In this document: positions 1 through 64,000 of the stretch, piece after piece
Layout: every line of letters starts with the position of its first letter
How positions within the stretch are numbered: the stretch's first letter is position 1
From: Patescibacteria group bacterium
GTDB taxonomy: Bacteria; Patescibacteriota; Microgenomatia; Levybacterales; GWA1-39-11
Assembly: GCA_035549295.1 (NCBI GenBank)
Contig: DASZRG010000021.1
Coordinates: 2,596 to 66,595 of the forward strand
DNA length: 64,000 nt
Direction: 5' to 3'
Made by a program: the position numbers and the translations under genes
Notes under the pieces: generated by a model
What the model was told of the DNA's origin: nothing
What the model saw: the letters and a program-made list of their open reading frames with translations, nothing else
Databases searched by the model: none

Positions 1-403
1 GCTCCGTATAGTTGAGTCTTTCTATGAATACATGAAGCAGATCTACCATATATTCGGGGTTTTTGTTGAGCGCTTCAAAGTAGTCTTTTTCAGAAATTGT
101 GACTATTTCGACATCCGTTATTGCCTCTGCTGTATGCTTGAGTTGTTTATCCTCATTTGTAAGTGCGCGCACGGCAAGGATACTGCCAGGGCCATATAGA
201 TAAATGATAGTGCTTCGTCCTTCGGGTGACATGCGGTACATTTTGACGAAACCTTTTTTAATAAAGTATATTTTCCGAGGTTCGTCCCCTTCGTAGAAGA
301 CCGTTTTGCCGCTTTTGACGAGGATTGGTTGTTTGCCACCGGAGTATTTTTTAAAAAAAGAAGTAAAATCCGGCGGCAGCCAAATTTTGTCAAGTCTGCT
401 CAT
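1..403 (-). CDS. Crp/Fnr-family cyclic-nucleotide-binding regulator (partial; runs off window start)
   Basis: Manual minus-strand translation from the ATG at 401-403 gives MSRLDKIWLPPDFTSFFKKYSGGKQPILVKSGKTVFYEGDEPRKIYFIKKGFVKMYRMSPEGRSTIIYLYGPGSILAV..., a typical cNMP-binding beta-roll. This frame differs from track ORF 118..393, and the gene is not listed because it is open at the window edge. Confidence 0.6.
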   Translation of the reverse strand, partial: MSRLDKIWLPPDFTSFFKKYSGGKQPILVKSGKTVFYEGDEPRKIYFIKKGFVKMYRMSPEGRSTIIYLYGPGSILAVRALTNEDKQLKHTAEAITDVEIVTISEKDYFEALNKNPEYMVDLLHVFIERLNYTE

Positions 404-469
404 GAAAAGGTCAGATATTGGTAGCATTATCGGCGATTATAACACAAAACGTATGTAGTCAAGATTACA

Positions 470-590
470 AAGCAAAAATAGATATTAGATACTAGAGATT
501 AGATATTAGTAATTGTTGACGGGATGTTAATTTTGAATTTGCGTGAATTCTAATGTCTAGTATCTAGTTTCTAGTATCTCTCTTGGGGTG
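470..590. repeat. Inverted heptamer-repeat element, family A (A[CT]TAGAT units; arms gatattagatactagagattagatattag / ctaatgtctagtatctagtttctagtatc around a ~45 bp spacer)
   Basis: Directly visible tandem 7-mers forming a long imperfect palindrome. The same family recurs at 13205, 18262/18645, 19322, 20040, 50400 and 54600. Confidence 0.8.
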
Positions 591-1757
591 GGATTGTTCA
601 GCATTCGTAAATGTATCATAATTGTAATTGTTGTCGTGAAATTAAGAAAGAAATTGTCATCATATTTTAATCCTCAAAATCTGAAAAGGATTTTCTACAT
701 TTTGATTATAGGTGTTCTTCTTTTTGTTATTTGGTATTTTTTTAACTTAAGTCAATCTGAAAAACAAGTAAAAAATTATGCAAAAAATATTTACAGCAGT
801 TGCCTTGGAAACAAGGATGTAGCGGAGTGCTATGACGACGCATTTTATTCATTTAACAAAAAGCACGTGTTCAGTCTTACTATAAAAGTTCTTGCGGCTT
901 TGCAGGATATAGATAAGAGGGCACTTGGATGTCATCAGATTTCTCACGAAATTGCAGAGGCAGAAGTTGCAAAAGATCCGGTCAATTGGGAAAGAGTTAT
1001 TAAGAAAATCGATTTCTATGCATGTAATGGTGGATATTTGCATGGAATTTTTGAAGGTCATGCACTCGCAGATCCAAAATTTGTAATAAATCACAATTCA
1101 GTCGCGGATTTATGTAGTCAATTTATAAAAGATCAATATCAGGTTAATAATTGCGTTCACGGGATGGGGCATCTCATGCTCGTGCAATATAAAGGAGATC
1201 TTAAATCTGCAGTTTCAGAATGCTCCAAGCTAAGTTCAGGTTGGCGTTATCATTGCTACAGTGGGATTTTTATGGAGAATATGGTGCGAGGATTTTTGGA
1301 GGATCATGGTATTGCAGCGCCATTTCCTTGGACGGCTCAAAATGCTCTCAAGCTTGAGCAAGCATGCAATTCGTTTTCTGGTCTCCCTCAAAGAGCATGC
1401 TGGACAATGATGTCAATAATATATGTATATTTGAATTATGATAATCCGCAAGCTGTTTATAACAACTGTCAAAAAGCACCTGCAGAGGATGATGCGGAAG
1501 ATTGTTACTTGTATGGAGTGGGGGAGATTGAAATTGTTTCAAATTATGACCGTCAGACTTTTCCTTCATTGTGTTTACTTTACAAGTCTGAAAGCACATT
1601 GGGGAAACGATGCATGTTATTTGCCGTTAATACTTTAATATATACTTCGTTCAAAAATATTAGTACGGTACTGAATATATGTTCGAATGTTCAAGATGAT
1701 GCTAAGAAAAATTGTTATCGTGATTTAGCATCAGCACTAATTGAACGTGTTTTTTAA
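588..1757 (+). CDS. Hypothetical Cys-rich membrane-anchored protein
   Basis: 389-aa ORF with an N-terminal hydrophobic segment and many Cys/His (HEIAEAE, HGMGHLM). No family recognised. The track start is a GTG inside the repeat; an internal TTG at 654 or 702 could be the true start. Confidence 0.45.
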   Translation: MGLFSIRKCIIIVIVVVKLRKKLSSYFNPQNLKRIFYILIIGVLLFVIWYFFNLSQSEKQVKNYAKNIYSSCLGNKDVAECYDDAFYSFNKKHVFSLTIKVLAALQDIDKRALGCHQISHEIAEAEVAKDPVNWERVIKKIDFYACNGGYLHGIFEGHALADPKFVINHNSVADLCSQFIKDQYQVNNCVHGMGHLMLVQYKGDLKSAVSECSKLSSGWRYHCYSGIFMENMVRGFLEDHGIAAPFPWTAQNALKLEQACNSFSGLPQRACWTMMSIIYVYLNYDNPQAVYNNCQKAPAEDDAEDCYLYGVGEIEIVSNYDRQTFPSLCLLYKSESTLGKRCMLFAVNTLIYTSFKNISTVLNICSNVQDDAKKNCYRDLASALIERVF

Positions 1758-1759
1758 GC

Positions 1760-3574
1760 TTATTTATATCTATCAGCTTGAAAGTTGAATAGTTTGGCAT
1801 ATATTCCTCTCTGTTTAATTAGTTTGTTGTGACTGCCTTCTTCGGCTATTTTTCCATTTTCAATTACATATATTTTGTCTGCATTGCGGACTGTTGAGAA
1901 GCGGTGAGATATGATGAGGACTGTCTTGTTGCGGCCCAATTTCTCGACCTTATCAAATATTTCCTTTTCTGCCTTTGCGTCAATTGATGCAGTCGGCTCA
2001 TCAAGCACAAGAACTGGTGCATCTCGCAGGAATGCACGAGCAAGGGCTACTTTTTGCCACTGTCCCACAGAAAGTTCAGCTCCTCCTTTGAAAGTCAGTC
2101 CGAGAACTTGATCATATCCGTGATCAAGTTTTTTGGCGATTTCATCTGTTCCCGAGAAGCGAGCAGCCTCTTGGATAGCCTCCAAATTTATCTCCTCGTA
2201 AATTTTGCCGAAGTGGATATTTTCAGAAAGAGTGTATTCGTATTTTATGAAGTCTTGAAAAATCACGCCAAGCATTTTGTACCAGGAAGCAAGATCGATT
2301 TCTTTTATATTGTGTCCGTTTATTAAAATTTCCCCACTTGTTACGTCATAAAAACGAGCCAGAAGTTTGATAAGCGTTGTTTTTCCTGCGCCATTTTCTC
2401 CAACAAATGCGACTTTTTCGCCAGGATTGATAGTAAGCGAAAAGTTTTTGAGAGTTGGCTTTTTGCTATTTGCGTAAATAAATGTAACGTCTCTAAATTC
2501 GATTTTTGGTGGATTTTTCGGGTCTATTTTTATTGGGTTTTTAATCTCTATTGTTTTATTTTCAAGATCGAGAACTCTGAAAATATCCCGAACGTATAGA
2601 CTTTGATCATAATTTCTGCTTACGTTTCCAAATAGGGCGCTAATCCCTCCTTGAAAGTTAAAAACAACAAATGTGTAATAGGAGAGGCTTCCGAGTGTAA
2701 TCTTGCTCATGATGGTTTGAAGTGCTATGTAACCTTCGATTGCTATGTAAAAAATTGATCCGAGAGAATTGAGAAGTAGTGATGTTCCAAGTCGTTTTTT
2801 TCCGACATCGAGATTTTTTTGGGCAAAATTTCTTTGTATATCTAAGATTTCATCCAAAAATTTGTTAGACGTTCCAAATATTCTCATCTCCTTAATCCCT
2901 TCTCTGTGTTGAATAAGCTCTGATAAGTACCAGAATTTCTTCCTAAGCGGTGAATTCTTAGACCAGATTTTCCATAGAATTTTTGAATAATAAAGTTGAT
3001 TTATGAATGCAGGAATTGCCGCGATTATTATAAATAATGCGAGTGGAGCGCTGAGAGTTGCAAGCGCGATAAAGGAGATGACTATTTGTATGATGCTTCC
3101 TATTGAGCTAAATATGGTCGCGTAGAGATTGAGCGGCATCCATACGTATCCTTCGCGAACTTTTTGAAGCATGTCTCGAAATTTATCGTTCTCAAAATAT
3201 TCAATATCAAGAGTTGTCAGCTTTGAGAGAACTACTTGATATAAATTAACGGGAATTTGTACCCAGGTAATAAGATCCATGTAAGTTTGAAGTGAAGACG
3301 CTAGATTGCCGGCAATTAGAGTTAGAAGACGAAGCGCGAGTAGAGTATAAAGGTGTGCAAAATTAAATGGCTTGCCAATTGAGTGGACGATAAGATCAAG
3401 AATGAGCGCATAGATATAAGCATTTATAAATGGTATTACTATCGGAATTGTTGTTGCTATGAGCTGACCAATAACAATTTTTTTGTCAAATTTCCAGATG
3501 AGTGCAAGGAGTCTCCTTGAGGTATAAATAGTCTCTCTCGTCTCAGCTAGTTTGTCCGCAAACATCTTTCTCAC
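1760..3574 (-). CDS. ABC transporter, fused permease/ATP-binding subunit (MsbA-like exporter)
   Basis: N-terminal 6-TM domain, Walker A GENGAGKTTL, signature LSVGQWQKVALARAF and Walker B VLVLDEPTASID. Confidence 0.85.
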   Translation of the reverse strand: MRKMFADKLAETRETIYTSRRLLALIWKFDKKIVIGQLIATTIPIVIPFINAYIYALILDLIVHSIGKPFNFAHLYTLLALRLLTLIAGNLASSLQTYMDLITWVQIPVNLYQVVLSKLTTLDIEYFENDKFRDMLQKVREGYVWMPLNLYATIFSSIGSIIQIVISFIALATLSAPLALFIIIAAIPAFINQLYYSKILWKIWSKNSPLRKKFWYLSELIQHREGIKEMRIFGTSNKFLDEILDIQRNFAQKNLDVGKKRLGTSLLLNSLGSIFYIAIEGYIALQTIMSKITLGSLSYYTFVVFNFQGGISALFGNVSRNYDQSLYVRDIFRVLDLENKTIEIKNPIKIDPKNPPKIEFRDVTFIYANSKKPTLKNFSLTINPGEKVAFVGENGAGKTTLIKLLARFYDVTSGEILINGHNIKEIDLASWYKMLGVIFQDFIKYEYTLSENIHFGKIYEEINLEAIQEAARFSGTDEIAKKLDHGYDQVLGLTFKGGAELSVGQWQKVALARAFLRDAPVLVLDEPTASIDAKAEKEIFDKVEKLGRNKTVLIISHRFSTVRNADKIYVIENGKIAEEGSHNKLIKQRGIYAKLFNFQADRYK

Positions 3575-3798
3575 AGAAACAATTATAACGAATACTGTCG
3601 AATGAATCCGAATTAGTTAGATTATGGGGTAGGAAATTGAACTAAGCGCCAAAAGCTAAAAGCCGAATGCAAAATTGGTGGTGTTCTTTGTTTTTTGTTA
3701 TACGCGGTTGCGTACGACCGAGCCTAATGCTCGAAGAAGGTAAGAACACCAGAAACCTTCTGTAGTTGCAGAAAAGCGTGCCGAGATGGCGATTTGAG

Positions 3799-4347
3799 CT
3801 ATGTAGCCGCTGTGCACTGGCCCATGCGAATGGTGCTGCCGTTTGGCGATTGACCAATCACAGATAGACCACCTAGACCGTTGTCACTTAACGACAGCGT
3901 GATATTCCCAACCGTGACGCTCGTCTTGTTGCTGTTGACGACAGCCTGAAGCTTGACCGGCGCGCCGTTAAAGAAGTAGAAAGCGGCCGTGGGGTCGCTA
4001 ATCGACTTGACGATCAAGATCCCAGTGGGCCCGGTTCCGTCGTCGGTTTTGCCTGGGGCAGCCCAGTGGCCGGTCCAGCCGCCAAGAAACTTGGCCTGGT
4101 CAGGGCTAATGCCATATCCAGCGGGTGTACCCGTGCTCATTTCGGGTGTGATAAGACCTTCCGAGATGAGCTCGTTGATCGGACCGCAGGTGTCGCTTGT
4201 GACACCGTCGGTCAAAACGTGGGCGCTCGACGTGAGCTGAATCGTCTGTGACTCGGCGTGCGCTGTGGGCGCCTGCTGAGAGATCATGGCGCCTGCAAAC
4301 AGCAAGGCTGTAATCACAAATAATCCTAAAAGAGTAGTACGAAACAT
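3799..4347 (-). CDS. Secreted small beta-rich protein, paralog family 'GxWxGxW' (lipocalin-like?), high-GC gene
   Basis: Signal peptide MFRTTLLGLFVITALLFAGAMISQQAPTAHA. ATG at 4347 is preceded by GGAGG. Motif KFLGGWTGHW is shared with ORFs 9722..10297 and 14405..14938. GC is clearly higher than in the neighbours. The track ORF extends upstream to 4398. Confidence 0.55.
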   Translation of the reverse strand: MFRTTLLGLFVITALLFAGAMISQQAPTAHAESQTIQLTSSAHVLTDGVTSDTCGPINELISEGLITPEMSTGTPAGYGISPDQAKFLGGWTGHWAAPGKTDDGTGPTGILIVKSISDPTAAFYFFNGAPVKLQAVVNSNKTSVTVGNITLSLSDNGLGGLSVIGQSPNGSTIRMGQCTAAT

Positions 4348-4645
4348 GGTTGCCTCCAATGCTAAATCGCCCGTGCGAGACCTACCGTTTGTGCTCAAAT
4401 CTGCCTTTCTGCTAATTTAAAATGTGCTGACTTATGGCGAAAAAGTACATGCTTGTCCATCGAATCGACGGACGCACTATCCCTCCGAAAGTCACATAAA
4501 GTGTAGCATATTTGAGGTGTCGTGTCAAATACTATAGGACCATAAATATAACAATTTTGAGGCTAATTGTAAGAAGAATATTGGACAAAAATTCTTAAGT
4601 ATTTGCGCTATTGTAATAGGCGGGATAGTGATCTAATATATTGAC

Positions 4646-5947
4646 GTGGCAACAACAAGCAGAAGAAGTTTTCTTGAAATTATTCTCTCTATTTTATTCG
4701 CCTTAGTGGTCTTGTATGTAGCGGTTTATACATTTTTCTATAAGGTAAATACATCGAAGAGTAGTAGTTTTGGCACGTCTCCTATAATTGACGCAAGCAG
4801 TGTATATAACGGTTATCTTTTGATATCTCCATACAACAGACTTCTTGCTCAAAAACCAGAATGGAAGGGGAGCGTCTATCTTCTTGATATGAATGGTAAG
4901 CCAGTACACACGTGGAGTACCAATATGCAAGTTTTGTATTCACTTCTTGAGCCAGATGGCAAACTGCTTTCCGTTGCTGAACAGGCACGATACTCAAAAC
5001 TTTATCCGCCAGGTGGCAATACCGGCACTATCCAAGAACGCGATTGGAATTCGAATATCACGTGGGAGTACAAAAATGATGCAATGCATCATGACATAGC
5101 ACCGCTTCCAAATGGTAATCTGGCAGTAGCACTGTGGGAGCCAACACCACCTGATATTGCCACTCAGGTTGAGGGTGGAGTGAAAGGCACCGAATTGCCT
5201 GGCGGGCTTATCTGGTCTGACAAAATTATTGAAATTAATCGAGACAAAAAAATTGTTTGGTCTTGGGATGCCTGGCAGCATCTAGATCCAACGATAGACG
5301 TAATAGGGCCAGTTCTTCCTCGGTATGCTTGGACCTATACAAATGGCCTCAAATATATGGCCAAAAATCCTATTGACGGAACGCCCGCATATCTTGTCAG
5401 TATGAGGTCGCTAAGTGAAGTTTTAATCGTTCGAAAGTCAGATGGCGAGATAATATGGCGTTCACCAAAAGATCTTTTTAATCTGCAGCATGACCCAACT
5501 TATCTTGATAATGGGGATATTATGGTTTTTGACAATGGTCTAGATCGTATCCCTGCGCCATTTGCTGTTTATGGCTCGCGAGCAATAGAGATAAATCCAA
5601 AGACAAGCAAAGTTGTTTGGACACTAGATGGTGGAGCAGGGGCAATTGATAAGGTTCGTCTTTTTGCCGCAATAGTTGGCGGGGCACAGAGACTGCCAAA
5701 TGGTAATACATTGATAACTGATGGTCCCAAGGGTCACATATTTGAAGTGACGCCCGGCGGAAAGTTAGTGTGGGATATGATAAGCCCGTACAACACAGAG
5801 CAAACTGGACTTTTCCCAAACAATTTTTTGTTTAAAGCCCGAATTTATGGAGAAAACGAGATAAAGTGGCCTGCGAAAATTGCCCCAGCATTTGATAGTG
5901 TTGCGTTTAATCTCCACAACCTTTTATCAAAGATTTACCCAAACTAA
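4646..5947 (+). CDS. Arylsulfotransferase (ASST)-like beta-propeller protein with Tat-like/TM N-terminus
   Basis: N-terminus TSRRSFLEIILSILFALVVL resembles a twin-arginine motif followed by a TM helix. Repeated blades of the form W-x-(hydrophobic)...NGN/DNG (WEYKNDAMHHDIAPLPNGNLAV, IVWSWDAWQHLD, IIWRSP...DNGDIMVFDNG, VVWTLDGG...PNGNTLITDG) fit the ASST/PQQ-like propeller pattern. GTG start. Confidence 0.45.
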   Translation: MATTSRRSFLEIILSILFALVVLYVAVYTFFYKVNTSKSSSFGTSPIIDASSVYNGYLLISPYNRLLAQKPEWKGSVYLLDMNGKPVHTWSTNMQVLYSLLEPDGKLLSVAEQARYSKLYPPGGNTGTIQERDWNSNITWEYKNDAMHHDIAPLPNGNLAVALWEPTPPDIATQVEGGVKGTELPGGLIWSDKIIEINRDKKIVWSWDAWQHLDPTIDVIGPVLPRYAWTYTNGLKYMAKNPIDGTPAYLVSMRSLSEVLIVRKSDGEIIWRSPKDLFNLQHDPTYLDNGDIMVFDNGLDRIPAPFAVYGSRAIEINPKTSKVVWTLDGGAGAIDKVRLFAAIVGGAQRLPNGNTLITDGPKGHIFEVTPGGKLVWDMISPYNTEQTGLFPNNFLFKARIYGENEIKWPAKIAPAFDSVAFNLHNLLSKIYPN

Positions 5948-6046
5948 TAGGATTCCAGTGAATCAGTAAAGCAGTCCAGCGGTTTAACAATAAAACAATA
6001 TTTCAATAAAGCAGTAAACAACCTTTGTTATTGCATTGTAATAAGG

Positions 6047-7345
6047 TTGTTTACATTTACTTTGCTTGATAATAATATAGACAGAATTATGACGGCGATG
6101 CAGATAGGCGAATTGATAGAAAATTTAGATCAGATAAAACTTGCACCTGAAATATATAAATACGATTCTTTTAACGATGAACCTCACTTTTACGGTTACA
6201 AGACGTACCTGGCACTTTCTAAAAAAATGACAGACGGCATTATGCAGCGCGGTATAGCTGGCGTGGGTACTTCTTTTCTCTCACCAGAAGATGCGCTTTC
6301 AAAGTCAATTTACGAGGCAATGGAGAGGCTTAATAATTTTACATATAAAAAAGCCGACCTAAAATATAGTTCATACGATAAAAATCAAGACAAATTCATA
6401 GACCCAGTTGCCTTTTTGTGTGATGTGAGCACTCGAGAGAAAAGACTAGGCTGGGTTGAAGGGGTAGAGTTGCTATCTGGAAAAAAGAAGTTTTTCCCCG
6501 CTCAGCTAACATATCTAAATTATACACTGCAAAAGAACGAGACATACCTTTCTTACCCTCATAACAGCAATGGCTCAGCAGGCGGCTCAACTCCCACGCA
6601 GGCAACTCTGCATGGCATCTATGAGCTAGTCGAGCGTGACTGTTTGATCACAGCATATTTGAATAAGATTTCGCTTCCAAGAGTTGATCTTGTATCTCTT
6701 CACGACAAGAAAATTGATGAAATTATGCTGCTTTGTCAAAAATACAGATTGGATTTTTTTGTGTTGGATATGACCAATGATTTAGGTATTCCATCATACA
6801 TTTCTTTCATGAATGACCATTTTGGTGGTCCGCCGATTGCCTTTGGGTGTAAGTCAAGTCTTCGTAGTCGAGATGCGATTTTTGGTGCAATTCTTGAGTC
6901 TCTCATGATAAGGATGTCTATAAAGCGCATGATTCGTGAGGGGACAATTTTTGGCGAACACGCCAAAAGTGGCGATTTGTTTGCCGATCGCGCGCGATAC
7001 TGGTTGTTTCCTGGAATGGCAAGTAAGCTTGATTTTTGGACGAAGAATTCAGGCTTTGCTAAAAGCCGCGATAATTTCAAAGGAAATCTGGATCATGAGC
7101 TTGAAGAAGTTGCCAGAAGACTCACAAGTCGCGGATTTAATATCTATGTTGTTGATTGCACAATCCCCGAATTTCGCAAATTAAATTTTTTTGTTCACAA
7201 AACTTTTATACCTGGTACTCAGACGCTTTACTTGCTTGAAAGTGAGAGGAGCTCGGCTATGGACTTAGGTCGCCTGAAGCAAGTTGCAAGCTTTTTTGGT
7301 AAAAAGTTTGTTAAGCCGAATAGTGTACCGCACCCCTTCTTATGA
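6047..7345 (+). CDS. YcaO-domain cyclodehydratase (TOMM/LAP 'D' protein)
   Basis: SNGSAGGSTPTQATLHGIYELVERD matches the YcaO signature (E. coli YcaO SNGLASGNT..AILHGL.EVIERD). ~430 aa and not fused to an E1-like C domain. Track start is TTG; ATG at 6086/6095 is a possible true start. Confidence 0.8.
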   Translation: MFTFTLLDNNIDRIMTAMQIGELIENLDQIKLAPEIYKYDSFNDEPHFYGYKTYLALSKKMTDGIMQRGIAGVGTSFLSPEDALSKSIYEAMERLNNFTYKKADLKYSSYDKNQDKFIDPVAFLCDVSTREKRLGWVEGVELLSGKKKFFPAQLTYLNYTLQKNETYLSYPHNSNGSAGGSTPTQATLHGIYELVERDCLITAYLNKISLPRVDLVSLHDKKIDEIMLLCQKYRLDFFVLDMTNDLGIPSYISFMNDHFGGPPIAFGCKSSLRSRDAIFGAILESLMIRMSIKRMIREGTIFGEHAKSGDLFADRARYWLFPGMASKLDFWTKNSGFAKSRDNFKGNLDHELEEVARRLTSRGFNIYVVDCTIPEFRKLNFFVHKTFIPGTQTLYLLESERSSAMDLGRLKQVASFFGKKFVKPNSVPHPFL

Positions 7346-8166
7346 AAAGTATCAAAAGTACCAAAGGTATCAAAGGTATCAAAAGTCGGCAGACGCTGAG
7401 ATTGGAGCAGATTTTGGGAAAGCCTATTTTTGAATTTCAAAAGTTTCATCAAATAACGAAAATTAAAAAACTCGGGCTACCAATAACAGTTAAATCTCTG
7501 GAAGAGGAGTCCAAGTATTATCCTGATGAGTGGAAAACTGTCTTTTTCAAAGGTTACTCACGATTTGAGGAGGTAAAATTACCAAAACCACAACTCAAGA
7601 ATTCAGTATCTTTAAAAAAAGTTTTGTTTGAACGACGTTCACGTCGCGAATTTTCAAAAAATCCATTATCCCGGAAGGATTTAAGTACGCTTTTTTATTA
7701 TAGTGTGGGAGTGAAGTCACCGGATTCAGGTCTGATAAGTAGATTCTATCCATCTGGGGGTGGACGGTTTCCTCTTGAAATATATTTTCTTCCTGTAAAT
7801 TCTGAATTACCGAAATTTTTTTATCACTATTATGTCAAAAATAATAGTCTTGAGAAAATGTTTGAGTTCAAAAAGCGCGATATGCAAAAGATAACTAACA
7901 TTGATTGGGTAAAAAATGCAGGAGGAATAATATTTATTACGGCAGTTTTTAATCGCACTACAATCAAATATGGTGAGCGTGGTTATCGACATGTTATGAC
8001 AGAAGTTGGCTTTGTTACGCAGAATTTCTGTCTCCTTGCATCGGCTCTCAACTTAGCTATTTGTCCGATAGGCGCATACGCAGATGACACTATTAACAAG
8101 TTTTTGGAACTTGACCCACTCTTGGAATCGGTTGTTGGAGTTTTAGTAGTTGGGAAAAATCGGTAG
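7342..8166 (+). CDS. SagB-type (nitroreductase-fold) azoline dehydrogenase (TOMM 'B' protein)
   Basis: RRSRREF motif and RFYPSGGGRFPLEIYF (SagB/McbC family R..PSxG..YP.E.Y). ATGA overlap with the YcaO stop. Confidence 0.8.
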   Translation: MKSIKSTKGIKGIKSRQTLRLEQILGKPIFEFQKFHQITKIKKLGLPITVKSLEEESKYYPDEWKTVFFKGYSRFEEVKLPKPQLKNSVSLKKVLFERRSRREFSKNPLSRKDLSTLFYYSVGVKSPDSGLISRFYPSGGGRFPLEIYFLPVNSELPKFFYHYYVKNNSLEKMFEFKKRDMQKITNIDWVKNAGGIIFITAVFNRTTIKYGERGYRHVMTEVGFVTQNFCLLASALNLAICPIGAYADDTINKFLELDPLLESVVGVLVVGKNR

Positions 8167-8207
8167 GATTTGACAGCTTGGTCGCAGGACTCTAAACTGT
8201 AATTGTA

Positions 8208-8708
8208 ATGGACAAGATTTTAAAAATTAGCATAGTGGTTTTGATCGCGTGTCTTGCGTTTGAAGTATATTATTTATATATCTATAAAACAGATAGCGGC
8301 ACTCGCTACGCTACACAGAAGCCTTCTATTAAAAAGCCCCAAAGTAATTCTGCGGTTAGTACGGGAATCACGAATTATATTGCAAGCTTCGATAAGAATA
8401 TTCTTAAAAAATCGGAAATATCAAATGAGATTGAGGGGAAAATCGCCAAGGTACTCGATGCTCCTGGTGTGATGAATCAATTCCAATATGAAAAGGGGCT
8501 GGCGATCGCGCGTTCCAATGGCCAGAGTGTAGTCAACTACTATTTTTTGAGAAAATCAGACATCCCTAAGCTGAAGGTGGTTCAGAATGGGCAAAATATT
8601 CAATTTTCAGATCTAAAAATAGGTGATACAATAAAAATCGAAGAAACAATGGATCTGCTTGCAGCACCAGGTAGTAATCGCGAGTCTGTTGAAATAGATA
8701 AATTATGA
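8208..8708 (+). CDS. N-terminally membrane-anchored hypothetical protein (cluster-associated)
   Basis: 166 aa with a single N-terminal TM helix. Its last 20 codons are part of the 410-bp duplicated unit that also contains precursor 1. Confidence 0.5.
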   Translation: MDKILKISIVVLIACLAFEVYYLYIYKTDSGTRYATQKPSIKKPQSNSAVSTGITNYIASFDKNILKKSEISNEIEGKIAKVLDAPGVMNQFQYEKGLAIARSNGQSVVNYYFLRKSDIPKLKVVQNGQNIQFSDLKIGDTIKIEETMDLLAAPGSNRESVEIDKL

Positions 8709-9034
8709 AGTACCAAAAACCAAAAATTATAAGTAAGAGAGTAAAGCTCAATATGTTTATATCCGATCGTTCCCGAAATTCACTTGCCTTCAATTTAGTT
8801 GGTCCAGTGTTTGCCCAAAGTACCGGAGGGGGCGGAGGAGTTGGTGGTGGCGGTGCGTCTTGTACCGGTGCAGCAGATAGTGGGTGCGGATTTTGTAATT
8901 GCGCTACCGCTTTTGGCTGTGGCGAGGGAGGTCAGGGAAGTGGCATTCATGGTGGTTGTGATGGCTCAGGCTGTGGGGGTGCTCCCACTTGTGATGGAAG
9001 TAATACTTGCGGTAGTGCGGGTGCACCTTCCTAA
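8705..9034 (+). CDS. RiPP precursor peptide 1 (microcin B17/LAP-like; 38-aa leader + Gly/Cys/Ser/Thr-rich core)
   Basis: MKYQKPKIISKRVKLNMFISDRSRNSLAFNLVGPVFAQ followed by STGGGGGVGGGGASCTGAADSGCGFCNCATAFGCGEGG...CGSAGAPS. 12 Cys in a Gly-rich core, adjacent to YcaO/SagB. Confidence 0.7.
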   Translation: MKYQKPKIISKRVKLNMFISDRSRNSLAFNLVGPVFAQSTGGGGGVGGGGASCTGAADSGCGFCNCATAFGCGEGGQGSGIHGGCDGSGCGGAPTCDGSNTCGSAGAPS

Positions 9035-9115
9035 ATTTACTCATAGCGTACTCGTTTCCATGGATCTGCTTGCAGCACCAGGTAGTAATCGCGAGTCTGT
9101 CGAGATAGATAAATT

Positions 9116-9454
9116 ATGAAGTATCAAAAACCAAAAATTATAAGTAAGAGAGTAAAGCTGAATATGTTCATATCCGATCGCTCACGCGACTCACTTGCCT
9201 TCAATTTAGTTGGTCCAGTATTTGCGCAGAGTGCTGGCGGCGGCGGTGGTGGAGGCGGCGGAACCACTGGATCTTGCACCGGGGCTGCTGCTGGTGGGTG
9301 CGGATTTTGTAATTGTGCAACTGCCTTTGGTTGCGGACCAGGAGGCTCAGGAAGTGGTGTTCACGGTGGTTGTCAGGGATCAACCTGTGGTGGTGCCCCC
9401 ACTTGTGATGGAAGTACTACTTGCGGTACATGTTTGGGCGGTCCCGGAAGCTAA
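9116..9454 (+). CDS. RiPP precursor peptide 2 (tandem paralog of precursor 1)
   Basis: Near-identical leader and a diverged Gly/Cys-rich core (13 Cys), part of a 410-bp tandem duplication. Confidence 0.7.
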   Translation: MKYQKPKIISKRVKLNMFISDRSRDSLAFNLVGPVFAQSAGGGGGGGGGTTGSCTGAAAGGCGFCNCATAFGCGPGGSGSGVHGGCQGSTCGGAPTCDGSTTCGTCLGGPGS

Positions 9455-9721
9455 TTTGCTTTCTAAATTCGCGATTTGAGATCATTATCTCCCGATCTTT
9501 TTTTTGCAAGACTTCGAGGCTAAATAGCCTCAATATTCATCTTATAGTAATTGACTTCTATTGCATCTGGGTGTATAATTAGGGGGGCTGATTTTCAGCC
9601 AACTGGTTAAGCAAATCTTTAAAGGCGGACTATCAGAGCACTTTAAATTACTGATCGAAGGAAAGGGTTTCTAGGGCAATTAACTGGCGGGTTTACATAA
9701 TCGTACCTAGGGGGTATTTTC

Positions 9722-10297
9722 GTGAAAAAAATCTTTGTTGTATTTCTGGCAGGCGTCGCAGTTCTGGCCGTTGGCGTTGGAGCAGCTGTTGCATTCAACT
9801 CGAAGTCGAGTGAATACGTCGCAGTCTGCGATCAGATTCCCAACATGATGGTCAACCTGGATCCGGACGGCGTGGTGAAGCCACTCCAGAAGGACATTGC
9901 GTTCGTTCCGGCTCCTGCAAACGCGGGTAAGCTTGCCAAGTTCCTCGGACCCTGGCAGGGTAGCTACGGCACGGACCTTACTCCGGACGCAAACGTTGTC
10001 TCAGCCGTCATAGTGACATCAGTCACTTCGGATACGGTCAACGTCACTGACGTTTTCGGAACCGTGGTTCACACGCAACAGTTTTCTCTTGACGACGGAA
10101 AGCTGGTCTTTACGAACAATCTCCTAGGAGGGATTGTCCAGACGAAGACCCTGAGTCTTTCCCCTGATGGGAAAACAATATCGGAGACTTGGGATACCAA
10201 GTATCCGAACGGAGTTAAGTCCAAGGAGGGTGCGTTTCATCTGACAGCAGCTCGCTGCAAGATGCCCGCCCTTACCTCGGACCACACGGACCAATAA
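9722..10297 (+). CDS. Secreted small beta-rich protein, GxWxGxW paralog (high-GC gene with SD)
   Basis: GTG start preceded by AGGGGG. Signal peptide MKKIFVVFLAGVAVLAVGVGAAVA. Motif KFLGPWQGSY. GC ~55% versus ~38% in the flanks. Confidence 0.6.
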   Translation: MKKIFVVFLAGVAVLAVGVGAAVAFNSKSSEYVAVCDQIPNMMVNLDPDGVVKPLQKDIAFVPAPANAGKLAKFLGPWQGSYGTDLTPDANVVSAVIVTSVTSDTVNVTDVFGTVVHTQQFSLDDGKLVFTNNLLGGIVQTKTLSLSPDGKTISETWDTKYPNGVKSKEGAFHLTAARCKMPALTSDHTDQ

Positions 10298-10317
10298 CCA
10301 AACAACCTTCGATCATT

Positions 10318-10405
10318 TCGGGTGCGGCGATACGCTGTTGTGCTGCTTTATGCAGTTTTGTCGAAAGACACACAACAACGCCGCCGCACCCATTCCTTTT
10401 TAATT
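10318..10405 (+). terminator. Rho-independent terminator (long GC stem gggtgcggcg...cgccgccgcaccc + T-run)
   Basis: cgggtgcggcgatacgctgttgtg...cacaacaacgccgccgcaccc followed by attcctttttaatt, immediately downstream of 9722..10297. Confidence 0.55.
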
Positions 10406-10436
10406 ACCTCTAAAAATTAATGGTAGAATAGCCATT

Positions 10437-11729
10437 ATGGATTACACTAGAATCTCCGTTCACAAGTCTTTTGGGCAGAGTATGATGCCGCTTTTACACG
10501 ATGGGGATATAGTTCATCTAAAGAAAAAAGATTTCTCAAAGATTTCAATTAACGATATTATTTGTGTGAGAATGACACGAGGAATTCGGACTGCTTCTGG
10601 ACCTCATCCCAACCTTCTCCTACAAGGAGAAGGGGAGTTCTTCACTCACAGAGTCATTTATAAAACTCAAAAATACATTATAACTCGCGGTGACAACAAT
10701 CTATTATCTGATGGTAAAATTTATCCAAAAAATATAATAGGGACTGTTAATAAAATACAAAGAGAATCGAATATTTTTGATATAAATGATTTATATTTGA
10801 TGCAATCGACGCTCTATTTCAGAGAAATAGTAAAGGTGAAAAAAGCACTCGAAAAAGAGAAAATTGACTATGTTATTCTAAAAGGACTTCCTATTCACTT
10901 GTTTTACGAAGGAGAACACCCGAAGAGACTATACGCGGACTGCGACCTACTCATTTCAAAAAGCAAATATCAAAAAGCAAAAAAGATATTAAATGATTTG
11001 GGTTATTTGGAATACGATACTTCTTATTCGGTGGTTCAAAAAAAGCTAAAAAAAGGCGAGACGGAAGTGTCTTTCTTTAAGAATATTAATGGGGCAGTAG
11101 TTACCTTTGATATTCATCTTGAAGCTGTTTTTTTAATGACTCAGATTTCAAATACAAATGCGCTATATCCAAGGCGGTTAGTAGATAAGTTTTCGGAGAT
11201 GCTTATTGGGGATGTTAGGAGTGTTAGGATATTTGAAGAAAGAGTGAATATATTGTCGGCTGAATATTTGTTTGTTTACCTTTGTCTCCATCTGTATCAC
11301 CACAATTTTCAGGGGACATATCGGTATGATTTGATAGTAAAAATCATAAAAATAGAAAAACTTGATTATAAAAAAATAGCCTCGATTATCAACGAATTTA
11401 AACTCAATAATCTTGTTTATCCCGTTCTATTATTGTTTATTAAATATTATGATGTTAAATTTGATAAAGCCTTCCTTAGCTCCATAAAACCATCAAGCGA
11501 AATTATGTCAATTTTCAAAGGTCATGCGTCAAATGTTAATATTTTCAATAACGAGAGCAGAGTTGCATCAGGCATAACTCGCTTCAGAATGCTCTTTCAG
11601 ATCTCACCGAATAGGTTGAGACGCTATGGTATATTTATAAATCCGCAAGTCATTTTTTTTGTGATTTGGATAACAGTAAATAGGTTGGGATTGCTTCGTC
11701 GTCCCGCTTCGCGGGACTTCTCGCAATGA
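10437..11729 (+). CDS. Fusion protein: N-terminal S24/S26-like serine peptidase domain + nucleotidyltransferase-family (PF14907-like) domain
   Basis: N-terminus SMMPLLHDGDIVHLKK...ITRGDNNLLSDG resembles signal peptidase I/LexA-type peptidases. Middle segment IDYVILKGLPIHLFYEGEHPKRLYADCDLLISKSKYQKAKKILNDLGY fits the uncharacterised nucleotidyltransferase family often found next to PqqD/HprK-related genes. Confidence 0.5.
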   Translation: MDYTRISVHKSFGQSMMPLLHDGDIVHLKKKDFSKISINDIICVRMTRGIRTASGPHPNLLLQGEGEFFTHRVIYKTQKYIITRGDNNLLSDGKIYPKNIIGTVNKIQRESNIFDINDLYLMQSTLYFREIVKVKKALEKEKIDYVILKGLPIHLFYEGEHPKRLYADCDLLISKSKYQKAKKILNDLGYLEYDTSYSVVQKKLKKGETEVSFFKNINGAVVTFDIHLEAVFLMTQISNTNALYPRRLVDKFSEMLIGDVRSVRIFEERVNILSAEYLFVYLCLHLYHHNFQGTYRYDLIVKIIKIEKLDYKKIASIINEFKLNNLVYPVLLLFIKYYDVKFDKAFLSSIKPSSEIMSIFKGHASNVNIFNNESRVASGITRFRMLFQISPNRLRRYGIFINPQVIFFVIWITVNRLGLLRRPASRDFSQ

Positions 11730-11752
11730 CATATCTCTTGTATACTAAATAA

Positions 11753-13207
11753 GTGAAGAATAGTTTAATTATTTTTAATTCTCTCCTTCTTTTAGTAGTA
11801 CTATTTTTTGGATTTAAGGTTTTCAATCTTCATTCAGAGAAACATCTAAATGTTATTTTAATTTCTATAGATGCGCTTCGCGCTGATGAGATGAGTCTTT
11901 ATGGATATTCCAAAAAGACAACTCCCAATATAGATAATTGGGCGCAAAATGCGTCTGTTTTCACAAATGTTCGAACTGTTGTCCCTATGACTCAGCCGTC
12001 TTTTAGCGCACTTTTCACTGGTATTGAACCATTCAATACAGGCATTATCTCCAATGGCTCTCCCTTTATAGATTTCAATACTCCAACTCTAATGACTGTT
12101 TTAGCAAATCACGGTTATACAACTACCGCCTTTACAGCAAATTTTGCTGGGCTCAAAAATCAATTTCAAAACTTTAATTACTATGCGTATAAGGATCATT
12201 ACAACGATGAGGCTGGAGTAGAGAGATACATCATGGATGCTTCTCAGGGTAGCACGAAGATGATTCGAGATGCTGCTGGGTGGCTTAATAGAAATTCGTC
12301 TAAGCAGTTTTTTATGTGGCTGCACTTAATGGATGTTCATGCGCCTTATTACCCTGCTGATAAATACAGATGCGAATTTGATACAAAGTATTGTCCAGAG
12401 CTTTTGGGGAAACGCTTGGATCAAATCGATGCCGATCGAGCGCAATATCAGATGTGTCAGGAAAAACCTGTGCCTCAGGATAGAATCGACGAGATGAGAA
12501 CAGTCTATGATGGTGGAGTAGCGCAGGCTGATGACTATGTGGGACAAATTCTTGCCAAGATAAAGAGTCTCGGTCTCGATAAAAACTCAATAATAGTTCT
12601 TTATGCGGATCATGGAGAGGGACTCGATCACGATTATCTTTTCAACCACCGCGCGGTTCTTTATGACTCAGCCGTTCATATTCCGCTAGTTATCTATGAT
12701 CCCTTGGTAAGCTCATATAATAAAAGATCTGATATGGTGATCGAAAATACTGATATCATGCCAACCATTCTGAGTTTAGTTGGAATTTCGAGTTCAGGCC
12801 TTAATATTGATGGTCATAGCTTTGCGAATATAATAGATGGTGACTTAGTTCCGAATCTTAATTATCAGCCTCGAAAATACGTTTATTCTGTAAATTCCAA
12901 CTGGACAAAGTTTTCAATTTTTGATGGAAGATATAAATATATTTATTCTTTGCCAGAGTCATGCGTTGATCACGGCCAAACAGAGGAGTTGTATGACACA
13001 AGACAAGACCCAAAGGAGTTAAAGAATTTAGTTAAATCAAATTCGCAAAAAACCAAAGATCTTAAGAAACAGCTTTTCTATTACCTTTCGAAGTACAATT
13101 TGCCAGCGAGTGGTACATTACCTGCCGAGATGCAGGATGGAGATGATGCTGGCAGCAATGCGCAGGACCAGAAGCTACAGGACGAGATAAGGTCAATGGG
13201 GTATTAA
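11753..13207 (+). CDS. Sulfatase/alkaline-phosphatase superfamily membrane protein (LTA-synthase/sulfatase-like)
   Basis: N-terminal TM then ILISIDALRADEMSLYGY (metal/nucleophile motif of AP-superfamily sulfatases), later LYADHGEGLDHD. Confidence 0.65.
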   Translation: MKNSLIIFNSLLLLVVLFFGFKVFNLHSEKHLNVILISIDALRADEMSLYGYSKKTTPNIDNWAQNASVFTNVRTVVPMTQPSFSALFTGIEPFNTGIISNGSPFIDFNTPTLMTVLANHGYTTTAFTANFAGLKNQFQNFNYYAYKDHYNDEAGVERYIMDASQGSTKMIRDAAGWLNRNSSKQFFMWLHLMDVHAPYYPADKYRCEFDTKYCPELLGKRLDQIDADRAQYQMCQEKPVPQDRIDEMRTVYDGGVAQADDYVGQILAKIKSLGLDKNSIIVLYADHGEGLDHDYLFNHRAVLYDSAVHIPLVIYDPLVSSYNKRSDMVIENTDIMPTILSLVGISSSGLNIDGHSFANIIDGDLVPNLNYQPRKYVYSVNSNWTKFSIFDGRYKYIYSLPESCVDHGQTEELYDTRQDPKELKNLVKSNSQKTKDLKKQLFYYLSKYNLPASGTLPAEMQDGDDAGSNAQDQKLQDEIRSMGY

Positions 13208-13320
13208 TAACTAGTAACTAGAGATTAGATACTAGATATTAGGAAACTCGCACAAATAGGACATCGTGACCAGATGGTACTCTAAATTTCTATTTACTAA
13301 TATCTAGTTTCTAGTATCTA
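13205..13320. repeat. Inverted heptamer-repeat element, family A
   Basis: ctagtaactagagattagatactagatattag ... ctaatatctagtttctagtatctagtc around a ~55 bp spacer, between convergent genes. Confidence 0.8.
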
Positions 13321-13575
13321 GTCTATAATGCCTTTCGACTTTAGGTCTTTTAGGAATTCGGAGAGGTCGGAGTGCGCTTCTTTTTCCGAAATTTTGTACT
13401 TCTCAACGAGGTTTTTTAGTATTTCGTGCTCTTCTTGGCCATGTTTTAGTTGATTAAAGATAAACGTCGCTGTGTCATTGAATGTATGAAATACCGATTT
13501 TTCGCTATCAAAAATCTTGAGTTTTTGGCCTAATTTATCGCTAATTATTCCCTTTTTAATCTTGTGTTTTGCCAT
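13318..13575 (-). CDS. PqqD-family protein (RiPP recognition element, RRE)
   Basis: 85 aa. KIFDSEKSVFHTFNDTATFIFNQLKHGQEEHEILKNLVEKYKISEKEAHSDLSEFLKDLKSKGII fits the PqqD/RRE fold pattern. Confidence 0.7.
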   Translation of the reverse strand: MAKHKIKKGIISDKLGQKLKIFDSEKSVFHTFNDTATFIFNQLKHGQEEHEILKNLVEKYKISEKEAHSDLSEFLKDLKSKGIID

Positions 13576-14342
13576 TTTGTTGTAATTGCCTTGAATGATT
13601 CTACTATTATAGATTTGTCTTTGGGAAAGTACAACGAGTTAACATTTCTAAATGTGTCGGATAAGGCTAATAGATTTTTTACAATTTCCGAATCAGTGAT
13701 GGTCAGTTGCTTGAGAAGTTTTCCAAACGTATCTTCCTTGTTTGACTTTTTCTCAAGTCTAAATTGTTTTGATTTGTGAATAAAATAAATTCCTTTAAGT
13801 TTATATCGCTTGTTGGATTTATAAATTCGATTTTTTTCAACAAATGGGTGTTGATAAAGAAAATACTCTCTGTCGATTCGTCTTACTATCGAAGTATCAT
13901 CTGATAGAGCAGTGAAGTCCTGAGATAATAGTTCGGCAATCGTTGATTTGCCAGCGCCAGATGGTCCCGTAAACAAATAAGCATCATTTTTGTATGCGAC
14001 CGCCGAGGAGTGGATTATCATACCGTTATGTGCGGAGCATAGTAAATAGATCACATTCTCAAGTATTATTTTATAGGTTAAATAGTCTTGATAGTAGACA
14101 GTAACTTTATTTTTTAACTTCTTATCAAATGCAAGAAGCAGTCTTTTGTCTGATGCAACATTATATGGTTGATCCTCAAATTCTATATAAAAATCACACG
14201 TCCCCGTATTGCGTCTTACGATGAACTCACTGACGTAATTTGAAAAATCTACTTTGTATTGTTTGTATAGATCTTTTTGACGAGAATTTTTGAATGTTGC
14301 TTTTATTATGAAGTCTGCGATTTTTATGTAAATAAATTCCAT
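13545..14342 (-). CDS. HPr kinase-related P-loop kinase (HprK-rel family)
   Basis: FTGPSGAGKSTIAELL Walker A followed by LSDDTSIV, as in the HprK C-terminal-like fold. 31-bp overlap with the pqqD-like start suggests coupling. Confidence 0.6.
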   Translation of the reverse strand: MEFIYIKIADFIIKATFKNSRQKDLYKQYKVDFSNYVSEFIVRRNTGTCDFYIEFEDQPYNVASDKRLLLAFDKKLKNKVTVYYQDYLTYKIILENVIYLLCSAHNGMIIHSSAVAYKNDAYLFTGPSGAGKSTIAELLSQDFTALSDDTSIVRRIDREYFLYQHPFVEKNRIYKSNKRYKLKGIYFIHKSKQFRLEKKSNKEDTFGKLLKQLTITDSEIVKNLLALSDTFRNVNSLYFPKDKSIIVESFKAITTKWQNTRLKRE

Positions 14343-14404
14343 AGGGAAATATTAACATAACGCTCATTCTTGACAAGTAGAGGTTTATTTTTCTAACATA
14401 GGCT

Positions 14405-14938
14405 ATGGAGTCTCCTAAGCCAAAATCGTCACTTCTGACAGCGCTAGGAATTGAAGTAGTTGTAATAGTGGTTTTAACAATTCTTATAGTCAGTGCACTT
14501 AATTATTTCAACGTAATTTCGCTTCCACAAGCATCAATATTGCCGCACGAGAATGCAAATAAGGCTCCAGCTGTAACTGCTATCAATCAGTGTGCTCCTC
14601 TTCCGAAAGGAGCTGTTACAAAAGTTATTTCGCCAACATCAAGTGTTTCTGCGGCACTAGCAGCCTATTCTGGTACATGGAAAGGGTCATGGAATCCTCA
14701 ATATAGATCTGTTCTAATTATTCGTGATATAACTCCTAAGTACGCAACTGTTGGCTATTTTGTAAACGGAGTACGAGTTTTAGCAGCAATGCAGTTTTCA
14801 ATAGACGAGAGTAATAGGCTTATTGCGCCTAACAATCTCATGACTTATGAGATGAAGCAAGACGGAATCCACGGATCTATACTTTATAGATCTGGTGCTG
14901 TTGCCTCAACTGTTGTAATGACCCGCTGCACGCCGTAG
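14405..14938 (+). CDS. Membrane-anchored/secreted small protein, GxWxGxW paralog
   Basis: N-terminal TM and motif YSGTWKGSW. Shares downstream beta-strand pattern with 3799..4347 and 9722..10297. Confidence 0.5.
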   Translation: MESPKPKSSLLTALGIEVVVIVVLTILIVSALNYFNVISLPQASILPHENANKAPAVTAINQCAPLPKGAVTKVISPTSSVSAALAAYSGTWKGSWNPQYRSVLIIRDITPKYATVGYFVNGVRVLAAMQFSIDESNRLIAPNNLMTYEMKQDGIHGSILYRSGAVASTVVMTRCTP

Positions 14939-15007
14939 GGTATTCAGTAGCGAGTTAAAGTGTTAACGGGTTTTGCGAGTTAACTAGTTTTGTATTCTCA
15001 TTATTCC

Positions 15008-16201
15008 TTATTCTTTAATCATTATTCTATTATTTGCGAGGGCGAGTAGCACGAAGAAGAGTATGAGCATGGGGAATATCCGGTATGTATAATCGACTTG
15101 GAAGTTAAAAAGCATAGCGAGCGCAAGATAAAAATAGAGATTTTTTTTTGCCCCCCTAAGCATTTCGAAAATAATCAGTATAAAAATGACTCCAGCAGGA
15201 ATTCCATTTTCAACTAGAATATCTAAAAATATGTTGTGAGCCGTTTCAGTCCATATTCCTCGTATTGATTCGTATTCTTTTGACGCTACTATAAAGTTAC
15301 CGGGTCCTACCCCTAGAAGCGGGTGGTCTATTGTTGACAGAATAGACTCCCGAACATACTCCCCGCGACCGCCGTATGGAGACTTATAGTGCAAACTATT
15401 ATTTGCGACAAGATAATGGTTTATATCTTTAAGAAACTGTTCAGAGCCTGAATTAATCGATAGAGAAAAGGTAAAAATAATAGATATAAAGACTATAAAT
15501 AGTGCAAATATAATGTTCAAATTTATTTTTTGTATTTTTGATTTGTAAAAGTTATATAGCATAATAATTATTGTTAAAACCAGTCCTATATATGCACTTC
15601 TTGAATAAGAAAGAATGAAGAAGGGAAGTAGTATAAGAGTTAATAGTAAATAGTTAATAGTTAATAGGTAAGGTAAGAATTGAGATGTGATAAGTGAGAT
15701 GGATTTCTTTTTTGAAGTTAGAAAATAGAGCAAGGTTATGAGGGGGAGGAGTAGGAAGTCGCCTAGGTGGTTGTGGGAACCGAAGCGAGAAAATACAAAT
15801 TGGTATCCCGTCAGCGGAGCACTCAAAATTCCATTTTCTATTAAGATTGATGCGAGAATAAATATAAAAGTTGCGATAAAAATAAATGGAACGATAAATT
15901 TTGATACTAATTTTTGGTTCCTTTGGGTAAAAATGTATGCCGAAAATGACGCTATGTAGAGAAGATAAAAGATTAAAGATTTAAGATTAACGCTCGCGAG
16001 TAAAGATACAAATGAAACGCCAATAAATAGAATGAAAAGTGTTCTAAGTCTTTCGGGAATATCTTTGTTTTTTAAATAGAAGATCAACATTGTACATGGG
16101 ATTGCGAGAAATATGACAGTCAATAATGAGAATGTTATGGGAAATCCCAATCCCTGGATAATAAAGATAATTAAAAATAGCAAAAAATACGCCTGCGACA
16201 T
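15008..16201 (-). CDS. O-antigen ligase/polymerase (Wzy/WaaL)-like polytopic membrane protein
   Basis: ~10 TM segments and the periplasmic-loop motif ETAHNIFLDILVENGIPAGVIFILI, typical of the O-antigen ligase family. Confidence 0.6.
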   Translation of the reverse strand: MSQAYFLLFLIIFIIQGLGFPITFSLLTVIFLAIPCTMLIFYLKNKDIPERLRTLFILFIGVSFVSLLASVNLKSLIFYLLYIASFSAYIFTQRNQKLVSKFIVPFIFIATFIFILASILIENGILSAPLTGYQFVFSRFGSHNHLGDFLLLPLITLLYFLTSKKKSISLITSQFLPYLLTINYLLLTLILLPFFILSYSRSAYIGLVLTIIIMLYNFYKSKIQKINLNIIFALFIVFISIIFTFSLSINSGSEQFLKDINHYLVANNSLHYKSPYGGRGEYVRESILSTIDHPLLGVGPGNFIVASKEYESIRGIWTETAHNIFLDILVENGIPAGVIFILIIFEMLRGAKKNLYFYLALAMLFNFQVDYTYRIFPMLILFFVLLALANNRIMIKE

Positions 16202-16266
16202 ATATATAGAGTAGCAGAGTTGTGGTACTGATTGACATTCTTTTTTCGAAGTTGTTAGTATTAATC

Positions 16267-18261
16267 ATGAGGTCATTTCTGACTCGGTTGAGTCCTGCTC
16301 TCTTAATTGTTCTTCTGCTTGTATCAACTGTTGTTCCCAATGTCCAGGCCCAATATGGCGGCTCGTGTCAGCCTACTTATACTGGTGCTTGTAGTACTGA
16401 TTCCGATTGTTGTTCGGGTTGGTGTAGTTTTGGAACATGTGCTGATCCGGGTGGTGGAGGAGGATCATTTAATATAACAGGAACAGTTTTTGTAGATACT
16501 AATAGAAATAAAGTTTGGGACTCAGGTGAGACAGCATATACGGGTGCGAATGCAGTTTTGAATTTTGTCGGATATTCAAATACTACAACAACGGCGGCAA
16601 ATGGGACCTATTCATTTAATGGTATTACCGGGGGAAATTATCAGATTCAGTTAGTTCCGCCGACTGGGTATGGTGTTACAACGCTCAATCCATATACAGT
16701 TAGTCCAACATCGTCTGTTGCTAATTTTGGAATCGCTGAATCGTATACAATTTCTGGCCATGCATATTATGACGATAACGGTAATCAGCAGCAGGATTGT
16801 GTGGGATCTTGTAACAACGGAACGGGAGATGAAAAAAATTTCCAAGGGATAACCTTTAAAAGGACTGGAACGGCTGCAAATAGCATAGCGACCTCGTCGG
16901 CAAATGGTAACTTCACTTTTTATGATCTTTTGCCAAGAAGCTATACTGTTACGATGACTGTCCCCCCCAATTATTCTGTAACAACAGCAAATAATCCTAA
17001 GACAGTGACGCTTGGTCCAAATGCAACTATTAATTATGGTCTTCGTCAGACTTCGTGTATACCAGGTGGGGCAACTCTTTCGGGTACCGTTTATGTAGAT
17101 GGTAGTAATGGGGCTTGCGGTAGCTCTTTAACTACGATAGGGTCAGGTGCGACAGTCACCGTTAGAACGAGCTCCGGGGGGGCTGTTACTGCAACTGGCT
17201 CAACTAACTCGAGTGGGCAGTATACAATAAATGATAATACTGCTTGTGGTCAAAAAAGTGTGTCGTTATCAAATGTTGCCCTCAATTATACATCTGCAAA
17301 GTGTGTGAGGCTTGATGGTGGAGCGTGGACCTCAACAGGTCTCACTGGATTTACATACAACCCTCTCAATTTCTCGTCCAATCATACACTTGATTGGTAT
17401 CTATCATCGTCGGTTCCGTGGTTTCAGACCGGTGACGGAGACGTCCGATTTGGTAATTTGGTTGATTCTCTTCCGTCCGCTTCCGCCGTGTCATCAAATG
17501 CAAATTCAGCTTTCTTTTCATCAGCATTCATCCCGACATTTGGAGCGGGAAATCCTGTAGGCTTTGTGATCAGCAACGAATATTCATATAATGCGGATCC
17601 TGAGACTAAAAACGGTCTTTTCTCGTACTCATTCTTTATTAATCGTGCAAAAGTCAAATCAGTTACAGTCACTAACTTAGTTGGAACTCCCGGAGTAACA
17701 AATTGTACTGGCGCAACTTGTGACATAAGTAATTTGCCAACCGGTATATACAAATATGATGGTGATCTGACTCTTACTTCCTATACTCATCTTGACGGCG
17801 CACACGTACTACTTCTTGTCAATGGAAATCTACTTATTAAAACGACCGGAAATATTAAAGTTGCCGCTGGAAGAAAAAATCTGTTTATTATTGCTGCCAA
17901 AAAAGACATAAACATAGATCCATCAGTTGGTGCAGCAGCGCCAGCCGCTCCTTGTGGAACAAATGCCTGTACAAATCTCGAGGGTATATACACAGCAGAA
18001 GGTAGCATCAATCTTCAGGGCACCAAGTGCTCTGACAATGTTACGCCAGACAAGCAATTTACTCTCGCGGGAAGCTTTGTCACAAATGCTCTAAAGCCAC
18101 TCAAAGTTGGTGGAGCAGGAATATTTAACAATAATAGATCACTCTGTGGCGGAGACCAGACATATCCTGTGTTTGTTACTCAATCAAGGTATGACTTTGT
18201 TCCTCAGCTAACAGACTTCTACAAGATCCCCGCCGTGAGATGGAAAGAGGTCAATCCTTAA
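16267..18261 (+). CDS. Large secreted Cys-rich protein with SdrD/Cna-B-type repeat domains
   Basis: Signal peptide MRSFLTRLSPALLIVLLLVSTVVPNVQA. GTVFVDTNRNKVWDSGETAYTGANAVL...ANGTYSFNGITGGNYQIQLVPPTGY is SdrD B-like. ATG at 16267 is internal to track ORF 16222..18261. Confidence 0.6.
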   Translation: MRSFLTRLSPALLIVLLLVSTVVPNVQAQYGGSCQPTYTGACSTDSDCCSGWCSFGTCADPGGGGGSFNITGTVFVDTNRNKVWDSGETAYTGANAVLNFVGYSNTTTTAANGTYSFNGITGGNYQIQLVPPTGYGVTTLNPYTVSPTSSVANFGIAESYTISGHAYYDDNGNQQQDCVGSCNNGTGDEKNFQGITFKRTGTAANSIATSSANGNFTFYDLLPRSYTVTMTVPPNYSVTTANNPKTVTLGPNATINYGLRQTSCIPGGATLSGTVYVDGSNGACGSSLTTIGSGATVTVRTSSGGAVTATGSTNSSGQYTINDNTACGQKSVSLSNVALNYTSAKCVRLDGGAWTSTGLTGFTYNPLNFSSNHTLDWYLSSSVPWFQTGDGDVRFGNLVDSLPSASAVSSNANSAFFSSAFIPTFGAGNPVGFVISNEYSYNADPETKNGLFSYSFFINRAKVKSVTVTNLVGTPGVTNCTGATCDISNLPTGIYKYDGDLTLTSYTHLDGAHVLLLVNGNLLIKTTGNIKVAAGRKNLFIIAAKKDINIDPSVGAAAPAAPCGTNACTNLEGIYTAEGSINLQGTKCSDNVTPDKQFTLAGSFVTNALKPLKVGGAGIFNNNRSLCGGDQTYPVFVTQSRYDFVPQLTDFYKIPAVRWKEVNP

Positions 18262-18690
18262 GCTAGATATTAGTAACTAGATATTAGGATTTTCGCTGCG
18301 GAGTGGTCATTTTATTTAGCATTCTCATTACTTCATCAAGTAATCTGTCAGCTTTTTCAAAATCTCGAACTTCGTCGAAAGATAATTTTTTGGATATTAA
18401 AATTTGGGTTTCAAGTTCACAACCAGAACCAAAAGATATTAAATAGAATTGATCCTTTTCTTTATGAGTTTTTCTCCCAAAACCTTCTGCTATATTAGAA
18501 GGGATAGAAACTACTGCCCGTCTCATTTGCATTACAATTCCGAATAATTCCGATTTAGGAAAATTACTTGTTATTCTATAAATTTCAACTACAAGTTCAA
18601 TAGATTTTTGCCAGACAATTAATTCCTTATATGACTTCATGTTAATCCTAGTATCTAATATCTAGTATCTAGTTTCTAGTGTTATAATAT
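18262..18690. repeat. IVS-like cassette: four-helix-bundle gene bracketed by ~27-bp inverted family-A heptamer arrays
   Basis: Left arm ctagatattagtaactagatattagga (18265-18291) and right arm tcctagtatctaatatctagtatctag (18648-18674) are near-perfect reverse complements. Confidence 0.7.
18284..18640 (-). CDS. Four-helix-bundle protein (23S rRNA intervening-sequence protein / Avd-like family)
   Basis: WQKSIELVVEIYRITSNFPKSELFGIVMQMRRAVVSIPSNIAEGFGR matches the TIGR02436-type consensus (W.k...l...iY.lt..FPk.E.ygL.sQlRRAa.SI..NIAEG.gR). Confidence 0.8.
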   Translation of the reverse strand: MKSYKELIVWQKSIELVVEIYRITSNFPKSELFGIVMQMRRAVVSIPSNIAEGFGRKTHKEKDQFYLISFGSGCELETQILISKKLSFDEVRDFEKADRLLDEVMRMLNKMTTPQRKS

Positions 18691-18697
18691 CTCTGTG
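18683..18697 (+). promoter_or_regulatory. Possible -10 box (TATAAT) 6 nt upstream of the pth GTG: candidate leaderless transcript
   Basis: gttataatatctctGTG, with no SD sequence. Confidence 0.3.
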
Positions 18698-19321
18698 AAG
18701 GTCATAGTTGGACTAGGCAATCCAGGAGAGAAGTATGAGAAAACTCGCCATAATTTGGGTTTTCTTGCGACAGAAGCGTTACTTGAGAAATGGGAAAGAC
18801 TCGATAAAACATTTTGGGATGATAATCACAACCTCAAATCACATATCAAAAAGATCAGAATCAAGAATCATGAATCAGGAATCAAGGATCAGGACATTCT
18901 ACTCGTTAAGCCGGCGACTTTTATGAATAACTCAGGTTTTGCGGTTTCAAAAGTGTTGAATTATTTCAAAGTTGAACCCGCTGACTTATTCGTAATTCAT
19001 GATGATCTAGATCTTCCGTTTGGCAAGATACGAGTGAGGTTTGGTGGTGGGGCAGGGGGCCATCACGGGGTCGAGTCGATCATCGAACAGCTTTCAACCG
19101 ATAAATTCTTGCGTATTAGACTAGGAATTGGTAGTCCAAAACATATCGAAGGAAAAGAAGTGAAGAGTAAAAATCATCAAAATGTTGACGATTATGTGCT
19201 TGGGAATATCACAGGTGCTTCTCGTGGGAAAGTAAAAACAATGCTTCACGAGGCCGTCAAAATAGTCGATCAGCTCCTTGAACACGGCATAGATACGTAT
19301 ATGAGTAAGTACAATAAGTAG
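18695..19321 (+). CDS. pth: Peptidyl-tRNA hydrolase with in-frame heptamer-repeat insertion
   Basis: VIVGLGNPGEKYEKTRHNLGF is the Pth N-terminal signature. A 14-codon insert (KIRIKNHESGIKDQ) is encoded by AATCA[ATG]G heptamers. Confidence 0.85.
   Translation: MKVIVGLGNPGEKYEKTRHNLGFLATEALLEKWERLDKTFWDDNHNLKSHIKKIRIKNHESGIKDQDILLVKPATFMNNSGFAVSKVLNYFKVEPADLFVIHDDLDLPFGKIRVRFGGGAGGHHGVESIIEQLSTDKFLRIRLGIGSPKHIEGKEVKSKNHQNVDDYVLGNITGASRGKVKTMLHEAVKIVDQLLEHGIDTYMSKYNK
18855..18900 (+). repeat. AATCA[ATG]G heptamer tandem array (6 units) in frame inside pth
   Basis: atcagaatcaagaatcatgaatcaggaatcaaggatcaggac. 42 nt keeps the reading frame. Confidence 0.8.
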
Positions 19322-19400
19322 ATACTAGTGACTAGATACTAGATATTAGTTGTTTAAGATGTGTATTTGCTAGTAGCTAGTATCTAATATCTAGTTTCTA
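19322..19400. repeat. Inverted heptamer-repeat element, family A
   Basis: gatactagtgactagatactagatattag ... ctagtatctaatatctagtttctaactag. Confidence 0.8.
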
Positions 19401-19401
19401 A

Positions 19402-20034
19402 CTAGACTTTTCCAGCTAGGGGATTTTTACCGCGGATTTCTTTGTTTGTTATCTTTCCATCTGAGTCTATTTGATAGACATACGCTTCGCCTGTACCTAT
19501 TTCAAGTCCAGAGATTTTGTCCTCTGGTATATTTTCGAGATATTTAACTAGTGCTCGAAGTGCATTGCCACTTGATGCAATAATAATGTTTTTACCATTT
19601 TTAAGTTGTGGTTCAATTTCTTTTTGATAATATGGAAGTGCTCTTTCGTAAACTTCTTTAAGAGATTCTCCTGATGGGATAGGGTAGTCCCAACTGCGTC
19701 TGATTTGTTGGAAGACTTCTTCGCCGACCTCTTCCTTTACCTGCCATTTATTTTTGTTGCTAAAGTCTCCGTAGTTTCTTTCATTAAGTTCCCAGGCAAC
19801 AGTTGTTGGGATGTCGGTTTGACCAATTGTTTTTTTAACTTCATCGAGTGTCTCTTTGGCTCGCCTTAAGATAGAGGTAAATGAAAGGTCAAACTCAATA
19901 TCTTTTAGTTCTTCGCCAGTTTTTTGAGCTTGTTCAACTCCTTCGGGGACAAGGCTGGGGTCAATCCAACCACACCAAAGACCCTTTTTGTTGTATTCGG
20001 ATAATCCATGTCGGACGAGTACGAGATAAGCCAT
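19402..20034 (-). CDS. gpmA: 2,3-bisphosphoglycerate-dependent phosphoglycerate mutase (short form)
   Basis: LVRHGLSEYNKKGLWCGWIDPSLVPEGVEQA is the histidine-phosphatase RHGxSxWN motif region. Confidence 0.75.
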   Translation of the reverse strand: MAYLVLVRHGLSEYNKKGLWCGWIDPSLVPEGVEQAQKTGEELKDIEFDLSFTSILRRAKETLDEVKKTIGQTDIPTTVAWELNERNYGDFSNKNKWQVKEEVGEEVFQQIRRSWDYPIPSGESLKEVYERALPYYQKEIEPQLKNGKNIIIASSGNALRALVKYLENIPEDKISGLEIGTGEAYVYQIDSDGKITNKEIRGKNPLAGKV

Positions 20035-20039
20035 AGTAT

Positions 20040-20115
20040 GTATAGGGATATTAGTAACTATAGACTAGTAACTAGCAATTTCTAATATCTAGTATCTAAT
20101 ATCTAGTTTCTTAAG
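20040..20115. repeat. Inverted heptamer-repeat element, family A
   Basis: gggatattagtaactatagactagtaactag ... ctaatatctagtatctaatatctagtttc. Confidence 0.8.
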
Positions 20116-20116
20116 T

Positions 20117-21358
20117 CTAGATGCCTGCTTCGATTTCAAGAAGGCGATTGTATTTTGAAAGTCTTTCGGAACGTGACATTGAGCCTGTTTTTATAAATTC
20201 AGATCCGCATGCATAGGCTAGATCGGCTATAAAATTGTCCTCAGTCTCCCCACTTCTGTGAGAAATTGCAGTTGCCCAGCCGGCTGCATGTGTCATGTTG
20301 ATGGCTTCAGCAGTCTCTTTGATAGAGCCAATTTGATTTACCTTTACTAGAACTGCAGTTGCAGCACCCTCGTCAATTCCTTTTTGAATTCTTTTAGGAT
20401 TTGTGACAAAAAGATCGTCACCGATAGTTGTAAATTGGAATTTGCGCGCCATATCACCAAATATTTTGTGGTGTTCCCAGTCGTCTTCTGCAAAAGCATC
20501 CTCAAAGGAGAGTATTTTGTATTTCTGGCCAATTTCTTGGTAATATTTGGTGAGTTCTTCACCAGTTAATGATTTACCGATCTTGTGCATTTCGTACTTA
20601 CCATCTTTAAAGAATTCAGTTGATGCAACATCAAGTGATAGACGATAATCTTTAACATTTTCATATCCAGCATTCTTTGCAGCTTCTATTATTGTATCAA
20701 GTACTTCTTCGTCGCTTGATAGAGCAGGTGAGTAGCCTCCCTCATCTCCGACGAGTGTTGAGAGACCCTTTTTCTTGAGAGTTTTTCCTAGATTATGGAA
20801 AATTTCAGCTGCAATTCTAATTGATTCAGAGGGGGTTTTTGTATTTGGGACAACCATAAATTCCTGGATATCGAAATTCCAGTCAGCGTGTTTACCACCA
20901 TTTACTATATTAACGAGTAGATTGGGGAAGTTGGGCTTAGTGTCTTTGAAGTAGTATTCATTCATGAATTTCCAGAGCGGCTTGCCTGCTGCGTGTGCTG
21001 CTGCGCGGACTACGGCTTGTGATATTGCGAGGATCGCATTTGCGCCAAGATTGGCTTTATTTTCGGTCCCATCAAGCTCAAGCATGATTTCATCTATCGT
21101 GTTGGGATCAGGCTCAAGACCTGTGATTTTTGGAGCTATTTTAGTGTTTACGTTGTCAACCGCTTTGGTGACGCCCTTACCAAGGTATTTTGACTTATCT
21201 TCATCGCGTAGCTCTACTGCTTCGTGAGATCCAGTTGATGCTCCTGATGGCACAGATGACTGGTGAGTTGAGTCATCATCAAGTGTGACGTATGCGCGGA
21301 CAGTAGGATTGCCGCGAGAGTCTAGTATCTGAATGGCGCGAACGGACTTTATATTCAT
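20117..21358 (-). CDS. eno: Enolase (phosphopyruvate hydratase)
   Basis: MNIKSVRAIQILDSRGNPTV..., and SHRSGETED. True start is the ATG at 21358; the track extends to TTG 21394. Confidence 0.93.
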   Translation of the reverse strand: MNIKSVRAIQILDSRGNPTVRAYVTLDDDSTHQSSVPSGASTGSHEAVELRDEDKSKYLGKGVTKAVDNVNTKIAPKITGLEPDPNTIDEIMLELDGTENKANLGANAILAISQAVVRAAAHAAGKPLWKFMNEYYFKDTKPNFPNLLVNIVNGGKHADWNFDIQEFMVVPNTKTPSESIRIAAEIFHNLGKTLKKKGLSTLVGDEGGYSPALSSDEEVLDTIIEAAKNAGYENVKDYRLSLDVASTEFFKDGKYEMHKIGKSLTGEELTKYYQEIGQKYKILSFEDAFAEDDWEHHKIFGDMARKFQFTTIGDDLFVTNPKRIQKGIDEGAATAVLVKVNQIGSIKETAEAINMTHAAGWATAISHRSGETEDNFIADLAYACGSEFIKTGSMSRSERLSKYNRLLEIEAGI

Positions 21359-21364
21359 ATTAAT

Positions 21365-21480
21365 GCCTAAATAAGCAAGGATCCTAATAAGCAAATGAAT
21401 GATTTAAATATTAAATGATTAAAGCATTCAAAATTGAATTTGCTTATTTGTCATTTGCATATTTGCTTATTATATTCCAA
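21365..21480. repeat. Large imperfect palindrome, family F ('aataagcaaa' arms)
   Basis: aataagcaaatgaatgatttaaatattaaatgattaaagcattcaaaattgaatttgcttatttgtcatttgcatatttgcttatt. Related copies occur at 44735-44895 and 54395-54535. Confidence 0.75.
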
Positions 21481-22084
21481 GTAAATGGAGTGTAAATATT
21501 ATCAAATTATTGACCAATTGTCCAAGGGATAAACCGCCTATTGGGAAGAAGAATAAAAAGAACAAAATATATATACCATATCGCTCGATTGCCATATAAG
21601 AACGGAGTAAATCATTTGGCAAAAAAGCGGCCAAAACGCGCGATCCATCGAGTGGTGGTATGGGAATAAGGTTAACAAACCCTAACATCAAATTTATCTG
21701 TACAACCAGAAAAATGATGCTTTGGTTGATGTCAGATAGTGGTACAAACCTCAAAATTTCGGCTGCAACTATCGCAATCGCAAAATTTGTGAGCGGTCCG
21801 GCGAGTCCTGTGAGTGCCATGTCTTTCATTGGTTCATGAAAATGTCGAGGATTGATAGGTACTGGCTTCGCTGCTGCAAAAAAGAAAGTTCCACCGCTTG
21901 ATAAATATAATAGAGTCGGGACAATAATGCTTGTTACAGGATCAAGATGTGGTATGGGGTTGAGTGTGAGACGGCCCATGATGCGCGCAGTTGGATCGCC
22001 TAGGCGATCTGCAACTACGCCGTGCATGACTTCATGAAGAATTGCAGAAAAAAGAAGTATAGCAAGAGGAATTAAGATTTCCAT
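21470..22084 (-). CDS. Site-2 protease-family (M50) zinc metalloprotease, membrane
   Basis: HEVMHG (HExxH) in a TM helix, and NLIPIPPLDGSRV (LDG motif). Confidence 0.7.
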   Translation of the reverse strand: MEILIPLAILLFSAILHEVMHGVVADRLGDPTARIMGRLTLNPIPHLDPVTSIIVPTLLYLSSGGTFFFAAAKPVPINPRHFHEPMKDMALTGLAGPLTNFAIAIVAAEILRFVPLSDINQSIIFLVVQINLMLGFVNLIPIPPLDGSRVLAAFLPNDLLRSYMAIERYGIYILFFLFFFPIGGLSLGQLVNNLIIFTLHLLGI

Positions 22085-22127
22085 GAGTAATAATATTAGC
22101 AAAAACAGATATTAATTCACAGTGGGG

Positions 22128-23231
22128 CTATTTTTTGTCGTAGTGTTTGAGAAATTCTAAAAATGAAGCGATTCTATCCTCCTCGCTCATACTCTCAAGG
22201 CTTTTTCCATGCGTTGCGCGCCATATGCCAACTGCGCGAATTCTAGACCTTAAGTCAACTTTTCTTTTTTTATCAGCGTCAGAAAACTGAGCAACTCCCG
22301 ATAAAATAACTTTCTCATGAGTTACTGGAAGAGAACTATTTGCAAGGTCACCGAATAGATACTCGTCTTCTTCAGTATCGACAATAGGAGCATATCGGCT
22401 ATATCGTGACCTTTGAGGAATATGATTGTTATCAAGTGTAACTTCTTCCCCATAGGGTAGAATAGTGCTGGATGAAAATTCTGGATACTGTGAATCTGTG
22501 TCATCGTCACTTTTTGAATTATCCTCGGGTGGTATAGATGGCGAGTCTTCTGCGGAGTTTCTGTCTATATTTCGTGCAGCCCAGGGAATATGTATATCTC
22601 CCAATTCTCCAGCCAAAATCTCTTCTGCAACTTGCCTAAATAACGCAATAGGAGCTGCGACTTTATAGTCTTTTTTATTTCCTGCTCCAAGTTCCACAAA
22701 TCTTTCTCGGACAATACCCCTCAATGGAGGGTTTAGACCTTTTTCGAAAAGATCAAGCATGTGTTGCGAGTCGAGCGTCAGACCTTTTTCAGCAACAAGC
22801 CTCTTTAATCGAATATTTAGTTGGGTTAGATCTGGTGTTGTTCCTTCATCAGGTGCGGTCTCGAGATAATCGTCAATTTCTTGCTGTTGTTGAAGGACAG
22901 CCGCTTGTCGTTGTGAAAAATCCTCAAGGATCGTTGCACGGAATTGAGATTCGTTCGCGCTTATACTTCTCATATCTCGTACGCCTTGCGCTAGGAATCT
23001 TGTTCTTAGCGATGCTTTTGCAGCTTTAATTTCTGTGGAATAAGCGAGGACTTTCATAGCGTCGTCGATACCATAGGTAACACCTTCGCCATTTTTCTCG
23101 GCAATATATTCATCTAGTCTTTTTTTGAGAGCATCCATTGGCGATGGAGCATCACTTGGAGCGTGTGTTTTTGCTGGGGCTGTGGCCTCTATGACTGCTG
23201 TTGGTGCGCCTGAATATTCAGTTCTTTCCAT
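22128..23231 (-). CDS. Hypothetical protein (last gene of large-paralog operon)
   Basis: 367-aa ORF, codirectional and tightly spaced with the upstream genes. No family recognised. Confidence 0.45.
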   Translation of the reverse strand: MERTEYSGAPTAVIEATAPAKTHAPSDAPSPMDALKKRLDEYIAEKNGEGVTYGIDDAMKVLAYSTEIKAAKASLRTRFLAQGVRDMRSISANESQFRATILEDFSQRQAAVLQQQQEIDDYLETAPDEGTTPDLTQLNIRLKRLVAEKGLTLDSQHMLDLFEKGLNPPLRGIVRERFVELGAGNKKDYKVAAPIALFRQVAEEILAGELGDIHIPWAARNIDRNSAEDSPSIPPEDNSKSDDDTDSQYPEFSSSTILPYGEEVTLDNNHIPQRSRYSRYAPIVDTEEDEYLFGDLANSSLPVTHEKVILSGVAQFSDADKKRKVDLRSRIRAVGIWRATHGKSLESMSEEDRIASFLEFLKHYDKK

Positions 23232-23284
23232 AGTGGCTCGATTATAAACTCAAAATATTAAGAATCAATATCTAATTGTTGATT

Positions 23285-25984
23285 TTATAGCTTTTTTCCG
23301 CCATGCGAAGGTTGCCTTTCTCTTATTTTGACTTCTGTGGGTTGAAGCAGTAAATCAGATTTACCTGCTGGGTTCTGGTATTCTTCAGGCACGTCTTGGT
23401 AATAGTTGAGATACATAAATCTCAATATTCCATCAAGACTGACTCCGGCACTTTTTATAATTTCAATGTTTGTTTTGAGTCTTGCGCCGGGCCCTTCATC
23501 GAATGGGTTTGATGGTGAATCCCACATAGGTTGAGCAACGGTTTTGAGAAATTCCATGACCAAATTTACTGCTTTAGAACTATCCTTTTTAAGCAAAAGC
23601 AGGTATTCATCCGGGGCACCACAAGCCTTAAGAAAGTCAATAGGGGAGCGGGCTATGCGTATTTCATAACCTTTTAAATCTGCTGCGCTAGCGACAGCTG
23701 TCATGACTGCCTCAGTTGCCTTTGTGCCAAGTACTTTTTCAATATTCATTATTCTTTCATCCGTTAGACGCAATTTGACTTCAAGCGCTGCTTCTCGGTC
23801 CGCTTTTGTTCTTGGTGCTTTTCGTTTTTCATTAGCCCATACAAACTCTACTTTCCGAGTGGTTGGAGTATCCAGTGGAGCAACCCCTACTTTATAAATC
23901 AGGAGAGTATTTCCATCGTCTTTTCCTTTTTTGCTGGGTTCAGTGGTCGGCTCAGTGAATTTGCGATACCCGAGTTCAAGAACTAGAGGGTGGGGTGAAA
24001 AGAGACCTATTGGGATAGGAATATTCATCATGGGATCGACTTTTACTTCTTCTTGAACTGGCGGTTTTAAGTCATATAGCCTCTCAAGAGTTGTACCAAT
24101 TGCTAGAAATTGCTCTTGAGTTAGACGGTCCATTGCATCGGGTGATACACCTGCCATGCGTGCTGCAAGTATCATGCGACCTTCAAACGTTTTATCAACA
24201 TTTAATTGAGTTCTAAAATATGAATTGATATCTGAAGTTGCCGAATATGTCTCTTGCGGATGTCGCGACTGCCAAAGCCGAATACCTGTAAGTTCTGGAG
24301 TGAGTCGCGGACGTGATTCAGTGGGTGTGTTGAAAGCTTGCTGTGCAGGAATACCTCCTTCTGGTCTAGGAGATCGTACTCTTGGGATGGAAGATGGTCT
24401 TTCGGATCTTGGTCGAGCAACTCGCGGTGCTCTTGGTTGCGCTTCAGGTTTTGATCTCTCTCGCACTTTATTTGAATTTTGTGTTCTTAATAATTCAACC
24501 GGTGCACCGATTGCGCGCATAAGAAGCGGTATTTGGTCTTTGTAGTATCGACGAGTTCCTGGAAGCCCCAATTTGGTAGCCGCTGTATCTATTATGTCTA
24601 GAAATCGATAAGGTGGCATACCAAGACCACCATAGTGTTTCCATATGTCTTGCGGTCCAAACATGCGAGGCGATGCGCTTTCTGTAACTTTGTTGATCAA
24701 TCTATTAAGCGCTACATCTTCGGCCTGATTTTCTGGAACTCTGAGGGTTTCAATAATATTTAACTCTTGTCTATTTTCTCGTCTTGGTCCAGCAGGTGGA
24801 AGAACTACGCGAGTAAAACCGGTTGCGTCGACTCCTGGACCCATTTTGAGAGGTCCTCGAGAATCGTTCAATATAAAATCCACTTTTTCGAGTTTAACTT
24901 CCTGAGACTCAGATGGAATAATGGGACTTTCAGCTATTTCGGGAAGAGTAGAGGGTGCGAGCACTTGATCTGGTTGAGTAATTATTGTTGCTTCTGGTTG
25001 CAATACCACTTCTGGAGGTAGCGCAGGTTGAGGCGTGATAGCTTCCTCAGCAATGAATGGTATCGCTACTACTAGTGGTTCAGGTTGGGGTATAAATGTT
25101 GCAGGATCTGAGGGGGTGGCCGCCGCAGCTTGTATTGGATCAGGTGTTAGTACTTCTTCGTCAGTTTCGATAATTACATTCGTTGCCTTCTTTCTGCTGC
25201 CACCTACATATCCCATGTTGTATGATCTTCTTCTGTCCTTTTTGTGTCTTCCGGCCAAAATTGCACCTAAAACACCTCTCGTATTAGAACCTTCCGTTTG
25301 ATCAGGCTTAGAATCATCATCAAGTTGTTTTAGTGGTGCATCAGCCGGTCTTATGCTGCGATTTGCCGCCGAAGGTGCGATCAAGTGTGTTTGTCGATCT
25401 AGTGGTTTTTTCTTTCTAATTTTAGTGTTGATTTCAGGTGGGTGAGTTGGCTTTTCTACTTCTTCTATTTCAGGAATTTCCGGCTCGTACCAACTTACCA
25501 TCAGTGGAGATTTCGAGTTGCCGCGTACTAAATTATCTGTAAGTATATTACCAGGAAATTTAGCTCTTAATCCCTCAAGTGCTTGATGCGCGATTGGGGT
25601 AGTAAACACTCTAGACCTCTTTCCATATAGAGATGGTAGACGGCTGTATAGGATTCCAGCACCATCTGAATTGTGAAGTGCATCGAACATGATGCGTTCA
25701 TCGTCTGTGAGAAGAAGTTTTTTTTCGGCTTTTTCTTCCTGCGGGATAACTGTTGGAGTAGATATATCGGTTGTAGGAAGACTATGTGCTTTGAAAACCT
25801 GAACTATCTCTGAGGGAGATAAATATCCGTCACGTGCAAGGTTATATGTGCTGTCGAGTAGGGGATGGGCGGCGTTTAGTTCTGTATCTGTCAGATAGCC
25901 TTGGCCTCTAAGTTCAAAAATCCGAGTTAGAGTAGGCGGGCGAGCGTCATTTGAATTGGTATTTTTTTGTTCAACTACCATCAC
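23285..25984 (-). CDS. Large hypothetical protein (899 aa) with Pro-rich linkers and 'FGxQDIW...GG.G.P' repeat domain
   Basis: N-terminus MMVVEQK resembles the neighbouring MVVEQEK. Motif MFGPQDIWKHYGGLGMPPYRF is shared with ORFs 28175..29914 and 25984..28062. Confidence 0.5.
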   Translation of the reverse strand: MMVVEQKNTNSNDARPPTLTRIFELRGQGYLTDTELNAAHPLLDSTYNLARDGYLSPSEIVQVFKAHSLPTTDISTPTVIPQEEKAEKKLLLTDDERIMFDALHNSDGAGILYSRLPSLYGKRSRVFTTPIAHQALEGLRAKFPGNILTDNLVRGNSKSPLMVSWYEPEIPEIEEVEKPTHPPEINTKIRKKKPLDRQTHLIAPSAANRSIRPADAPLKQLDDDSKPDQTEGSNTRGVLGAILAGRHKKDRRRSYNMGYVGGSRKKATNVIIETDEEVLTPDPIQAAAATPSDPATFIPQPEPLVVAIPFIAEEAITPQPALPPEVVLQPEATIITQPDQVLAPSTLPEIAESPIIPSESQEVKLEKVDFILNDSRGPLKMGPGVDATGFTRVVLPPAGPRRENRQELNIIETLRVPENQAEDVALNRLINKVTESASPRMFGPQDIWKHYGGLGMPPYRFLDIIDTAATKLGLPGTRRYYKDQIPLLMRAIGAPVELLRTQNSNKVRERSKPEAQPRAPRVARPRSERPSSIPRVRSPRPEGGIPAQQAFNTPTESRPRLTPELTGIRLWQSRHPQETYSATSDINSYFRTQLNVDKTFEGRMILAARMAGVSPDAMDRLTQEQFLAIGTTLERLYDLKPPVQEEVKVDPMMNIPIPIGLFSPHPLVLELGYRKFTEPTTEPSKKGKDDGNTLLIYKVGVAPLDTPTTRKVEFVWANEKRKAPRTKADREAALEVKLRLTDERIMNIEKVLGTKATEAVMTAVASAADLKGYEIRIARSPIDFLKACGAPDEYLLLLKKDSSKAVNLVMEFLKTVAQPMWDSPSNPFDEGPGARLKTNIEIIKSAGVSLDGILRFMYLNYYQDVPEEYQNPAGKSDLLLQPTEVKIRERQPSHGGKKL

Positions 25985-28062
25985 TACTTAAGATAATCGG
26001 ATACTATATCTGGTCCTATAAATGACGCTTCTTCCTCTGTTAAATTTGGGAAGAGACTTAGGAAAAACCATCTGACATTCGCATCTTCGTTCAATCTTAT
26101 AAATTCCTTGGGATCTCTGGCGTATTGGTAGAATCTATCTTCAAATCTGTTTGCAGCTTCATCTTTCGGAGGCAGAGTGATGCCGCGAGATTGCATAACA
26201 TCACGTTCGAGTTCGATCCAAGAATTCATTTTTTTAAGTGCGTCGGGACTTATAGGAATTTTATGATGTTTAACTGCACCGTTGCGAACATTAACGGATC
26301 TCATAACATGTGGTAGGGAGTATCTGTCTTCAATATCGCATTTTGCGCGAGCGTTCTCATCTTCCAGCTCCTCAGTTGGTGCTGGTTTGGGTTGGATCTC
26401 AGTATCAGGAGTTGCCGCGGCAGCTGGTGGGCGATTTTCATCAGATATCCTGCCGTGGTCGCGATATTCGACTAAATGCAATATCAAATCACTAGGTTTG
26501 TTACCTCTCCAAAAAGTGAGTAGCGGAGAAAGTATCTGGCCATCCAAATTCTGAGAGGTGAAACCGTCTCTCGAGATGGCATCTCCTAATAGTATGTCCC
26601 ATTTCTCAGCCGCAAGAAGTATTGCCTCTTCGGGGTTAGATGCATCTACTTCATCTTGGCTTCTTAGAATTACACCGTCAAGGACTTTCATAGAATCTTC
26701 GTCAATTACCAGTCCCAGTCGTGCTAGTTCGTCTTTATTTGTTTTAAGCAAAGCAGCGGTAAAAAAATAATCATTGGCATTGGGTAGCTCGTCGGCGGTT
26801 AATTCGGCGCTCGCTAGAGGAGGAGACTCCTCAAGACTCGCCGCTGCGTGGGTTCCATTGGTCGCAAGAGGTGATTGATCATCCACTTCTTCTAAGTGAC
26901 CAGGTGACAGAAATGACGATATTAGGCCCATTGCTGTGTATGGCTCTTCTTCGCCTGTATCGTGACGATTTTCGCTTAAAAGGAGCTGACCATCATCATC
27001 TCGTGCAGATTCCGAATAACGTATAATCAGTGGTGTTGACCCATCTTCCGGTTCAATCTTAGGCTCGGTTGATTCGGCGGGTTTTATGCCTTGATCAACT
27101 CTCTTGAAATGTGATGAACCTTTCATTAAATTCGCCATCTCTTCATCATACGGTCTTACTCTTGCCAGAACGTAGATAGCAATGTCTGCGGGAATTTTTT
27201 CAGATCTACTAAGGTCGTGACCTATAACGGTGCCCGTTATATCTCTTATTTTTTTAGCAAAGTTTAAATCACCACTTCTTCCCATTGAACCTGCCAATTC
27301 AGATCCCGAATATTCATCCTTTTGGTTATCAGCGAGCCATTTTTTAATAGCGCCCATATCTGCTCCAAACAGTCCAGTCATCAGAGCAGTTTCTGCTATA
27401 TCTCTGAACATCTTTTGCCCGATTGTCTCAGTATCTGAATAAATGCGTAATGAGTTTCTCATTTCAGCAAATAGCGCTCTGGTATGGGCGCTAAGCCTCC
27501 TTACACTTAGAGCTCTTGGTAAATCTTTCATGGTGAGTGGCCTATCGCCATTTTCTGCCAAAAATCTTGTGACAACCGGGTCATAAGCCTTCTTATCTTG
27601 TTCCGCTTCAGGATGAGTTTCGTCTACTTCTGGGGCATGTCCATTTGAGTGGGGAAGTGGCGTTGCGGGAGTGGTTTCTTGATGGTTGGTAGATGAACCA
27701 TTTGAAAGAAGTGCCATTTCGTTAGGCGAGATGTAGCCTTCGTTTGCGAGTGCGTCAACTCTTGTGAGGAGTGATATTTGAGTATCAAGTGCCATGATCT
27801 TCTCACTGATTTTAGTTGCCCATTTTTTTTCAGTTAGAACCTCAACTGCGGTCTTTCGCTTTTCTCCTACACTGACCAGCGCTTCAAACCTTTGTTCTAA
27901 GGGAAGTTCTGCAATTCCTGCGGCCCTTGTGGTTAACAGATTAAGTCCGTGGGTATCGATGGTAGTCTGCACATGAGCTTTGCTTCTGTCAAAACCTGCT
28001 CGCTGTTCTTGGAGCAGTCCTAAGGGAGTAGTTGGTCTTACTTTTTCTTGTTCGACAACCAT
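25984..28062 (-). CDS. Large hypothetical protein (692 aa), paralogous N-terminus MVVEQEK
   Basis: Acidic, low complexity. IKKWLADNQKDEYSGSELAGSMGRSGD resembles the shared repeat domain. Confidence 0.5.
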   Translation of the reverse strand: MVVEQEKVRPTTPLGLLQEQRAGFDRSKAHVQTTIDTHGLNLLTTRAAGIAELPLEQRFEALVSVGEKRKTAVEVLTEKKWATKISEKIMALDTQISLLTRVDALANEGYISPNEMALLSNGSSTNHQETTPATPLPHSNGHAPEVDETHPEAEQDKKAYDPVVTRFLAENGDRPLTMKDLPRALSVRRLSAHTRALFAEMRNSLRIYSDTETIGQKMFRDIAETALMTGLFGADMGAIKKWLADNQKDEYSGSELAGSMGRSGDLNFAKKIRDITGTVIGHDLSRSEKIPADIAIYVLARVRPYDEEMANLMKGSSHFKRVDQGIKPAESTEPKIEPEDGSTPLIIRYSESARDDDGQLLLSENRHDTGEEEPYTAMGLISSFLSPGHLEEVDDQSPLATNGTHAAASLEESPPLASAELTADELPNANDYFFTAALLKTNKDELARLGLVIDEDSMKVLDGVILRSQDEVDASNPEEAILLAAEKWDILLGDAISRDGFTSQNLDGQILSPLLTFWRGNKPSDLILHLVEYRDHGRISDENRPPAAAATPDTEIQPKPAPTEELEDENARAKCDIEDRYSLPHVMRSVNVRNGAVKHHKIPISPDALKKMNSWIELERDVMQSRGITLPPKDEAANRFEDRFYQYARDPKEFIRLNEDANVRWFFLSLFPNLTEEEASFIGPDIVSDYLK

Positions 28063-28174
28063 ATTTTTGATAAATTCCTACCTGATTATAGCAACTAAAA
28101 ATATTTGTACAATGTTCAATTTATCAATTAAATTGGCCCAATTCTGTAATTTTTATTACCGTTTCGGGAAGGTA

Positions 28175-29914
28175 TTACCACGAGGTTTCAAGGTCGCGGG
28201 CTAGATCGGCAACTTGCTTGTCAGAAACTGAACTAAAGAAGCCAAATATTAATAAAGAGTTATCGGGATTTTTTCCATCTCGGTTGACATTGATAAAATC
28301 TCGCCTATTTTCTGCCAGTTGTTTGAGTCTGGTAACGGTTCTTATGACCATTTCATCGTGTTTTGGTAAGTTTTCTCCGTATGTATCCCGAGCGGCTTTT
28401 GCAATTGCATCTAGTCGCATTTTTCGTACACTATTAACCTCAATCTGATATCTATTGCGACTTGCTCTTAGATTATTGTCAGTGAACATTCTTGCAAAAG
28501 AATAATAATCACGAAGATTCATCTCAAAAGATGAGTTAAGTTCTTCCATAAGTTTTGAGTTGTCTCCTTCAAGTTCTATATCTATGCCTTGATTCTCTTT
28601 GGCAAGTCTCTTCACCAGGCGAGCAGGATCCTCCTGTGTTGCGAGTAATACTCTCGTCAACGCATTATGTTCTGGATCAATGCCTTGATATATGTTGCGC
28701 GTTGCCTCATTTGGGAAAATAACTAGCAGTTTGTTTGCGGCAGTCTGAAGTAGAGCTTGCATATCCTCAGGTTGAGCCTGACCTATTAGTTTGTCAAAGA
28801 GTCCATCTATCATTATTTTCAAATTGCCACTTGGATCATTTAGTTGAGTTCCAGAAATTTTTAGGAGTGCGACTGTGGCAAACATTTCATTAACATCTGT
28901 GTCAATATTGCGGGGTAGAGTTGGTACGGGTGCCTCAGGTACTCTTGGAGGTCTCAAATTGATTGGTTCACCGGCTGGAAGGTCGGTATCACTCTGTGCC
29001 TGACCTGCTGGTTCGGCTGCTGGTGGAGGCGGAGTTTCGACTGGAACATATCTTCCGGTTCTTATTTCGTCATACCGAATACATACCTGTTCTAGTACTT
29101 CTGCGCTAAATCGACCAGGAGGGATTCCTAATGATTCAGCTGCAAGATTCATATCCCTTGATTCTTCACGACTGGGCTGTCCTGTTCCGCCCCAAGCTTT
29201 ATATACATCAGCTGTAACATATCCTGCACGCTCGTGGTCTTTAATCCAGTCGAGGTAAAGTGGGGGACGAAGAGGTGGTAGTTCATCCTGTATGTCGTCA
29301 GAGTCATCGGTCGGTTGGGGTGGAACAGCTTCGCCGCCAACTGCTGCACCAATTGGGTTTTCTTGTTCATCCTGAACTTCGGTCGACATTTGTTCATAGA
29401 TTTTTCGTCTTGCAAGAAATGATGCGACAATGCGAGCATCTTTCGGCTCAAGTGCCATTCTTCCCCTATTCTGGTCAAGTGCAATTCCATTTAGATGCGC
29501 AACAGCTCTGATGAGTCGAGCATCTGACTTGTCATCATACCCTGCAACATCCCATATATCTTGTGTTCCAAATCTTGCTCTTGAAGTGAACGAGCCATCT
29601 ATTCGCTGTATTTCAATAAAAGGTAGAGGTGTTGCATCGATGCCTTCTTTTTGTTCTGCAAGAATCTCAGAAATGCTTTTTTCGGGAACTTTAACTGCGG
29701 GAATTTGTTGTTCATTCGTTGGTTTTTGTGTAGTTCTTGTTTTGGAGGATGTGAGATCTTGTAATTGTAATGATATTTGATCAAGCCGTGAAAGTATAAG
29801 AAGTTGGGTTTGATGAACTAAATTTACTCGTTGATCGATAGGTAGTTCGTTAAAAGCTGCTACTTCGTGAGGTGATTGAGAACCATTTAATCCAGGATCT
29901 ACTTCAGATGCCAT
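28175..29914 (-). CDS. Large hypothetical protein (579 aa) with two copies of the 'DIW/DVY...GG.G.P...AA..LG.P' domain
   Basis: RFGTQDIWDVAGYDDKSDARLIRAVAHLNGIAL and ADVYKAWGGTGQPSREESRDMNLAAESLGIPPGRF. Confidence 0.5.
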   Translation of the reverse strand: MASEVDPGLNGSQSPHEVAAFNELPIDQRVNLVHQTQLLILSRLDQISLQLQDLTSSKTRTTQKPTNEQQIPAVKVPEKSISEILAEQKEGIDATPLPFIEIQRIDGSFTSRARFGTQDIWDVAGYDDKSDARLIRAVAHLNGIALDQNRGRMALEPKDARIVASFLARRKIYEQMSTEVQDEQENPIGAAVGGEAVPPQPTDDSDDIQDELPPLRPPLYLDWIKDHERAGYVTADVYKAWGGTGQPSREESRDMNLAAESLGIPPGRFSAEVLEQVCIRYDEIRTGRYVPVETPPPPAAEPAGQAQSDTDLPAGEPINLRPPRVPEAPVPTLPRNIDTDVNEMFATVALLKISGTQLNDPSGNLKIMIDGLFDKLIGQAQPEDMQALLQTAANKLLVIFPNEATRNIYQGIDPEHNALTRVLLATQEDPARLVKRLAKENQGIDIELEGDNSKLMEELNSSFEMNLRDYYSFARMFTDNNLRASRNRYQIEVNSVRKMRLDAIAKAARDTYGENLPKHDEMVIRTVTRLKQLAENRRDFINVNRDGKNPDNSLLIFGFFSSVSDKQVADLARDLETSW

Positions 29915-30045
29915 ATAAATTCAAATAAACAATATTTGCGATTTTAGTCTTTTAAAATTGCAACTTCAATAACTATTTTATTTTGATTTTCAAAATAGTT
30001 CTGTAACTTTTATTACTACTTAAGAGTAATGAAGAGTACTTTTTC

Positions 30046-30555
30046 CTAAAAGCGAGTGGAGTTGTGGGGTTTTGGCGCCTGGGGAAGATATGTATGTTGT
30101 TTGTCGCCATAAGTTTGGGGAGTTTTGCCTGAGCCGGGTTTTGCTCGGTCCCAGGTTCTGTCCGCAATTGTGCGATTGTCGGGAGTTTTGTTTGCTGCAT
30201 TAAATTTTTCAAGAATTGAGTCTTCTTCTCCCGCGTGACAGATAGCATACGTTGTTCCTATAGGAACTACTGAAACACCAATTTTTGCAAGCTCTGCAGT
30301 GGCGCGTTGAGCTGTAGTTTTGAGAGTTTTACGAGTATCGGGATTTATTTTTCCGGAAAGCGCTAATATTAGCTCATCTTGTGTGGGTGGAGTAACTTGA
30401 GAAATTAATTTCCAAAATTCAAAACCCTTATTTGAGAGTCTTGCTGCGTTTGTGCCAGACCTAACTATCACGATCTCTGATATTTCTTTTCTCTCTGTTG
30501 CAAAGTGATCGGGTTTAAGTTCACTCAGATCAAATTGTCCATGCTCCTGTGTCAT
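30046..30555 (-). CDS. Hypothetical protein (169 aa)
   Basis: ORF in operon context, 3 bp from the upstream gene stop. Confidence 0.45.
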   Translation of the reverse strand: MTQEHGQFDLSELKPDHFATERKEISEIVIVRSGTNAARLSNKGFEFWKLISQVTPPTQDELILALSGKINPDTRKTLKTTAQRATAELAKIGVSVVPIGTTYAICHAGEEDSILEKFNAANKTPDNRTIADRTWDRAKPGSGKTPQTYGDKQHTYLPQAPKPHNSTRF

Positions 30556-30557
30556 AT

Positions 30558-31886
30558 TTAGCTACCTCCCGCAGCTTCTGCAATAGATTCTATAGTATGT
30601 GTTTGACGCTTCTGCATTCTTTTACTCCTAATGCTTCTGATATCTAAGGTATCATCCCTCCAAGCTGCGCTTGCAATCTTTACAGTTTCAGTTAAGGAAG
30701 TTTGAGGGATAGTAGGGGTGGCGTATTCTTCTGCGATGTCCATGGTTACCTCGCTACCTTGTGTAGTTTTATTTCGGGCGGCTCTCCATTTGGCCAATTC
30801 TTGTTGGTGAGTCGATCTCCATCTTTCTAATCTTGCTTTTTCTTCTTCGGCGAGTCTTCTTGCCTCATCAGCCGTAACTTTTTGATATATGTCTTTTTTG
30901 TTAATTTTGCTTTTTACTAAAGAAAAACCTGCTAATTCTAGAAGAGGATTAACTCCTCGAACAATTGCCGCTCTCGAATTATTGGTTGAGAGATAATTGG
31001 GGTTTGTTATGCTTGCCATCCAGTCGAGTTGTTCTGGTGTAACCTCATCTATTGTTTCGAGCGCCCTTGCTATATTTGTATACATTACATATTGTAGGTT
31101 TTTCTTTGGGGTACGTTTTCTTTCAGATTTTTTTGAAATAAGATTTTCATTTTTTTGATGTTTTTTTTCTGCCCTCAACATACCGGGTATTTTGTTTGCA
31201 TATTCGGCTGTTGCATGGAGATAGATAGGTTGATCTGAATCAGCTTCGGAAATATCGACAAAAATTTCTCCATTTGCTTTGAGTCGTTTATTTATTCGAG
31301 ACAATGCGACTCTTCTATTTGTTACTTTCAAATCGGTGAGGTCAGGAAAAACACGCTCATCAAAAGCGCTTGCATCTACAGCATCCCATAAAGGTATTTT
31401 TTCTAAAATATTTTCTCCTCTAGTTCTTTTTCGATCATCAAGCTTGTATATTGATGCATGCTGATCACGAAGTTGATACATGGGTACGTCTCCAAAAACA
31501 GCTCCATCGCGGCTGGTGCTTTCAATGCTCACGCCAAGTGGTTTCAATTTTGCTCTTATCTTAACTGCTATATTATTTACATCAGTGTTGCTTATACGTC
31601 TACCTTGCCATATCTCAAGCATAAATTCTCGAGTTGCTCCACCCGCAGCATGCATAAAAAAGTCACGTTCCTTAGGTGACATTTTGGCTCTTTTAGTAAT
31701 TTCATCTAGTTCGTCGGATGTAATACTCCTAATAGTCGACTTAGGTGATTCGGGTTGGGTTGTTATAGGCTCGACTACAGATTGGGGCCTTTCGGATGGT
31801 TTGACTGAGCCGTGAGATTGTATACTAAACATGGGTACAAATGTTACCGCAGTTTCAAATGATGTTATATTATTCTCTAGACTCAT
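30558..31886 (-). CDS. Hypothetical protein (442 aa), first gene of operon
   Basis: Long ORF with a charged, coiled-coil-like C-terminal region (EEEKARLERWRSTHQQELAKWRAARN). Confidence 0.5.
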   Translation of the reverse strand: MSLENNITSFETAVTFVPMFSIQSHGSVKPSERPQSVVEPITTQPESPKSTIRSITSDELDEITKRAKMSPKERDFFMHAAGGATREFMLEIWQGRRISNTDVNNIAVKIRAKLKPLGVSIESTSRDGAVFGDVPMYQLRDQHASIYKLDDRKRTRGENILEKIPLWDAVDASAFDERVFPDLTDLKVTNRRVALSRINKRLKANGEIFVDISEADSDQPIYLHATAEYANKIPGMLRAEKKHQKNENLISKKSERKRTPKKNLQYVMYTNIARALETIDEVTPEQLDWMASITNPNYLSTNNSRAAIVRGVNPLLELAGFSLVKSKINKKDIYQKVTADEARRLAEEEKARLERWRSTHQQELAKWRAARNKTTQGSEVTMDIAEEYATPTIPQTSLTETVKIASAAWRDDTLDIRSIRSKRMQKRQTHTIESIAEAAGGS

Positions 31887-32021
31887 AGTATTGTGAGCGA
31901 AGGCACTATTATAGCAGTTTTGTGCCTATAATGCAAGTTTATCAATCACGAGGTGGCAGCTTAGAAGAAGCTGAAATTGGGTTAAGTTCGTGCTTGCTTT
32001 TTATTCTTAAGTCTTTCATCT

Positions 32022-32645
32022 TTAATCTTTCTTGGGGGTCCAGAAGTCCTCGCCAAGCGAGTCCCAAGGTACGCGGCGCTCATCAGGATGCTCAGCATTA
32101 AACTGTCCACTTACAAAATAAAAGAGGTCGATTGGCTCACCGGATAGATTGACCATACCATGAGCAACACCTCGCGGTATATATAATAGGGAAGACTGGC
32201 CTGCACCTAGTGTGATTTTCATCGACACTCCATTTGTACTCGATTCACGTCTCAGATCCCAAAGCCCTACAAGAAGTGAGTCAGATGGTGGAAGGTAGAA
32301 TATATCTTCTTGCTCAAAATGAAGATGCCAACCTTTGATAGCACCGGGTAAAAGTCTTGATCGATTGACTTGGGCGACATTCATATCTTCAATTCCTTCT
32401 ATCTTGCCGTTATCAAGTCTAATAATTTCTGAAAAATCGCCGTCTTCACCAACAAAATTCTTAATAGGTATAATTTTTACACCGTCAATTGTTGGACGGG
32501 CGGAGTAGTCCTGAATATATAGCTTGCCGCGGCTTTTCTCGTCAATATCCTCGTTTGTAAGCGTTTTGCTCATCGGTCTAATTATATCAAAATGTACGGA
32601 TTTGCAATAGTGAGGGACCGATAATAATTGTTTAATGTAATTCAT
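32022..32645 (-). CDS. RmlC-like cupin (dTDP-4-dehydrorhamnose 3,5-epimerase / sugar ketoisomerase family)
   Basis: IKGWHLHFEQEDIFYLPPSDSLLVGLWDLRRES...SLLYIPRGVAHGMVNLSGEP fits the RmlC/FdtA double-stranded beta-helix. True start may be the ATG at ~32573. Confidence 0.6.
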   Translation of the reverse strand: MNYIKQLLSVPHYCKSVHFDIIRPMSKTLTNEDIDEKSRGKLYIQDYSARPTIDGVKIIPIKNFVGEDGDFSEIIRLDNGKIEGIEDMNVAQVNRSRLLPGAIKGWHLHFEQEDIFYLPPSDSLLVGLWDLRRESSTNGVSMKITLGAGQSSLLYIPRGVAHGMVNLSGEPIDLFYFVSGQFNAEHPDERRVPWDSLGEDFWTPKKD

Positions 32646-32713
32646 TGTGATAGAATATATATAACTTAAAACTCAAAGCGCAAAGTCTTGAGTTTACAAA
32701 GGGGGTAAAATGC

Positions 32714-33796
32714 GTGTCAGATTCTTCAAATTCAAACAAATCTAATTCTCCAGCTCGCTCGATGGCTGAGCTTATGGCTCGGTCTGGTAACAACTTGCAA
32801 GTTCTCACAAAGGGCCAAGCAATAACTGGTACTATCAAAAAACTTACTCCTGAGGAAATTCTCATGGATATTGGTGGTAAGGGAGATGCATTAGTTATCG
32901 AGTTTGATCGCCAAAATCTTGAAAATCTCCTTTCAATTCTAAAAGTAGGGGATAAAGTTACCGCAACAGTTATTTCACCAGAGTCTGAAGAAGGATTTCC
33001 AGTTCTATCTCTTCGCCGCATGCTTGATGATGTCATTTTCAAGAAATTTGAGGATCTTTCAAAGTCTGACAAGCCATTTGAGGTAACACTTGGTGAGGCT
33101 ACTCGTGGAGGCTATTTCGCAGAGACTTCTGAGGGGGTACGCGGATTTTTGCCATCATCTCAGCTTCTCGATACAACCGATATGACTGGTAAAAAAATAG
33201 AAGTAAAGATTATTGAGCTCGATCGCTCAAAAAAGAGAGTAGTATTCTCTCAAAAAGCAGTCTCAATGCTAATGAATATAGATGAGCTTAAAAAGCTCTT
33301 TAAGACCGGTGACCGAGTCACAGCCGTAGTTGTAAACGTTACGCCATATGGACTTTTTGTAAGTGTTGCGAAGGACGGAAATACAGCTGAAGGTTTTATA
33401 CATATCTCTGAGATAGCTTATGAAAGAGTTGAAAATTTAGCCTCAAAATTCAATGTCGGTGACAAACTGGATGTCGAAGTTGTTGAGGTTGATGCGTCAA
33501 ACAAGCGAGTTAATCTCTCTGTAAAGCGCACCCAAAAGGATAAATTTGCAGAAGTTGAAGAGAAATACAAGCCAGAGACGAAAGTTAAGGGTCGTGTTAT
33601 CGAGACAAAGACTCGTGGTGTTACTGTCGAGCTTGAAGAGGGTGTTAATGGATTTATTCCCGCTGACAAAATACCATCAGGTACAACTTATGAAGCAGGA
33701 CAAATGGTAAATGCTGAAGTTGTCGAGATCGACCGCCGCCGCCGCCTCGTTGTAGTATCACCAGTGCTGAAAGCCGTACCAATCGGGTATAGGTAG
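32714..33796 (+). CDS. S1 RNA-binding-domain repeat protein (short ribosomal protein S1-like)
   Basis: Four S1-like repeats (GQAITGTIKK..., GDKVTATVIS..., GDRVTAVVVNVTPYGLFVSV..., GDKLDVEVVEVD..., GRVIETKTRGVTVEL). GTG start with AAGGGGG 8 nt upstream. Confidence 0.7.
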   Translation: MSDSSNSNKSNSPARSMAELMARSGNNLQVLTKGQAITGTIKKLTPEEILMDIGGKGDALVIEFDRQNLENLLSILKVGDKVTATVISPESEEGFPVLSLRRMLDDVIFKKFEDLSKSDKPFEVTLGEATRGGYFAETSEGVRGFLPSSQLLDTTDMTGKKIEVKIIELDRSKKRVVFSQKAVSMLMNIDELKKLFKTGDRVTAVVVNVTPYGLFVSVAKDGNTAEGFIHISEIAYERVENLASKFNVGDKLDVEVVEVDASNKRVNLSVKRTQKDKFAEVEEKYKPETKVKGRVIETKTRGVTVELEEGVNGFIPADKIPSGTTYEAGQMVNAEVVEIDRRRRLVVVSPVLKAVPIGYR

Positions 33797-33830
33797 AATC
33801 ATGAATCATGAATTAAGAATCATGATTTTT
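33797..33830. repeat. AATCATG/AATCAAG heptamer array (intergenic)
   Basis: gaatcatgaatcatgaattaagaatcatga. Confidence 0.75.
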
Positions 33831-33875
33831 GGGTAATTCCCATAATTCTTGCTTCGTGCTTCTTGATTCAATTTT

Positions 33876-35264
33876 ATGGCTTCAAAAACTCACTTCGTTT
33901 GTTCAAATTGTGGTTATGAGTCTTCAAAATGGCTTGGCCGATGCCCAGACTGTTCTTCTTGGAATACTTTTACTGAGGTTGCAGCACCGGTTGCCGAAAA
34001 AGCGACAACTCGCGCGAAGGCACTCATAAAAATTGCATCTTCAAGCTCTCCCCAAGCTATTTCTAAGGTAGTTAGCGTACAACAGAGTAGAATATCTACT
34101 GGTTTTGTCGAATTTGATCGGGTTCTTGGTGGAGGAATAGTGGCAGGATCTGTAGTATTGCTGTCTGGTGATCCTGGAATAGGTAAGTCAACAATACTTT
34201 TGGAGCTGGCAATCAATGTAGCGGTTGGGGGTTGGAGGTTAGGGGTTGGTGAAGAAGCCAAAAGCCAAAAGCCAAAAGCCAAGAGTCAGACGCGAACTGT
34301 TCTGTACATTACTGGTGAGGAGTCTGAGAGTCAGGTGAAAATGCGCGCTGAACGCATCAATCAGGGAAAAGCAGATCCTGAATCTCTATTTGTCTTCTCA
34401 ACTGCCGATATTGAGGCAGCAATTGCAGCTTGTGAGGTCTCAAAGCCGGATCTTGTAATAGTCGATTCGATTCAGACAATGGCAACTGAGGAGTTTCCTG
34501 GATATCCAGGATCTTTGCCCCAAATAAGACATGCGACGAGTAGGCTTGTCTCATATGCCAAAACGCATTCTGTGCCCGTTTTTCTAATAGGGCATGTGAC
34601 AAAGGAGGGAGTTGTGGCCGGGCCCATGTTGCTTTCACACATGGTTGATACGGTTCTTTATCTTGAAGGTGAAAAACTAACGGGGACCAAGATATTGCGT
34701 GCATTCAAAAATAGGTTTGGCGATACGACAGAAGTTGGAATTTTTACGATGGAAGAGTATGGACTAGCCGAAATTACAAATACATCAAAATACTTTATGA
34801 ATAGCGCAACCGAAGCCGTGCCCGGTTCGTGTCTAACAGTCGTTATGGAGGGTAGTAGGCCGCTTCCTGTTGAGGTGCAGGCACTTGTTGTCCCGACAAA
34901 TATGTCTTTTGCAAGACGAGTCGCAAATGGAATCGCTGAAAAACGCGTGGAGTTGTTACTTGCTGTTATTCAGAAGCATTTAAGAATTCCTATTGATAGG
35001 CATGATGTATTCGTAAATGTAGTGGGCGGACTTAAAATAACAGAAAATGCATCGGATTTGGCGGTATGTCTTGCAGTATTGTCGTCTTTTAAGAATAAGC
35101 CTCTCAAATCAACTGTCGCGATTGCTGAAATTGGTCTTCTGTCAGAGCTTAAAAGCGTTATGAATGAGGCTGCACGTGTGAAAGAGGCAAAGAAGTTAGG
35201 ATTTACAAATGTAATTACTCACGGGAATATGAAATACCTGGGTGATATAATGAAATCGCTATGA
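33876..35264 (+). CDS. radA: DNA repair protein RadA/Sms with in-frame CCAAAAG-repeat insertion
   Basis: CSNCGYESSKWLGRCPDCSSWNTF zinc finger, GDPGIGKSTILLE Walker A, GHVTKEG, Lon-like C-terminus. Insert EEAKSQKPKAKSQ is encoded by gccaaaag repeats. Confidence 0.9.
   Translation: MASKTHFVCSNCGYESSKWLGRCPDCSSWNTFTEVAAPVAEKATTRAKALIKIASSSSPQAISKVVSVQQSRISTGFVEFDRVLGGGIVAGSVVLLSGDPGIGKSTILLELAINVAVGGWRLGVGEEAKSQKPKAKSQTRTVLYITGEESESQVKMRAERINQGKADPESLFVFSTADIEAAIAACEVSKPDLVIVDSIQTMATEEFPGYPGSLPQIRHATSRLVSYAKTHSVPVFLIGHVTKEGVVAGPMLLSHMVDTVLYLEGEKLTGTKILRAFKNRFGDTTEVGIFTMEEYGLAEITNTSKYFMNSATEAVPGSCLTVVMEGSRPLPVEVQALVVPTNMSFARRVANGIAEKRVELLLAVIQKHLRIPIDRHDVFVNVVGGLKITENASDLAVCLAVLSSFKNKPLKSTVAIAEIGLLSELKSVMNEAARVKEAKKLGFTNVITHGNMKYLGDIMKSL
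34255..34292 (+). repeat. CCAAAAG heptamer array in frame inside radA
   Basis: gaagccaaaagccaaaagccaaaagccaagagtcag. Confidence 0.8.
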
Positions 35265-36118
35265 CGGAGAGAAATCAAAAATCAAAAATCAAAAATCAAA
35301 AAAATTTAAGCGCAAAAAAGAGCGTTGCTAAACCGGTTGCTCGGGTTGAGAAGGCTGCGACAAAAAGAGGGGATGCGGCTCGATCTTTATCATCTGAGGT
35401 ATTGCAAAACATTATGCTGCCTCCTCGGGTTATTCGACAAATTGCCGATGAAGTAGGAAAAGCGGTCAGTAAAAGAGTCAATGTCAGACGTCGAAAAAGT
35501 ACAAAGTCGAACAAAAAAATTGATAACTGTGTATTCCTCGATACATCGGCAATTATCGACATGAGAGTCTTTGATTTGGCAAAAATTGGAGCACTTTATG
35601 GTAATTTCATAGTTCTTGATAGCGTCCTAACGGAGCTCAAAAACATTGCCGATTCAAAAGATCTTGTCAAAAAAGCTCGTGGCCGGAGGGCTATGGATGC
35701 TCTTGATGATTTCAAAAAATCCCGCGGGATAAAGGTTAAAATTCTGGCTGATGAGTCAAATAAACCAGTTGATGAAAGTATAGTTGACCACGCCAAAGCA
35801 TATAAAGGACGTGTTATAACGTGCGACTTTAACCTCGCAAAGAAAGCAAAATTATCAAATGTTGTTGCGATTGATTTGTATGAGCTTGCAAATATTCTTA
35901 AGACGCAGGCACTTCCTGGTGAGGAATTTTTTGTCAAAATAGTTCAGGAGGGGAAGGGTATCGGCCAGGGAGTTGGATATTTGCCTGATGGGACCATGCT
36001 TGTTGTGGAGCAGGGTAAAGCATATCTTGGAAGCACAATACAAGTGCAGGTATCTCGAATCATCCAGACCGACGCAGGCAAGATACTCTTCTCGAAGATA
36101 AAGGCCCCAATCAACTAG
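35261..36118 (+). CDS. PIN + TRAM domain protein (YacL-like), N-terminal AATCAAA-repeat low-complexity tail
   Basis: VFLDTSAIIDMRVFDLAKIG...VLDSVLTELKNIA (PIN), C-terminal TRAM-like GSTIQVQVSRIIQTDAGKILFSKI. Synteny radA-yacL as in Bacillus. Residues 5-13 are encoded by aatcaaaaatcaaaaatcaaaaatc. Confidence 0.7.
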   Translation: MTERNQKSKIKNQKNLSAKKSVAKPVARVEKAATKRGDAARSLSSEVLQNIMLPPRVIRQIADEVGKAVSKRVNVRRRKSTKSNKKIDNCVFLDTSAIIDMRVFDLAKIGALYGNFIVLDSVLTELKNIADSKDLVKKARGRRAMDALDDFKKSRGIKVKILADESNKPVDESIVDHAKAYKGRVITCDFNLAKKAKLSNVVAIDLYELANILKTQALPGEEFFVKIVQEGKGIGQGVGYLPDGTMLVVEQGKAYLGSTIQVQVSRIIQTDAGKILFSKIKAPIN

Positions 36119-36169
36119 TGAGGAGTTAGCGTTTAGCGTTTAGGGGTTAGTAAAAAAATGCACATTGTC

Positions 36170-36225
36170 GTCCTGAATTTATTTCAGGACCTCGATTTGA
36201 GATGCTGAAACAAGTTCAGCATGAC
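36170..36225 (+). other. Two consecutive short hairpins (gtcctgaa-ttta-ttcaggac; atgctgaa-acaag-ttcagcat), terminator/processing-site candidate
   Basis: Perfect 8-bp stems sharing a CTGAA...TTCAG core, and no T-run. Confidence 0.3.
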
Positions 36226-36451
36226 AATCGTCTTGATTAATCATTAATTACTTTAGTCTTAAGGTTTTAACGACCAAATTGCTCTGGTTCCCCTTAATAC
36301 TTTATATCTTATACTTAATACTGGTCAGCTCGTGATACCCGTGATACCTTTTCCATCGTTCTCTTGTATTCCAGGTTCATTTTGTGTACAATAAATTCTT
36401 CGGCTTATATATCCGTGTTGATCGGCTCTTTAATCCGCGAAAATCTTTTTA

Positions 36452-37894
36452 ATGAAAAAATTAACAAAAATAACTGCAACAATTGGACCTGCGAGCGACA
36501 GCCCTGAAATGATCGCTAAATTGATGGATGCAGGAGTCAATATTTTCCGTTTTAACCTAAAGCATAATGAGCTTCCTTGGCACGAAGAAAAAATCAATCT
36601 AGTTAAAAAAGTTGCAAAAGAAAAAGGTGTAGCAATAGGTACTCTTATTGACCTTCAAGGTCCTGAGATCCGAACCTTAGTGCCAGGGGATGTAATATCT
36701 CTTAAAAAAGGCGATGAAGTTATGGTGGGGGACGGTAAACACAAAAATCAGTTTAATATTTCCCATCCAGCAGTAATTAAATATCTTATACCTGGCCAAA
36801 AAATTGTCGCAGAGGACGGTCGTGTACGATTTGAAGTAAAAAGCACCGACAAAAAAAGCGCAATCCTCATTGCCGAGCAAGATCAAGACCTCAAAACAAG
36901 GAAAACATTCAATCTTCCCGGGGCAGATTATCCGATGCCAGTTCTCACAGAAAAAGATAAAGATGCGATTAAAATGGCGGCAAAAAATCCAGTTGATTTC
37001 GTTGCTCTATCATTTGTGAGATCCGCAAAAGACATAATGGATCTCAAAGCTGAAATGAAAAAAGCAGGACTTGTGGCCCGTGTCATTCCAAAGATTGAGA
37101 CTCAAATGGCGCTTGATAATCTTGACGATATCGTCGCCGATTCTGAGGGGCTTATGGTTGCACGTGGTGACCTAGGAATAGAAATTCCATTTGCGCAAGT
37201 TCCATATTTCCAAAAACTCATGATCAAGAAGTGTCTCGAGCGGGGTATTCCTGTTATCACAGCAACTCAAATGCTTCTTTCGATGTTCCAAAATCCATAT
37301 CCTACACGCGCTGAGGTGTCCGATATTGCAAATGCTGCTTATGATTTCACTGACTCTGTTATGTTGTCAGAGGAGTCAGCGGCAGGAAAATTCCCAGAGC
37401 AGACTGTCAGAACTATGGCTGATACTGTCGAGTTTTCAGAAAAGCAGGATATGCTTCGTGATATTAGAAGTATGTTTGACTATGACATTCTCGATCCTGA
37501 AGAAATGCTTTGTGACACCGCATACAACCTTTATCTTTCATTTGAGCGAGAAGAGGAGCCTATCGGTGGATTTATAGTATTTTCAGAGTCGGGTCGCACA
37601 GGACGAAAACTCTCGCGATATAGGCCAAAAGTACCAATATTTGTATTTACACCAAACGAAAAAGTTCGAGATGGCCTCACGATGAGTTTTGGTGTCGAGC
37701 CAATCTTGCAGCCAAAAGGTATGTCGGCAAGTGCTCAAGTGAGACTTGAAGACATGAAGGAGGCATTCTCGTATCTTGTTCGCAATAAGCATGTTGATCC
37801 AGATAGCCGTTATATCCTCCTTTACGGTGATAACTGGGGAATAGAGGGTGGAGTATCCACTATCAAAATAGTATATCCCAAGAATTTAGAATAG
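36452..37894 (+). CDS. pyk: Pyruvate kinase
   Basis: MKKLTKITATIGPASDSPEMIAKLMDAGVNIFRFNLKHNE...MVARGDLGIEIP... Confidence 0.9.
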   Translation: MKKLTKITATIGPASDSPEMIAKLMDAGVNIFRFNLKHNELPWHEEKINLVKKVAKEKGVAIGTLIDLQGPEIRTLVPGDVISLKKGDEVMVGDGKHKNQFNISHPAVIKYLIPGQKIVAEDGRVRFEVKSTDKKSAILIAEQDQDLKTRKTFNLPGADYPMPVLTEKDKDAIKMAAKNPVDFVALSFVRSAKDIMDLKAEMKKAGLVARVIPKIETQMALDNLDDIVADSEGLMVARGDLGIEIPFAQVPYFQKLMIKKCLERGIPVITATQMLLSMFQNPYPTRAEVSDIANAAYDFTDSVMLSEESAAGKFPEQTVRTMADTVEFSEKQDMLRDIRSMFDYDILDPEEMLCDTAYNLYLSFEREEEPIGGFIVFSESGRTGRKLSRYRPKVPIFVFTPNEKVRDGLTMSFGVEPILQPKGMSASAQVRLEDMKEAFSYLVRNKHVDPDSRYILLYGDNWGIEGGVSTIKIVYPKNLE

Positions 37895-37969
37895 GCCCAG
37901 TCCTACCAGAAAAACCTCGAGTAATTACTATCGGTTACAAATTAGCCTCAATTTTGTTATAATCTTTCT

Positions 37970-39280
37970 ATGTTAGAGACCAGTTCTAATAGCAATGAAA
38001 GTTTTGCGGTTGAACGATTGTCAGACGAACAAATGGGTAATCTGTTGGCTGCTGTCGGAAATCACGAAGCAAAAGCAATTACACTAGGTATCATGGAGCC
38101 GGGTCGTGTCTATAGGCAAAAAGGACTTCGAAATGCAGTGCTTCGTGCACAAGGAAAAAATCCTGGTTGGAGAATAAATATACAAGGACCCATTCAGTAT
38201 TGTTTCAACTCGTTTGAGCCGATTGGGCTTGTTGCAAAAGAAGCTCTAAGAGCTGATTTTTCGACAGATGGTTACTTCAAAACTCCAAAAGGCGAAGCTC
38301 AGGGTGAAGCCTTGGCTGGACTGGTTCTTGATTTTTCCCTAAGGTACCCGAATTTTTCCCTACAAGATTTTTTTAGTGTTCCCAGCTCTTCATCTGCAGG
38401 TGAGAAGATAGGGGAAGGAGAGGAGTACAAGGAGAGAGCGCCTTTAGTTCGCCTAAAAATTCTACAAAGACTTTTGTCAATGGATAAACCCATCCGAATA
38501 TCTGATGTAGTAAATAATTTGGGGGAAGATTACGAGCGTATAAGAGTGCACCTTGAATCTATGAGAGACTGGAAAATAATTGATTATGATTCAATAAGTT
38601 ATGGAAAAAACTTTTCCTTCTATAAGCTATCAGATGAAGCACCACAGGAAGATCCTGATTTAATATATAACACAGAAAGAATTTATCCCCAATTTGTGTA
38701 CAGGTTGTTAAAGGATCATCCTAACAGAGTTTGGACTAGAGAAGAGATTGGAGAAGAGTATATAAAAAGTGGAATTAGTAAGAAGTCTTTAAAGAATGCT
38801 ACTATGATAGCTGCTGGAATTTTAAACTTGTTGAAAGAGCGTGGATATGCTGAAAGAAGCAAATTTGGGTCTGGCTTGCAATCTGAAATCTCGCTTCAAG
38901 ATGATCAAAGAATTATGATTCGTGACCTGGTGACTACGCTCAGCAGATTTCAGAACCAAAATGTGGGTGCACTAGAATTTGGCCGAAGACGTTTAAGAGA
39001 TATTTTAGTTGATGGACCCGCTGTGTCAAGACTTATTGCGAAAGCAAAAGAACATTCTATTTATGCAAATAGACAATCAAAAGCAGACACGGCAGATGTA
39101 ATTTATGCCATAGTCTTGGATAATAGCGGGTGTGCAATTCGCGACATTCAGAAGAAATTAAAAGATGCCGGTAAAAAACTGCAAGTTCCATCTATTAGGA
39201 CAATTATGCAGCTTTTAGTTGCAGATGGTAGAGTTGGTTTTAAAGTCGAAAAGGGTATCCACTATTACCATCCTCAATAG
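37970..39280 (+). CDS. Hypothetical protein (436 aa)
   Basis: Long ORF with no recognised motif. Confidence 0.45.
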   Translation: MLETSSNSNESFAVERLSDEQMGNLLAAVGNHEAKAITLGIMEPGRVYRQKGLRNAVLRAQGKNPGWRINIQGPIQYCFNSFEPIGLVAKEALRADFSTDGYFKTPKGEAQGEALAGLVLDFSLRYPNFSLQDFFSVPSSSSAGEKIGEGEEYKERAPLVRLKILQRLLSMDKPIRISDVVNNLGEDYERIRVHLESMRDWKIIDYDSISYGKNFSFYKLSDEAPQEDPDLIYNTERIYPQFVYRLLKDHPNRVWTREEIGEEYIKSGISKKSLKNATMIAAGILNLLKERGYAERSKFGSGLQSEISLQDDQRIMIRDLVTTLSRFQNQNVGALEFGRRRLRDILVDGPAVSRLIAKAKEHSIYANRQSKADTADVIYAIVLDNSGCAIRDIQKKLKDAGKKLQVPSIRTIMQLLVADGRVGFKVEKGIHYYHPQ

Positions 39281-39351
39281 GAGCATGAGAATCATATCTC
39301 TTTATATTTAATCTGATTCCCCCACAAAACAATCGACGATCGGCTAGTGTT

Positions 39352-39918
39352 TTGTTGTTTTACAATGGGGGATTTGATAACCTTTTTATAGGAGGTTATA
39401 TGAGAGTTAATAAGGGAAGTATTGCGAATGCTTTATTATTTGCACTTGAGAAGTCAGCGGAAGGATTGATCATTCTTGATAGTTTCTCTTACTCATCTCA
39501 GATGAGATCGATACGAGGCTTACCGGCACATAAGGATCCTACAATTCTTGAGACAATAAGAAGACTCAGACGAAGAGGATTTATTGAACGCGAAACAAAT
39601 CAAGATGGCAAAGTGATTTTAAGACTTACGGAGATAGGAAGAGATTATTTGGGTCATGAAGAAGAGTGGGATGGAGTGTTTAGGATTGTAATTTGGGATG
39701 TCCCTGAGAGCAAAAGAAGAATAAGAAATCTTTTCAGAAGAAGGCTGAGAGAGTGGGATTTTAAAATTTGGCAGAAGAGCGTATGGATTTCGAAGAGAAA
39801 TGTTACAAATCAAATGAGAAACCTAATTGCTGAACTCGAGATGGGAAAATACATTGCGATAATTGAGTCAAATGATCCATATATTTCCCACATAATGATG
39901 GACGATCGTTCAAGATAA
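39352..39918 (+). CDS. PaaX-like C-terminal-domain protein (putative regulator)
   Basis: WDGVFRIVIWDVPESKRRIRNLFRRRLREWDFKIWQKSVWIS resembles the PaaX family (WDG.W.lv.YdiPe..R..R..lrr.L...GF..l..SVW). Likely start is the ATG at ~39400. Confidence 0.4.
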   Translation: MLFYNGGFDNLFIGGYMRVNKGSIANALLFALEKSAEGLIILDSFSYSSQMRSIRGLPAHKDPTILETIRRLRRRGFIERETNQDGKVILRLTEIGRDYLGHEEEWDGVFRIVIWDVPESKRRIRNLFRRRLREWDFKIWQKSVWISKRNVTNQMRNLIAELEMGKYIAIIESNDPYISHIMMDDRSR

Positions 39919-39919
39919 T

Positions 39920-41296
39920 GTTGTTTTTGATATCAAATAGTATCACGAGCTGAGCAGTATCAGGTATTTGGTTAAGGTATCAGGGGAATCAGCGAATAAG
40001 GAATAATGAGAATACGAAAACTCGTCAACCGCAATTCTTTTATTACTTAAAGCATCTTTCTGCTTAGAGTCTACTGTCTATCGACTACAGTAGACGGTGG
40101 TCTGTAGACTATAAATAAATTTACTTAATTCTTTCTACTAACTACTTAATACTTTTTTTGCGGCGTAGATGCCACTAGAAGAGTTTTTCACCTAACAAAC
40201 CGTATCTTTGTATACCTCATGTGAAAAATTGGATCGTCGAAGGGATGGAAAGTGGGGGACAAGCAACTTACAAAAAAAGATCCACAGAATTACTGCTTTA
40301 AAAGGGAATAAGAAAGCCTGCCTCCCTCACAGTGCTTACTTGCTCCCGAGGTCTACATCCTCGCGTCGCAAGAGCGCATGTGCGGGACTTCGATAGATAC
40401 TGAGTGTATCTATCTTCGCAACTCCAATAAAAAAAGACCTTCAGTTACTAATTTAAAAGGAAGTAAGAAAGCCTGCCCAACTCTCCTACCTCCATTCAAA
40501 TCAGCAACAAAAGATCTTTTCATGCGTGAAAAAATTGGTGAAAAAATCAATGTTTAGTAATCCAAACTATCAATTTTTGCCTCACCAATTTTTCTTGACA
40601 AGATATCTACGCTTCTGGTAATTTAACTACCAAGCATAGTCTTTTCCTGCCTAAAGACTAAAGCTTACTTTTTAAAAGAGCATTGCTTTTCGTACTTAAG
40701 GATTTATTTTACAGTAGCGAAAGCGATGCTCTTTTTTTACTTTTTAACGATCGTTTAAATTCAAAGAAGAAAGACCGGTAGACTTAGTCCCCGATCGACC
40801 ATCTTTTGAATTTGGTCTCTTCCTGCTTTCTCAATTTGATCTTGATAGAAGTCCACGATTCTTTTCGCTTCCTTCTTTTGATTCGCCTTTAATAATTTTG
40901 GAAATTTCATAACTTAAAAGTAGTATAGCATAACTTGCGAAGACTCGCAACCTATAGCAAAAATAGTGAAAAATTGATACTTTATGATATAGACCCAGAG
41001 TAATTAATTATTCATTTTAGACTTATATATCAATGTAAATAAAAATGTTATAAAAAAATGTGGATAACTTTGGGAAAATTAATTTGCCTATTGACAAGTG
41101 AGTAAAGTAGCAGAAAAGTAGGGTTTTGTATTACAAAAGGTATCACTCGGGCGAAATACTACCAATACATACCAATACTACCAATAAACAAATCAATTCA
41201 AAGTCAATCAGGATCAATAAAAGAAATTTATTTGTTAAATAGATGATTTAAGGATTTAAAAAATTGATTGGGTTATTGTTATATTTGTATATTGGG
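39920..41296. other. 1.4-kb AT-rich non-coding region (possible small ORFs/ncRNA; promoter- and terminator-like motifs)
   Basis: No ORF >=60 aa. Contains TTGACA-N17-TAATTT near 40600, a hairpin agagcattgcttt...aaagcgatgctct + T-run near 40680-40750, duplicated aagaaagcctgcc boxes at 40300-40470, and a ~50-aa minus-strand ORF near 40772-40921. Confidence 0.4.
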
Positions 41297-44200
41297 TTAT
41301 TTATTAACGTTTCTTCGCTTCAGGAGCTTGATTACTACTGCTACCGTGGCTGCAAAGAGCAGTAAGAATCCAGCATATTCTAAATATTGCGGCATGTAGA
41401 CAATTAGTATCTGGGTGTTAGCGCTTAGGGGTTGGGTGTTAGAATTTATTTCCCAGGCGTTCTCCCACGAATTGAGCTCGACATGTGTTTTAATTTCACT
41501 CCCGAATATAAAGGGAAATGCCGCCGCGAGATTCTTCATTATTCCTTCTTCATTATTCTTTATTCGGTATGCATGCCATCCCGCATCATATGACTGCGCG
41601 AGTACCAAAATGCCGTTTGGATTGGGATTTTCGGCAAGATTTACGATATAAAGACTCTCATTTGGATGTGAGATATTATCTATTTTAAGATTGTTTTGAG
41701 TCGAGCTTGCTTTTGGAAGCCCGAGCGAGATATTTGTCAAGAAATTGTATGGAATAGGGTGGACCTCGAGCTTTTTGAGCGTATTTTGATTGATATCATG
41801 ACCTATCGAGCCATTGTCAAAATGGAATGAGTAGCCAAGGCCACCAGCTGCCGCTGGCGGCAAAACAAAGCTTTCAAGCCCAGCACCCGACAGGTATGTA
41901 TCTATTGGAGATGTTTTTTCGTCTTCGTTGAGTATCCAGAAATGAAATGGTCGACCCGCTATTTTGTCGGAATTAACAAAGACCGCATAGCCTTGATCTG
42001 AGAAAAGACTACCTAGATAAAATGACAAACATTCGGTTGTGTTTGCGGATCTTACCATTATTGCACCAGTGTTGTCAGTTGAGAGCGTATTTTGGCCATT
42101 TCTGAAGTTATTGCAGGCACTTGTTGTGGCATTTGATCCCTTCGTGTTAAGTGCGAAATAAGGGTCGTTTACGCGCGGTAGAACTACTGTAATTGTATGG
42201 GGGCCAGAGCTTATGGGCAATACAACGCTTTGATTTATACTTGTAGAAAGTGACTCAGGTGTTAGGTTTATCTCGTTTAAAATGTTTTTTGATGAAGCGA
42301 CAATTTGGTTGTTTTGCGCAAGTGATAGGACGGAGTCGCCTAGTAAGTCGCCTTGATTTTTGTCTTTTACAACAACTTGAGATACACCGTTAACATTTAT
42401 CACGACAGGGTATACTGCTTCGCGTGGCAAAGTTACAACAGGAACATTCAAGTCATGCTCGAGAATTGTTTTCCCATCAATCGTAATTTTTGGTACGGAG
42501 ATCGAAGCTGTAAGTAGAATATTGCCTTTACTATCAATGCTTTTATAAAAAGTGACAGGAATATTTTTTTCGAGATTTTGGTAGTTTGGTATCACGATTT
42601 GCGAGGCATTTTTTAGGATAAGGTTTGTTGAAACTGTTATATTCTTGTCGTTTTCCGTGACCTTAAAATCATTGTCTGTTTGTTTTTCAGAAAATAGCGA
42701 CCCGAATGGATATACTAGGCAGTCTTGAGTTTTTGCACAGTCCGAATTTATATAATTACCAAGAGTTGAGTAGGCCGGATCTATTGTTTTCCAAAAAGGA
42801 ATATCAACATTTTGCAGGTCAGTTGTGGTAGATGAGACAAAAGATTTTGGATTACTTTTGAGAGCATATCTGTATATTTTTATTTTTCCAAACTGTGCTG
42901 CAAGTCTGATACCGGGAATTTCAGAGATCAATTTTTCAGTCTCAGGATACATTAGGCTTTTGGCGGAGGCTGGGTATATGACGTTTTCATCAAGAAGTAA
43001 CCAAGTTGCCTGGTATTTATCAAGGATATTTTGAAGCCGTATTGGATCCCTTGAGTATAGGGCGCTTGATGCCTCCCAGTAGTAATTTTCAGAAGTAGCA
43101 GACCAGACATCAAAAGCGCGGTCAAGAATAGGCTGTTTTATTCCATACCAAATAAAACCAGATCCACCCATTCCGTATCCGTAGTTGGTCCATCCCCAAA
43201 ATGTAGGTTGTGGTAGGTTGGCAATACGCGTTGCCTGGTCTTGATGCTTGAAGAAGTCAAATGTTCTGAAATACTCATTGGGTATTGCTAGTCGCTCTTT
43301 GTTGTAGAAAAGATTGCCGGTGAAGATGGGCCAGGAGATAAAGATGATTAATGAATAAAGAATAATGAAGAACGAATAATGATATCTCTTCTTGATTCTT
43401 GATTCCTGATTCTTGATTCCTTGATATATCTCCTGTGATCCTATTGCGAGCATCAGTGAATATGCGAGGCCTGCCATAAGCGAGAATTTGGTGAATGGGA
43501 AGCGGAAGACTTGGGAAAATAGGGGTATTTTTTGAAACAGTGCAAAAACTATTGAGAATGGAAACGCATCGGTTGCGAGCATAGTAAATCCGAAAGTAAA
43601 CAAGGAAATAGTAAATAGTAAATAGTCACTAGTTTTCTTCCGTTCGCGCTTTCTGAACAAATTCCAAATGGGAATTAACATTATGATAAATAAAAGATAA
43701 CCGGAGAGGGTTACGAGGGGATTTGCGAAGTGGGAACGCCATGGGGCGAGCATAAACATGTTATTTCCATTGATGTCAGGATCGACGTTGTTGAACCAAA
43801 ATCCTTTAAGAAGTGGAGTATCAAGCAAGTTGCCAAACTCTTTATTTTGCTCAAAAATATTGGCGGTTGCCATCTGATTGATCTTAGCGTTGACGTTGAC
43901 CCGAGAGTTTTGAAGGGTAAAAAGAGCAAATGGCGCGAGCCAATATGCGTTTACCACAAGAAGCGTCAGGAGAATAATAAGCGATCTTTTAAATATTTCG
44001 ATGCGATTTTTGTTTGTCAATAGTTTGACGAAACATAAGAGCGCGATAACCATGCAAGTTACGACAAAAATAGTTGGTACATAAAATGATGGGATTGAGA
44101 GCACGAAAACGACAAACATGAAGGCAAAAGTCTTTTTTTCAGGCTTTTGCATGTATTTTGCAACGGATAAAATGATCCATGGAAGCGCGGCAAAGTGAGC

Positions 44201-44695
44201 ACTAAAAGTCTCAAAAATTACAAAATATGACTGGGCGGTTGATATATTTAGCGTATAGAAGAGGGAAGCGATAAGGGCGGGGATCTGATAACTGACTACT
44301 GATCCCCCTTCGCCAAGGCTTCGGGGGACTGGCATATTTTTATCTTGTTTGAGTAAAAAATATGCCAGAAAATATGCGCCCACGCCGCCTATGAAGAGTG
44401 TTAAAAATGTCCAGAAATAGCGTAAAGTTGAGTTTGGAAGAATGAATGCTGCTGTGAGAAGTACCACTTGATGAAGCAGATCTGTTGCGTGCCCCATGCC
44501 GCCAAGAAGTCCCAAAGATTGATACTCTTGCCACACGGCAAAAATAGAACGGCCAATATTAGCGCTGAAATTTAATTCCGGCATGAGGTTGTCCCACCCC
44601 GTGAGATATGTGTTAGGTTTGTAATTGGTTGCGACGATTGCGATGTTGAGCGCGAGAATGACCGCGATAGGCCAGTATCTGCGAAATAACTTCAT
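41297..44695 (-). CDS. Very large polytopic membrane protein (1132 aa; GT-C/YfhO/AftD-like N-terminal transmembrane domain + large extracytoplasmic domain)
   Basis: >12 TM helices in the first ~550 aa (TGWDNLMPELNF..., GLLGGMGHATDL) then a ~580-aa soluble domain. Carries an in-frame AATCA[AG]G heptamer insert (QESRIKKRYHYS). Confidence 0.55.
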   Translation of the reverse strand: MKLFRRYWPIAVILALNIAIVATNYKPNTYLTGWDNLMPELNFSANIGRSIFAVWQEYQSLGLLGGMGHATDLLHQVVLLTAAFILPNSTLRYFWTFLTLFIGGVGAYFLAYFLLKQDKNMPVPRSLGEGGSVVSYQIPALIASLFYTLNISTAQSYFVIFETFSAHFAALPWIILSVAKYMQKPEKKTFAFMFVVFVLSIPSFYVPTIFVVTCMVIALLCFVKLLTNKNRIEIFKRSLIILLTLLVVNAYWLAPFALFTLQNSRVNVNAKINQMATANIFEQNKEFGNLLDTPLLKGFWFNNVDPDINGNNMFMLAPWRSHFANPLVTLSGYLLFIIMLIPIWNLFRKRERKKTSDYLLFTISLFTFGFTMLATDAFPFSIVFALFQKIPLFSQVFRFPFTKFSLMAGLAYSLMLAIGSQEIYQGIKNQESRIKKRYHYSFFIILYSLIIFISWPIFTGNLFYNKERLAIPNEYFRTFDFFKHQDQATRIANLPQPTFWGWTNYGYGMGGSGFIWYGIKQPILDRAFDVWSATSENYYWEASSALYSRDPIRLQNILDKYQATWLLLDENVIYPASAKSLMYPETEKLISEIPGIRLAAQFGKIKIYRYALKSNPKSFVSSTTTDLQNVDIPFWKTIDPAYSTLGNYINSDCAKTQDCLVYPFGSLFSEKQTDNDFKVTENDKNITVSTNLILKNASQIVIPNYQNLEKNIPVTFYKSIDSKGNILLTASISVPKITIDGKTILEHDLNVPVVTLPREAVYPVVINVNGVSQVVVKDKNQGDLLGDSVLSLAQNNQIVASSKNILNEINLTPESLSTSINQSVVLPISSGPHTITVVLPRVNDPYFALNTKGSNATTSACNNFRNGQNTLSTDNTGAIMVRSANTTECLSFYLGSLFSDQGYAVFVNSDKIAGRPFHFWILNEDEKTSPIDTYLSGAGLESFVLPPAAAGGLGYSFHFDNGSIGHDINQNTLKKLEVHPIPYNFLTNISLGLPKASSTQNNLKIDNISHPNESLYIVNLAENPNPNGILVLAQSYDAGWHAYRIKNNEEGIMKNLAAAFPFIFGSEIKTHVELNSWENAWEINSNTQPLSANTQILIVYMPQYLEYAGFLLLFAATVAVVIKLLKRRNVNK
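43380..43420 (-). repeat. AATCA[AG]G heptamer array in frame inside the large membrane protein gene
   Basis: Plus strand reads cttgattcttgattcctgattcttgattccttgat. Confidence 0.8.
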
Positions 44696-44734
44696 GATAC
44701 TTTATTTTATCCCGAATAGGCTGCCGGAAGCAAA

Positions 44735-44895
44735 GAGGTCTAGGAGTAAGGTCTAATAAGCAAATATGCAAATGATAAAGTTCAAATGAATTCCAAATTG
44801 TTAAATCTATAAATTATAAATATACACTTATTCATTATTCATTCTTAAATTCATTTGCTTATTTGAACTTTGCTTATTTGTAGTATTAGACAAGG
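44735..44895. repeat. Large imperfect palindrome, family F
   Basis: ctaataagcaaatatgcaaatgataaagttcaaatgaattc...cattcttaaattcatttgcttatttgaactttgcttatttgtag. Confidence 0.75.
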
Positions 44896-44908
44896 TATAC
44901 CCTTCGGC

Positions 44909-46147
44909 TTATAGGCTTTTCGAGAACTGGTATGCGAGGCGGCGGTATGAGCGTTCCTGTGAAGTCGATTTTTCTGCTTCTTCTTTTATGAATTTATATA
45001 TTTTTGTATTGAGCTCTTGTGGAAGAAGCGAGACAGCAACAGTTTGTGCAAGAGTATATGCTATGCCGACTGGACTTGGCTTGTATTCATGAAATACTAC
45101 ACCGCGAACACGTGATAGAAGAGTTAGGAAAAATGATCTTCTATAGTTTTTGAGCGATGAATTATTCCCATGTATGCGGTAGAGCAGTAGATAGTCTGGT
45201 AGATTCTCCACGCGACCATATTTGAAGAGTTTAAATAGAAATTCAACGTCTTCAACTGGGGATAAATCATGGTCATAATACTCAAGATTGTGCGGAAGGC
45301 GTTTTCTTGCAATCATAAATGTCGGCTGTTGTGCAGGACAGAATTTGAAGATGTATGAATAAACATCGTCAAACGCTGTAGGGAATTTTTTCTCACCTGT
45401 TATTTTTCCTTTAGCATCTATGATGAGACACTGGGCACCTACAGCAACTGTTTTAGGATGAGTTCTGAGATACTCAATTTGCTTTTCAAATCTATTTGGA
45501 AGTGAGACATCGTCAGCATCCATACGGGCTATAAAGTCACCACGAGCCATTTTAATTGCTCGATTCACAGTCTTTGCTTGTTTTACGTTGCGCTCATTTT
45601 GAAATGCACGAATCTTGTTAGGGTATTTTTTTGCAAATTTTTGGACTATTTCCCATGAGTTATCAGTTGATGCATCATCAATAATGATGAATTCAAAGTC
45701 TTTGAATGTTTGTTTGAGAATCGAATTAATAGATTGTTTGAGAAACGGCGCAGCGTTGTATACGGGCATAACAACAGAGAGAGTAGGTGGGCGATTTTCT
45801 TTTTCCTTCTCAAGTCTCTTTTGGAGTCTTGAGAGCTTTGTGTCGAGGTCTGAAAGATCTGACTTGACGATAATATTTAGCTTTGAAGTGGAGTATTTGA
45901 GACCGACTGCGCCTGCTTTTTTGTGGCCAAGCTTGTTTTTGTAAGACACAAAAGAGACTGGAAGGCTCGACTCACCTGAAAGATTGGAGAGTGTTTCAAA
46001 TGTCCTATCAGGCGATCCATCGTCAACAAATATGATCTGTGCGAGCTTTAGGCCACGACCTATCTTCACCTTTTCAAGGCTTGCAAATGTATCTTTTAAT
46101 GTTTTCTCACCCCTGTAAATTGGGATAATGATTGATAAATTCTTCAT
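44909..46147 (-). CDS. Tandem two-domain family-2 glycosyltransferase
   Basis: IIIPIYRGEKTLKDTFASL...IFVDDGSPDRT and LSVVMPVYNAAPFLKQSINSILKQTFKDFEFIIIDDASTDNS are two GT-A/GT2 N-terminal signatures with DxD. Confidence 0.8.
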   Translation of the reverse strand: MKNLSIIIPIYRGEKTLKDTFASLEKVKIGRGLKLAQIIFVDDGSPDRTFETLSNLSGESSLPVSFVSYKNKLGHKKAGAVGLKYSTSKLNIIVKSDLSDLDTKLSRLQKRLEKEKENRPPTLSVVMPVYNAAPFLKQSINSILKQTFKDFEFIIIDDASTDNSWEIVQKFAKKYPNKIRAFQNERNVKQAKTVNRAIKMARGDFIARMDADDVSLPNRFEKQIEYLRTHPKTVAVGAQCLIIDAKGKITGEKKFPTAFDDVYSYIFKFCPAQQPTFMIARKRLPHNLEYYDHDLSPVEDVEFLFKLFKYGRVENLPDYLLLYRIHGNNSSLKNYRRSFFLTLLSRVRGVVFHEYKPSPVGIAYTLAQTVAVSLLPQELNTKIYKFIKEEAEKSTSQERSYRRLAYQFSKSL

Positions 46148-46598
46148 ATTATTCGGAAAACTCAGAAAACTCAGAAAGTCAGATTTATCAGACTTTCATA
46201 TCTTCTGAGTACTCTAAAACCGACAAGATTGCTCTTACAAGCTTTAGGGTTGGTATACAGCGGTGTTAGTCTCATGAGTGAGAGGCTTGTCGAATCGACA
46301 AACTTAACTCAAAAATGAGAAACACCTGACAGGCACTTAATCGTAATCGATCACTCTTGTTCCACAGCGAATGTGGCGTAGAATGATGAAAACTCATAAG
46401 TTTTCTGCAATAGACAAATTTGCCTAACCAACCCCAATCAGTCATTACGTGACTAGCGTCCAATTAATGGCCCTACCTTGTATGGCTGACAAATGTCAGA
46501 CATAGCCTATGTGCAAGCAATTTCAGCTTCAAGGTCATAGGTTTGAAGTACGTCCCCGCGACGTGTTGGTTATGTAAAGTAGCTCTGAACGGCGCTCC

Positions 46599-46799
46599 CT
46601 ATTTGCCGTAGAAATGATGCATAGCATCATTGTTTGCCGAAAGTACCGCAACCGCGATAATGATAACCGCGAAAATTGCGATGACGCCGATCATGATGAG
46701 ACCGAAGTACAAAGTACCGTTCTCCTCATCGTGTCGCTTGACGTTTTCCAAACGCTCGGCAATGCGCTGGAAAATATCGATGGCGAGGTGGAGGTGCAT
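46599..46799 (-). CDS. Small single-TM protein (66 aa), last gene of high-GC island operon
   Basis: ATG at 46799 preceded by AAGGGGTGA. Hydrophobic segment FGLIMIGVIAIFAVIIIAVAVL. 4-bp overlap with the upstream stop. Confidence 0.4.
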   Translation of the reverse strand: MHLHLAIDIFQRIAERLENVKRHDEENGTLYFGLIMIGVIAIFAVIIIAVAVLSANNDAMHHFYGK

Positions 46800-46804
46800 G
46801 ATTG

Positions 46805-48256
46805 TCACCCCTTATAGCTATCGCACCAGGCGATGGCTCCGTTGACTCCGAGTGAGACGCCAGGCGGAAGGCCAGGGTTGTGCTCATACGGAGCTTGAGT
46901 GTTGATCGTCCACGTGGGGTCACCATGAATGGTGGCCGGACCGGTGAGTTTCCACTCGCTTTGGTTTCCAGTTGCCTGCCAATTGCCACCCAAAATACCA
47001 TTCGGATTGCAATTGCCGCTCGGTGGAGCTGGCGGCTGATATGCCGGCGGAGGCGGTGGTGCAGCGGGTGCCCCACCTTGGGCGACGCAAACTGCGTGAC
47101 CCTTGTCGACACTCTCTCCCCTGGAGGGGAAGAAAACGCCGGGATTTCGAATCTCTACGTTACCGTTGAGACCCGTGATATAGCAGGGCTGACCGACCGA
47201 CGGTGCGTTGTAAACAACACCGTTCACGACGATCGTTGTGCCATCGGCACAGCCGTTCGTCATGTAGATCGGTGCGCCGTTGTTGAGCGCTCGGGTCCCT
47301 CCGCAGAGTGAATCGTCAGTTGACGGTGCTGCGGCAGCCTGTGGCTGACAGCGGTCTCGACCGGCTTCTCCCCAGGCTGGGAAGAAGACGCCGGCGTTGA
47401 CGATCACGGTGCTACCGGTGATGCCCGTGAGTAAACACGAGGCTCCACCTGCACCGTATGTTACGCCGTCAACGACGATCTGGGTGCCGTTGGCGCAACC
47501 GTTTGTTAGGTAGATAGGTCCGCCGCCGTTCGGTACCCGGTTGGGGGTTCCGCCGCAGACAGACGAATCGTTAATGGCGCTACTGGTTGACTGCGAGCTG
47601 CTCGATCCGCCACCAACAGGTGACTTAAAGATGCAGTTCGCAAGGAACCATGACCGCTCGCCCGGCGATCGGTAGTCTGTACCTCGGATGGAGGCGCAGT
47701 CCGTTCGATCAGGTGGAGGCGGTGGTGCCGGCGGTGGAGGCGGTGGCGGTGCTGGCGCTTGTACGACTTGTGCCGCAGGCGGCTGTTGAACCGACTGTGA
47801 CTGGGTCGAGCGACCAGAATCACCACATTTGCTCATCGCCTTGATGAGAAAGTCCTGCGGGGCCCAGTGATTGTCGAGCGCTTGCTGCAAGCGGAAGCAC
47901 TCTTGATCATGAGCCATTGAGCTTGGGACAATCTCGGCGAATCCGTCGAGGATGTCCACCTTGTAGGTCTTGCCGGCCTTGTAGAACCGGTAAGGATCCT
48001 TTGTGCTCCCGCCTACCTTGTAGGCGCCGACGATGCCGACTTCACCAGGACGAACCTGAAGAAGCCAACAGCGTTCATTGCCTTTGCCCGTCTGGGCATA
48101 GTCGTGGTTGTTGCCGTCTACATCGAGCGTGCTTTCCCACTTGGGGAAAGTGTACGTGCAGTCGGCGTGCGCTATCGTTGTGATACCTGAAGGCTGTACG
48201 CCCAGGAACACCGCAACGACAATCGCGATGAGCAGTGAGCTAATGAGTTGCCTCAC
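46805..48256 (-). CDS. Secreted Pro-rich protein with N-terminal 'DExC..L...D.NHWA' domain and two internal ~75-aa Cys-containing repeats
   Basis: GTG at 48256 with AAGGGGGAG RBS. Signal peptide VRQLISSLLIAIVVAVFLG. PPPPPPPAPPPPP linker. Repeats CGGTPNRVPNGGGPIYLTNGCANGTQIVVDGVTYG... and CGGTRALNNGAPIYMTNGCADGTTIVVNGVVYN.... Track ORF starts further upstream at 48316. Confidence 0.6.
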   Translation of the reverse strand: MRQLISSLLIAIVVAVFLGVQPSGITTIAHADCTYTFPKWESTLDVDGNNHDYAQTGKGNERCWLLQVRPGEVGIVGAYKVGGSTKDPYRFYKAGKTYKVDILDGFAEIVPSSMAHDQECFRLQQALDNHWAPQDFLIKAMSKCGDSGRSTQSQSVQQPPAAQVVQAPAPPPPPPPAPPPPPDRTDCASIRGTDYRSPGERSWFLANCIFKSPVGGGSSSSQSTSSAINDSSVCGGTPNRVPNGGGPIYLTNGCANGTQIVVDGVTYGAGGASCLLTGITGSTVIVNAGVFFPAWGEAGRDRCQPQAAAAPSTDDSLCGGTRALNNGAPIYMTNGCADGTTIVVNGVVYNAPSVGQPCYITGLNGNVEIRNPGVFFPSRGESVDKGHAVCVAQGGAPAAPPPPPAYQPPAPPSGNCNPNGILGGNWQATGNQSEWKLTGPATIHGDPTWTINTQAPYEHNPGLPPGVSLGVNGAIAWCDSYKG

Positions 48257-48400
48257 AGCTCCCCCTTTCTCTAGGCTTATTAGCCTGTGAATTTTAGGGG
48301 AGGGGAAGTTTTGCACTTACGTGCGCATCTTCCCGCTCCCGCAGAATCGGTCCGGTTCACAGCACCAGGAGGAGATGATGTTCTCCGGACCAGGTGTTGG

Positions 48401-49141
48401 CTAAGTGCCGCAGTTTGGGTCCTTGCCGTCGGGCGCAACGAGGTTGCGTGACGCCCAGTGGTTGTTAGGGTCCCGGTGCTGACGCAGACGCGTGCAGTAC
48501 TCGTCGTAGGCGCGGTCATTCGCGACGATCTTGTAAAAGCCGTCGACGACCGTGCCCTTGAAGTGACCACGGTACGAGAAGATGAAGCCATCGTTCCGGT
48601 TGTTGCTCGGGTTGAGGTCGTCGATCAGCGTAACGCCGCCGACGATCATGGTGTATCCGGGCTTGATCTCAATGTCCCAAGACTTCGGCTGGCCGATGCC
48701 AGTGTCGTCGTATCCAGGGACGCCGAGGTTCGGGTCGACAGCCTGAGTGCGAGAGTCGAACGAGCGCCCGTCGAGCAAGGAGTCGGTGATCGGGCCAGCA
48801 AGGCCAGTACCGGTCGCTGCTGATGCGGGTGCACTACGTGACGTGTTGACGGAACCGTTGTTGGACTGGCTACCAGGCGACGTGCGGCCGTTGTCGACGG
48901 CTGTCGTGTAATCAGTACTAGGACCTGACTGGTTGCCAGGCGAGTTAGTATTGATTGTCGTGCCGCCGCCGGGGTTAGCCGGAGGCTGCTGGACGACCGT
49001 GGTGACCGGCTGGCAGACGTTGTTCACGTTCTGCGTACCGGCACCACAGTGCAGCTTGGACGACGACGAGTTACCGTTACCGCACCCGACCAAGAAGATC
49101 GAGAGCAGCAGAGCGGCGATAGGGAGGATGAACTTCCTCAT
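48401..49141 (-). CDS. Lipoprotein with low-complexity Ser/Thr/Asn linker and C-terminal domain paralogous to N-domain of 46805..48256
   Basis: MRKFILPIAALLLSIFLVGC is a lipobox. ATG preceded by AGGAG. GHFKGTVVDGFYKIVANDRAYDEYCTRLRQHRDPNNHWA aligns with GKTYKVDILDGFAEIVPSSMAHDQECFRLQQALDNHWA. Confidence 0.6.
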   Translation of the reverse strand: MRKFILPIAALLLSIFLVGCGNGNSSSSKLHCGAGTQNVNNVCQPVTTVVQQPPANPGGGTTINTNSPGNQSGPSTDYTTAVDNGRTSPGSQSNNGSVNTSRSAPASAATGTGLAGPITDSLLDGRSFDSRTQAVDPNLGVPGYDDTGIGQPKSWDIEIKPGYTMIVGGVTLIDDLNPSNNRNDGFIFSYRGHFKGTVVDGFYKIVANDRAYDEYCTRLRQHRDPNNHWASRNLVAPDGKDPNCGT

Positions 49142-49216
49142 CTTGCGACTCCTACATTAAATAGATGCCAGGAAATGGTTCCTGCAACCGCTAAGTGCGC
49201 ATTTCGCGCGATGTTG

Positions 49217-50125
49217 TTAGGGGTGTGCCGGAGCCGGGTTGAGCCGATTGTGAGCGCTCTGGCCGACGAGTACGAATGCTACGAGAGCAAGTACGAACTC
49301 GATCCAGATGACCACGTCGGACAACCCTGCGTTGAAGTCCGCCGAGTTGAGAACGGGCGGGTTCAGCTGCGATACGACGCAGAAGACTACAAACACGATA
49401 TTGAGAGTCAGAAGACCTGCAACGTAGTGCCTCAGGCTCTCCTGATGGGGAGCCCTGATGATCTGGTGCGTAACGACCAACAGAAAGAGCAGGATCGCCG
49501 AGAAGACGATCGCAACGATGAGCGCCTGAAGGGCGCCGATCAGCTGGATGTTATCGTCGTGCATGACGGTCATAATGCCGCCGAAGCACTCGGACACTGC
49601 CGCCAGCATGGCGATAACGCCAAGCATGCTCATGAGGATGTCCCCCATGTGGCGGATGAAACCGTTGTGGTGCTGGGCCGGGGCCTGTGCGGGCTGCGCC
49701 TGCTGGTTGTTGCCAGCGGCCTGCTGAGCGGGCTGGTTGACGATGGTCAAGATGGCCGGGTCGATGGGTCCGTTCAGATTGCGCGTCTGCCGCAAAGTGT
49801 TGTCGATTTCGTTCCGCATCTGAGCGATGCTCATAGTTGCGGGCGGGTTGATGCCGATCAGCTGGTAGATCAACATGATCTGACCATCCGTCAGGCCGTT
49901 CAGACCGTGGATGAGGTCCAATACGGTGTTCAAAGTTTCTCCTCCAAGAGCTAACTGGTGGGTTCCATGGCGAGTGCCTTGGGTGCCCGGTACTGTTTGA
50001 AACCTCGTTCGATCAACGCGGTGGACTCTGGGATCGCTGTTCCAAAGCTTGTTTCTTCTCCTGTTGTAAAAGTAAATGATTCCGAAGATTGCAATCATGA
50101 TGACTACAATTCTTTTAAAATTCAC
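49217..50125 (-). CDS. Polytopic membrane protein with Gln/Ala/Pro-rich loop (302 aa)
   Basis: GTG start with AAAGGAGG RBS and multiple TM helices. The overlapping plus-strand ORF 49049..49954 is judged an antisense shadow. Confidence 0.55.
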   Translation of the reverse strand: MNFKRIVVIMIAIFGIIYFYNRRRNKLWNSDPRVHRVDRTRFQTVPGTQGTRHGTHQLALGGETLNTVLDLIHGLNGLTDGQIMLIYQLIGINPPATMSIAQMRNEIDNTLRQTRNLNGPIDPAILTIVNQPAQQAAGNNQQAQPAQAPAQHHNGFIRHMGDILMSMLGVIAMLAAVSECFGGIMTVMHDDNIQLIGALQALIVAIVFSAILLFLLVVTHQIIRAPHQESLRHYVAGLLTLNIVFVVFCVVSQLNPPVLNSADFNAGLSDVVIWIEFVLALVAFVLVGQSAHNRLNPAPAHP

Positions 50126-50278
50126 CTACGCCTCCTTTCTATGACGTGGAGATCGCGCACTGTGTGCAGTTTCATACAACAGTACGCGGTGCCCACGCCA
50201 TAGTAGAGTAGGAAAAAATCCCAATTCGCACGCTGGCGAATCGAGTTGCCCTCCTTCACGTAAAGTTTCGGAGGATTG

Positions 50279-50305
50279 CAACCCCGCTAAGCGGGGTTTT
50301 GTCTA
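50279..50305 (+). terminator. Terminator-like hairpin (aaccccgc-TAA-gcggggtt + TTTG)
   Basis: gcaaccccgctaagcggggttttgtc. The T-run is on the plus strand only, although the neighbouring genes are on the minus strand. Confidence 0.35.
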
Positions 50306-50399
50306 TTAGAATTTTGTTATCCTTCGTCGTTTTAATATAGTTATTCACTATATATAAGTAAGCCGACTACGCAGATAAATAAATTCGCTGTATACCTTT

Positions 50400-50450
50400 G
50401 TTAAAGAACAAACTAGAGACTAGATATTAGAAACTAGATACTAGATCTGC
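50400..50450. repeat. Family-A heptamer repeats
   Basis: caaactagagactagatattagaaactagatactagatc. Confidence 0.75.
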
Positions 50451-50622
50451 TTATTGATCTGTTTAAGTCCAGAGTACCTAACTCTAGGGACCGTCCTTAA
50501 TTAAGGCCGGAGATAGTGGTTTCAGGGATCTAAAGATTGGTTAGAGGATTTGTTGTGGAGATTTTTGAAACTGCCTGAAACTGCTTTCTCCTTACTTAAT
50601 TCCTGCTCAGCAGGACTTTATT

Positions 50623-51324
50623 TTAATTTGTTTTTCGTCTTAGGAAGTATCCAAGTGAACCGCTTCCAATGAGTCCGAAAAGGATATCAGTCTCAGGACC
50701 GGTTGATGGAATTGTAGTAATAGTTGGTTTTGACAAAATAGGTGTGTTATTTGTCGTTGTTGTAGTTGTTGTTGTGCCAGGAATTGATTTTTCAATACAA
50801 AGCTGTGCATTATCAGATGCTTGTGTACCATCGTTTGCAGTTGCAACAACGTTGTTAGTAACACAAGTTATAGCTTGGTTGTTTGGAAGGTTACCTGCAT
50901 CTGCTGTCTTTGCAGTTATAAGGAAATCGAGTGTTTGACCAGCTGTAATTTTACCAATTGTGAAATTGATTTGTGATGCACCAACATTAGTGTTGCCAAC
51001 ACCAGCAACGAAAGTAAGGTATTGTGGGAAATTATCAACAACGTTAAGATTGTCAATTTCTGTGTTACCAGTATTAGTAATAGAAATTTTAAATGTAACG
51101 TTTGTTGATGGGTTATAACGTGGGTCGTTGATAGTAAGGTTATCAACGTAGTTATTTGTTCCAGGTTTTTGGACTAATTTGTTGATAGTAAATTTGAGGT
51201 TGTTTTGACAAACTTGTCCGCCACCGTAAATTGGTTGACAATTTGATTCACCAGAAGCAAATGCAGAAGTTGCAACGCTTCCGAAAAGAACTACTGAAAG
51301 TAACACTGCAATAATTTTATTCAT
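50623..51324 (-). CDS. Cell-surface repeat protein with C-terminal sorting-signal-like tail (IPSTG + hydrophobic + RRK)
   Basis: Signal peptide MNKIIAVLLSVVLFGSVATSAFA, beta-rich Thr/Asn-rich body, poly-Thr stalk TTTTTTTT, then IPSTGPETDILFGLIGSGSLGYFLRRKTN, a sortase/exosortase-type tripartite signal. Confidence 0.6.
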   Translation of the reverse strand: MNKIIAVLLSVVLFGSVATSAFASGESNCQPIYGGGQVCQNNLKFTINKLVQKPGTNNYVDNLTINDPRYNPSTNVTFKISITNTGNTEIDNLNVVDNFPQYLTFVAGVGNTNVGASQINFTIGKITAGQTLDFLITAKTADAGNLPNNQAITCVTNNVVATANDGTQASDNAQLCIEKSIPGTTTTTTTTNNTPILSKPTITTIPSTGPETDILFGLIGSGSLGYFLRRKTN

Positions 51325-51399
51325 GTATCTTTCGGCATTAAAAATGCCAATTCAGGATTCTATCATACTATTGATGGTTTGTCAAGCCCATAGTATATC

Positions 51400-51910
51400 T
51401 TGATAAGTATCAAGAGTATCAAAAGTACCAAGGGTATCAAGAGTATGTAAAAGAAGTGAAAGAATTTGTGGAATCCTGTAAGATATTAGTATGGACCGTG
51501 CGTCAAAAAGCTACAGGATGCTAATATTATGGGAAAAGCTGTGTAACTTGGTCAAATTCACATATAAATTGGTGGATTTGTTGCCTAGATCAGAAGATTT
51601 AGGCTTAAAGTCTCAGATGCGAAGGGCAGTAGTGTCTGTAATATCCAATTTTGTAGAAGGTTATTTGAAGTCAAGCACGAAGGAAAAACTGCACTTTCTA
51701 GAGATTGCGCAAACGTCACTACTTGAACTTGAGGCTCAGGCTGAAGTATGTCTGATGCTTAGCTACTGGTCTGAGGCTAATTATGAAGAATTCGAGCGTA
51801 TCAGAGCTGAAGCTGGCTATTTCCTACATAGATATAAGGCTAAAATCGCTTCTTAGCGCATTAGCCCTTGATACTTGTGGTACCCATGATACCCCTTGAT
51901 ACCTTCCGAA
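51400..51910. repeat. IVS-like cassette: four-helix-bundle gene bracketed by inverted GTATCAA-type heptamer arrays
   Basis: Left arm gtatcaagagtatcaaaagtaccaagggtatcaagagtat (51401-51446). Right arm gatacttgtggtacccatgataccccttgatacc (51870-51905) is its approximate reverse complement. Confidence 0.65.
51491..51856 (+). CDS. Four-helix-bundle protein (23S rRNA IVS protein / Avd-like family)
   Basis: LPRSEDLGLKSQMRRAVVSVISNFVEGY matches the same consensus as 18284..18640. Confidence 0.8.
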   Translation: MDRASKSYRMLILWEKLCNLVKFTYKLVDLLPRSEDLGLKSQMRRAVVSVISNFVEGYLKSSTKEKLHFLEIAQTSLLELEAQAEVCLMLSYWSEANYEEFERIRAEAGYFLHRYKAKIAS

Positions 51911-51984
51911 GCGTACCTGCAAAAAGCTGCCTACAAATTTATACGGGCCTGTCTTCCTATATAAATATGTTTATAGACAGCTTT

Positions 51985-52050
51985 TTGCAGCTAAGGTGTG
52001 GTCCTGGAGGGGTAGTGCGTAGCTTGAGGCTAGCGCTGCCCCTCCAGGGG
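51985..52050. terminator. GC-rich hairpin (cctggagggg-N26-cccctccagg)
   Basis: tcctggaggggtagtgcgtagcttgaggctagcgctgcccctccagggg followed by tattctttg on the plus strand. Confidence 0.35.
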
Positions 52051-52124
52051 TATTCTTTGACAAATGTCCTTGCGGTAGGGTTATTACGCCCTTTTTTGGC
52101 CTATTTTAGACCAAAAGACTCCGC

Positions 52125-52168
52125 ACAGCCTTGATCAGGTCTGTCAGGCACGAGATTGTGCCTGATCA
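52125..52168 (-). terminator. Hairpin overlapping the stop of the Flp-like gene, T-rich tract on minus strand
   Basis: ctgtcaggcacgagattgtgcctgatcag. The minus strand continues ...gagtcttttggtctaaaata. Confidence 0.4.
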
Positions 52169-52696
52169 GTTGGAGGTGAAGGTCCCGAAGCCGCTGGTCC
52201 TCGTGTAGATGGGTACAAGCGGGCATTGTGCCTGGCAAAAGTCCAGGTATGCCTGATGTATCAACGTCTCAGTGCGAGGATCGGTCCTGAGGCCGTCCGG
52301 GCCCGTGTCGTAGATGAAGCGTTTGCTCCAGTTGGCCTTGAGGTCAACCTGAGGCTGCGCGCCTTGGCTGTCACGGTCCATGACGATCCTGGCGACCACG
52401 AAGTCCCCGGGATTGAAAGATGCCTGAGTGACGCCGTCCGAGAAGCCCGTAGGCATCACGAAGACGTACACCTCATAAGACGGGGTGTCGGACGCGAGCG
52501 CCTCAGGCTGCTGCTGAAGCTGGATCGAGCCTCCAGGCTTGGGCGTAGGAGTCGCATCGCTTTTGCCTTTACTGCCACCACCGCTAAGTGTGGCTAGGAT
52601 GGCGATGGCGGCGATGGCCAGGAGTGCGACGATGAGGCCGTACTCCACGAGTGTCTGGCCACCTTCGTCACTGTTGAAAATTTTGAGAAGCTTCAT
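52166..52696 (-). CDS. Flp/Fap-type pilin-like protein (class III prepilin-like N-terminus) with extended C-terminal domain
   Basis: MKLLKIFNSDEGGQTLVEYGLIVALLAIAAIAILATL follows the Flp pattern (..G.t.vEYgLi.aliav..i). RBS GGAGGA. No tad/cpa genes in the window. Confidence 0.5.
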   Translation of the reverse strand: MKLLKIFNSDEGGQTLVEYGLIVALLAIAAIAILATLSGGGSKGKSDATPTPKPGGSIQLQQQPEALASDTPSYEVYVFVMPTGFSDGVTQASFNPGDFVVARIVMDRDSQGAQPQVDLKANWSKRFIYDTGPDGLRTDPRTETLIHQAYLDFCQAQCPLVPIYTRTSGFGTFTSN

Positions 52697-52818
52697 TTCT
52701 CCTCCGGAGAAGTCTTGTCTCGCACGATGCGAGGGCTAGCCTAAAGCTATCTTCGTGCCTATTTGTGCCTGAATCCTCCTTAAACTCAGTGAAAGTAGAG
52801 TGCGGGACGCGCGTCCGG

Positions 52819-53205
52819 CTACACGTTGGGGTTAGGAGGTAGATCGTCGCCTTCGTCGTTGGGCGGTATCACTGGGAACTCTTCGTTCCAGGCGCTCATG
52901 ATGTCGACGATGAGCTTGGTATTGCTTCCTCTAAGCTTTAGCCCTAGAACGTCGACCACTGAGAAGATGGCGCTTTTGACTATGAAGGCGTTGAGGCCGG
53001 TTGGACGCTGAGCGCTCCTGGTCTCGATGCCGTGGTCGTATGCCATCACGTGATGCGTTCGGAGATACTCCCGGGCATCTGGAAGTCGGTCCGCGCTTCG
53101 CTTCTGAAGCTTCGTTTCGAGAACCTTGATTACCAGATACGCAGGGTAGGCTGGTTCTCCCAGCTTAACTTCCCACTGATTCAAAATCTCTTGTGGAGTT
53201 TGCAT
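52819..53205 (-). CDS. Hypothetical protein (128 aa)
   Basis: ATG with AAGGAG RBS. No motif recognised. Confidence 0.45.
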   Translation of the reverse strand: MQTPQEILNQWEVKLGEPAYPAYLVIKVLETKLQKRSADRLPDAREYLRTHHVMAYDHGIETRSAQRPTGLNAFIVKSAIFSVVDVLGLKLRGSNTKLIVDIMSAWNEEFPVIPPNDEGDDLPPNPNV

Positions 53206-53469
53206 GTCTCTCCTTCTTAGGCGGCGTGGGTGTCTAACTTTTTAGGCTGACGCCACTTGATGCCGTTCAGAATGGCGAAGACGCCACTCCTGTAGCCGAG
53301 TCTTTGCCTGAGTGCAGCGCGGTTAACGCGATGCGCCTTCTCAGGCTTTTGTTCGGACTCGCCCTGTTCGATCTCGTCCATTTTCGTCTCCTGCGCTTGT
53401 TATGCGCAAACTATCGAGCCGACGATCGGCTCGGTTGTTTAACCAGTTGGTTAACCTTTTCCGGCTACC

Positions 53470-53811
53470 TTACGGCACCAGAATTGGTTCCAGGCGTTGC
53501 GTTATCCTTCCGTTTTGAATGGCTCGATCGAGCCAGGCGTTGTCGTCTATCTCAGAGCTCGGGTCGATGTACGAAACCGGCATCACCGAGCTTGGCGTGT
53601 TTGGCTTGTTGAGGTCGAACACGTAGACAGGGTAGAGTACTATGGCCCCATCTTCCAGTGTGGACGGCGTTGCGCTTGGAGCGTTCTCATCCGCAGGCCG
53701 AAGATCCTTGGGGTCAAAGATCCCAAGGGAAATCTCCAGAACTGCAAAGAGAGCTACGATGAGGAGTAAACCGATTGCCAAGGGGCTGAACGGGACGCGA
53801 TTCTTGAGCAT
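53470..53811 (-). CDS. Hypothetical N-terminally membrane-anchored protein (113 aa)
   Basis: RBS GAGAGGA. TM segment PLAIGLLLIVALFAVLEISLGIF. Confidence 0.45.
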   Translation of the reverse strand: MLKNRVPFSPLAIGLLLIVALFAVLEISLGIFDPKDLRPADENAPSATPSTLEDGAIVLYPVYVFDLNKPNTPSSVMPVSYIDPSSEIDDNAWLDRAIQNGRITQRLEPILVP

Positions 53812-53839
53812 TTCAATTTCCTCTCTTCAGGTCGTAGAT

Positions 53840-54259
53840 CTAGTCGTCTGAAACGATAAAGTGTTTTGCCTTGACAATCAGGCGGACCTGATTGCAGTAG
53901 CTTTTGGGACAGAACGCATGGTAGTAGAACTCCAGAAGCTCATCGTCGTCGATCGGAACTTGAAAAACGTGCGAGAAAAATGGTTTGAGTTCCACCTCAG
54001 CCACGTTTTGCGAAGCTTCTGTAATCTGCGCCGTCACGATTATGTAGTCCTGTTCGTTGAGAATCTCCTGTGATATGTAGTCATTCGGAAGATACACGCG
54101 TTCAGGATTTACGATGATGTAGTACATCTCGTGGACGGGTAGTGGCGCTTCTGAGACCAGAGTCAGTTGAACGCTGGGCTCGTAGTTGGCCGATATATCG
54201 GCTGCGGCTGCAATAAGCAGAGCAACTGATATGAGCACCAATAAACGTATGTGGTGCAT
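53840..54259 (-). CDS. Hypothetical secreted protein (139 aa)
   Basis: Signal peptide MHHIRLLVLISVALLIAAAADISA. Confidence 0.5.
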   Translation of the reverse strand: MHHIRLLVLISVALLIAAAADISANYEPSVQLTLVSEAPLPVHEMYYIIVNPERVYLPNDYISQEILNEQDYIIVTAQITEASQNVAEVELKPFFSHVFQVPIDDDELLEFYYHAFCPKSYCNQVRLIVKAKHFIVSDD

Positions 54260-54394
54260 AGCGGGGTGTGTCTCGTCCTTTCTACTAAAAACTGGATAGA
54301 TGTGTTGTTGGATCGTATTTTACGCGACCACCTTACCTTCGTTATATACCTCCATGATTATATTTCTGCCTGACAAACGGACAGCCGAATGGAG

Positions 54395-54535
54395 TTAATT
54401 GAATAAGCAAATAAGCAAAGTTCAAATAAGCAAATGAATGCAAAATAAAGTAAATGTTAAATATTTAGAATTAAAACATTCAAACATTTAAACATTCATT
54501 TGAGCTTTATCATTTGCATATTTGCTTATTAACCC
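54395..54535. repeat. Large imperfect palindrome, family F
   Basis: aataagcaaataagcaaagttcaaataagcaaatgaatgc...cattcatttgagctttatcatttgcatatttgcttatt. Confidence 0.75.
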
Positions 54536-54579
54536 CGTTAGGCTGCCCATTTAGTACTGGCAGATTTCGGACATTTGTC

Positions 54580-55090
54580 AAATTATTAATGTGCTAATTA
54601 GTAACTAGAAACTAGATATTAGAGACTAGTTTATGCAAATAAAACTAGCACTAAATACCGAGCTAAATTACTAAATTCGTTGAATATTATTAATCAACGA
54701 ATAGATGTCTAGAAATAAGAATTTCTAAGCATTTATCTATTGACTAAAGATTCGTTTTCTTCGTTTTATTATTCCTTATCATCCTGAAACGTTAGTGAAT
54801 GATCTTTTTAAAGATTCTTCATTTCACTCAGAATGACATTATTTCTTAAGTTCTTCGTTGAACGGTAACGATTCCCGTTTCGTTGCTTGGTTACGTTTGT
54901 CGTAAAACTTAACCGATACGGGTTTCGTAACCTTTTAACAATTAACGAAAATTATTTTGATCCCGGAAAGAGTAGTGCGCAGCATAGCTGGCATTTCCCA
55001 ATCCGGGATCGTGTTTCTGTTGGCCTCAATCGCCAAGAACTTGCACCAGAGGCGCAATCTTGGCTTAAAAAGCCTATTCTATTTCGAGAC
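54580..55090. repeat. G element copy 1 (modular hairpin-rich cassette-boundary repeat; left end degenerate/fused to family-A heptamers; right TIR ctatttcgagac)
   Basis: Shares with G3/G4 the boxes agtttatgcaaa, gattcttca.ttc..tcagaatgacatta and gatcccggaaagagtagtgc.cagcatagctggca...tccgggatc. Shares with G2 the box cgttgaata..at.aatcaacgaatagatg. Ends 2 bp before the stop of 55092..55406. Confidence 0.8.
54854..54949. mobile_element. Nested ~96-bp MITE-like insert inside G1 (TIR ttcgttgaacggtaacg / cgtaacc-ttttaaca-attaacgaa)
   Basis: Present in G1 and G4 (62112-62208) at the same position but absent from G3, where cagaatgacatta is followed directly by the gatcccggaa hairpin. Internal second inverted pair cccgtttcg/cgatacggg. 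Confidence 0.65.
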
Positions 55091-55091
55091 G

Positions 55092-55406
55092 TTAGGTTGG
55101 CGGCAGGTACTTTTCGATGTCCTCGATCCGGGCGTGCCAGATGGAGACTTCCGTCTTTGGGTCGAATTCCTTGTGACGAACCGCCATGTGTAGATCCAGA
55201 AGCAGGTCGGCAAAGTTCGTGGCGTACCAGAACTCACGGTGAATGTCGTCTCCGACGTATCTTGCTAGGAATGCAAGATACGCGAAACCGCTGTACAGAC
55301 GTACAGGCTTCGTTGGCATTCGATCGAGCACTAGTGCAGTGCACTTAATGAGCTCGATGACCGCTTGTGAGTCCGTGATTTTGATGGTCACGTTTTGAGT
55401 TGTCAT
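55092..55406 (-). CDS. Hypothetical protein (104 aa), cassette-terminal 'MTTQ' gene
   Basis: RBS AAGGAGG. The N-terminus MTTQN is encoded by the conserved atgacaactcaaaacg, shared with 60500..60886. Confidence 0.5.
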   Translation of the reverse strand: MTTQNVTIKITDSQAVIELIKCTALVLDRMPTKPVRLYSGFAYLAFLARYVGDDIHREFWYATNFADLLLDLHMAVRHKEFDPKTEVSIWHARIEDIEKYLPPT

Positions 55407-55415
55407 GGTGCCTCC

Positions 55416-56027
55416 TTAGTGGCAGGGTTCTAGATTCGCGATATCGTTCTCGTATGCAACCTCAGGCGTGATACCGCCAGGCGCGCGGACGATGCCCTGA
55501 CGGACAGTGCCGCCGATTTGGGCGCCTCTCATAAGGCAAGGGGTCGGGAAAGTCTTCCCGTCCTCAAGCGTTATGAAGCCCCAGGCATCTTGCAGGGGTC
55601 TGAAATGAATCACTCCCCAGCCGCTGACACCTCCACCGTCCTCGCTTGCCAGCGGGATGGGTTTAAAGGAGGTGACTTTGCAGGTCGTCATAGACGACCT
55701 TTCGGTGGGCGATGGGTTCACTCGCCTATCGGTATTGTCCGAAATGGGTAAGTGAACAATGCCACCACTCGGCGCCTTCACGAGAAGACAAGCGCCCGAT
55801 GTTGGGTCGAGCTCAAGTCCTGTGAACAGGATGATGTCGTCTCCAAAGACTGAGTCATTCTGCTTGAAGATCCTGTAGGGGCCGTTATTTCCGACTATTT
55901 CAGTCGGGGTCAGCGTCGGTTTGACTGTGACTTCGACCCCCTTGGGTGTACCCAGTATTGCGAACGCCGATACGGCGACCGCGAACAAAAGGGCGCCTAT
56001 TCCAAGATGCACGAGATTTTTATTCAT
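55416..56027 (-). CDS. Hypothetical secreted protein (203 aa)
   Basis: RBS AGGAGG. Signal peptide MNKNLVHLGIGALLFAVAVSAFA. Confidence 0.5.
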   Translation of the reverse strand: MNKNLVHLGIGALLFAVAVSAFAILGTPKGVEVTVKPTLTPTEIVGNNGPYRIFKQNDSVFGDDIILFTGLELDPTSGACLLVKAPSGGIVHLPISDNTDRRVNPSPTERSSMTTCKVTSFKPIPLASEDGGGVSGWGVIHFRPLQDAWGFITLEDGKTFPTPCLMRGAQIGGTVRQGIVRAPGGITPEVAYENDIANLEPCH

Positions 56028-56084
56028 GGCGGGGCCTCCTAGGGCCTTGAACTCCGATTGGGTCGCGGTTGGAAGCGACGCTTA

Positions 56085-56435
56085 CTACGTTGGATGCTTC
56101 GTCATGCAGATCTCAAACGGGACTTCGCTTTTGTACCAGCCAACAATCGTAACGCTGTTCGGGCCGAAAATGAACATCGGTGTGCCGGTCGTGTCTGAAA
56201 ATCCACGAGTGGTAGAACTGTATTTGATCTCCATCGTGGGTTGGTGACCTCGTCGTCGAACGATTGAAGCGGAATGCAGCTTCTGGTTGGAGATCCAGTC
56301 GTAGTTTGGCGTTTTGTCTAAGGAGTACCAACGGTATTCCTCGACGTCAAACTCGCCCTCACCAAATAGCGACAAGAGGTCGCTCCTGATAGTCGGTGCG
56401 TTTTCGGATGTTAGCCAGACAATTTTGGAATCCAT
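56085..56435 (-). CDS. Small cytoplasmic protein, paralog family (C-terminal motif FIFxxxxVTI/V)
   Basis: Preceded by the conserved leader acagtctgaggaggactgaaaa-ATG. MFIFGPNSVTIVGWY resembles RFIFEDDRVTVQYF (61365..61727) and SFVFDGDKVTIRDM (60500..60886). Confidence 0.5.
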   Translation of the reverse strand: MDSKIVWLTSENAPTIRSDLLSLFGEGEFDVEEYRWYSLDKTPNYDWISNQKLHSASIVRRRGHQPTMEIKYSSTTRGFSDTTGTPMFIFGPNSVTIVGWYKSEVPFEICMTKHPT

Positions 56436-56470
56436 TTTTCAGTCCTCCTCAGACTGTCTAAATACTGCGC

Positions 56471-56833
56471 TTAAGATGAGGCTTTCTGATCGCGGATGTC
56501 TGCTTTATTGAGAATTACTGTGAAGTAGCTCTCAAATCGCGCATCCAAAACCCTTTTCAACCTACTTGTGAGACGACGTTGTCCTTCATTCGTCAACCTG
56601 TTGTGGAGACGATTGTCGATCGTAACTTCGGCGAGCATGACGCCCATGTTCTCGGGGCTCACGCTGTCATACGGAAGCCAAAAGATACTTATGTTCACGA
56701 TCTGTTCTGGAAAATCCAGAATTTGTGACAAAGCCATTGAAAGATCCTGACGCGTGATTCTCCTTGTATCTGAACTTAGTCTCTCGTATTTTTCGCGAGA
56801 GGGATAGATCTTAAAGATTGCATCGAATGCCAT
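56471..56833 (-). CDS. Hypothetical protein (120 aa)
   Basis: Conserved leader ...cagtcttaggaggactgaaaaaaa-ATG. Confidence 0.5.
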   Translation of the reverse strand: MAFDAIFKIYPSREKYERLSSDTRRITRQDLSMALSQILDFPEQIVNISIFWLPYDSVSPENMGVMLAEVTIDNRLHNRLTNEGQRRLTSRLKRVLDARFESYFTVILNKADIRDQKASS

Positions 56834-56874
56834 TTTTTTCAGTCCTCCTAAGACTGTTTGAACTTAGACCATGC

Positions 56875-56910
56875 CAATGAAGCGGAATTGAACCGTTTGT
56901 TTTCCTGAAA
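56875..56910. promoter_or_regulatory. Conserved ~35-nt hairpin box gcggaattgaaccgtttgttttcctgaaaaggaac (copy 1)
   Basis: Near-identical copy at ~61762-61796, both just upstream (minus sense) of a gene RBS. The minus-sense fold is aaacgg-ttcaatt-ccgttt followed by a T-run. Confidence 0.45.
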
Positions 56911-56929
56911 AGGAACAGCATAGCAACAA

Positions 56930-57010
56930 TTAGTGAATCAGGAAGCAAGAATCATGAATCAAGGAATTAGCTTTTGATACCCTTGATACCTTTGATACTT
57001 CTGATACTTT
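56930..57010. repeat. Mixed heptamer arrays (AATCA[AG]G then GTATCAA reverse-complement)
   Basis: aatcaggaagcaagaatcatgaatcaaggaattagc ttttgatacccttgatacctttgatacttctgatac. Confidence 0.75.
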
Positions 57011-57044
57011 TCTAAATTGCGACCACGATGTTCCTCTCCAGGTG

Positions 57045-57460
57045 TCTCGAAATAGATTTTCAAGGTGCGAAGCACCGCAGACCCTGAGCGACTTCGCCAA
57101 AGGCGAGGAGTCGAACGGGTCAAAGTGCTTATCTAGTAACCAGCGTCTAGAAGCTAGCTTTTAGCGTCTAGTTAACTGATTAACTAAATTTATCGTTGAA
57201 TAATCAACGAATAGATGAGTAGAAGAGATTCTGAAACTAGTTCAGAATGACAAGCTTTCTACACATTCATTTATTGATTTATATTTGTTCCGGAAGGTAG
57301 TTTTCAGCATAGTGCTGAGCTTTCCTTCCGGAACGGTTCCTCCTTTCAGAGGGTCTTCCACCTCAAATGGTCTGGTTCGCGGCTTATGCGAACTGTTCCA
57401 CTTTTGGTGGTGGCTCCGCATTGACTTGCGTCATGCGGAGTAAACGAGATAGTCCTTCGG
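57045..57460. repeat. G element copy 2 (left TIR tctcgaaatag; covariant hairpin gttccggaagg...ccttccggaac; right end diverged)
   Basis: Shares the head tctcgaaatagattttcaa with G4, the box cgttgaataatcaacgaatagatg with G1, and the tail cctcctttcagaggg.cttccacct...ttttggtgg with G4. The central hairpin keeps the loop (agcatag.gctg) but has a different stem from G1/G3/G4. Confidence 0.75.
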
Positions 57461-57478
57461 CAGGCTCAGGATCTGCGA

Positions 57479-57946
57479 TCAGTGGGGGCTGACGATGATG
57501 TACCAGCCGAGAATGACTACAGCGCCGACGGTGATCGTCAGCACAATGCGTCCCCAGAGGGACATATTTATGAGAGATCGCTTGACGAACTTGATGCCGA
57601 GCAGTGTATGCCAGGCGACGACCGCGACGACCACCACGACTATGAACAAAAGTCCACAGGTGATGAAAGCGATGCTAAATAGTGTGTTGCCGAGAGCTCC
57701 CACGATATCGTGTCGAATCTCGTTGAGAAGGCCGACGAAGATTTCTTCCGGTGACTGTTGGGTCTCCTGCCCGTCGTATCTCGCAGCTACAGATACGATA
57801 ACGAACGCCAACAGGCCGCCGCTGAAACCAACGGGGAGCGCTATGACAAAGGGTAGTTCATGGATGCTGGTTGCGACCACCAGCACACCGAAAAACCCAG
57901 CCATGAATTTGGGCAATATTGAGTGCATCGAGTTCCAAACTCGCAT
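57479..57946 (-). CDS. Polytopic small membrane protein (~155 aa)
   Basis: Internal ATG at 57946 preceded by AAAGGAGG 5 nt upstream. The track ORF begins at GTG 57976. 4 TM helices. Confidence 0.5.
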   Translation of the reverse strand: MRVWNSMHSILPKFMAGFFGVLVVATSIHELPFVIALPVGFSGGLLAFVIVSVAARYDGQETQQSPEEIFVGLLNEIRHDIVGALGNTLFSIAFITCGLLFIVVVVVAVVAWHTLLGIKFVKRSLINMSLWGRIVLTITVGAVVILGWYIIVSPH

Positions 57947-57956
57947 GATACCTCCT

Positions 57957-58151
57957 TTAGTCCGATTTGCGACCACGCATGAGCGTGAACATCACTGCGA
58001 AGACCAGGGCAAAGTTTATGAAATTCTCAGCCCTTTCTTCGAATTCTGACTTGTGCGGGTTGAGTTGAGCTTGGAGTTGAGCTTGAAGCTTCTCCTCTGT
58101 CTCACCAAGCCAAGTCAGACCACGGCAGATGTTTTTGACGAGTTTGATCAC
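57957..58151 (-). CDS. Small protein (64 aa) with C-terminal TM helix
   Basis: GTG start with AAGGAGG RBS. FALVFAVMFTLM. Confidence 0.45.
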   Translation of the reverse strand: MIKLVKNICRGLTWLGETEEKLQAQLQAQLNPHKSEFEERAENFINFALVFAVMFTLMRGRKSD

Positions 58152-58174
58152 GTGTTACATCCTCCTTGCGTGGG

Positions 58175-58546
58175 TTAGATGTGTGACGTAGCCCAGACGA
58201 TTGCGAGTGTGCCTAGGGCGATCAAGACGATGGCCGATATGGAAATGAGCCCTACGGCAACTGCTACTGCGCGGTCGCCGAAAGTCTCGAGGAGCGCTAG
58301 TCGAGCCTCGTTGATAAGGCCGGAAAAGCTCTCGTTTACACGATCTGAGTCGAACGATCGGCCAGCACCGATCAGGAAATCCCGAATCAGGCTGGTCACA
58401 ATGAAGGATGCGACTAGGCACGCCCAAACTGGTAGGCCACTTGTGAGGGTAACGACAAATATCGTAACCCAACATAGGATGGCGATGAAGTTCTCCAAGA
58501 GCTCGTTTGCCAAACTGTTGACTATGCGCTGTAAAAGGTTGAGCAC
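58175..58546 (-). CDS. Small membrane protein (123 aa, 3 TM)
   Basis: GTG with AGGAGG RBS. Chosen over the overlapping-frame ORF 58155..58475. Confidence 0.5.
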   Translation of the reverse strand: MLNLLQRIVNSLANELLENFIAILCWVTIFVVTLTSGLPVWACLVASFIVTSLIRDFLIGAGRSFDSDRVNESFSGLINEARLALLETFGDRAVAVAVGLISISAIVLIALGTLAIVWATSHI

Positions 58547-58556
58547 GTGGTGCCTC

Positions 58557-59354
58557 CTAGGTGCGCGGGAACATGGTTCCAGGATGGCTTTCGAACGTAG
58601 TTCGTACCATCTGGGTTAGTTCCTGCGGCTCTCCGACGAAGGCGTTTGCGTCGACGAAAACTCCGTCGATGCTTGTTCCGACGATGAACGGGAAGAGGTT
58701 ATAGTTGCTGATGCTCTCCCGTCCGCGGTGGTAGATGATCCGGATCTTGCTGGCTACCCCAGGTTGGACTTCTTCGATCTTCTCCCTGATAAAGCGAGCT
58801 AGGTATATTGCTCTGAGCACTTTCCACCGGCTTGAACCGAGGAGCACGAATGTCGTGTTCTCTGGGATCGTGACGCCGTCAAGCACCATTTTCAGCTGTG
58901 AGCTGATGATTTGATCATCATCAGTGAGAAACGAGTTTTCACCCGGTCCTACGCAGATGATGGGCGCGACGCCGTAGTCCTGGGCTTGGAGAGTTAGCTT
59001 CTGCAAGCTAGTGCTGTCGAAGCTTGGGCGAAGACGCGCCTGGGGCGAACCGAGAATGGCTCGTGCGTTGTATTCGCGCATCATCTCTCCAGGCACACCT
59101 GTGATAGGACCCGATGTCCAGTGGTCGGTGATGTTGACGGCGATGCCAGGCAACAATCCGCCGATCGTCGTCTGTGCGATCAGCTGACTTGTGTCGCGGA
59201 TCAAGTACTGCGGGACGCAGAAGAGAAGTTCCACTGCGAGTTCGTGCGCATCCCGAACGACTGGCGAGACGTTTTGCAAAAGCGTTCTCTCGCTGCAGTC
59301 ATCGGGTAGATTCGCGATGATCAAGGGCATGCGGTTTACGATATTAGCTGTCAT
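58557..59354 (-). CDS. Hypothetical cytoplasmic protein (265 aa), largest gene of the array
   Basis: ATG with AGGAG RBS. Contains APIICVGPGENSF. No family assigned. Confidence 0.5.
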   Translation of the reverse strand: MTANIVNRMPLIIANLPDDCSERTLLQNVSPVVRDAHELAVELLFCVPQYLIRDTSQLIAQTTIGGLLPGIAVNITDHWTSGPITGVPGEMMREYNARAILGSPQARLRPSFDSTSLQKLTLQAQDYGVAPIICVGPGENSFLTDDDQIISSQLKMVLDGVTIPENTTFVLLGSSRWKVLRAIYLARFIREKIEEVQPGVASKIRIIYHRGRESISNYNLFPFIVGTSIDGVFVDANAFVGEPQELTQMVRTTFESHPGTMFPRT

Positions 59355-59377
59355 TTCGGTTCTCCTGAGACCCTAAT

Positions 59378-59569
59378 TTAAGGGATGTTGTGTTTGGGTT
59401 GTTGGTCCACGAGGCCGTATCTTGCCTCGAGCAAGATTCTGACAAGCCATTCAGGCTTGTCGAATTGCTTCGCGGCATGCTGGACGAGGTGTTCAAACCT
59501 CTCCTCAAACGTTTCGTTGTTCGTCGCTGCCTCGGTAGGCTTCACGGGTGCTGTGCTACAGTTTGTCAT
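59378..59569 (-). CDS. Small hypothetical protein (63 aa)
   Basis: ATGA overlap with the upstream gene stop. RBS AGAGAGG. Confidence 0.4.
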   Translation of the reverse strand: MTNCSTAPVKPTEAATNNETFEERFEHLVQHAAKQFDKPEWLVRILLEARYGLVDQQPKHNIP

Positions 59570-59823
59570 CTTGCTGCCTCTCTGTACTGGGATTCGAAAC
59601 CCCAGCGGATTACTTTCCGGCCTTCAACTTCGAGAACGAGTTTCTCGTCAGTGTCAGGTGGTCCAACAGACATTTCTGTCCAGGCCAGTCCGTTTTCTCC
59701 AGATCCGAAAAGTTTGCCTAATTTTGGATCGAAGCAGAGGCTTTCGAGTGTAAAGTCGAGTTTGACAATTCCAGTTTCCCGTGAGATCCAAGTTACTGTG
59801 CCATGTTTGAGATTTGACATCAT
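59566..59823 (-). CDS. Small hypothetical protein (85 aa)
   Basis: RBS AAAGGGTGA. First gene after G3. Confidence 0.45.
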   Translation of the reverse strand: MMSNLKHGTVTWISRETGIVKLDFTLESLCFDPKLGKLFGSGENGLAWTEMSVGPPDTDEKLVLEVEGRKVIRWGFESQYREAAR

Positions 59824-59960
59824 GATAAATTGATCACCCTTTCAGCGCTATACGCTTGAACTAAAGTGCCAGCTTCCAGATGAGAAGCGTTGTACTCCGA
59901 ACCTGTCATTCGAAGCACAAAGCTTCCCACCGGAAGACTGTGATTCCTTTATCTTTATAA

Positions 59961-60297
59961 CTATCTCGAATTGTCAAAGAGCAAATGGTTCTTAGCTTTT
60001 AGCTCTTGGCAGTTAGTTTATGCAAAACAAACTAAAGCCAAATGCTTATGACTAAAAACCTCGTGTAATATCATTCTGAAAAAAGCGATAGAGTAAGATT
60101 CTTCACTTCGTTCAGAATGACATTAGTGTTTTTTTGATCCCGGAAAGAGTAGTGCACAGCATAGCTGGCAGTAATCCATCCGGGATCGATATTTTCTTCC
60201 ACCTTCGCGTGAAGCTTCGGTGGATAAGCCACAGAGTGGGTATTGACCGCGGCTTTCGCGAACTGTACCACAGAGTGGGCTAGTGTCTATTTCGAGA
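59961..60297. repeat. G element copy 3 (shortest; lacks nested MITE; TIRs ctatctcgaattg / ctatttcgagaag)
   Basis: Head agagcaaatgg.tcttagcttttagctcttggca.ttagtttatgcaaaacaaactaaa is ~90% identical to G4, and the same hairpins follow. Confidence 0.8.
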
Positions 60298-60305
60298 AGT
60301 ATGGC

Positions 60306-60492
60306 TTAGAAAGCGTTCAGCATTGCTTCGAGTAGCGAAAAACCTCCTCCCATTATTGCTAAGGTGCCGATGACGGCCAGTAGGACTCCATGCTTGCTGC
60401 GCTTCAGCTGGACCCAGCAGTATACTGAAAGTGCCAGCAGAAATAGTCCTGCAACAAGCAGAGAGATGACAGTTAAGTTCATGTCGATTCGC
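60306..60492 (-). CDS. Candidate small hydrophobic protein (~58 aa; not in ORF track)
   Basis: Manual translation MNLTVISLLVAGLFLLALSVYCWVQLKRSKHGVLLAVIGTLAIMGGGFSLLEAMLNAF. The stop lies ~8 bp from the G3 right TIR. Preferred over overlapping track ORF 60280..60579. Coordinates +/-5. Confidence 0.3.
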
Positions 60493-60499
60493 TGCCGGA

Positions 60500-60886
60500 C
60501 TAGTGCTCGACGGCGAAGGTGACCTCAAAGTAGTGGTCATCGCCGTCCATGTCACGGATGGTAACCTTGTCACCATCAAACACGAACGAAGGCACGAGGC
60601 CTTCGCGGTAGTAGTCAGTGTCCTGGAAGCAGTACATGCCCTCTGTATATCGAATGCAGAGGGTCGCGTAGTCCTGCAAGTTGCGGGCTTCGGCAGTAAT
60701 GCCGGATCCGATGAGGCGTTGGCCGTTGAGAACGGTCGTCAAAGTCGGCTCATCGGTTTGATCGTTGAACCACTTGCGCTCGCGGACGCTAAAGGTGACT
60801 TTGTTGCCACCCAGTAACGCGCGCATTTCGCTGCAGAGGTCCAAAGCCGAATTACGCCAAAGACCGATTCCGTTTTGAGTTGTCAT
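60500..60886 (-). CDS. Small cytoplasmic protein, paralog family (MTTQN N-terminus; C-terminal FVFDGDKVTI motif)
   Basis: Conserved leader cagcctgaggaggactgaa-ATGacaactcaaaacgg. Paralogous to 61365..61727 and 56085..56435. Confidence 0.5.
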   Translation of the reverse strand: MTTQNGIGLWRNSALDLCSEMRALLGGNKVTFSVRERKWFNDQTDEPTLTTVLNGQRLIGSGITAEARNLQDYATLCIRYTEGMYCFQDTDYYREGLVPSFVFDGDKVTIRDMDGDDHYFEVTFAVEH

Positions 60887-60914
60887 TTCAGTCCTCCTCA
60901 GGCTGTTGAACTAG

Positions 60915-61334
60915 TTAGATGTCGAGTTTGGTCATCGGTTCACCAAGGATTTCGAAGTCCTTGGCGGGGACGGGGTCAAAGCTTTCGTCCCACTTTCTGT
61001 TCCTGAATCTGACCCGCGTGCCAATTGGTATATTGGTTGCGAGTGTCGAGTCAGTCTTGTATCGATGTTTGTCACCGGTTATCGTGAAGATATTCTCAAG
61101 CCAGACGTTGTCCGGCTCAGATAAGATCGATGCGATTATCCCGGTTTTCGTGGTCGTGGGTGGTTTTAGGAGTTTGCTTATGACGCCAATCACGAAGCAT
61201 ACTCCAATCGCCGGCCAAATGATCACATTGAAGATTTTAAAGGGTATGATCCCAAAAATATCTAGAATTATGATTATCCAGAACGGCAGTGTGAACCAGA
61301 AGCCGCGAACCGTGCGGAATATTTTGTTAGCCAT
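60915..61334 (-). CDS. N-terminally membrane-embedded protein (139 aa)
   Basis: RBS AGGAGG inside a cagtcctcctg-type leader. Two TM helices then a soluble domain. Confidence 0.5.
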   Translation of the reverse strand: MANKIFRTVRGFWFTLPFWIIIILDIFGIIPFKIFNVIIWPAIGVCFVIGVISKLLKPPTTTKTGIIASILSEPDNVWLENIFTITGDKHRYKTDSTLATNIPIGTRVRFRNRKWDESFDPVPAKDFEILGEPMTKLDI

Positions 61335-61364
61335 TTTGACCTCAGTCCTCCTGCGTTGTGCTGG

Positions 61365-61727
61365 CTAGTCTTCGATTGCGAAGATGGCCTGCGCGAGATA
61401 TCCGTGCTCGAAGTATTGAACTGTGACACGGTCGTCCTCGAAGATAAAACGAGGAAGGCCGTTTCCTCTCCACTTGTCGTTGATTTCCCAGTCGCCTTCG
61501 TTGAAATGAACCGTGATTTGTTCGCCGCCCGCGACGTCAGTCTCGGATGCCGATCGATATGTGACTTTTGGTTCGGTCAAATACCTTTTGACCTGCAGCG
61601 TGAGGGTCGACCTAAAGTTTGCGATTTGTACTTGCTTCGCGTACGTGAACTTGTGGTCCGTTAGTAGATCTATGAGATCTTTGACGATCTCAGGCGTCGT
61701 GTCGTGCGTGAATTCGATTGTCTTCAT
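61365..61727 (-). CDS. Small cytoplasmic protein, paralog family (C-terminal RFIFEDDRVTVQYF)
   Basis: RBS AAGGAG, preceded by a terminator-like copy of the 35-nt hairpin box. Confidence 0.5.
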   Translation of the reverse strand: MKTIEFTHDTTPEIVKDLIDLLTDHKFTYAKQVQIANFRSTLTLQVKRYLTEPKVTYRSASETDVAGGEQITVHFNEGDWEINDKWRGNGLPRFIFEDDRVTVQYFEHGYLAQAIFAIED

Positions 61728-61761
61728 TCCAGTTACTCCTTGCTAGTTTGCCTGCCAATAA

Positions 61762-61796
61762 AAACGGAATTGAACCGTTTGTTTTCCTGAAAAGGA
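61762..61796. promoter_or_regulatory. Conserved ~35-nt hairpin box (copy 2)
   Basis: aaaaacggaattgaaccgtttgttttcctgaaaaggaac. Minus sense reads aaacgg-ttcaatt-ccgttttt then RBS aaggag. Confidence 0.45.
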
Positions 61797-61938
61797 ACCT
61801 GCCGGGGGCAACAGTTAACAAGTTAACAAAGTAACAAATTAACCTTACCCACGAGAAGTTCCTCTTCAGGATTCCAACCCCACCTCAGTCCTCCCCTAAA
61901 ATAGGAGAAGAAGACCAAGGTTTTTGGTTATATATATT

Positions 61939-62397
61939 GTCTCGAAATAGATTTTCAAAGAGCAAATGGCTTTTAGCTTTTAGCTCTTGGCACTTAGTTT
62001 ATGCAAAACAAACTAAAACCAATACTTTGGCTAAAAACCTCTCATGTAATATCATTCTGAAAAAAGCAAAGATTCTTCACTTCGTTCAGAATGACATTAT
62101 TTCTTTAGTTTTTCGTTGAACGGTAACGATGCCCGTTTCGTCATTCGGTTACGTTTACCGTAAAACTTAAAACGATACTGGCTTCATAACCTTTTAACGA
62201 TTAACGAAAAAGTATATTTGATCCCGGAAAGAGTAGTGCACAGCAGAGCTGGCATGTTCCCAATCCGGGATCTGTTGTTCCTCCTTTCAGAGGGGTTTCC
62301 ACCTAGTGGATCCACTCACGCTGTGTGAGGTTCACCATTTTGGTGGTCCCGCCTTCATCCCACAAAGGGATTTCGGCGAGGTAAACTATTTCGAGAC
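61939..62397. repeat. G element copy 4 (complete: 12-bp TIRs gtctcgaaatag / ctatttcgagac; contains nested MITE at 62112-62208)
   Basis: All modules present. Ends 2 bp before the stop of 62400..62783. Confidence 0.85.
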
Positions 62398-62399
62398 GG

Positions 62400-62783
62400 T
62401 TAGGCGACGGGAGTCGGGACTGCGGCAGCAGCAGCTTTGGCCTGCGCCTCTGCTTCTGCTTCGTAGACCTCCTCGACGTCGATGAGCCAGAGACCGGTCT
62501 CCCGGATCTCGACTACGTCGAACTCATGCCGAGCGAACCGGATCCTGGCTACCAAGTCCTCGTAGGACTCGGAGCCAATGTAATACCAGATCTCGTCATG
62601 AGTCATCCAGCGTTCGATGCCAGGAGCCTTGTCATCACTCTTGGAATGAACCCAGGCGATGTAGACGCAGTTCTCCGACGGGGGAGGGAGTTCCTCTGTC
62701 GGTAGACCGGTGGCTACATGTCGACTCGAGTGAAGCATGCTGAGAACATACACTGGAGTTTTAACTGTGTGTTGGGTGGTCAT
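62400..62783 (-). CDS. Hypothetical protein (127 aa), cassette-terminal 'MTTQ' gene with Ala/Glu-rich tail
   Basis: MTTQHTV N-terminus, EAEAEAQAKAAAAA tail. Confidence 0.5.
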   Translation of the reverse strand: MTTQHTVKTPVYVLSMLHSSRHVATGLPTEELPPPSENCVYIAWVHSKSDDKAPGIERWMTHDEIWYYIGSESYEDLVARIRFARHEFDVVEIRETGLWLIDVEEVYEAEAEAQAKAAAAAVPTPVA

Positions 62784-62927
62784 GGAGCTAGCCCTTTCTG
62801 GCCTGAAATTCCGCGCGGCGGGATCAAATTGAAGTCCGACTTCTCAAAGAGAGAAGTCAACGAGCATTAGTTGTCCTCCTGTCTGCTGCGCAGGTGGTTC
62901 TCGCTTGCGTGCGAGTTAGCGCTTCAT

Positions 62928-63096
62928 GAAATGTCGCCGAATGGCGCGATTGTAGATGCGCTCATCGCGTGCTTGCCTGTCCTCAAACTTTTGTGCAGTT
63001 GCCGTGGGCTGATTTTGATTTCTTGCGAAACCCCAAACAGCACAGACAATGACGAGAAAAAGCAATCCAAAAATGATGTACACTTTGCCTCCTCGC
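62928..63096 (-). CDS. Candidate small membrane protein (~56 aa; not in ORF track)
   Basis: Manual translation VYIIFGLLFLVIVCAVWGFARNQNQPTATAQKFEDRQARDERIYNRAIRRHFMKR. GTG preceded by GAGGAGG. Coordinates +/-5. Confidence 0.3.
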
Positions 63097-63126
63097 GGCC
63101 GAAATGATCCGAACCTGTGGGATTCC

Positions 63127-63462
63127 TTAAAGCCGTTCGGTATGCACCTCGACTTTTAGAATCCTCTCGTAGTGAGAGAAGGTGAAAGTCGTCCTGTCTT
63201 CTCCTGTCGCAACGTGCCGGTCCATCACGGCTCGAATGAGCGGAACTGTTATCCCGCCTGGTTTGAAGTAATCGGCGATGAGTGTGAGCGGCAAAACCGC
63301 TTCCAGCACATCCGCCGAATGCTCGGCTATGAGCTCTTGAATGCGGGCCGCCGTAGGGACGTTCTCGGAAATCTGGATGATCTCGATGTCACCATAGATG
63401 CGGTGAAGCTCGTTGATTTGAGCTTCCGTTACCTTGTGGCGAGTGAGTCGCAATATTTTCAT
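63127..63462 (-). CDS. Hypothetical protein (~111 aa)
   Basis: Internal ATG (MKILRLTRHKVTE...) preceded by the conserved acagtctggaggactgag leader. The track ORF 63127..63735 N-terminal extension is rejected. Confidence 0.45.
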   Translation of the reverse strand: MKILRLTRHKVTEAQINELHRIYGDIEIIQISENVPTAARIQELIAEHSADVLEAVLPLTLIADYFKPGGITVPLIRAVMDRHVATGEDRTTFTFSHYERILKVEVHTERL

Positions 63463-63520
63463 CTCAGTCCTCCAGACTGTTGTTAAAGCGCTAGTCGTTG
63501 ACCCGTTTTGGATCTGAGCC

Positions 63521-63925
63521 TTAGCGGCTTTGCTCCCAGGATGGGAAGGGGTTGCTGCACTCCTCCCACTCGTCGTCTGGGTCGTCCTGACCTTTTTTCT
63601 CAAACCATTGTCGGTGAGAGAAGATGTCGTCACTGTCGTGGAAAGGTAGTCCATTGATGTGCCGGAAGGAAGGTATCCTGTATCGGTTGAACGCGTCGTC
63701 CAGGTTGGTTCCCTCCCAGAGAGTCGTGGGCTCATTCATGTTGCCCGCGGCGTCTCCCCGAGAGTCTCGCACCCTGTAAACGGGGCGACTTGCAATGTGC
63801 TCAGCGGCTTTGTCCCAGTGGGATTTGTAGATCCATGGGAAAGCCTTGGGGCGGCCATCACTGTCTTCGCCAAGTTCGTAGGCGACTTCGTCGCCAATCT
63901 CGAGCGTGACTCTGAACTTGGACAT
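63521..63925 (-). CDS. Hypothetical acidic protein (134 aa)
   Basis: ORF with the same codon usage as its neighbours. Trp-rich (WIYKSHWDKAAEH, WEECSNPFPSWEQ). Confidence 0.45.
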   Translation of the reverse strand: MSKFRVTLEIGDEVAYELGEDSDGRPKAFPWIYKSHWDKAAEHIASRPVYRVRDSRGDAAGNMNEPTTLWEGTNLDDAFNRYRIPSFRHINGLPFHDSDDIFSHRQWFEKKGQDDPDDEWEECSNPFPSWEQSR

Positions 63926-64000
63926 TCTTTGTCCTCGATCAAACTTGGGCTCATCGCCGTTTCTGTTTACCTGAAATGCGTCTCCGTAGTAACAAAAAAG

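Follow-up and report, generated by a model that had tools for sequence, protein, structure and literature searches.

In our preferred reading, to which we assign a probability of about one half, the repeated elements G1-G4 (54580-55090, 57045-57460, 59961-60297 and 61939-62397) are the conserved cores of BIME/BOX-like mosaic intergenic repeats that separate operon blocks and act as structured intercistronic RNA and as homology patches, and are not one integrated element. The elements are repeated and mosaic, one of their hairpins covaries, they fold with a strand bias, and the locus that holds them varies by whole blocks among related genomes. This variable locus, between rho and a DUF11 gene, is the larger finding: it is a compositionally foreign, hypervariable island in a Levybacteria (Patescibacteria) genome and a hot spot for foreign-looking small genes in operon-sized blocks.

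By ORF listing and public gene calls, 22-25 co-oriented small genes occupy the minus strand at 52166-64000 of the window (the whole 64,000-nt stretch of DNA analysed), as a sequence-only reading of this DNA had proposed. That reading divided the array into cassettes; the unit between two spacers is instead an operon of 2-6 genes, with intra-block intergenic gaps of -4 to 122 nt, and not a single-gene cassette. GC3 is 0.64 in the island genes vs 0.34 in host genes, and the GC content of the spacers (0.35-0.45) is host-like. All blocks lie on the minus strand. Block C5 (52166-54259, GC3 0.59-0.73) has five genes of 139, 113, 54, 128 and 176 aa, the last protein being Flp-pilin-like, and block C4 (55092-56833) has four of 120, 116, 203 and 104 aa, of which the 116-aa protein belongs to a paralogue family with four members. 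Six genes of 85, 63, 265 (TIM-barrel-like), 123, 64 and 155 aa make up block C3 (57479-59823). Block C2 (60306-61727) encodes proteins of 120, 139 and 128 aa together with a likely 58-aa ORF (60306-60482), probably a two-helix membrane ORF, that has no call in the public annotation. Block C1 (62400-64000; 127, 55, 111 and 185 aa) continues past the window end, its first gene extending to window-equivalent position 64078. C4 was recovered by independent assembly from run SRR12170510, and C1 was found, identical, in the independent assembly L006. The DUF11/CLIPPER surface-protein gene (50623-51324, minus strand; Pfam DUF11, 1.5e-9; sortase-type C-terminal signal) has host composition (GC3 0.22) and 50-61% identity to the gene in the equivalent position in five relatives; it is a core gene and serves as a conserved landmark of the locus. 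Between it and a GT2 gene lies block C6 (46599-50125), with four GC3-rich orphan genes (69, 483, 246 and 302 aa; GC3 0.63-0.77) that matched no Pfam or PHROGs family.

The four copies described from sequence alone are all present, but there are more: G5 and a partial G6 lie past the window end, at window-equivalent positions of about 64,260-64,600 and 65,550-65,730, and 52001-52051 holds a further copy of the hairpin. Each element forms the conserved core of a whole inter-operon gap (590-840 bp), and these spacers each consist of about 8-12 independent hairpin modules, strung together in shuffled order and choice. Modules are common to the copies at 77-97% identity in a patchy mosaic and are freely present or absent, with element lengths from 340 to 460 nt; the proteins of the genes flanking the spacers show no identity, or only 19-42%, between copies. 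On the array strand (minus), spacer G0 (51325-52165) carries at 52001-52051 a third stem variant of the hairpin (covariance model 18.8 bits, E 0.008), a second hairpin with 29-nt arms (51914-51993) and, on the opposite strand, a 23S-rRNA-IVP-like gene (51491-51856) flanked by inverted 9-mer arrays (51397-51451 and 51865-51905). Spacer G1 (54260-55091, minus; 832 nt, GC 0.35) has its repeat core at 54580-55090, the hairpin at 54959-55010, a 12-nt box at 55079-55090, next to the stop codon at 55092, and a 130-nt AT-rich palindrome (54402-54530) with further copies at 44754-44880 and 21369-21472. In spacer G2 (56834-57478, minus; 645 nt) we found a box at 57044-57055, a solo 9-mer array at 56971-57017 and the alternative-stem hairpin at 57287-57334 (27.8 bits, E 1e-5). 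Spacer G3 (59824-60305, minus) holds the hairpin at 60136-60187, a one-mismatch box at 60287-60298 and an arm of a 25-mer hairpin within 60095-60125. The 672 nt of spacer G4 (61728-62399, minus) comprise two intact boxes (61939-61950 and 62386-62397), the hairpin at 62220-62272, a 105-nt long hairpin at about 62106-62214 and a 53-nt hairpin with the 25-mer at 62047-62099.

The conserved boxes noted earlier were recovered, as agtttatgcaaaacaaactaaa (family D6) and as tcattctgaa...ttcagaatgaca (D3, D20, I8, I10), and TCATTCTGA occurred 6 times vs 1.0 expected, 6/6 within elements. The proposed terminal inverted repeats were seen cleanly in G4 only and do not mark out a discrete bounded element in the other copies: both 12-nt boxes are intact in G4, one is mismatched and one partly deleted in G3, and only the right box is present in G1 and only the left in G2. 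In the window the box has four exact occurrences and one with one mismatch, all in the island. As had been claimed, the right box lies near a stop codon in three copies, at 1 (G1), 7 (G3) and 2 nt (G4), the G3 distance being valid only if the uncalled 58-aa ORF is a real gene. This position of the box, 1-7 nt after the stop in three copies, and the inverted second copy are not explained by a string of hairpins alone and count against the mosaic-hairpin reading. The repeated modules also continue beyond the boxes, since the stretch of 150-250 nt that separates each element from the gene after it is repeated as well; a 36-nt leader (module 'a') has copies in G2 (56881-56916) and G4 (61763-61798), and a 79-nt leader is common to G3 and G5.

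A MITE-like non-autonomous transposon, a 340-460-bp unit bounded by GTCTCGAAATAG / CTATTTCGAGAC with its transposase elsewhere and inserted repeatedly just downstream of island operon ends, would fit the island-only inverted 12-mers (four exact and one near-exact across the 64 kb) and island-specific core modules that reach 97% identity between copies beside unrelated genes; moreover, the 130-nt palindrome in the same spacers does act like a dispersed MITE. We nevertheless find such an origin unlikely, as no copy is flanked by a target-site duplication, two intact ends exist in G4 only, repeated modules extend past the boxes, and the 19-mer end sequence matched metagenomes only at chance level and viral contigs not at all. 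No integrase, transposase or other recombinase was found among the ORFs tested or pre-annotated in the window, in agreement with the sequence-only reading, or among those of the upstream flank.

The spacer modules have three origins, namely genome-wide intergenic repeats of the host, a cosmopolitan 25-nt hairpin module and an island-only core set. The core set (12-nt box, 70-nt module, ~50-nt hairpin and 105-nt hairpin) was seen within the contig only in the island, with no copy outside it in about 73 kb, which also speaks against a MITE. This confinement is unlike the typical genome-wide distribution of BIME/BOX repeats and counts against the mosaic-hairpin reading. Other modules recur in host intergenic gaps (window 525-579, 13205-13327, 18648-18680, 19325-19409, 20065-20111, 21369-21472, 36198-36227 and 44754-44880). 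The cosmopolitan 25-mer is present in 42 unrelated viral contigs with a GC content of 36-67%, where AC..GT or GC..GC is always matched. Its core, (G/A)CGAAG(C/T), and flanks, GA/GA and ATTCT/AGAAT, fit the d(GCGAAGC)-type mini-hairpins of the GCGNAGC class, DNA hairpins for which extraordinary stability is described (PMC13037366), although that literature covers oligonucleotides and few natural sites; we found no mention of the 25-mer in the papers searched. With modules shuffled among copies, several of them in distant host gaps and one cosmopolitan, the earlier comparison to BOX/ERIC-type mosaic repeats is supported.

Spacer modules recur near rho (G6) and downstream of DUF11 in the same genome, as well as in the corresponding regions of relatives (L070 9155-9257, L073 8308-8372, L075 8272-8305). 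Together with the host-like GC of the spacers, this would agree with a duplicated landing pad, where homology-assisted recombination (e.g. after DNA uptake) brought each new block into the native rho-DUF11 intergenic region, every time duplicating parts of it and leaving the spacers as functionless relics. We regard this as improbable, since the core modules have no counterpart in the relatives' intergenic regions and strand-biased folding is unexpected for relics. In addition, patches of 88-97% identity adjoin genes that have diverged past recognition, and call for constraint or continuing conversion.

The two stems reported for the ~50-nt hairpin are real, GATCCCGGA...TCCGGGATC in G1, G3 and G4 and GTTCCGGAAGG...CCTTCCGGAAC in G2, and the fold z-scores of these four copies run from -6.3 to -8. 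The G0 variant adds a third stem; all three pair perfectly but are unrelated in sequence, with both partners changed at no fewer than 7 pair positions, and they enclose an invariant core of ACUAC and AGC/GCU. When a covariance model was trained on G1, G3 and G4 only, it recovered G2, G5 and G0 (E 4e-6, 1e-5 and 0.008 across these), and the proposal of a selected nucleic-acid structure is thereby supported. The whole G4 element is predicted to fold at -179 kcal/mol into a hairpin chain closed by its two boxes (z = -11.5 for the mRNA strand, -9.3 for its complement). In each of the five spacers the mRNA-strand fold is favoured over that of the complement by 24-53 kcal/mol, the reverse of two coding controls. 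Outside the ~50-nt hairpin covariation is weak, which counts against the mosaic-hairpin reading: 398 paired positions between copies gave 1 compensatory change, 15 one-sided pair-keeping changes and 17 pair-breaking ones, and stems are substituted almost as often as loops (about 9.5% vs 11.7%). The very strong predicted structure with its closing terminal stem, and the bias to the sense strand, could suggest that each spacer encodes an independent functional RNA (e.g. regulatory or catalytic) that is large, structured and non-coding. This is very hard to credit, as freely present or absent modules and lengths of 340-460 nt are unlike a single tertiary fold, the Rfam scan found no family even at E up to 5, and no promoter/terminator pair brackets the spacers.

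On the array strand a 12/12 promoter match was found only at the array head, proximal to rho. Promoter matches in the spacers reach only 9/12, which is chance level; no canonical terminator was found directly after the genes, and neither kind of signal was convincing in any spacer. Across seven related Levybacteria genomes the number of GC3-rich orphan genes in the rho-to-DUF11 interval ranges from 0 to about 24. Every interval that contains such genes begins with a conserved consensus promoter and a structured leader, and the leader occurs only in these. Sister arrays of 9 genes (L074) and at least 14 genes (L069) have no large spacers and no match to core modules or hairpin model, the L074 spacer comparison being by BLAST only; the array therefore does not require the spacers. 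The absence of spacers from these sister arrays counts against the mosaic-hairpin reading.

The array resembles chromosomal integron arrays and CALINs (attC clusters without integrase) in several ways: its small genes are co-oriented, atypical in composition and mostly orphans, a structured repeat comes right after the stop codon (1-7 nt), the head has one strong (here perfect) promoter, and the number of units varies between relatives. Integron-like capture would make the spacers, or the ~50-nt hairpin with its differing stems and kept structure and internal-loop sequence, attC-analogous structure-specific sites at which an unlinked or unrecognised recombinase inserted circular blocks at the head, behind promoter and leader. 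We consider this decidedly unlikely. There is no canonical attC core site or size and no IntI, the head adjoins rho, a LysM-M23 peptidase, a TPR protein and a pilin-like protein rather than an integrase, blocks hold 2-6 genes as multi-gene operon units, the repeats are absent in the sister arrays, the hairpin model found no match in four relatives (L069, L070, L072 and L073), and block order is identical in two assemblies and one independent read assembly. The likeness to attC-delimited cassettes seen by the sequence-only reading is thus not borne out. As candidates, integron attC sites were rejected on core geometry, size, IntI and the multi-gene blocks, and RYYYAAC...GTTRRRY palindromes were found on neither strand of the 20-kb island.

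Under the mosaic-repeat reading, the array would be read from the one strong promoter at the rho-proximal head, past the structured leader, and the spacers would be transcribed with the genes and folded on the mRNA strand. Folded spacers may then serve as intercistronic barriers or processing sites, so that RNA ends and stability would be set separately for each block. As DNA, the spacers with their patchy similarity (77-97%) could provide homology for gene conversion among copies, and the same homology could allow gain, loss or exchange of whole blocks.

Among known systems, the BIMEs or REP clusters of enterobacteria are palindromic units in mosaic combinations downstream of operons. Like them, the spacers are intergenic, directly follow the last gene of an operon, combine several kinds of short imperfect palindromes variably, include some genome-dispersed units and have transcribed-strand hairpins expected to affect mRNA ends. 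They differ in their length, which at 590-840 bp and about 8-12 hairpins is several-fold greater, in core modules that the DNA seen shows in a single island, in that no RAYT-type transposase was seen, and in a conserved GTAG-like motif that lies inside the hairpin internal loop rather than 5' of the stem. In Streptococcus pneumoniae, BOX elements are modular (boxA-boxB-boxC), and the Correia elements of Neisseria have terminal inverted repeats able to close a long RNA stem; both are 100-300 bp and occur in tens to hundreds per genome. The spacers share the modular make-up of the former, the stem-closing terminal repeats of the latter and a site between genes that would be co-transcribed, but no sequence relation was found, and the known copies number only 5-6 and sit in a single array. 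Hypervariable regions or 'additive' flexible genomic islands occupy a fixed chromosomal site, and gut Bacteroidales have recombinase-associated orphan-gene arrays. Here too a fixed locus between core genes accumulates lineage-specific genes of foreign composition, with content that differs completely among relatives, although its border has no tRNA or recombinase gene and instead carries a conserved promoter and structured leader.

The array of small co-oriented minus-strand genes that the sequence-only reading had described was borne out by the public gene calls and our ORF list, which agree with each other; Shine-Dalgarno sequences are present and the intergenic gaps inside the blocks are −4 to 122 nt. 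The GC content is 34-45% in the host part of the window, and from about 46,600 on stretches of 50-60% alternate with stretches of 35-45%. A chimeric assembly was rejected, since the low-GC/high-GC junctions recur in an independent assembly from another run. The window contains no tRNA genes, and the Rho protein encoded next to the array shares 68-92% identity with the nearest matches that were found, of which the few named ones are mostly Candidatus Levybacteria. We also read the contig about 9.5 kb beyond the window end (flanking look-ups L003 and L005), and coordinates above 64,000 are window-equivalent.

Four hairpin-rich repeat copies had been located at 54580-55090 (G1), 57045-57460 (G2), 59961-60297 (G3) and 61939-62397 (G4), and all four were recovered there with their boxes and hairpin. 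As a count, four holds for the window but is incomplete, as G5 and a partial G6 follow past its end and 52001-52051 holds the hairpin with a third type of stem. Six occurrences of TCATTCTGA were counted where 1.0 would be expected, every one within elements, and the 12-nt box GTCTCGAAATAG, the end sequence of the elements, has four exact occurrences and one with a single mismatch, in elements only. Terminal inverted repeats had been ascribed to the copies in general; both boxes are intact in G4, but G1 retains only the stop-codon-proximal box, G2 only the distal box, and in G3 and G5 the boxes are imperfect. Repeated sequence was also found beyond the boxes, as a 36-nt leader before two blocks and a 79-nt leader (91% identity) ahead of two others. 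The units between the spacers, first described as small-gene cassettes, are operons of 2-6 genes, with inter-operon gaps of 588, 672, 676, 645, 832 and 841 nt. The repeats beyond the boxes, the extra copies and the operon-sized units together lead us to take the whole inter-operon gap as the true unit. The original observation was largely right, and the 12-nt box is placed with precision after stop codons.

Pairwise comparison of the spacers showed a patchwork similarity. G1 and G4 have 210 nt in common (88% identity), G3 and G4 158 nt (87%), G2 and G5 87 nt (94%), G3 and G5 79 nt (91%), G4 and G5 70 nt (97%), and G2 and G4 46 nt (93%). The genes between the spacers are without similarity or, in one four-member family, have 19-42% protein identity, and therefore the similarity of the spacers is maintained independently of the genes. 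The fold of G4 strings together about ten hairpins and is closed by the two boxes. Its energy is −179 kcal/mol (z = −11.5) for the mRNA strand, as against −160.7 (z = −9.3) for the opposite one, a bias that does not come from base composition because shuffled sequences have similar means for either strand. All five spacers (5/5) are more stable on the mRNA strand, by 24-53 kcal/mol, and two coding controls show the reverse. No Rfam family reached the gathering score in the window, and a search at E up to 5 of 50000-64000 and the array head gave chance-level hairpin matches only; a known RNA family was consequently rejected as the identity of the spacers.

The best-supported structure of the spacers is a conserved hairpin of about 50 nt. 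It comes in three stem versions, each perfectly paired: GAUCCCGGA in G1, G3 and G4, GUUCCGGAAGG in G2 and G5, and CCUGGAGGGG in G0, a further spacer of the series. The apical helix is CAGC/GCUG (UAGC/GCUA in G0) and ACUAC is unchanged across all versions, which upholds the earlier claim that the stem varies while its pairing is kept. A covariance model built from G1, G3 and G4 alone recovered G5 (E 4e-6), G2 (1e-5) and G0 (0.008), and had no match in four related loci. Outside this hairpin covariation in the spacers is weak, with 1 compensatory, 15 one-sided pair-keeping and 17 pair-breaking changes. A 20-mer of the hairpin had a single match among 185,579 species genomes, in a coding region (62-65% GC) from Acidobacteria, which we judged to be chance.

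Integron attC sites are imperfect palindromes of 57-141 bp with the core sites R'' (RYYYAAC) and R' (GTTRRRY). When both strands of the 20-kb island were scanned by regex and folding for RYYYAAC...GTTRRRY, each gave one candidate, in both of which the R boxes are unpaired, and the elements are 340-460 bp long with end sequences that differ from attC. The window ORFs with a Pfam scan or with precomputed Pfam annotation yielded neither IntI nor any other recombinase or transposase, as the sequence-only reading had stated, and none was seen in the upstream flank. The neighbours of the array head are rho, a LysM-M23 peptidase, a TPR protein and a pilin-like protein, with no integrase beside it, and a literature search for Patescibacteria with integron and attC returned nothing relevant. 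The analogy to integrons fails each testable defining feature, and that the spacers are a structure-specific recombination site appears quite unlikely.

We likewise regard an origin of the spacers from MITEs as unlikely. Target-site duplications are absent where the flanks were read directly, at G4 (..taacc/GTCTCG and CGAGAC/aatat..) and at G5 (..acaca/ and /aaaaac), and the ends of the elements are mostly incomplete. The box, a 70-nt module, the ~50-nt hairpin and a 105-nt hairpin are confined to the island within this contig, with no dispersed core-module copies in ~73 kb, and no transposase was seen in the window. Searches farther afield gave nothing beyond chance: viral contigs had no match to the four core modules tested there, and metagenomes and species genomes had no core-module match above the chance level. 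A 19-mer from the conserved end matched metagenomes 20 times, always seed-limited and with no second module nearby, and the one match inspected lay within a coding region.

Several other spacer modules are also found in host intergenic gaps distant from the island. Runs of ACTAGAN-type heptamers occur at 525-579, 13205-13327, 18648-18680, 19325-19409 and 20065-20111, a 9-mer array stands solo at 7341-7386 (another solo array lies in spacer G2, at 56971-57017), and one hairpin module lies in a host gap at 36198-36227. An AT-rich palindrome of 130 nt is present in intergenic DNA at 54402-54530, 44754-44880 and 21369-21472 (72-81% identity); it is dispersed, MITE-like and separate from the G elements. 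The GC content of the spacers, 0.35-0.45, is host-like, and together with the dispersed modules this matches a mosaic of the BIME/BOX type whose core is island-specific. The alignment and the pairwise module map, in which several kinds of short palindromic unit appear in variable order, fit the BOX/ERIC-type alternative that had been raised at the outset. Taken together, we give roughly even odds (about 0.5) to a reading of the spacers as BIME/BOX-like mosaic hairpin repeats which serve both as RNA structure between cistrons and as homology for recombination. Inside G0 there is in addition a plus-strand gene for a 23S-rRNA-intervening-sequence-protein or bAvd-like product (51491-51856), bracketed by inverted 9-mer arrays, GTATCAAGR / YCTTGATAC (51397-51905), and this arrangement looks like a small insertion unit.

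One spacer module carries a 25-mer, GTCATTCTGA(A/G)CGAAG(C/T)GAAGAATC (60095-60125 and 62047-62099), which was also found in 42 unrelated IMG/VR contigs (L007-L048) with a GC content of 36-67%. The variable bases read AC..GT 7 times and GC..GC 41 times and are never mixed, and therefore the two positions pair; an inverted second copy often follows 20-60 nt after the first. The core of the 25-mer fits the GCGNAGC mini-hairpin class (PMC13037366). Our literature search found no mention of the 25-mer itself, and its orientation relative to neighbouring ORFs in the viral contigs could not be interpreted, since GC-rich DNA yields spurious ORFs. Its spread over unrelated viral contigs merits a separate study.

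The same locus was taken from six relatives via Rho. The order of pyruvate kinase, a large GT-C-like protein, GT2, a DUF11 surface protein (50623-51324 in the window), rho (divergent), LysM-M23 and TPR is conserved. Between rho and DUF11 three relatives (L072, L073 and L075) have no array genes, L070 has two, L074 nine and L069 at least 14, its contig ending inside the array, and this genome has about 24. Another variable slot, smaller than the first, lies between DUF11 and GT2 in all genomes examined. In this genome (46599-50125), as in L070 and L072-L075, this slot holds GC3-rich orphan genes, one of which in L070 encodes a sigma-70 family protein. GC3 is 0.43-0.77, mostly above 0.54, in the variable genes vs. 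0.21-0.46 in the core neighbours of every genome examined. The content of the arrays is unrelated across genomes, except for a TIM-barrel-like gene (26-27% identity) and a Flp-like gene (29%) that this genome has in common with L069. In L069 and L074 the array genes form contiguous operons that lack both large spacers and any core-module match, and the hairpin model had no match in L069; the spacers therefore belong to the array of this genome and not to the locus as such. It is improbable, in our estimate, that they are insertion relics of a landing pad. Near the TPR gene some relatives encode giant proteins of 1331 to >4391 aa (L069 16599-21116, L072 15360-19871, L075 14840-18835) with matches to the Phage_int_SAM N-terminal domain, marked as weak in L072 and unmarked in L069 and L075, and no match to an integrase catalytic domain was recorded; they are probably surface proteins, not recombinases.

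Just beyond the window, at L005 7268-7296, the array strand has its only perfect (12/12) TTGACA-17-TATAAT promoter. Behind it comes a conserved structured leader, about 100-130 nt long, with CCAGC...GCUGG as its closing pair and then a run of seven U, promoter and leader together spanning L005 7268-7560 (window-equivalent ~65,900-66,195, minus strand). The promoter and the leader signature, ACCAGC, CCUGUCSG and GCUGGUUUUU in that order, are present in 4/4 genomes whose rho-DUF11 interval holds genes and in 0/3 where it holds none. The head leader has no Rfam match and may act as an attenuator or a riboswitch-like leader, or may be a small RNA. The array would be read from this head promoter, subject to the leader, and the spacers would form part of the array transcript. 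Within the spacers promoter matches are at chance level and no canonical terminator was found directly 3' of genes, and we see very little likelihood that each spacer is an independent RNA.

The island genes have a GC3 of 0.54-0.73, well apart from the 0.2-0.46 of the host. Many island proteins are secreted, membrane or pilin-like, and among the ~6-15 billion proteins searched the island genes have no detectable relatives save distant matches of one TIM-barrel-like gene. Against 1.8 billion cluster representatives the TIM-like protein matched, besides itself, a short stretch of a 1115-aa protein (E 1.6e-13), others being at E ~1e-4. A profile search of 5.8 billion proteins with the four-member paralogue family returned only its four members, and the AlphaFold model of this family has a mean pLDDT of 60.8, too low to support a fold search. 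Pfam, PHROGs and PADLOC gave a weak Flp-pilin match and a TIM-barrel match just over the Pfam cut-off, with RodZ_C, DUF1129, T2SSF and DUF2157 below threshold, and a PDB sequence search with four island proteins gave nothing. Phage and defence families are absent from these annotations, and a prophage or defence island was rejected on that ground. Elsewhere in the window, a YcaO cyclodehydratase and then a nitroreductase-family protein (6047-8166) adjoin an arylsulfotransferase-like gene (4646-5947) in what may be a peptide-modification gene cluster. At 39352-39918 there is a 188-aa protein with a PaaX central, Cas2-like domain (Pfam E 9.6e-19), with no CRISPR array or other cas genes seen near it.

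Bacteria of the Candidate Phyla Radiation have very small genomes and presumably live attached to other cells, and their gene acquisition and variation are poorly known. Here, one clade of Levybacteria has a fixed site in the chromosome with anything from no orphan genes to about two dozen. Such a site might be a new kind of gene-capture platform in Patescibacteria, in which operon-sized foreign blocks are inserted behind the fixed promoter and structured leader head next to rho, and in this genome the multi-hairpin spacers, or the ~50-nt hairpin with its invariant internal loop, are structure-specific sites for a non-integron recombinase encoded elsewhere; we consider this a long shot. If the spacers and leader act in gene capture or expression, the locus would offer a tractable model of gene flux and of surface variation in these organisms; failing that, the mosaic hairpin repeats of the spacers are still unusual in their size and cleanness.

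Read as mosaic hairpin repeats, the spacers are of a kind of element already known. Like REP/BIME sequences they sit directly after the last genes of operons and fold as a chain of hairpins. Of their units, the heptamer runs, the 130-nt palindrome, the 9-mer arrays and one hairpin are dispersed, and the four core modules (the box, the 70-nt module, the ~50-nt hairpin and the 105-nt hairpin) stay within the island in this contig. A RAYT (IS200/IS605-like) transposase was not seen among the tested ORFs of the window and upstream flank. New, as far as we have found, are the size of the spacers, their island-restricted core and their tie to a fixed, leader-headed, hypervariable locus of foreign composition in Patescibacteria.
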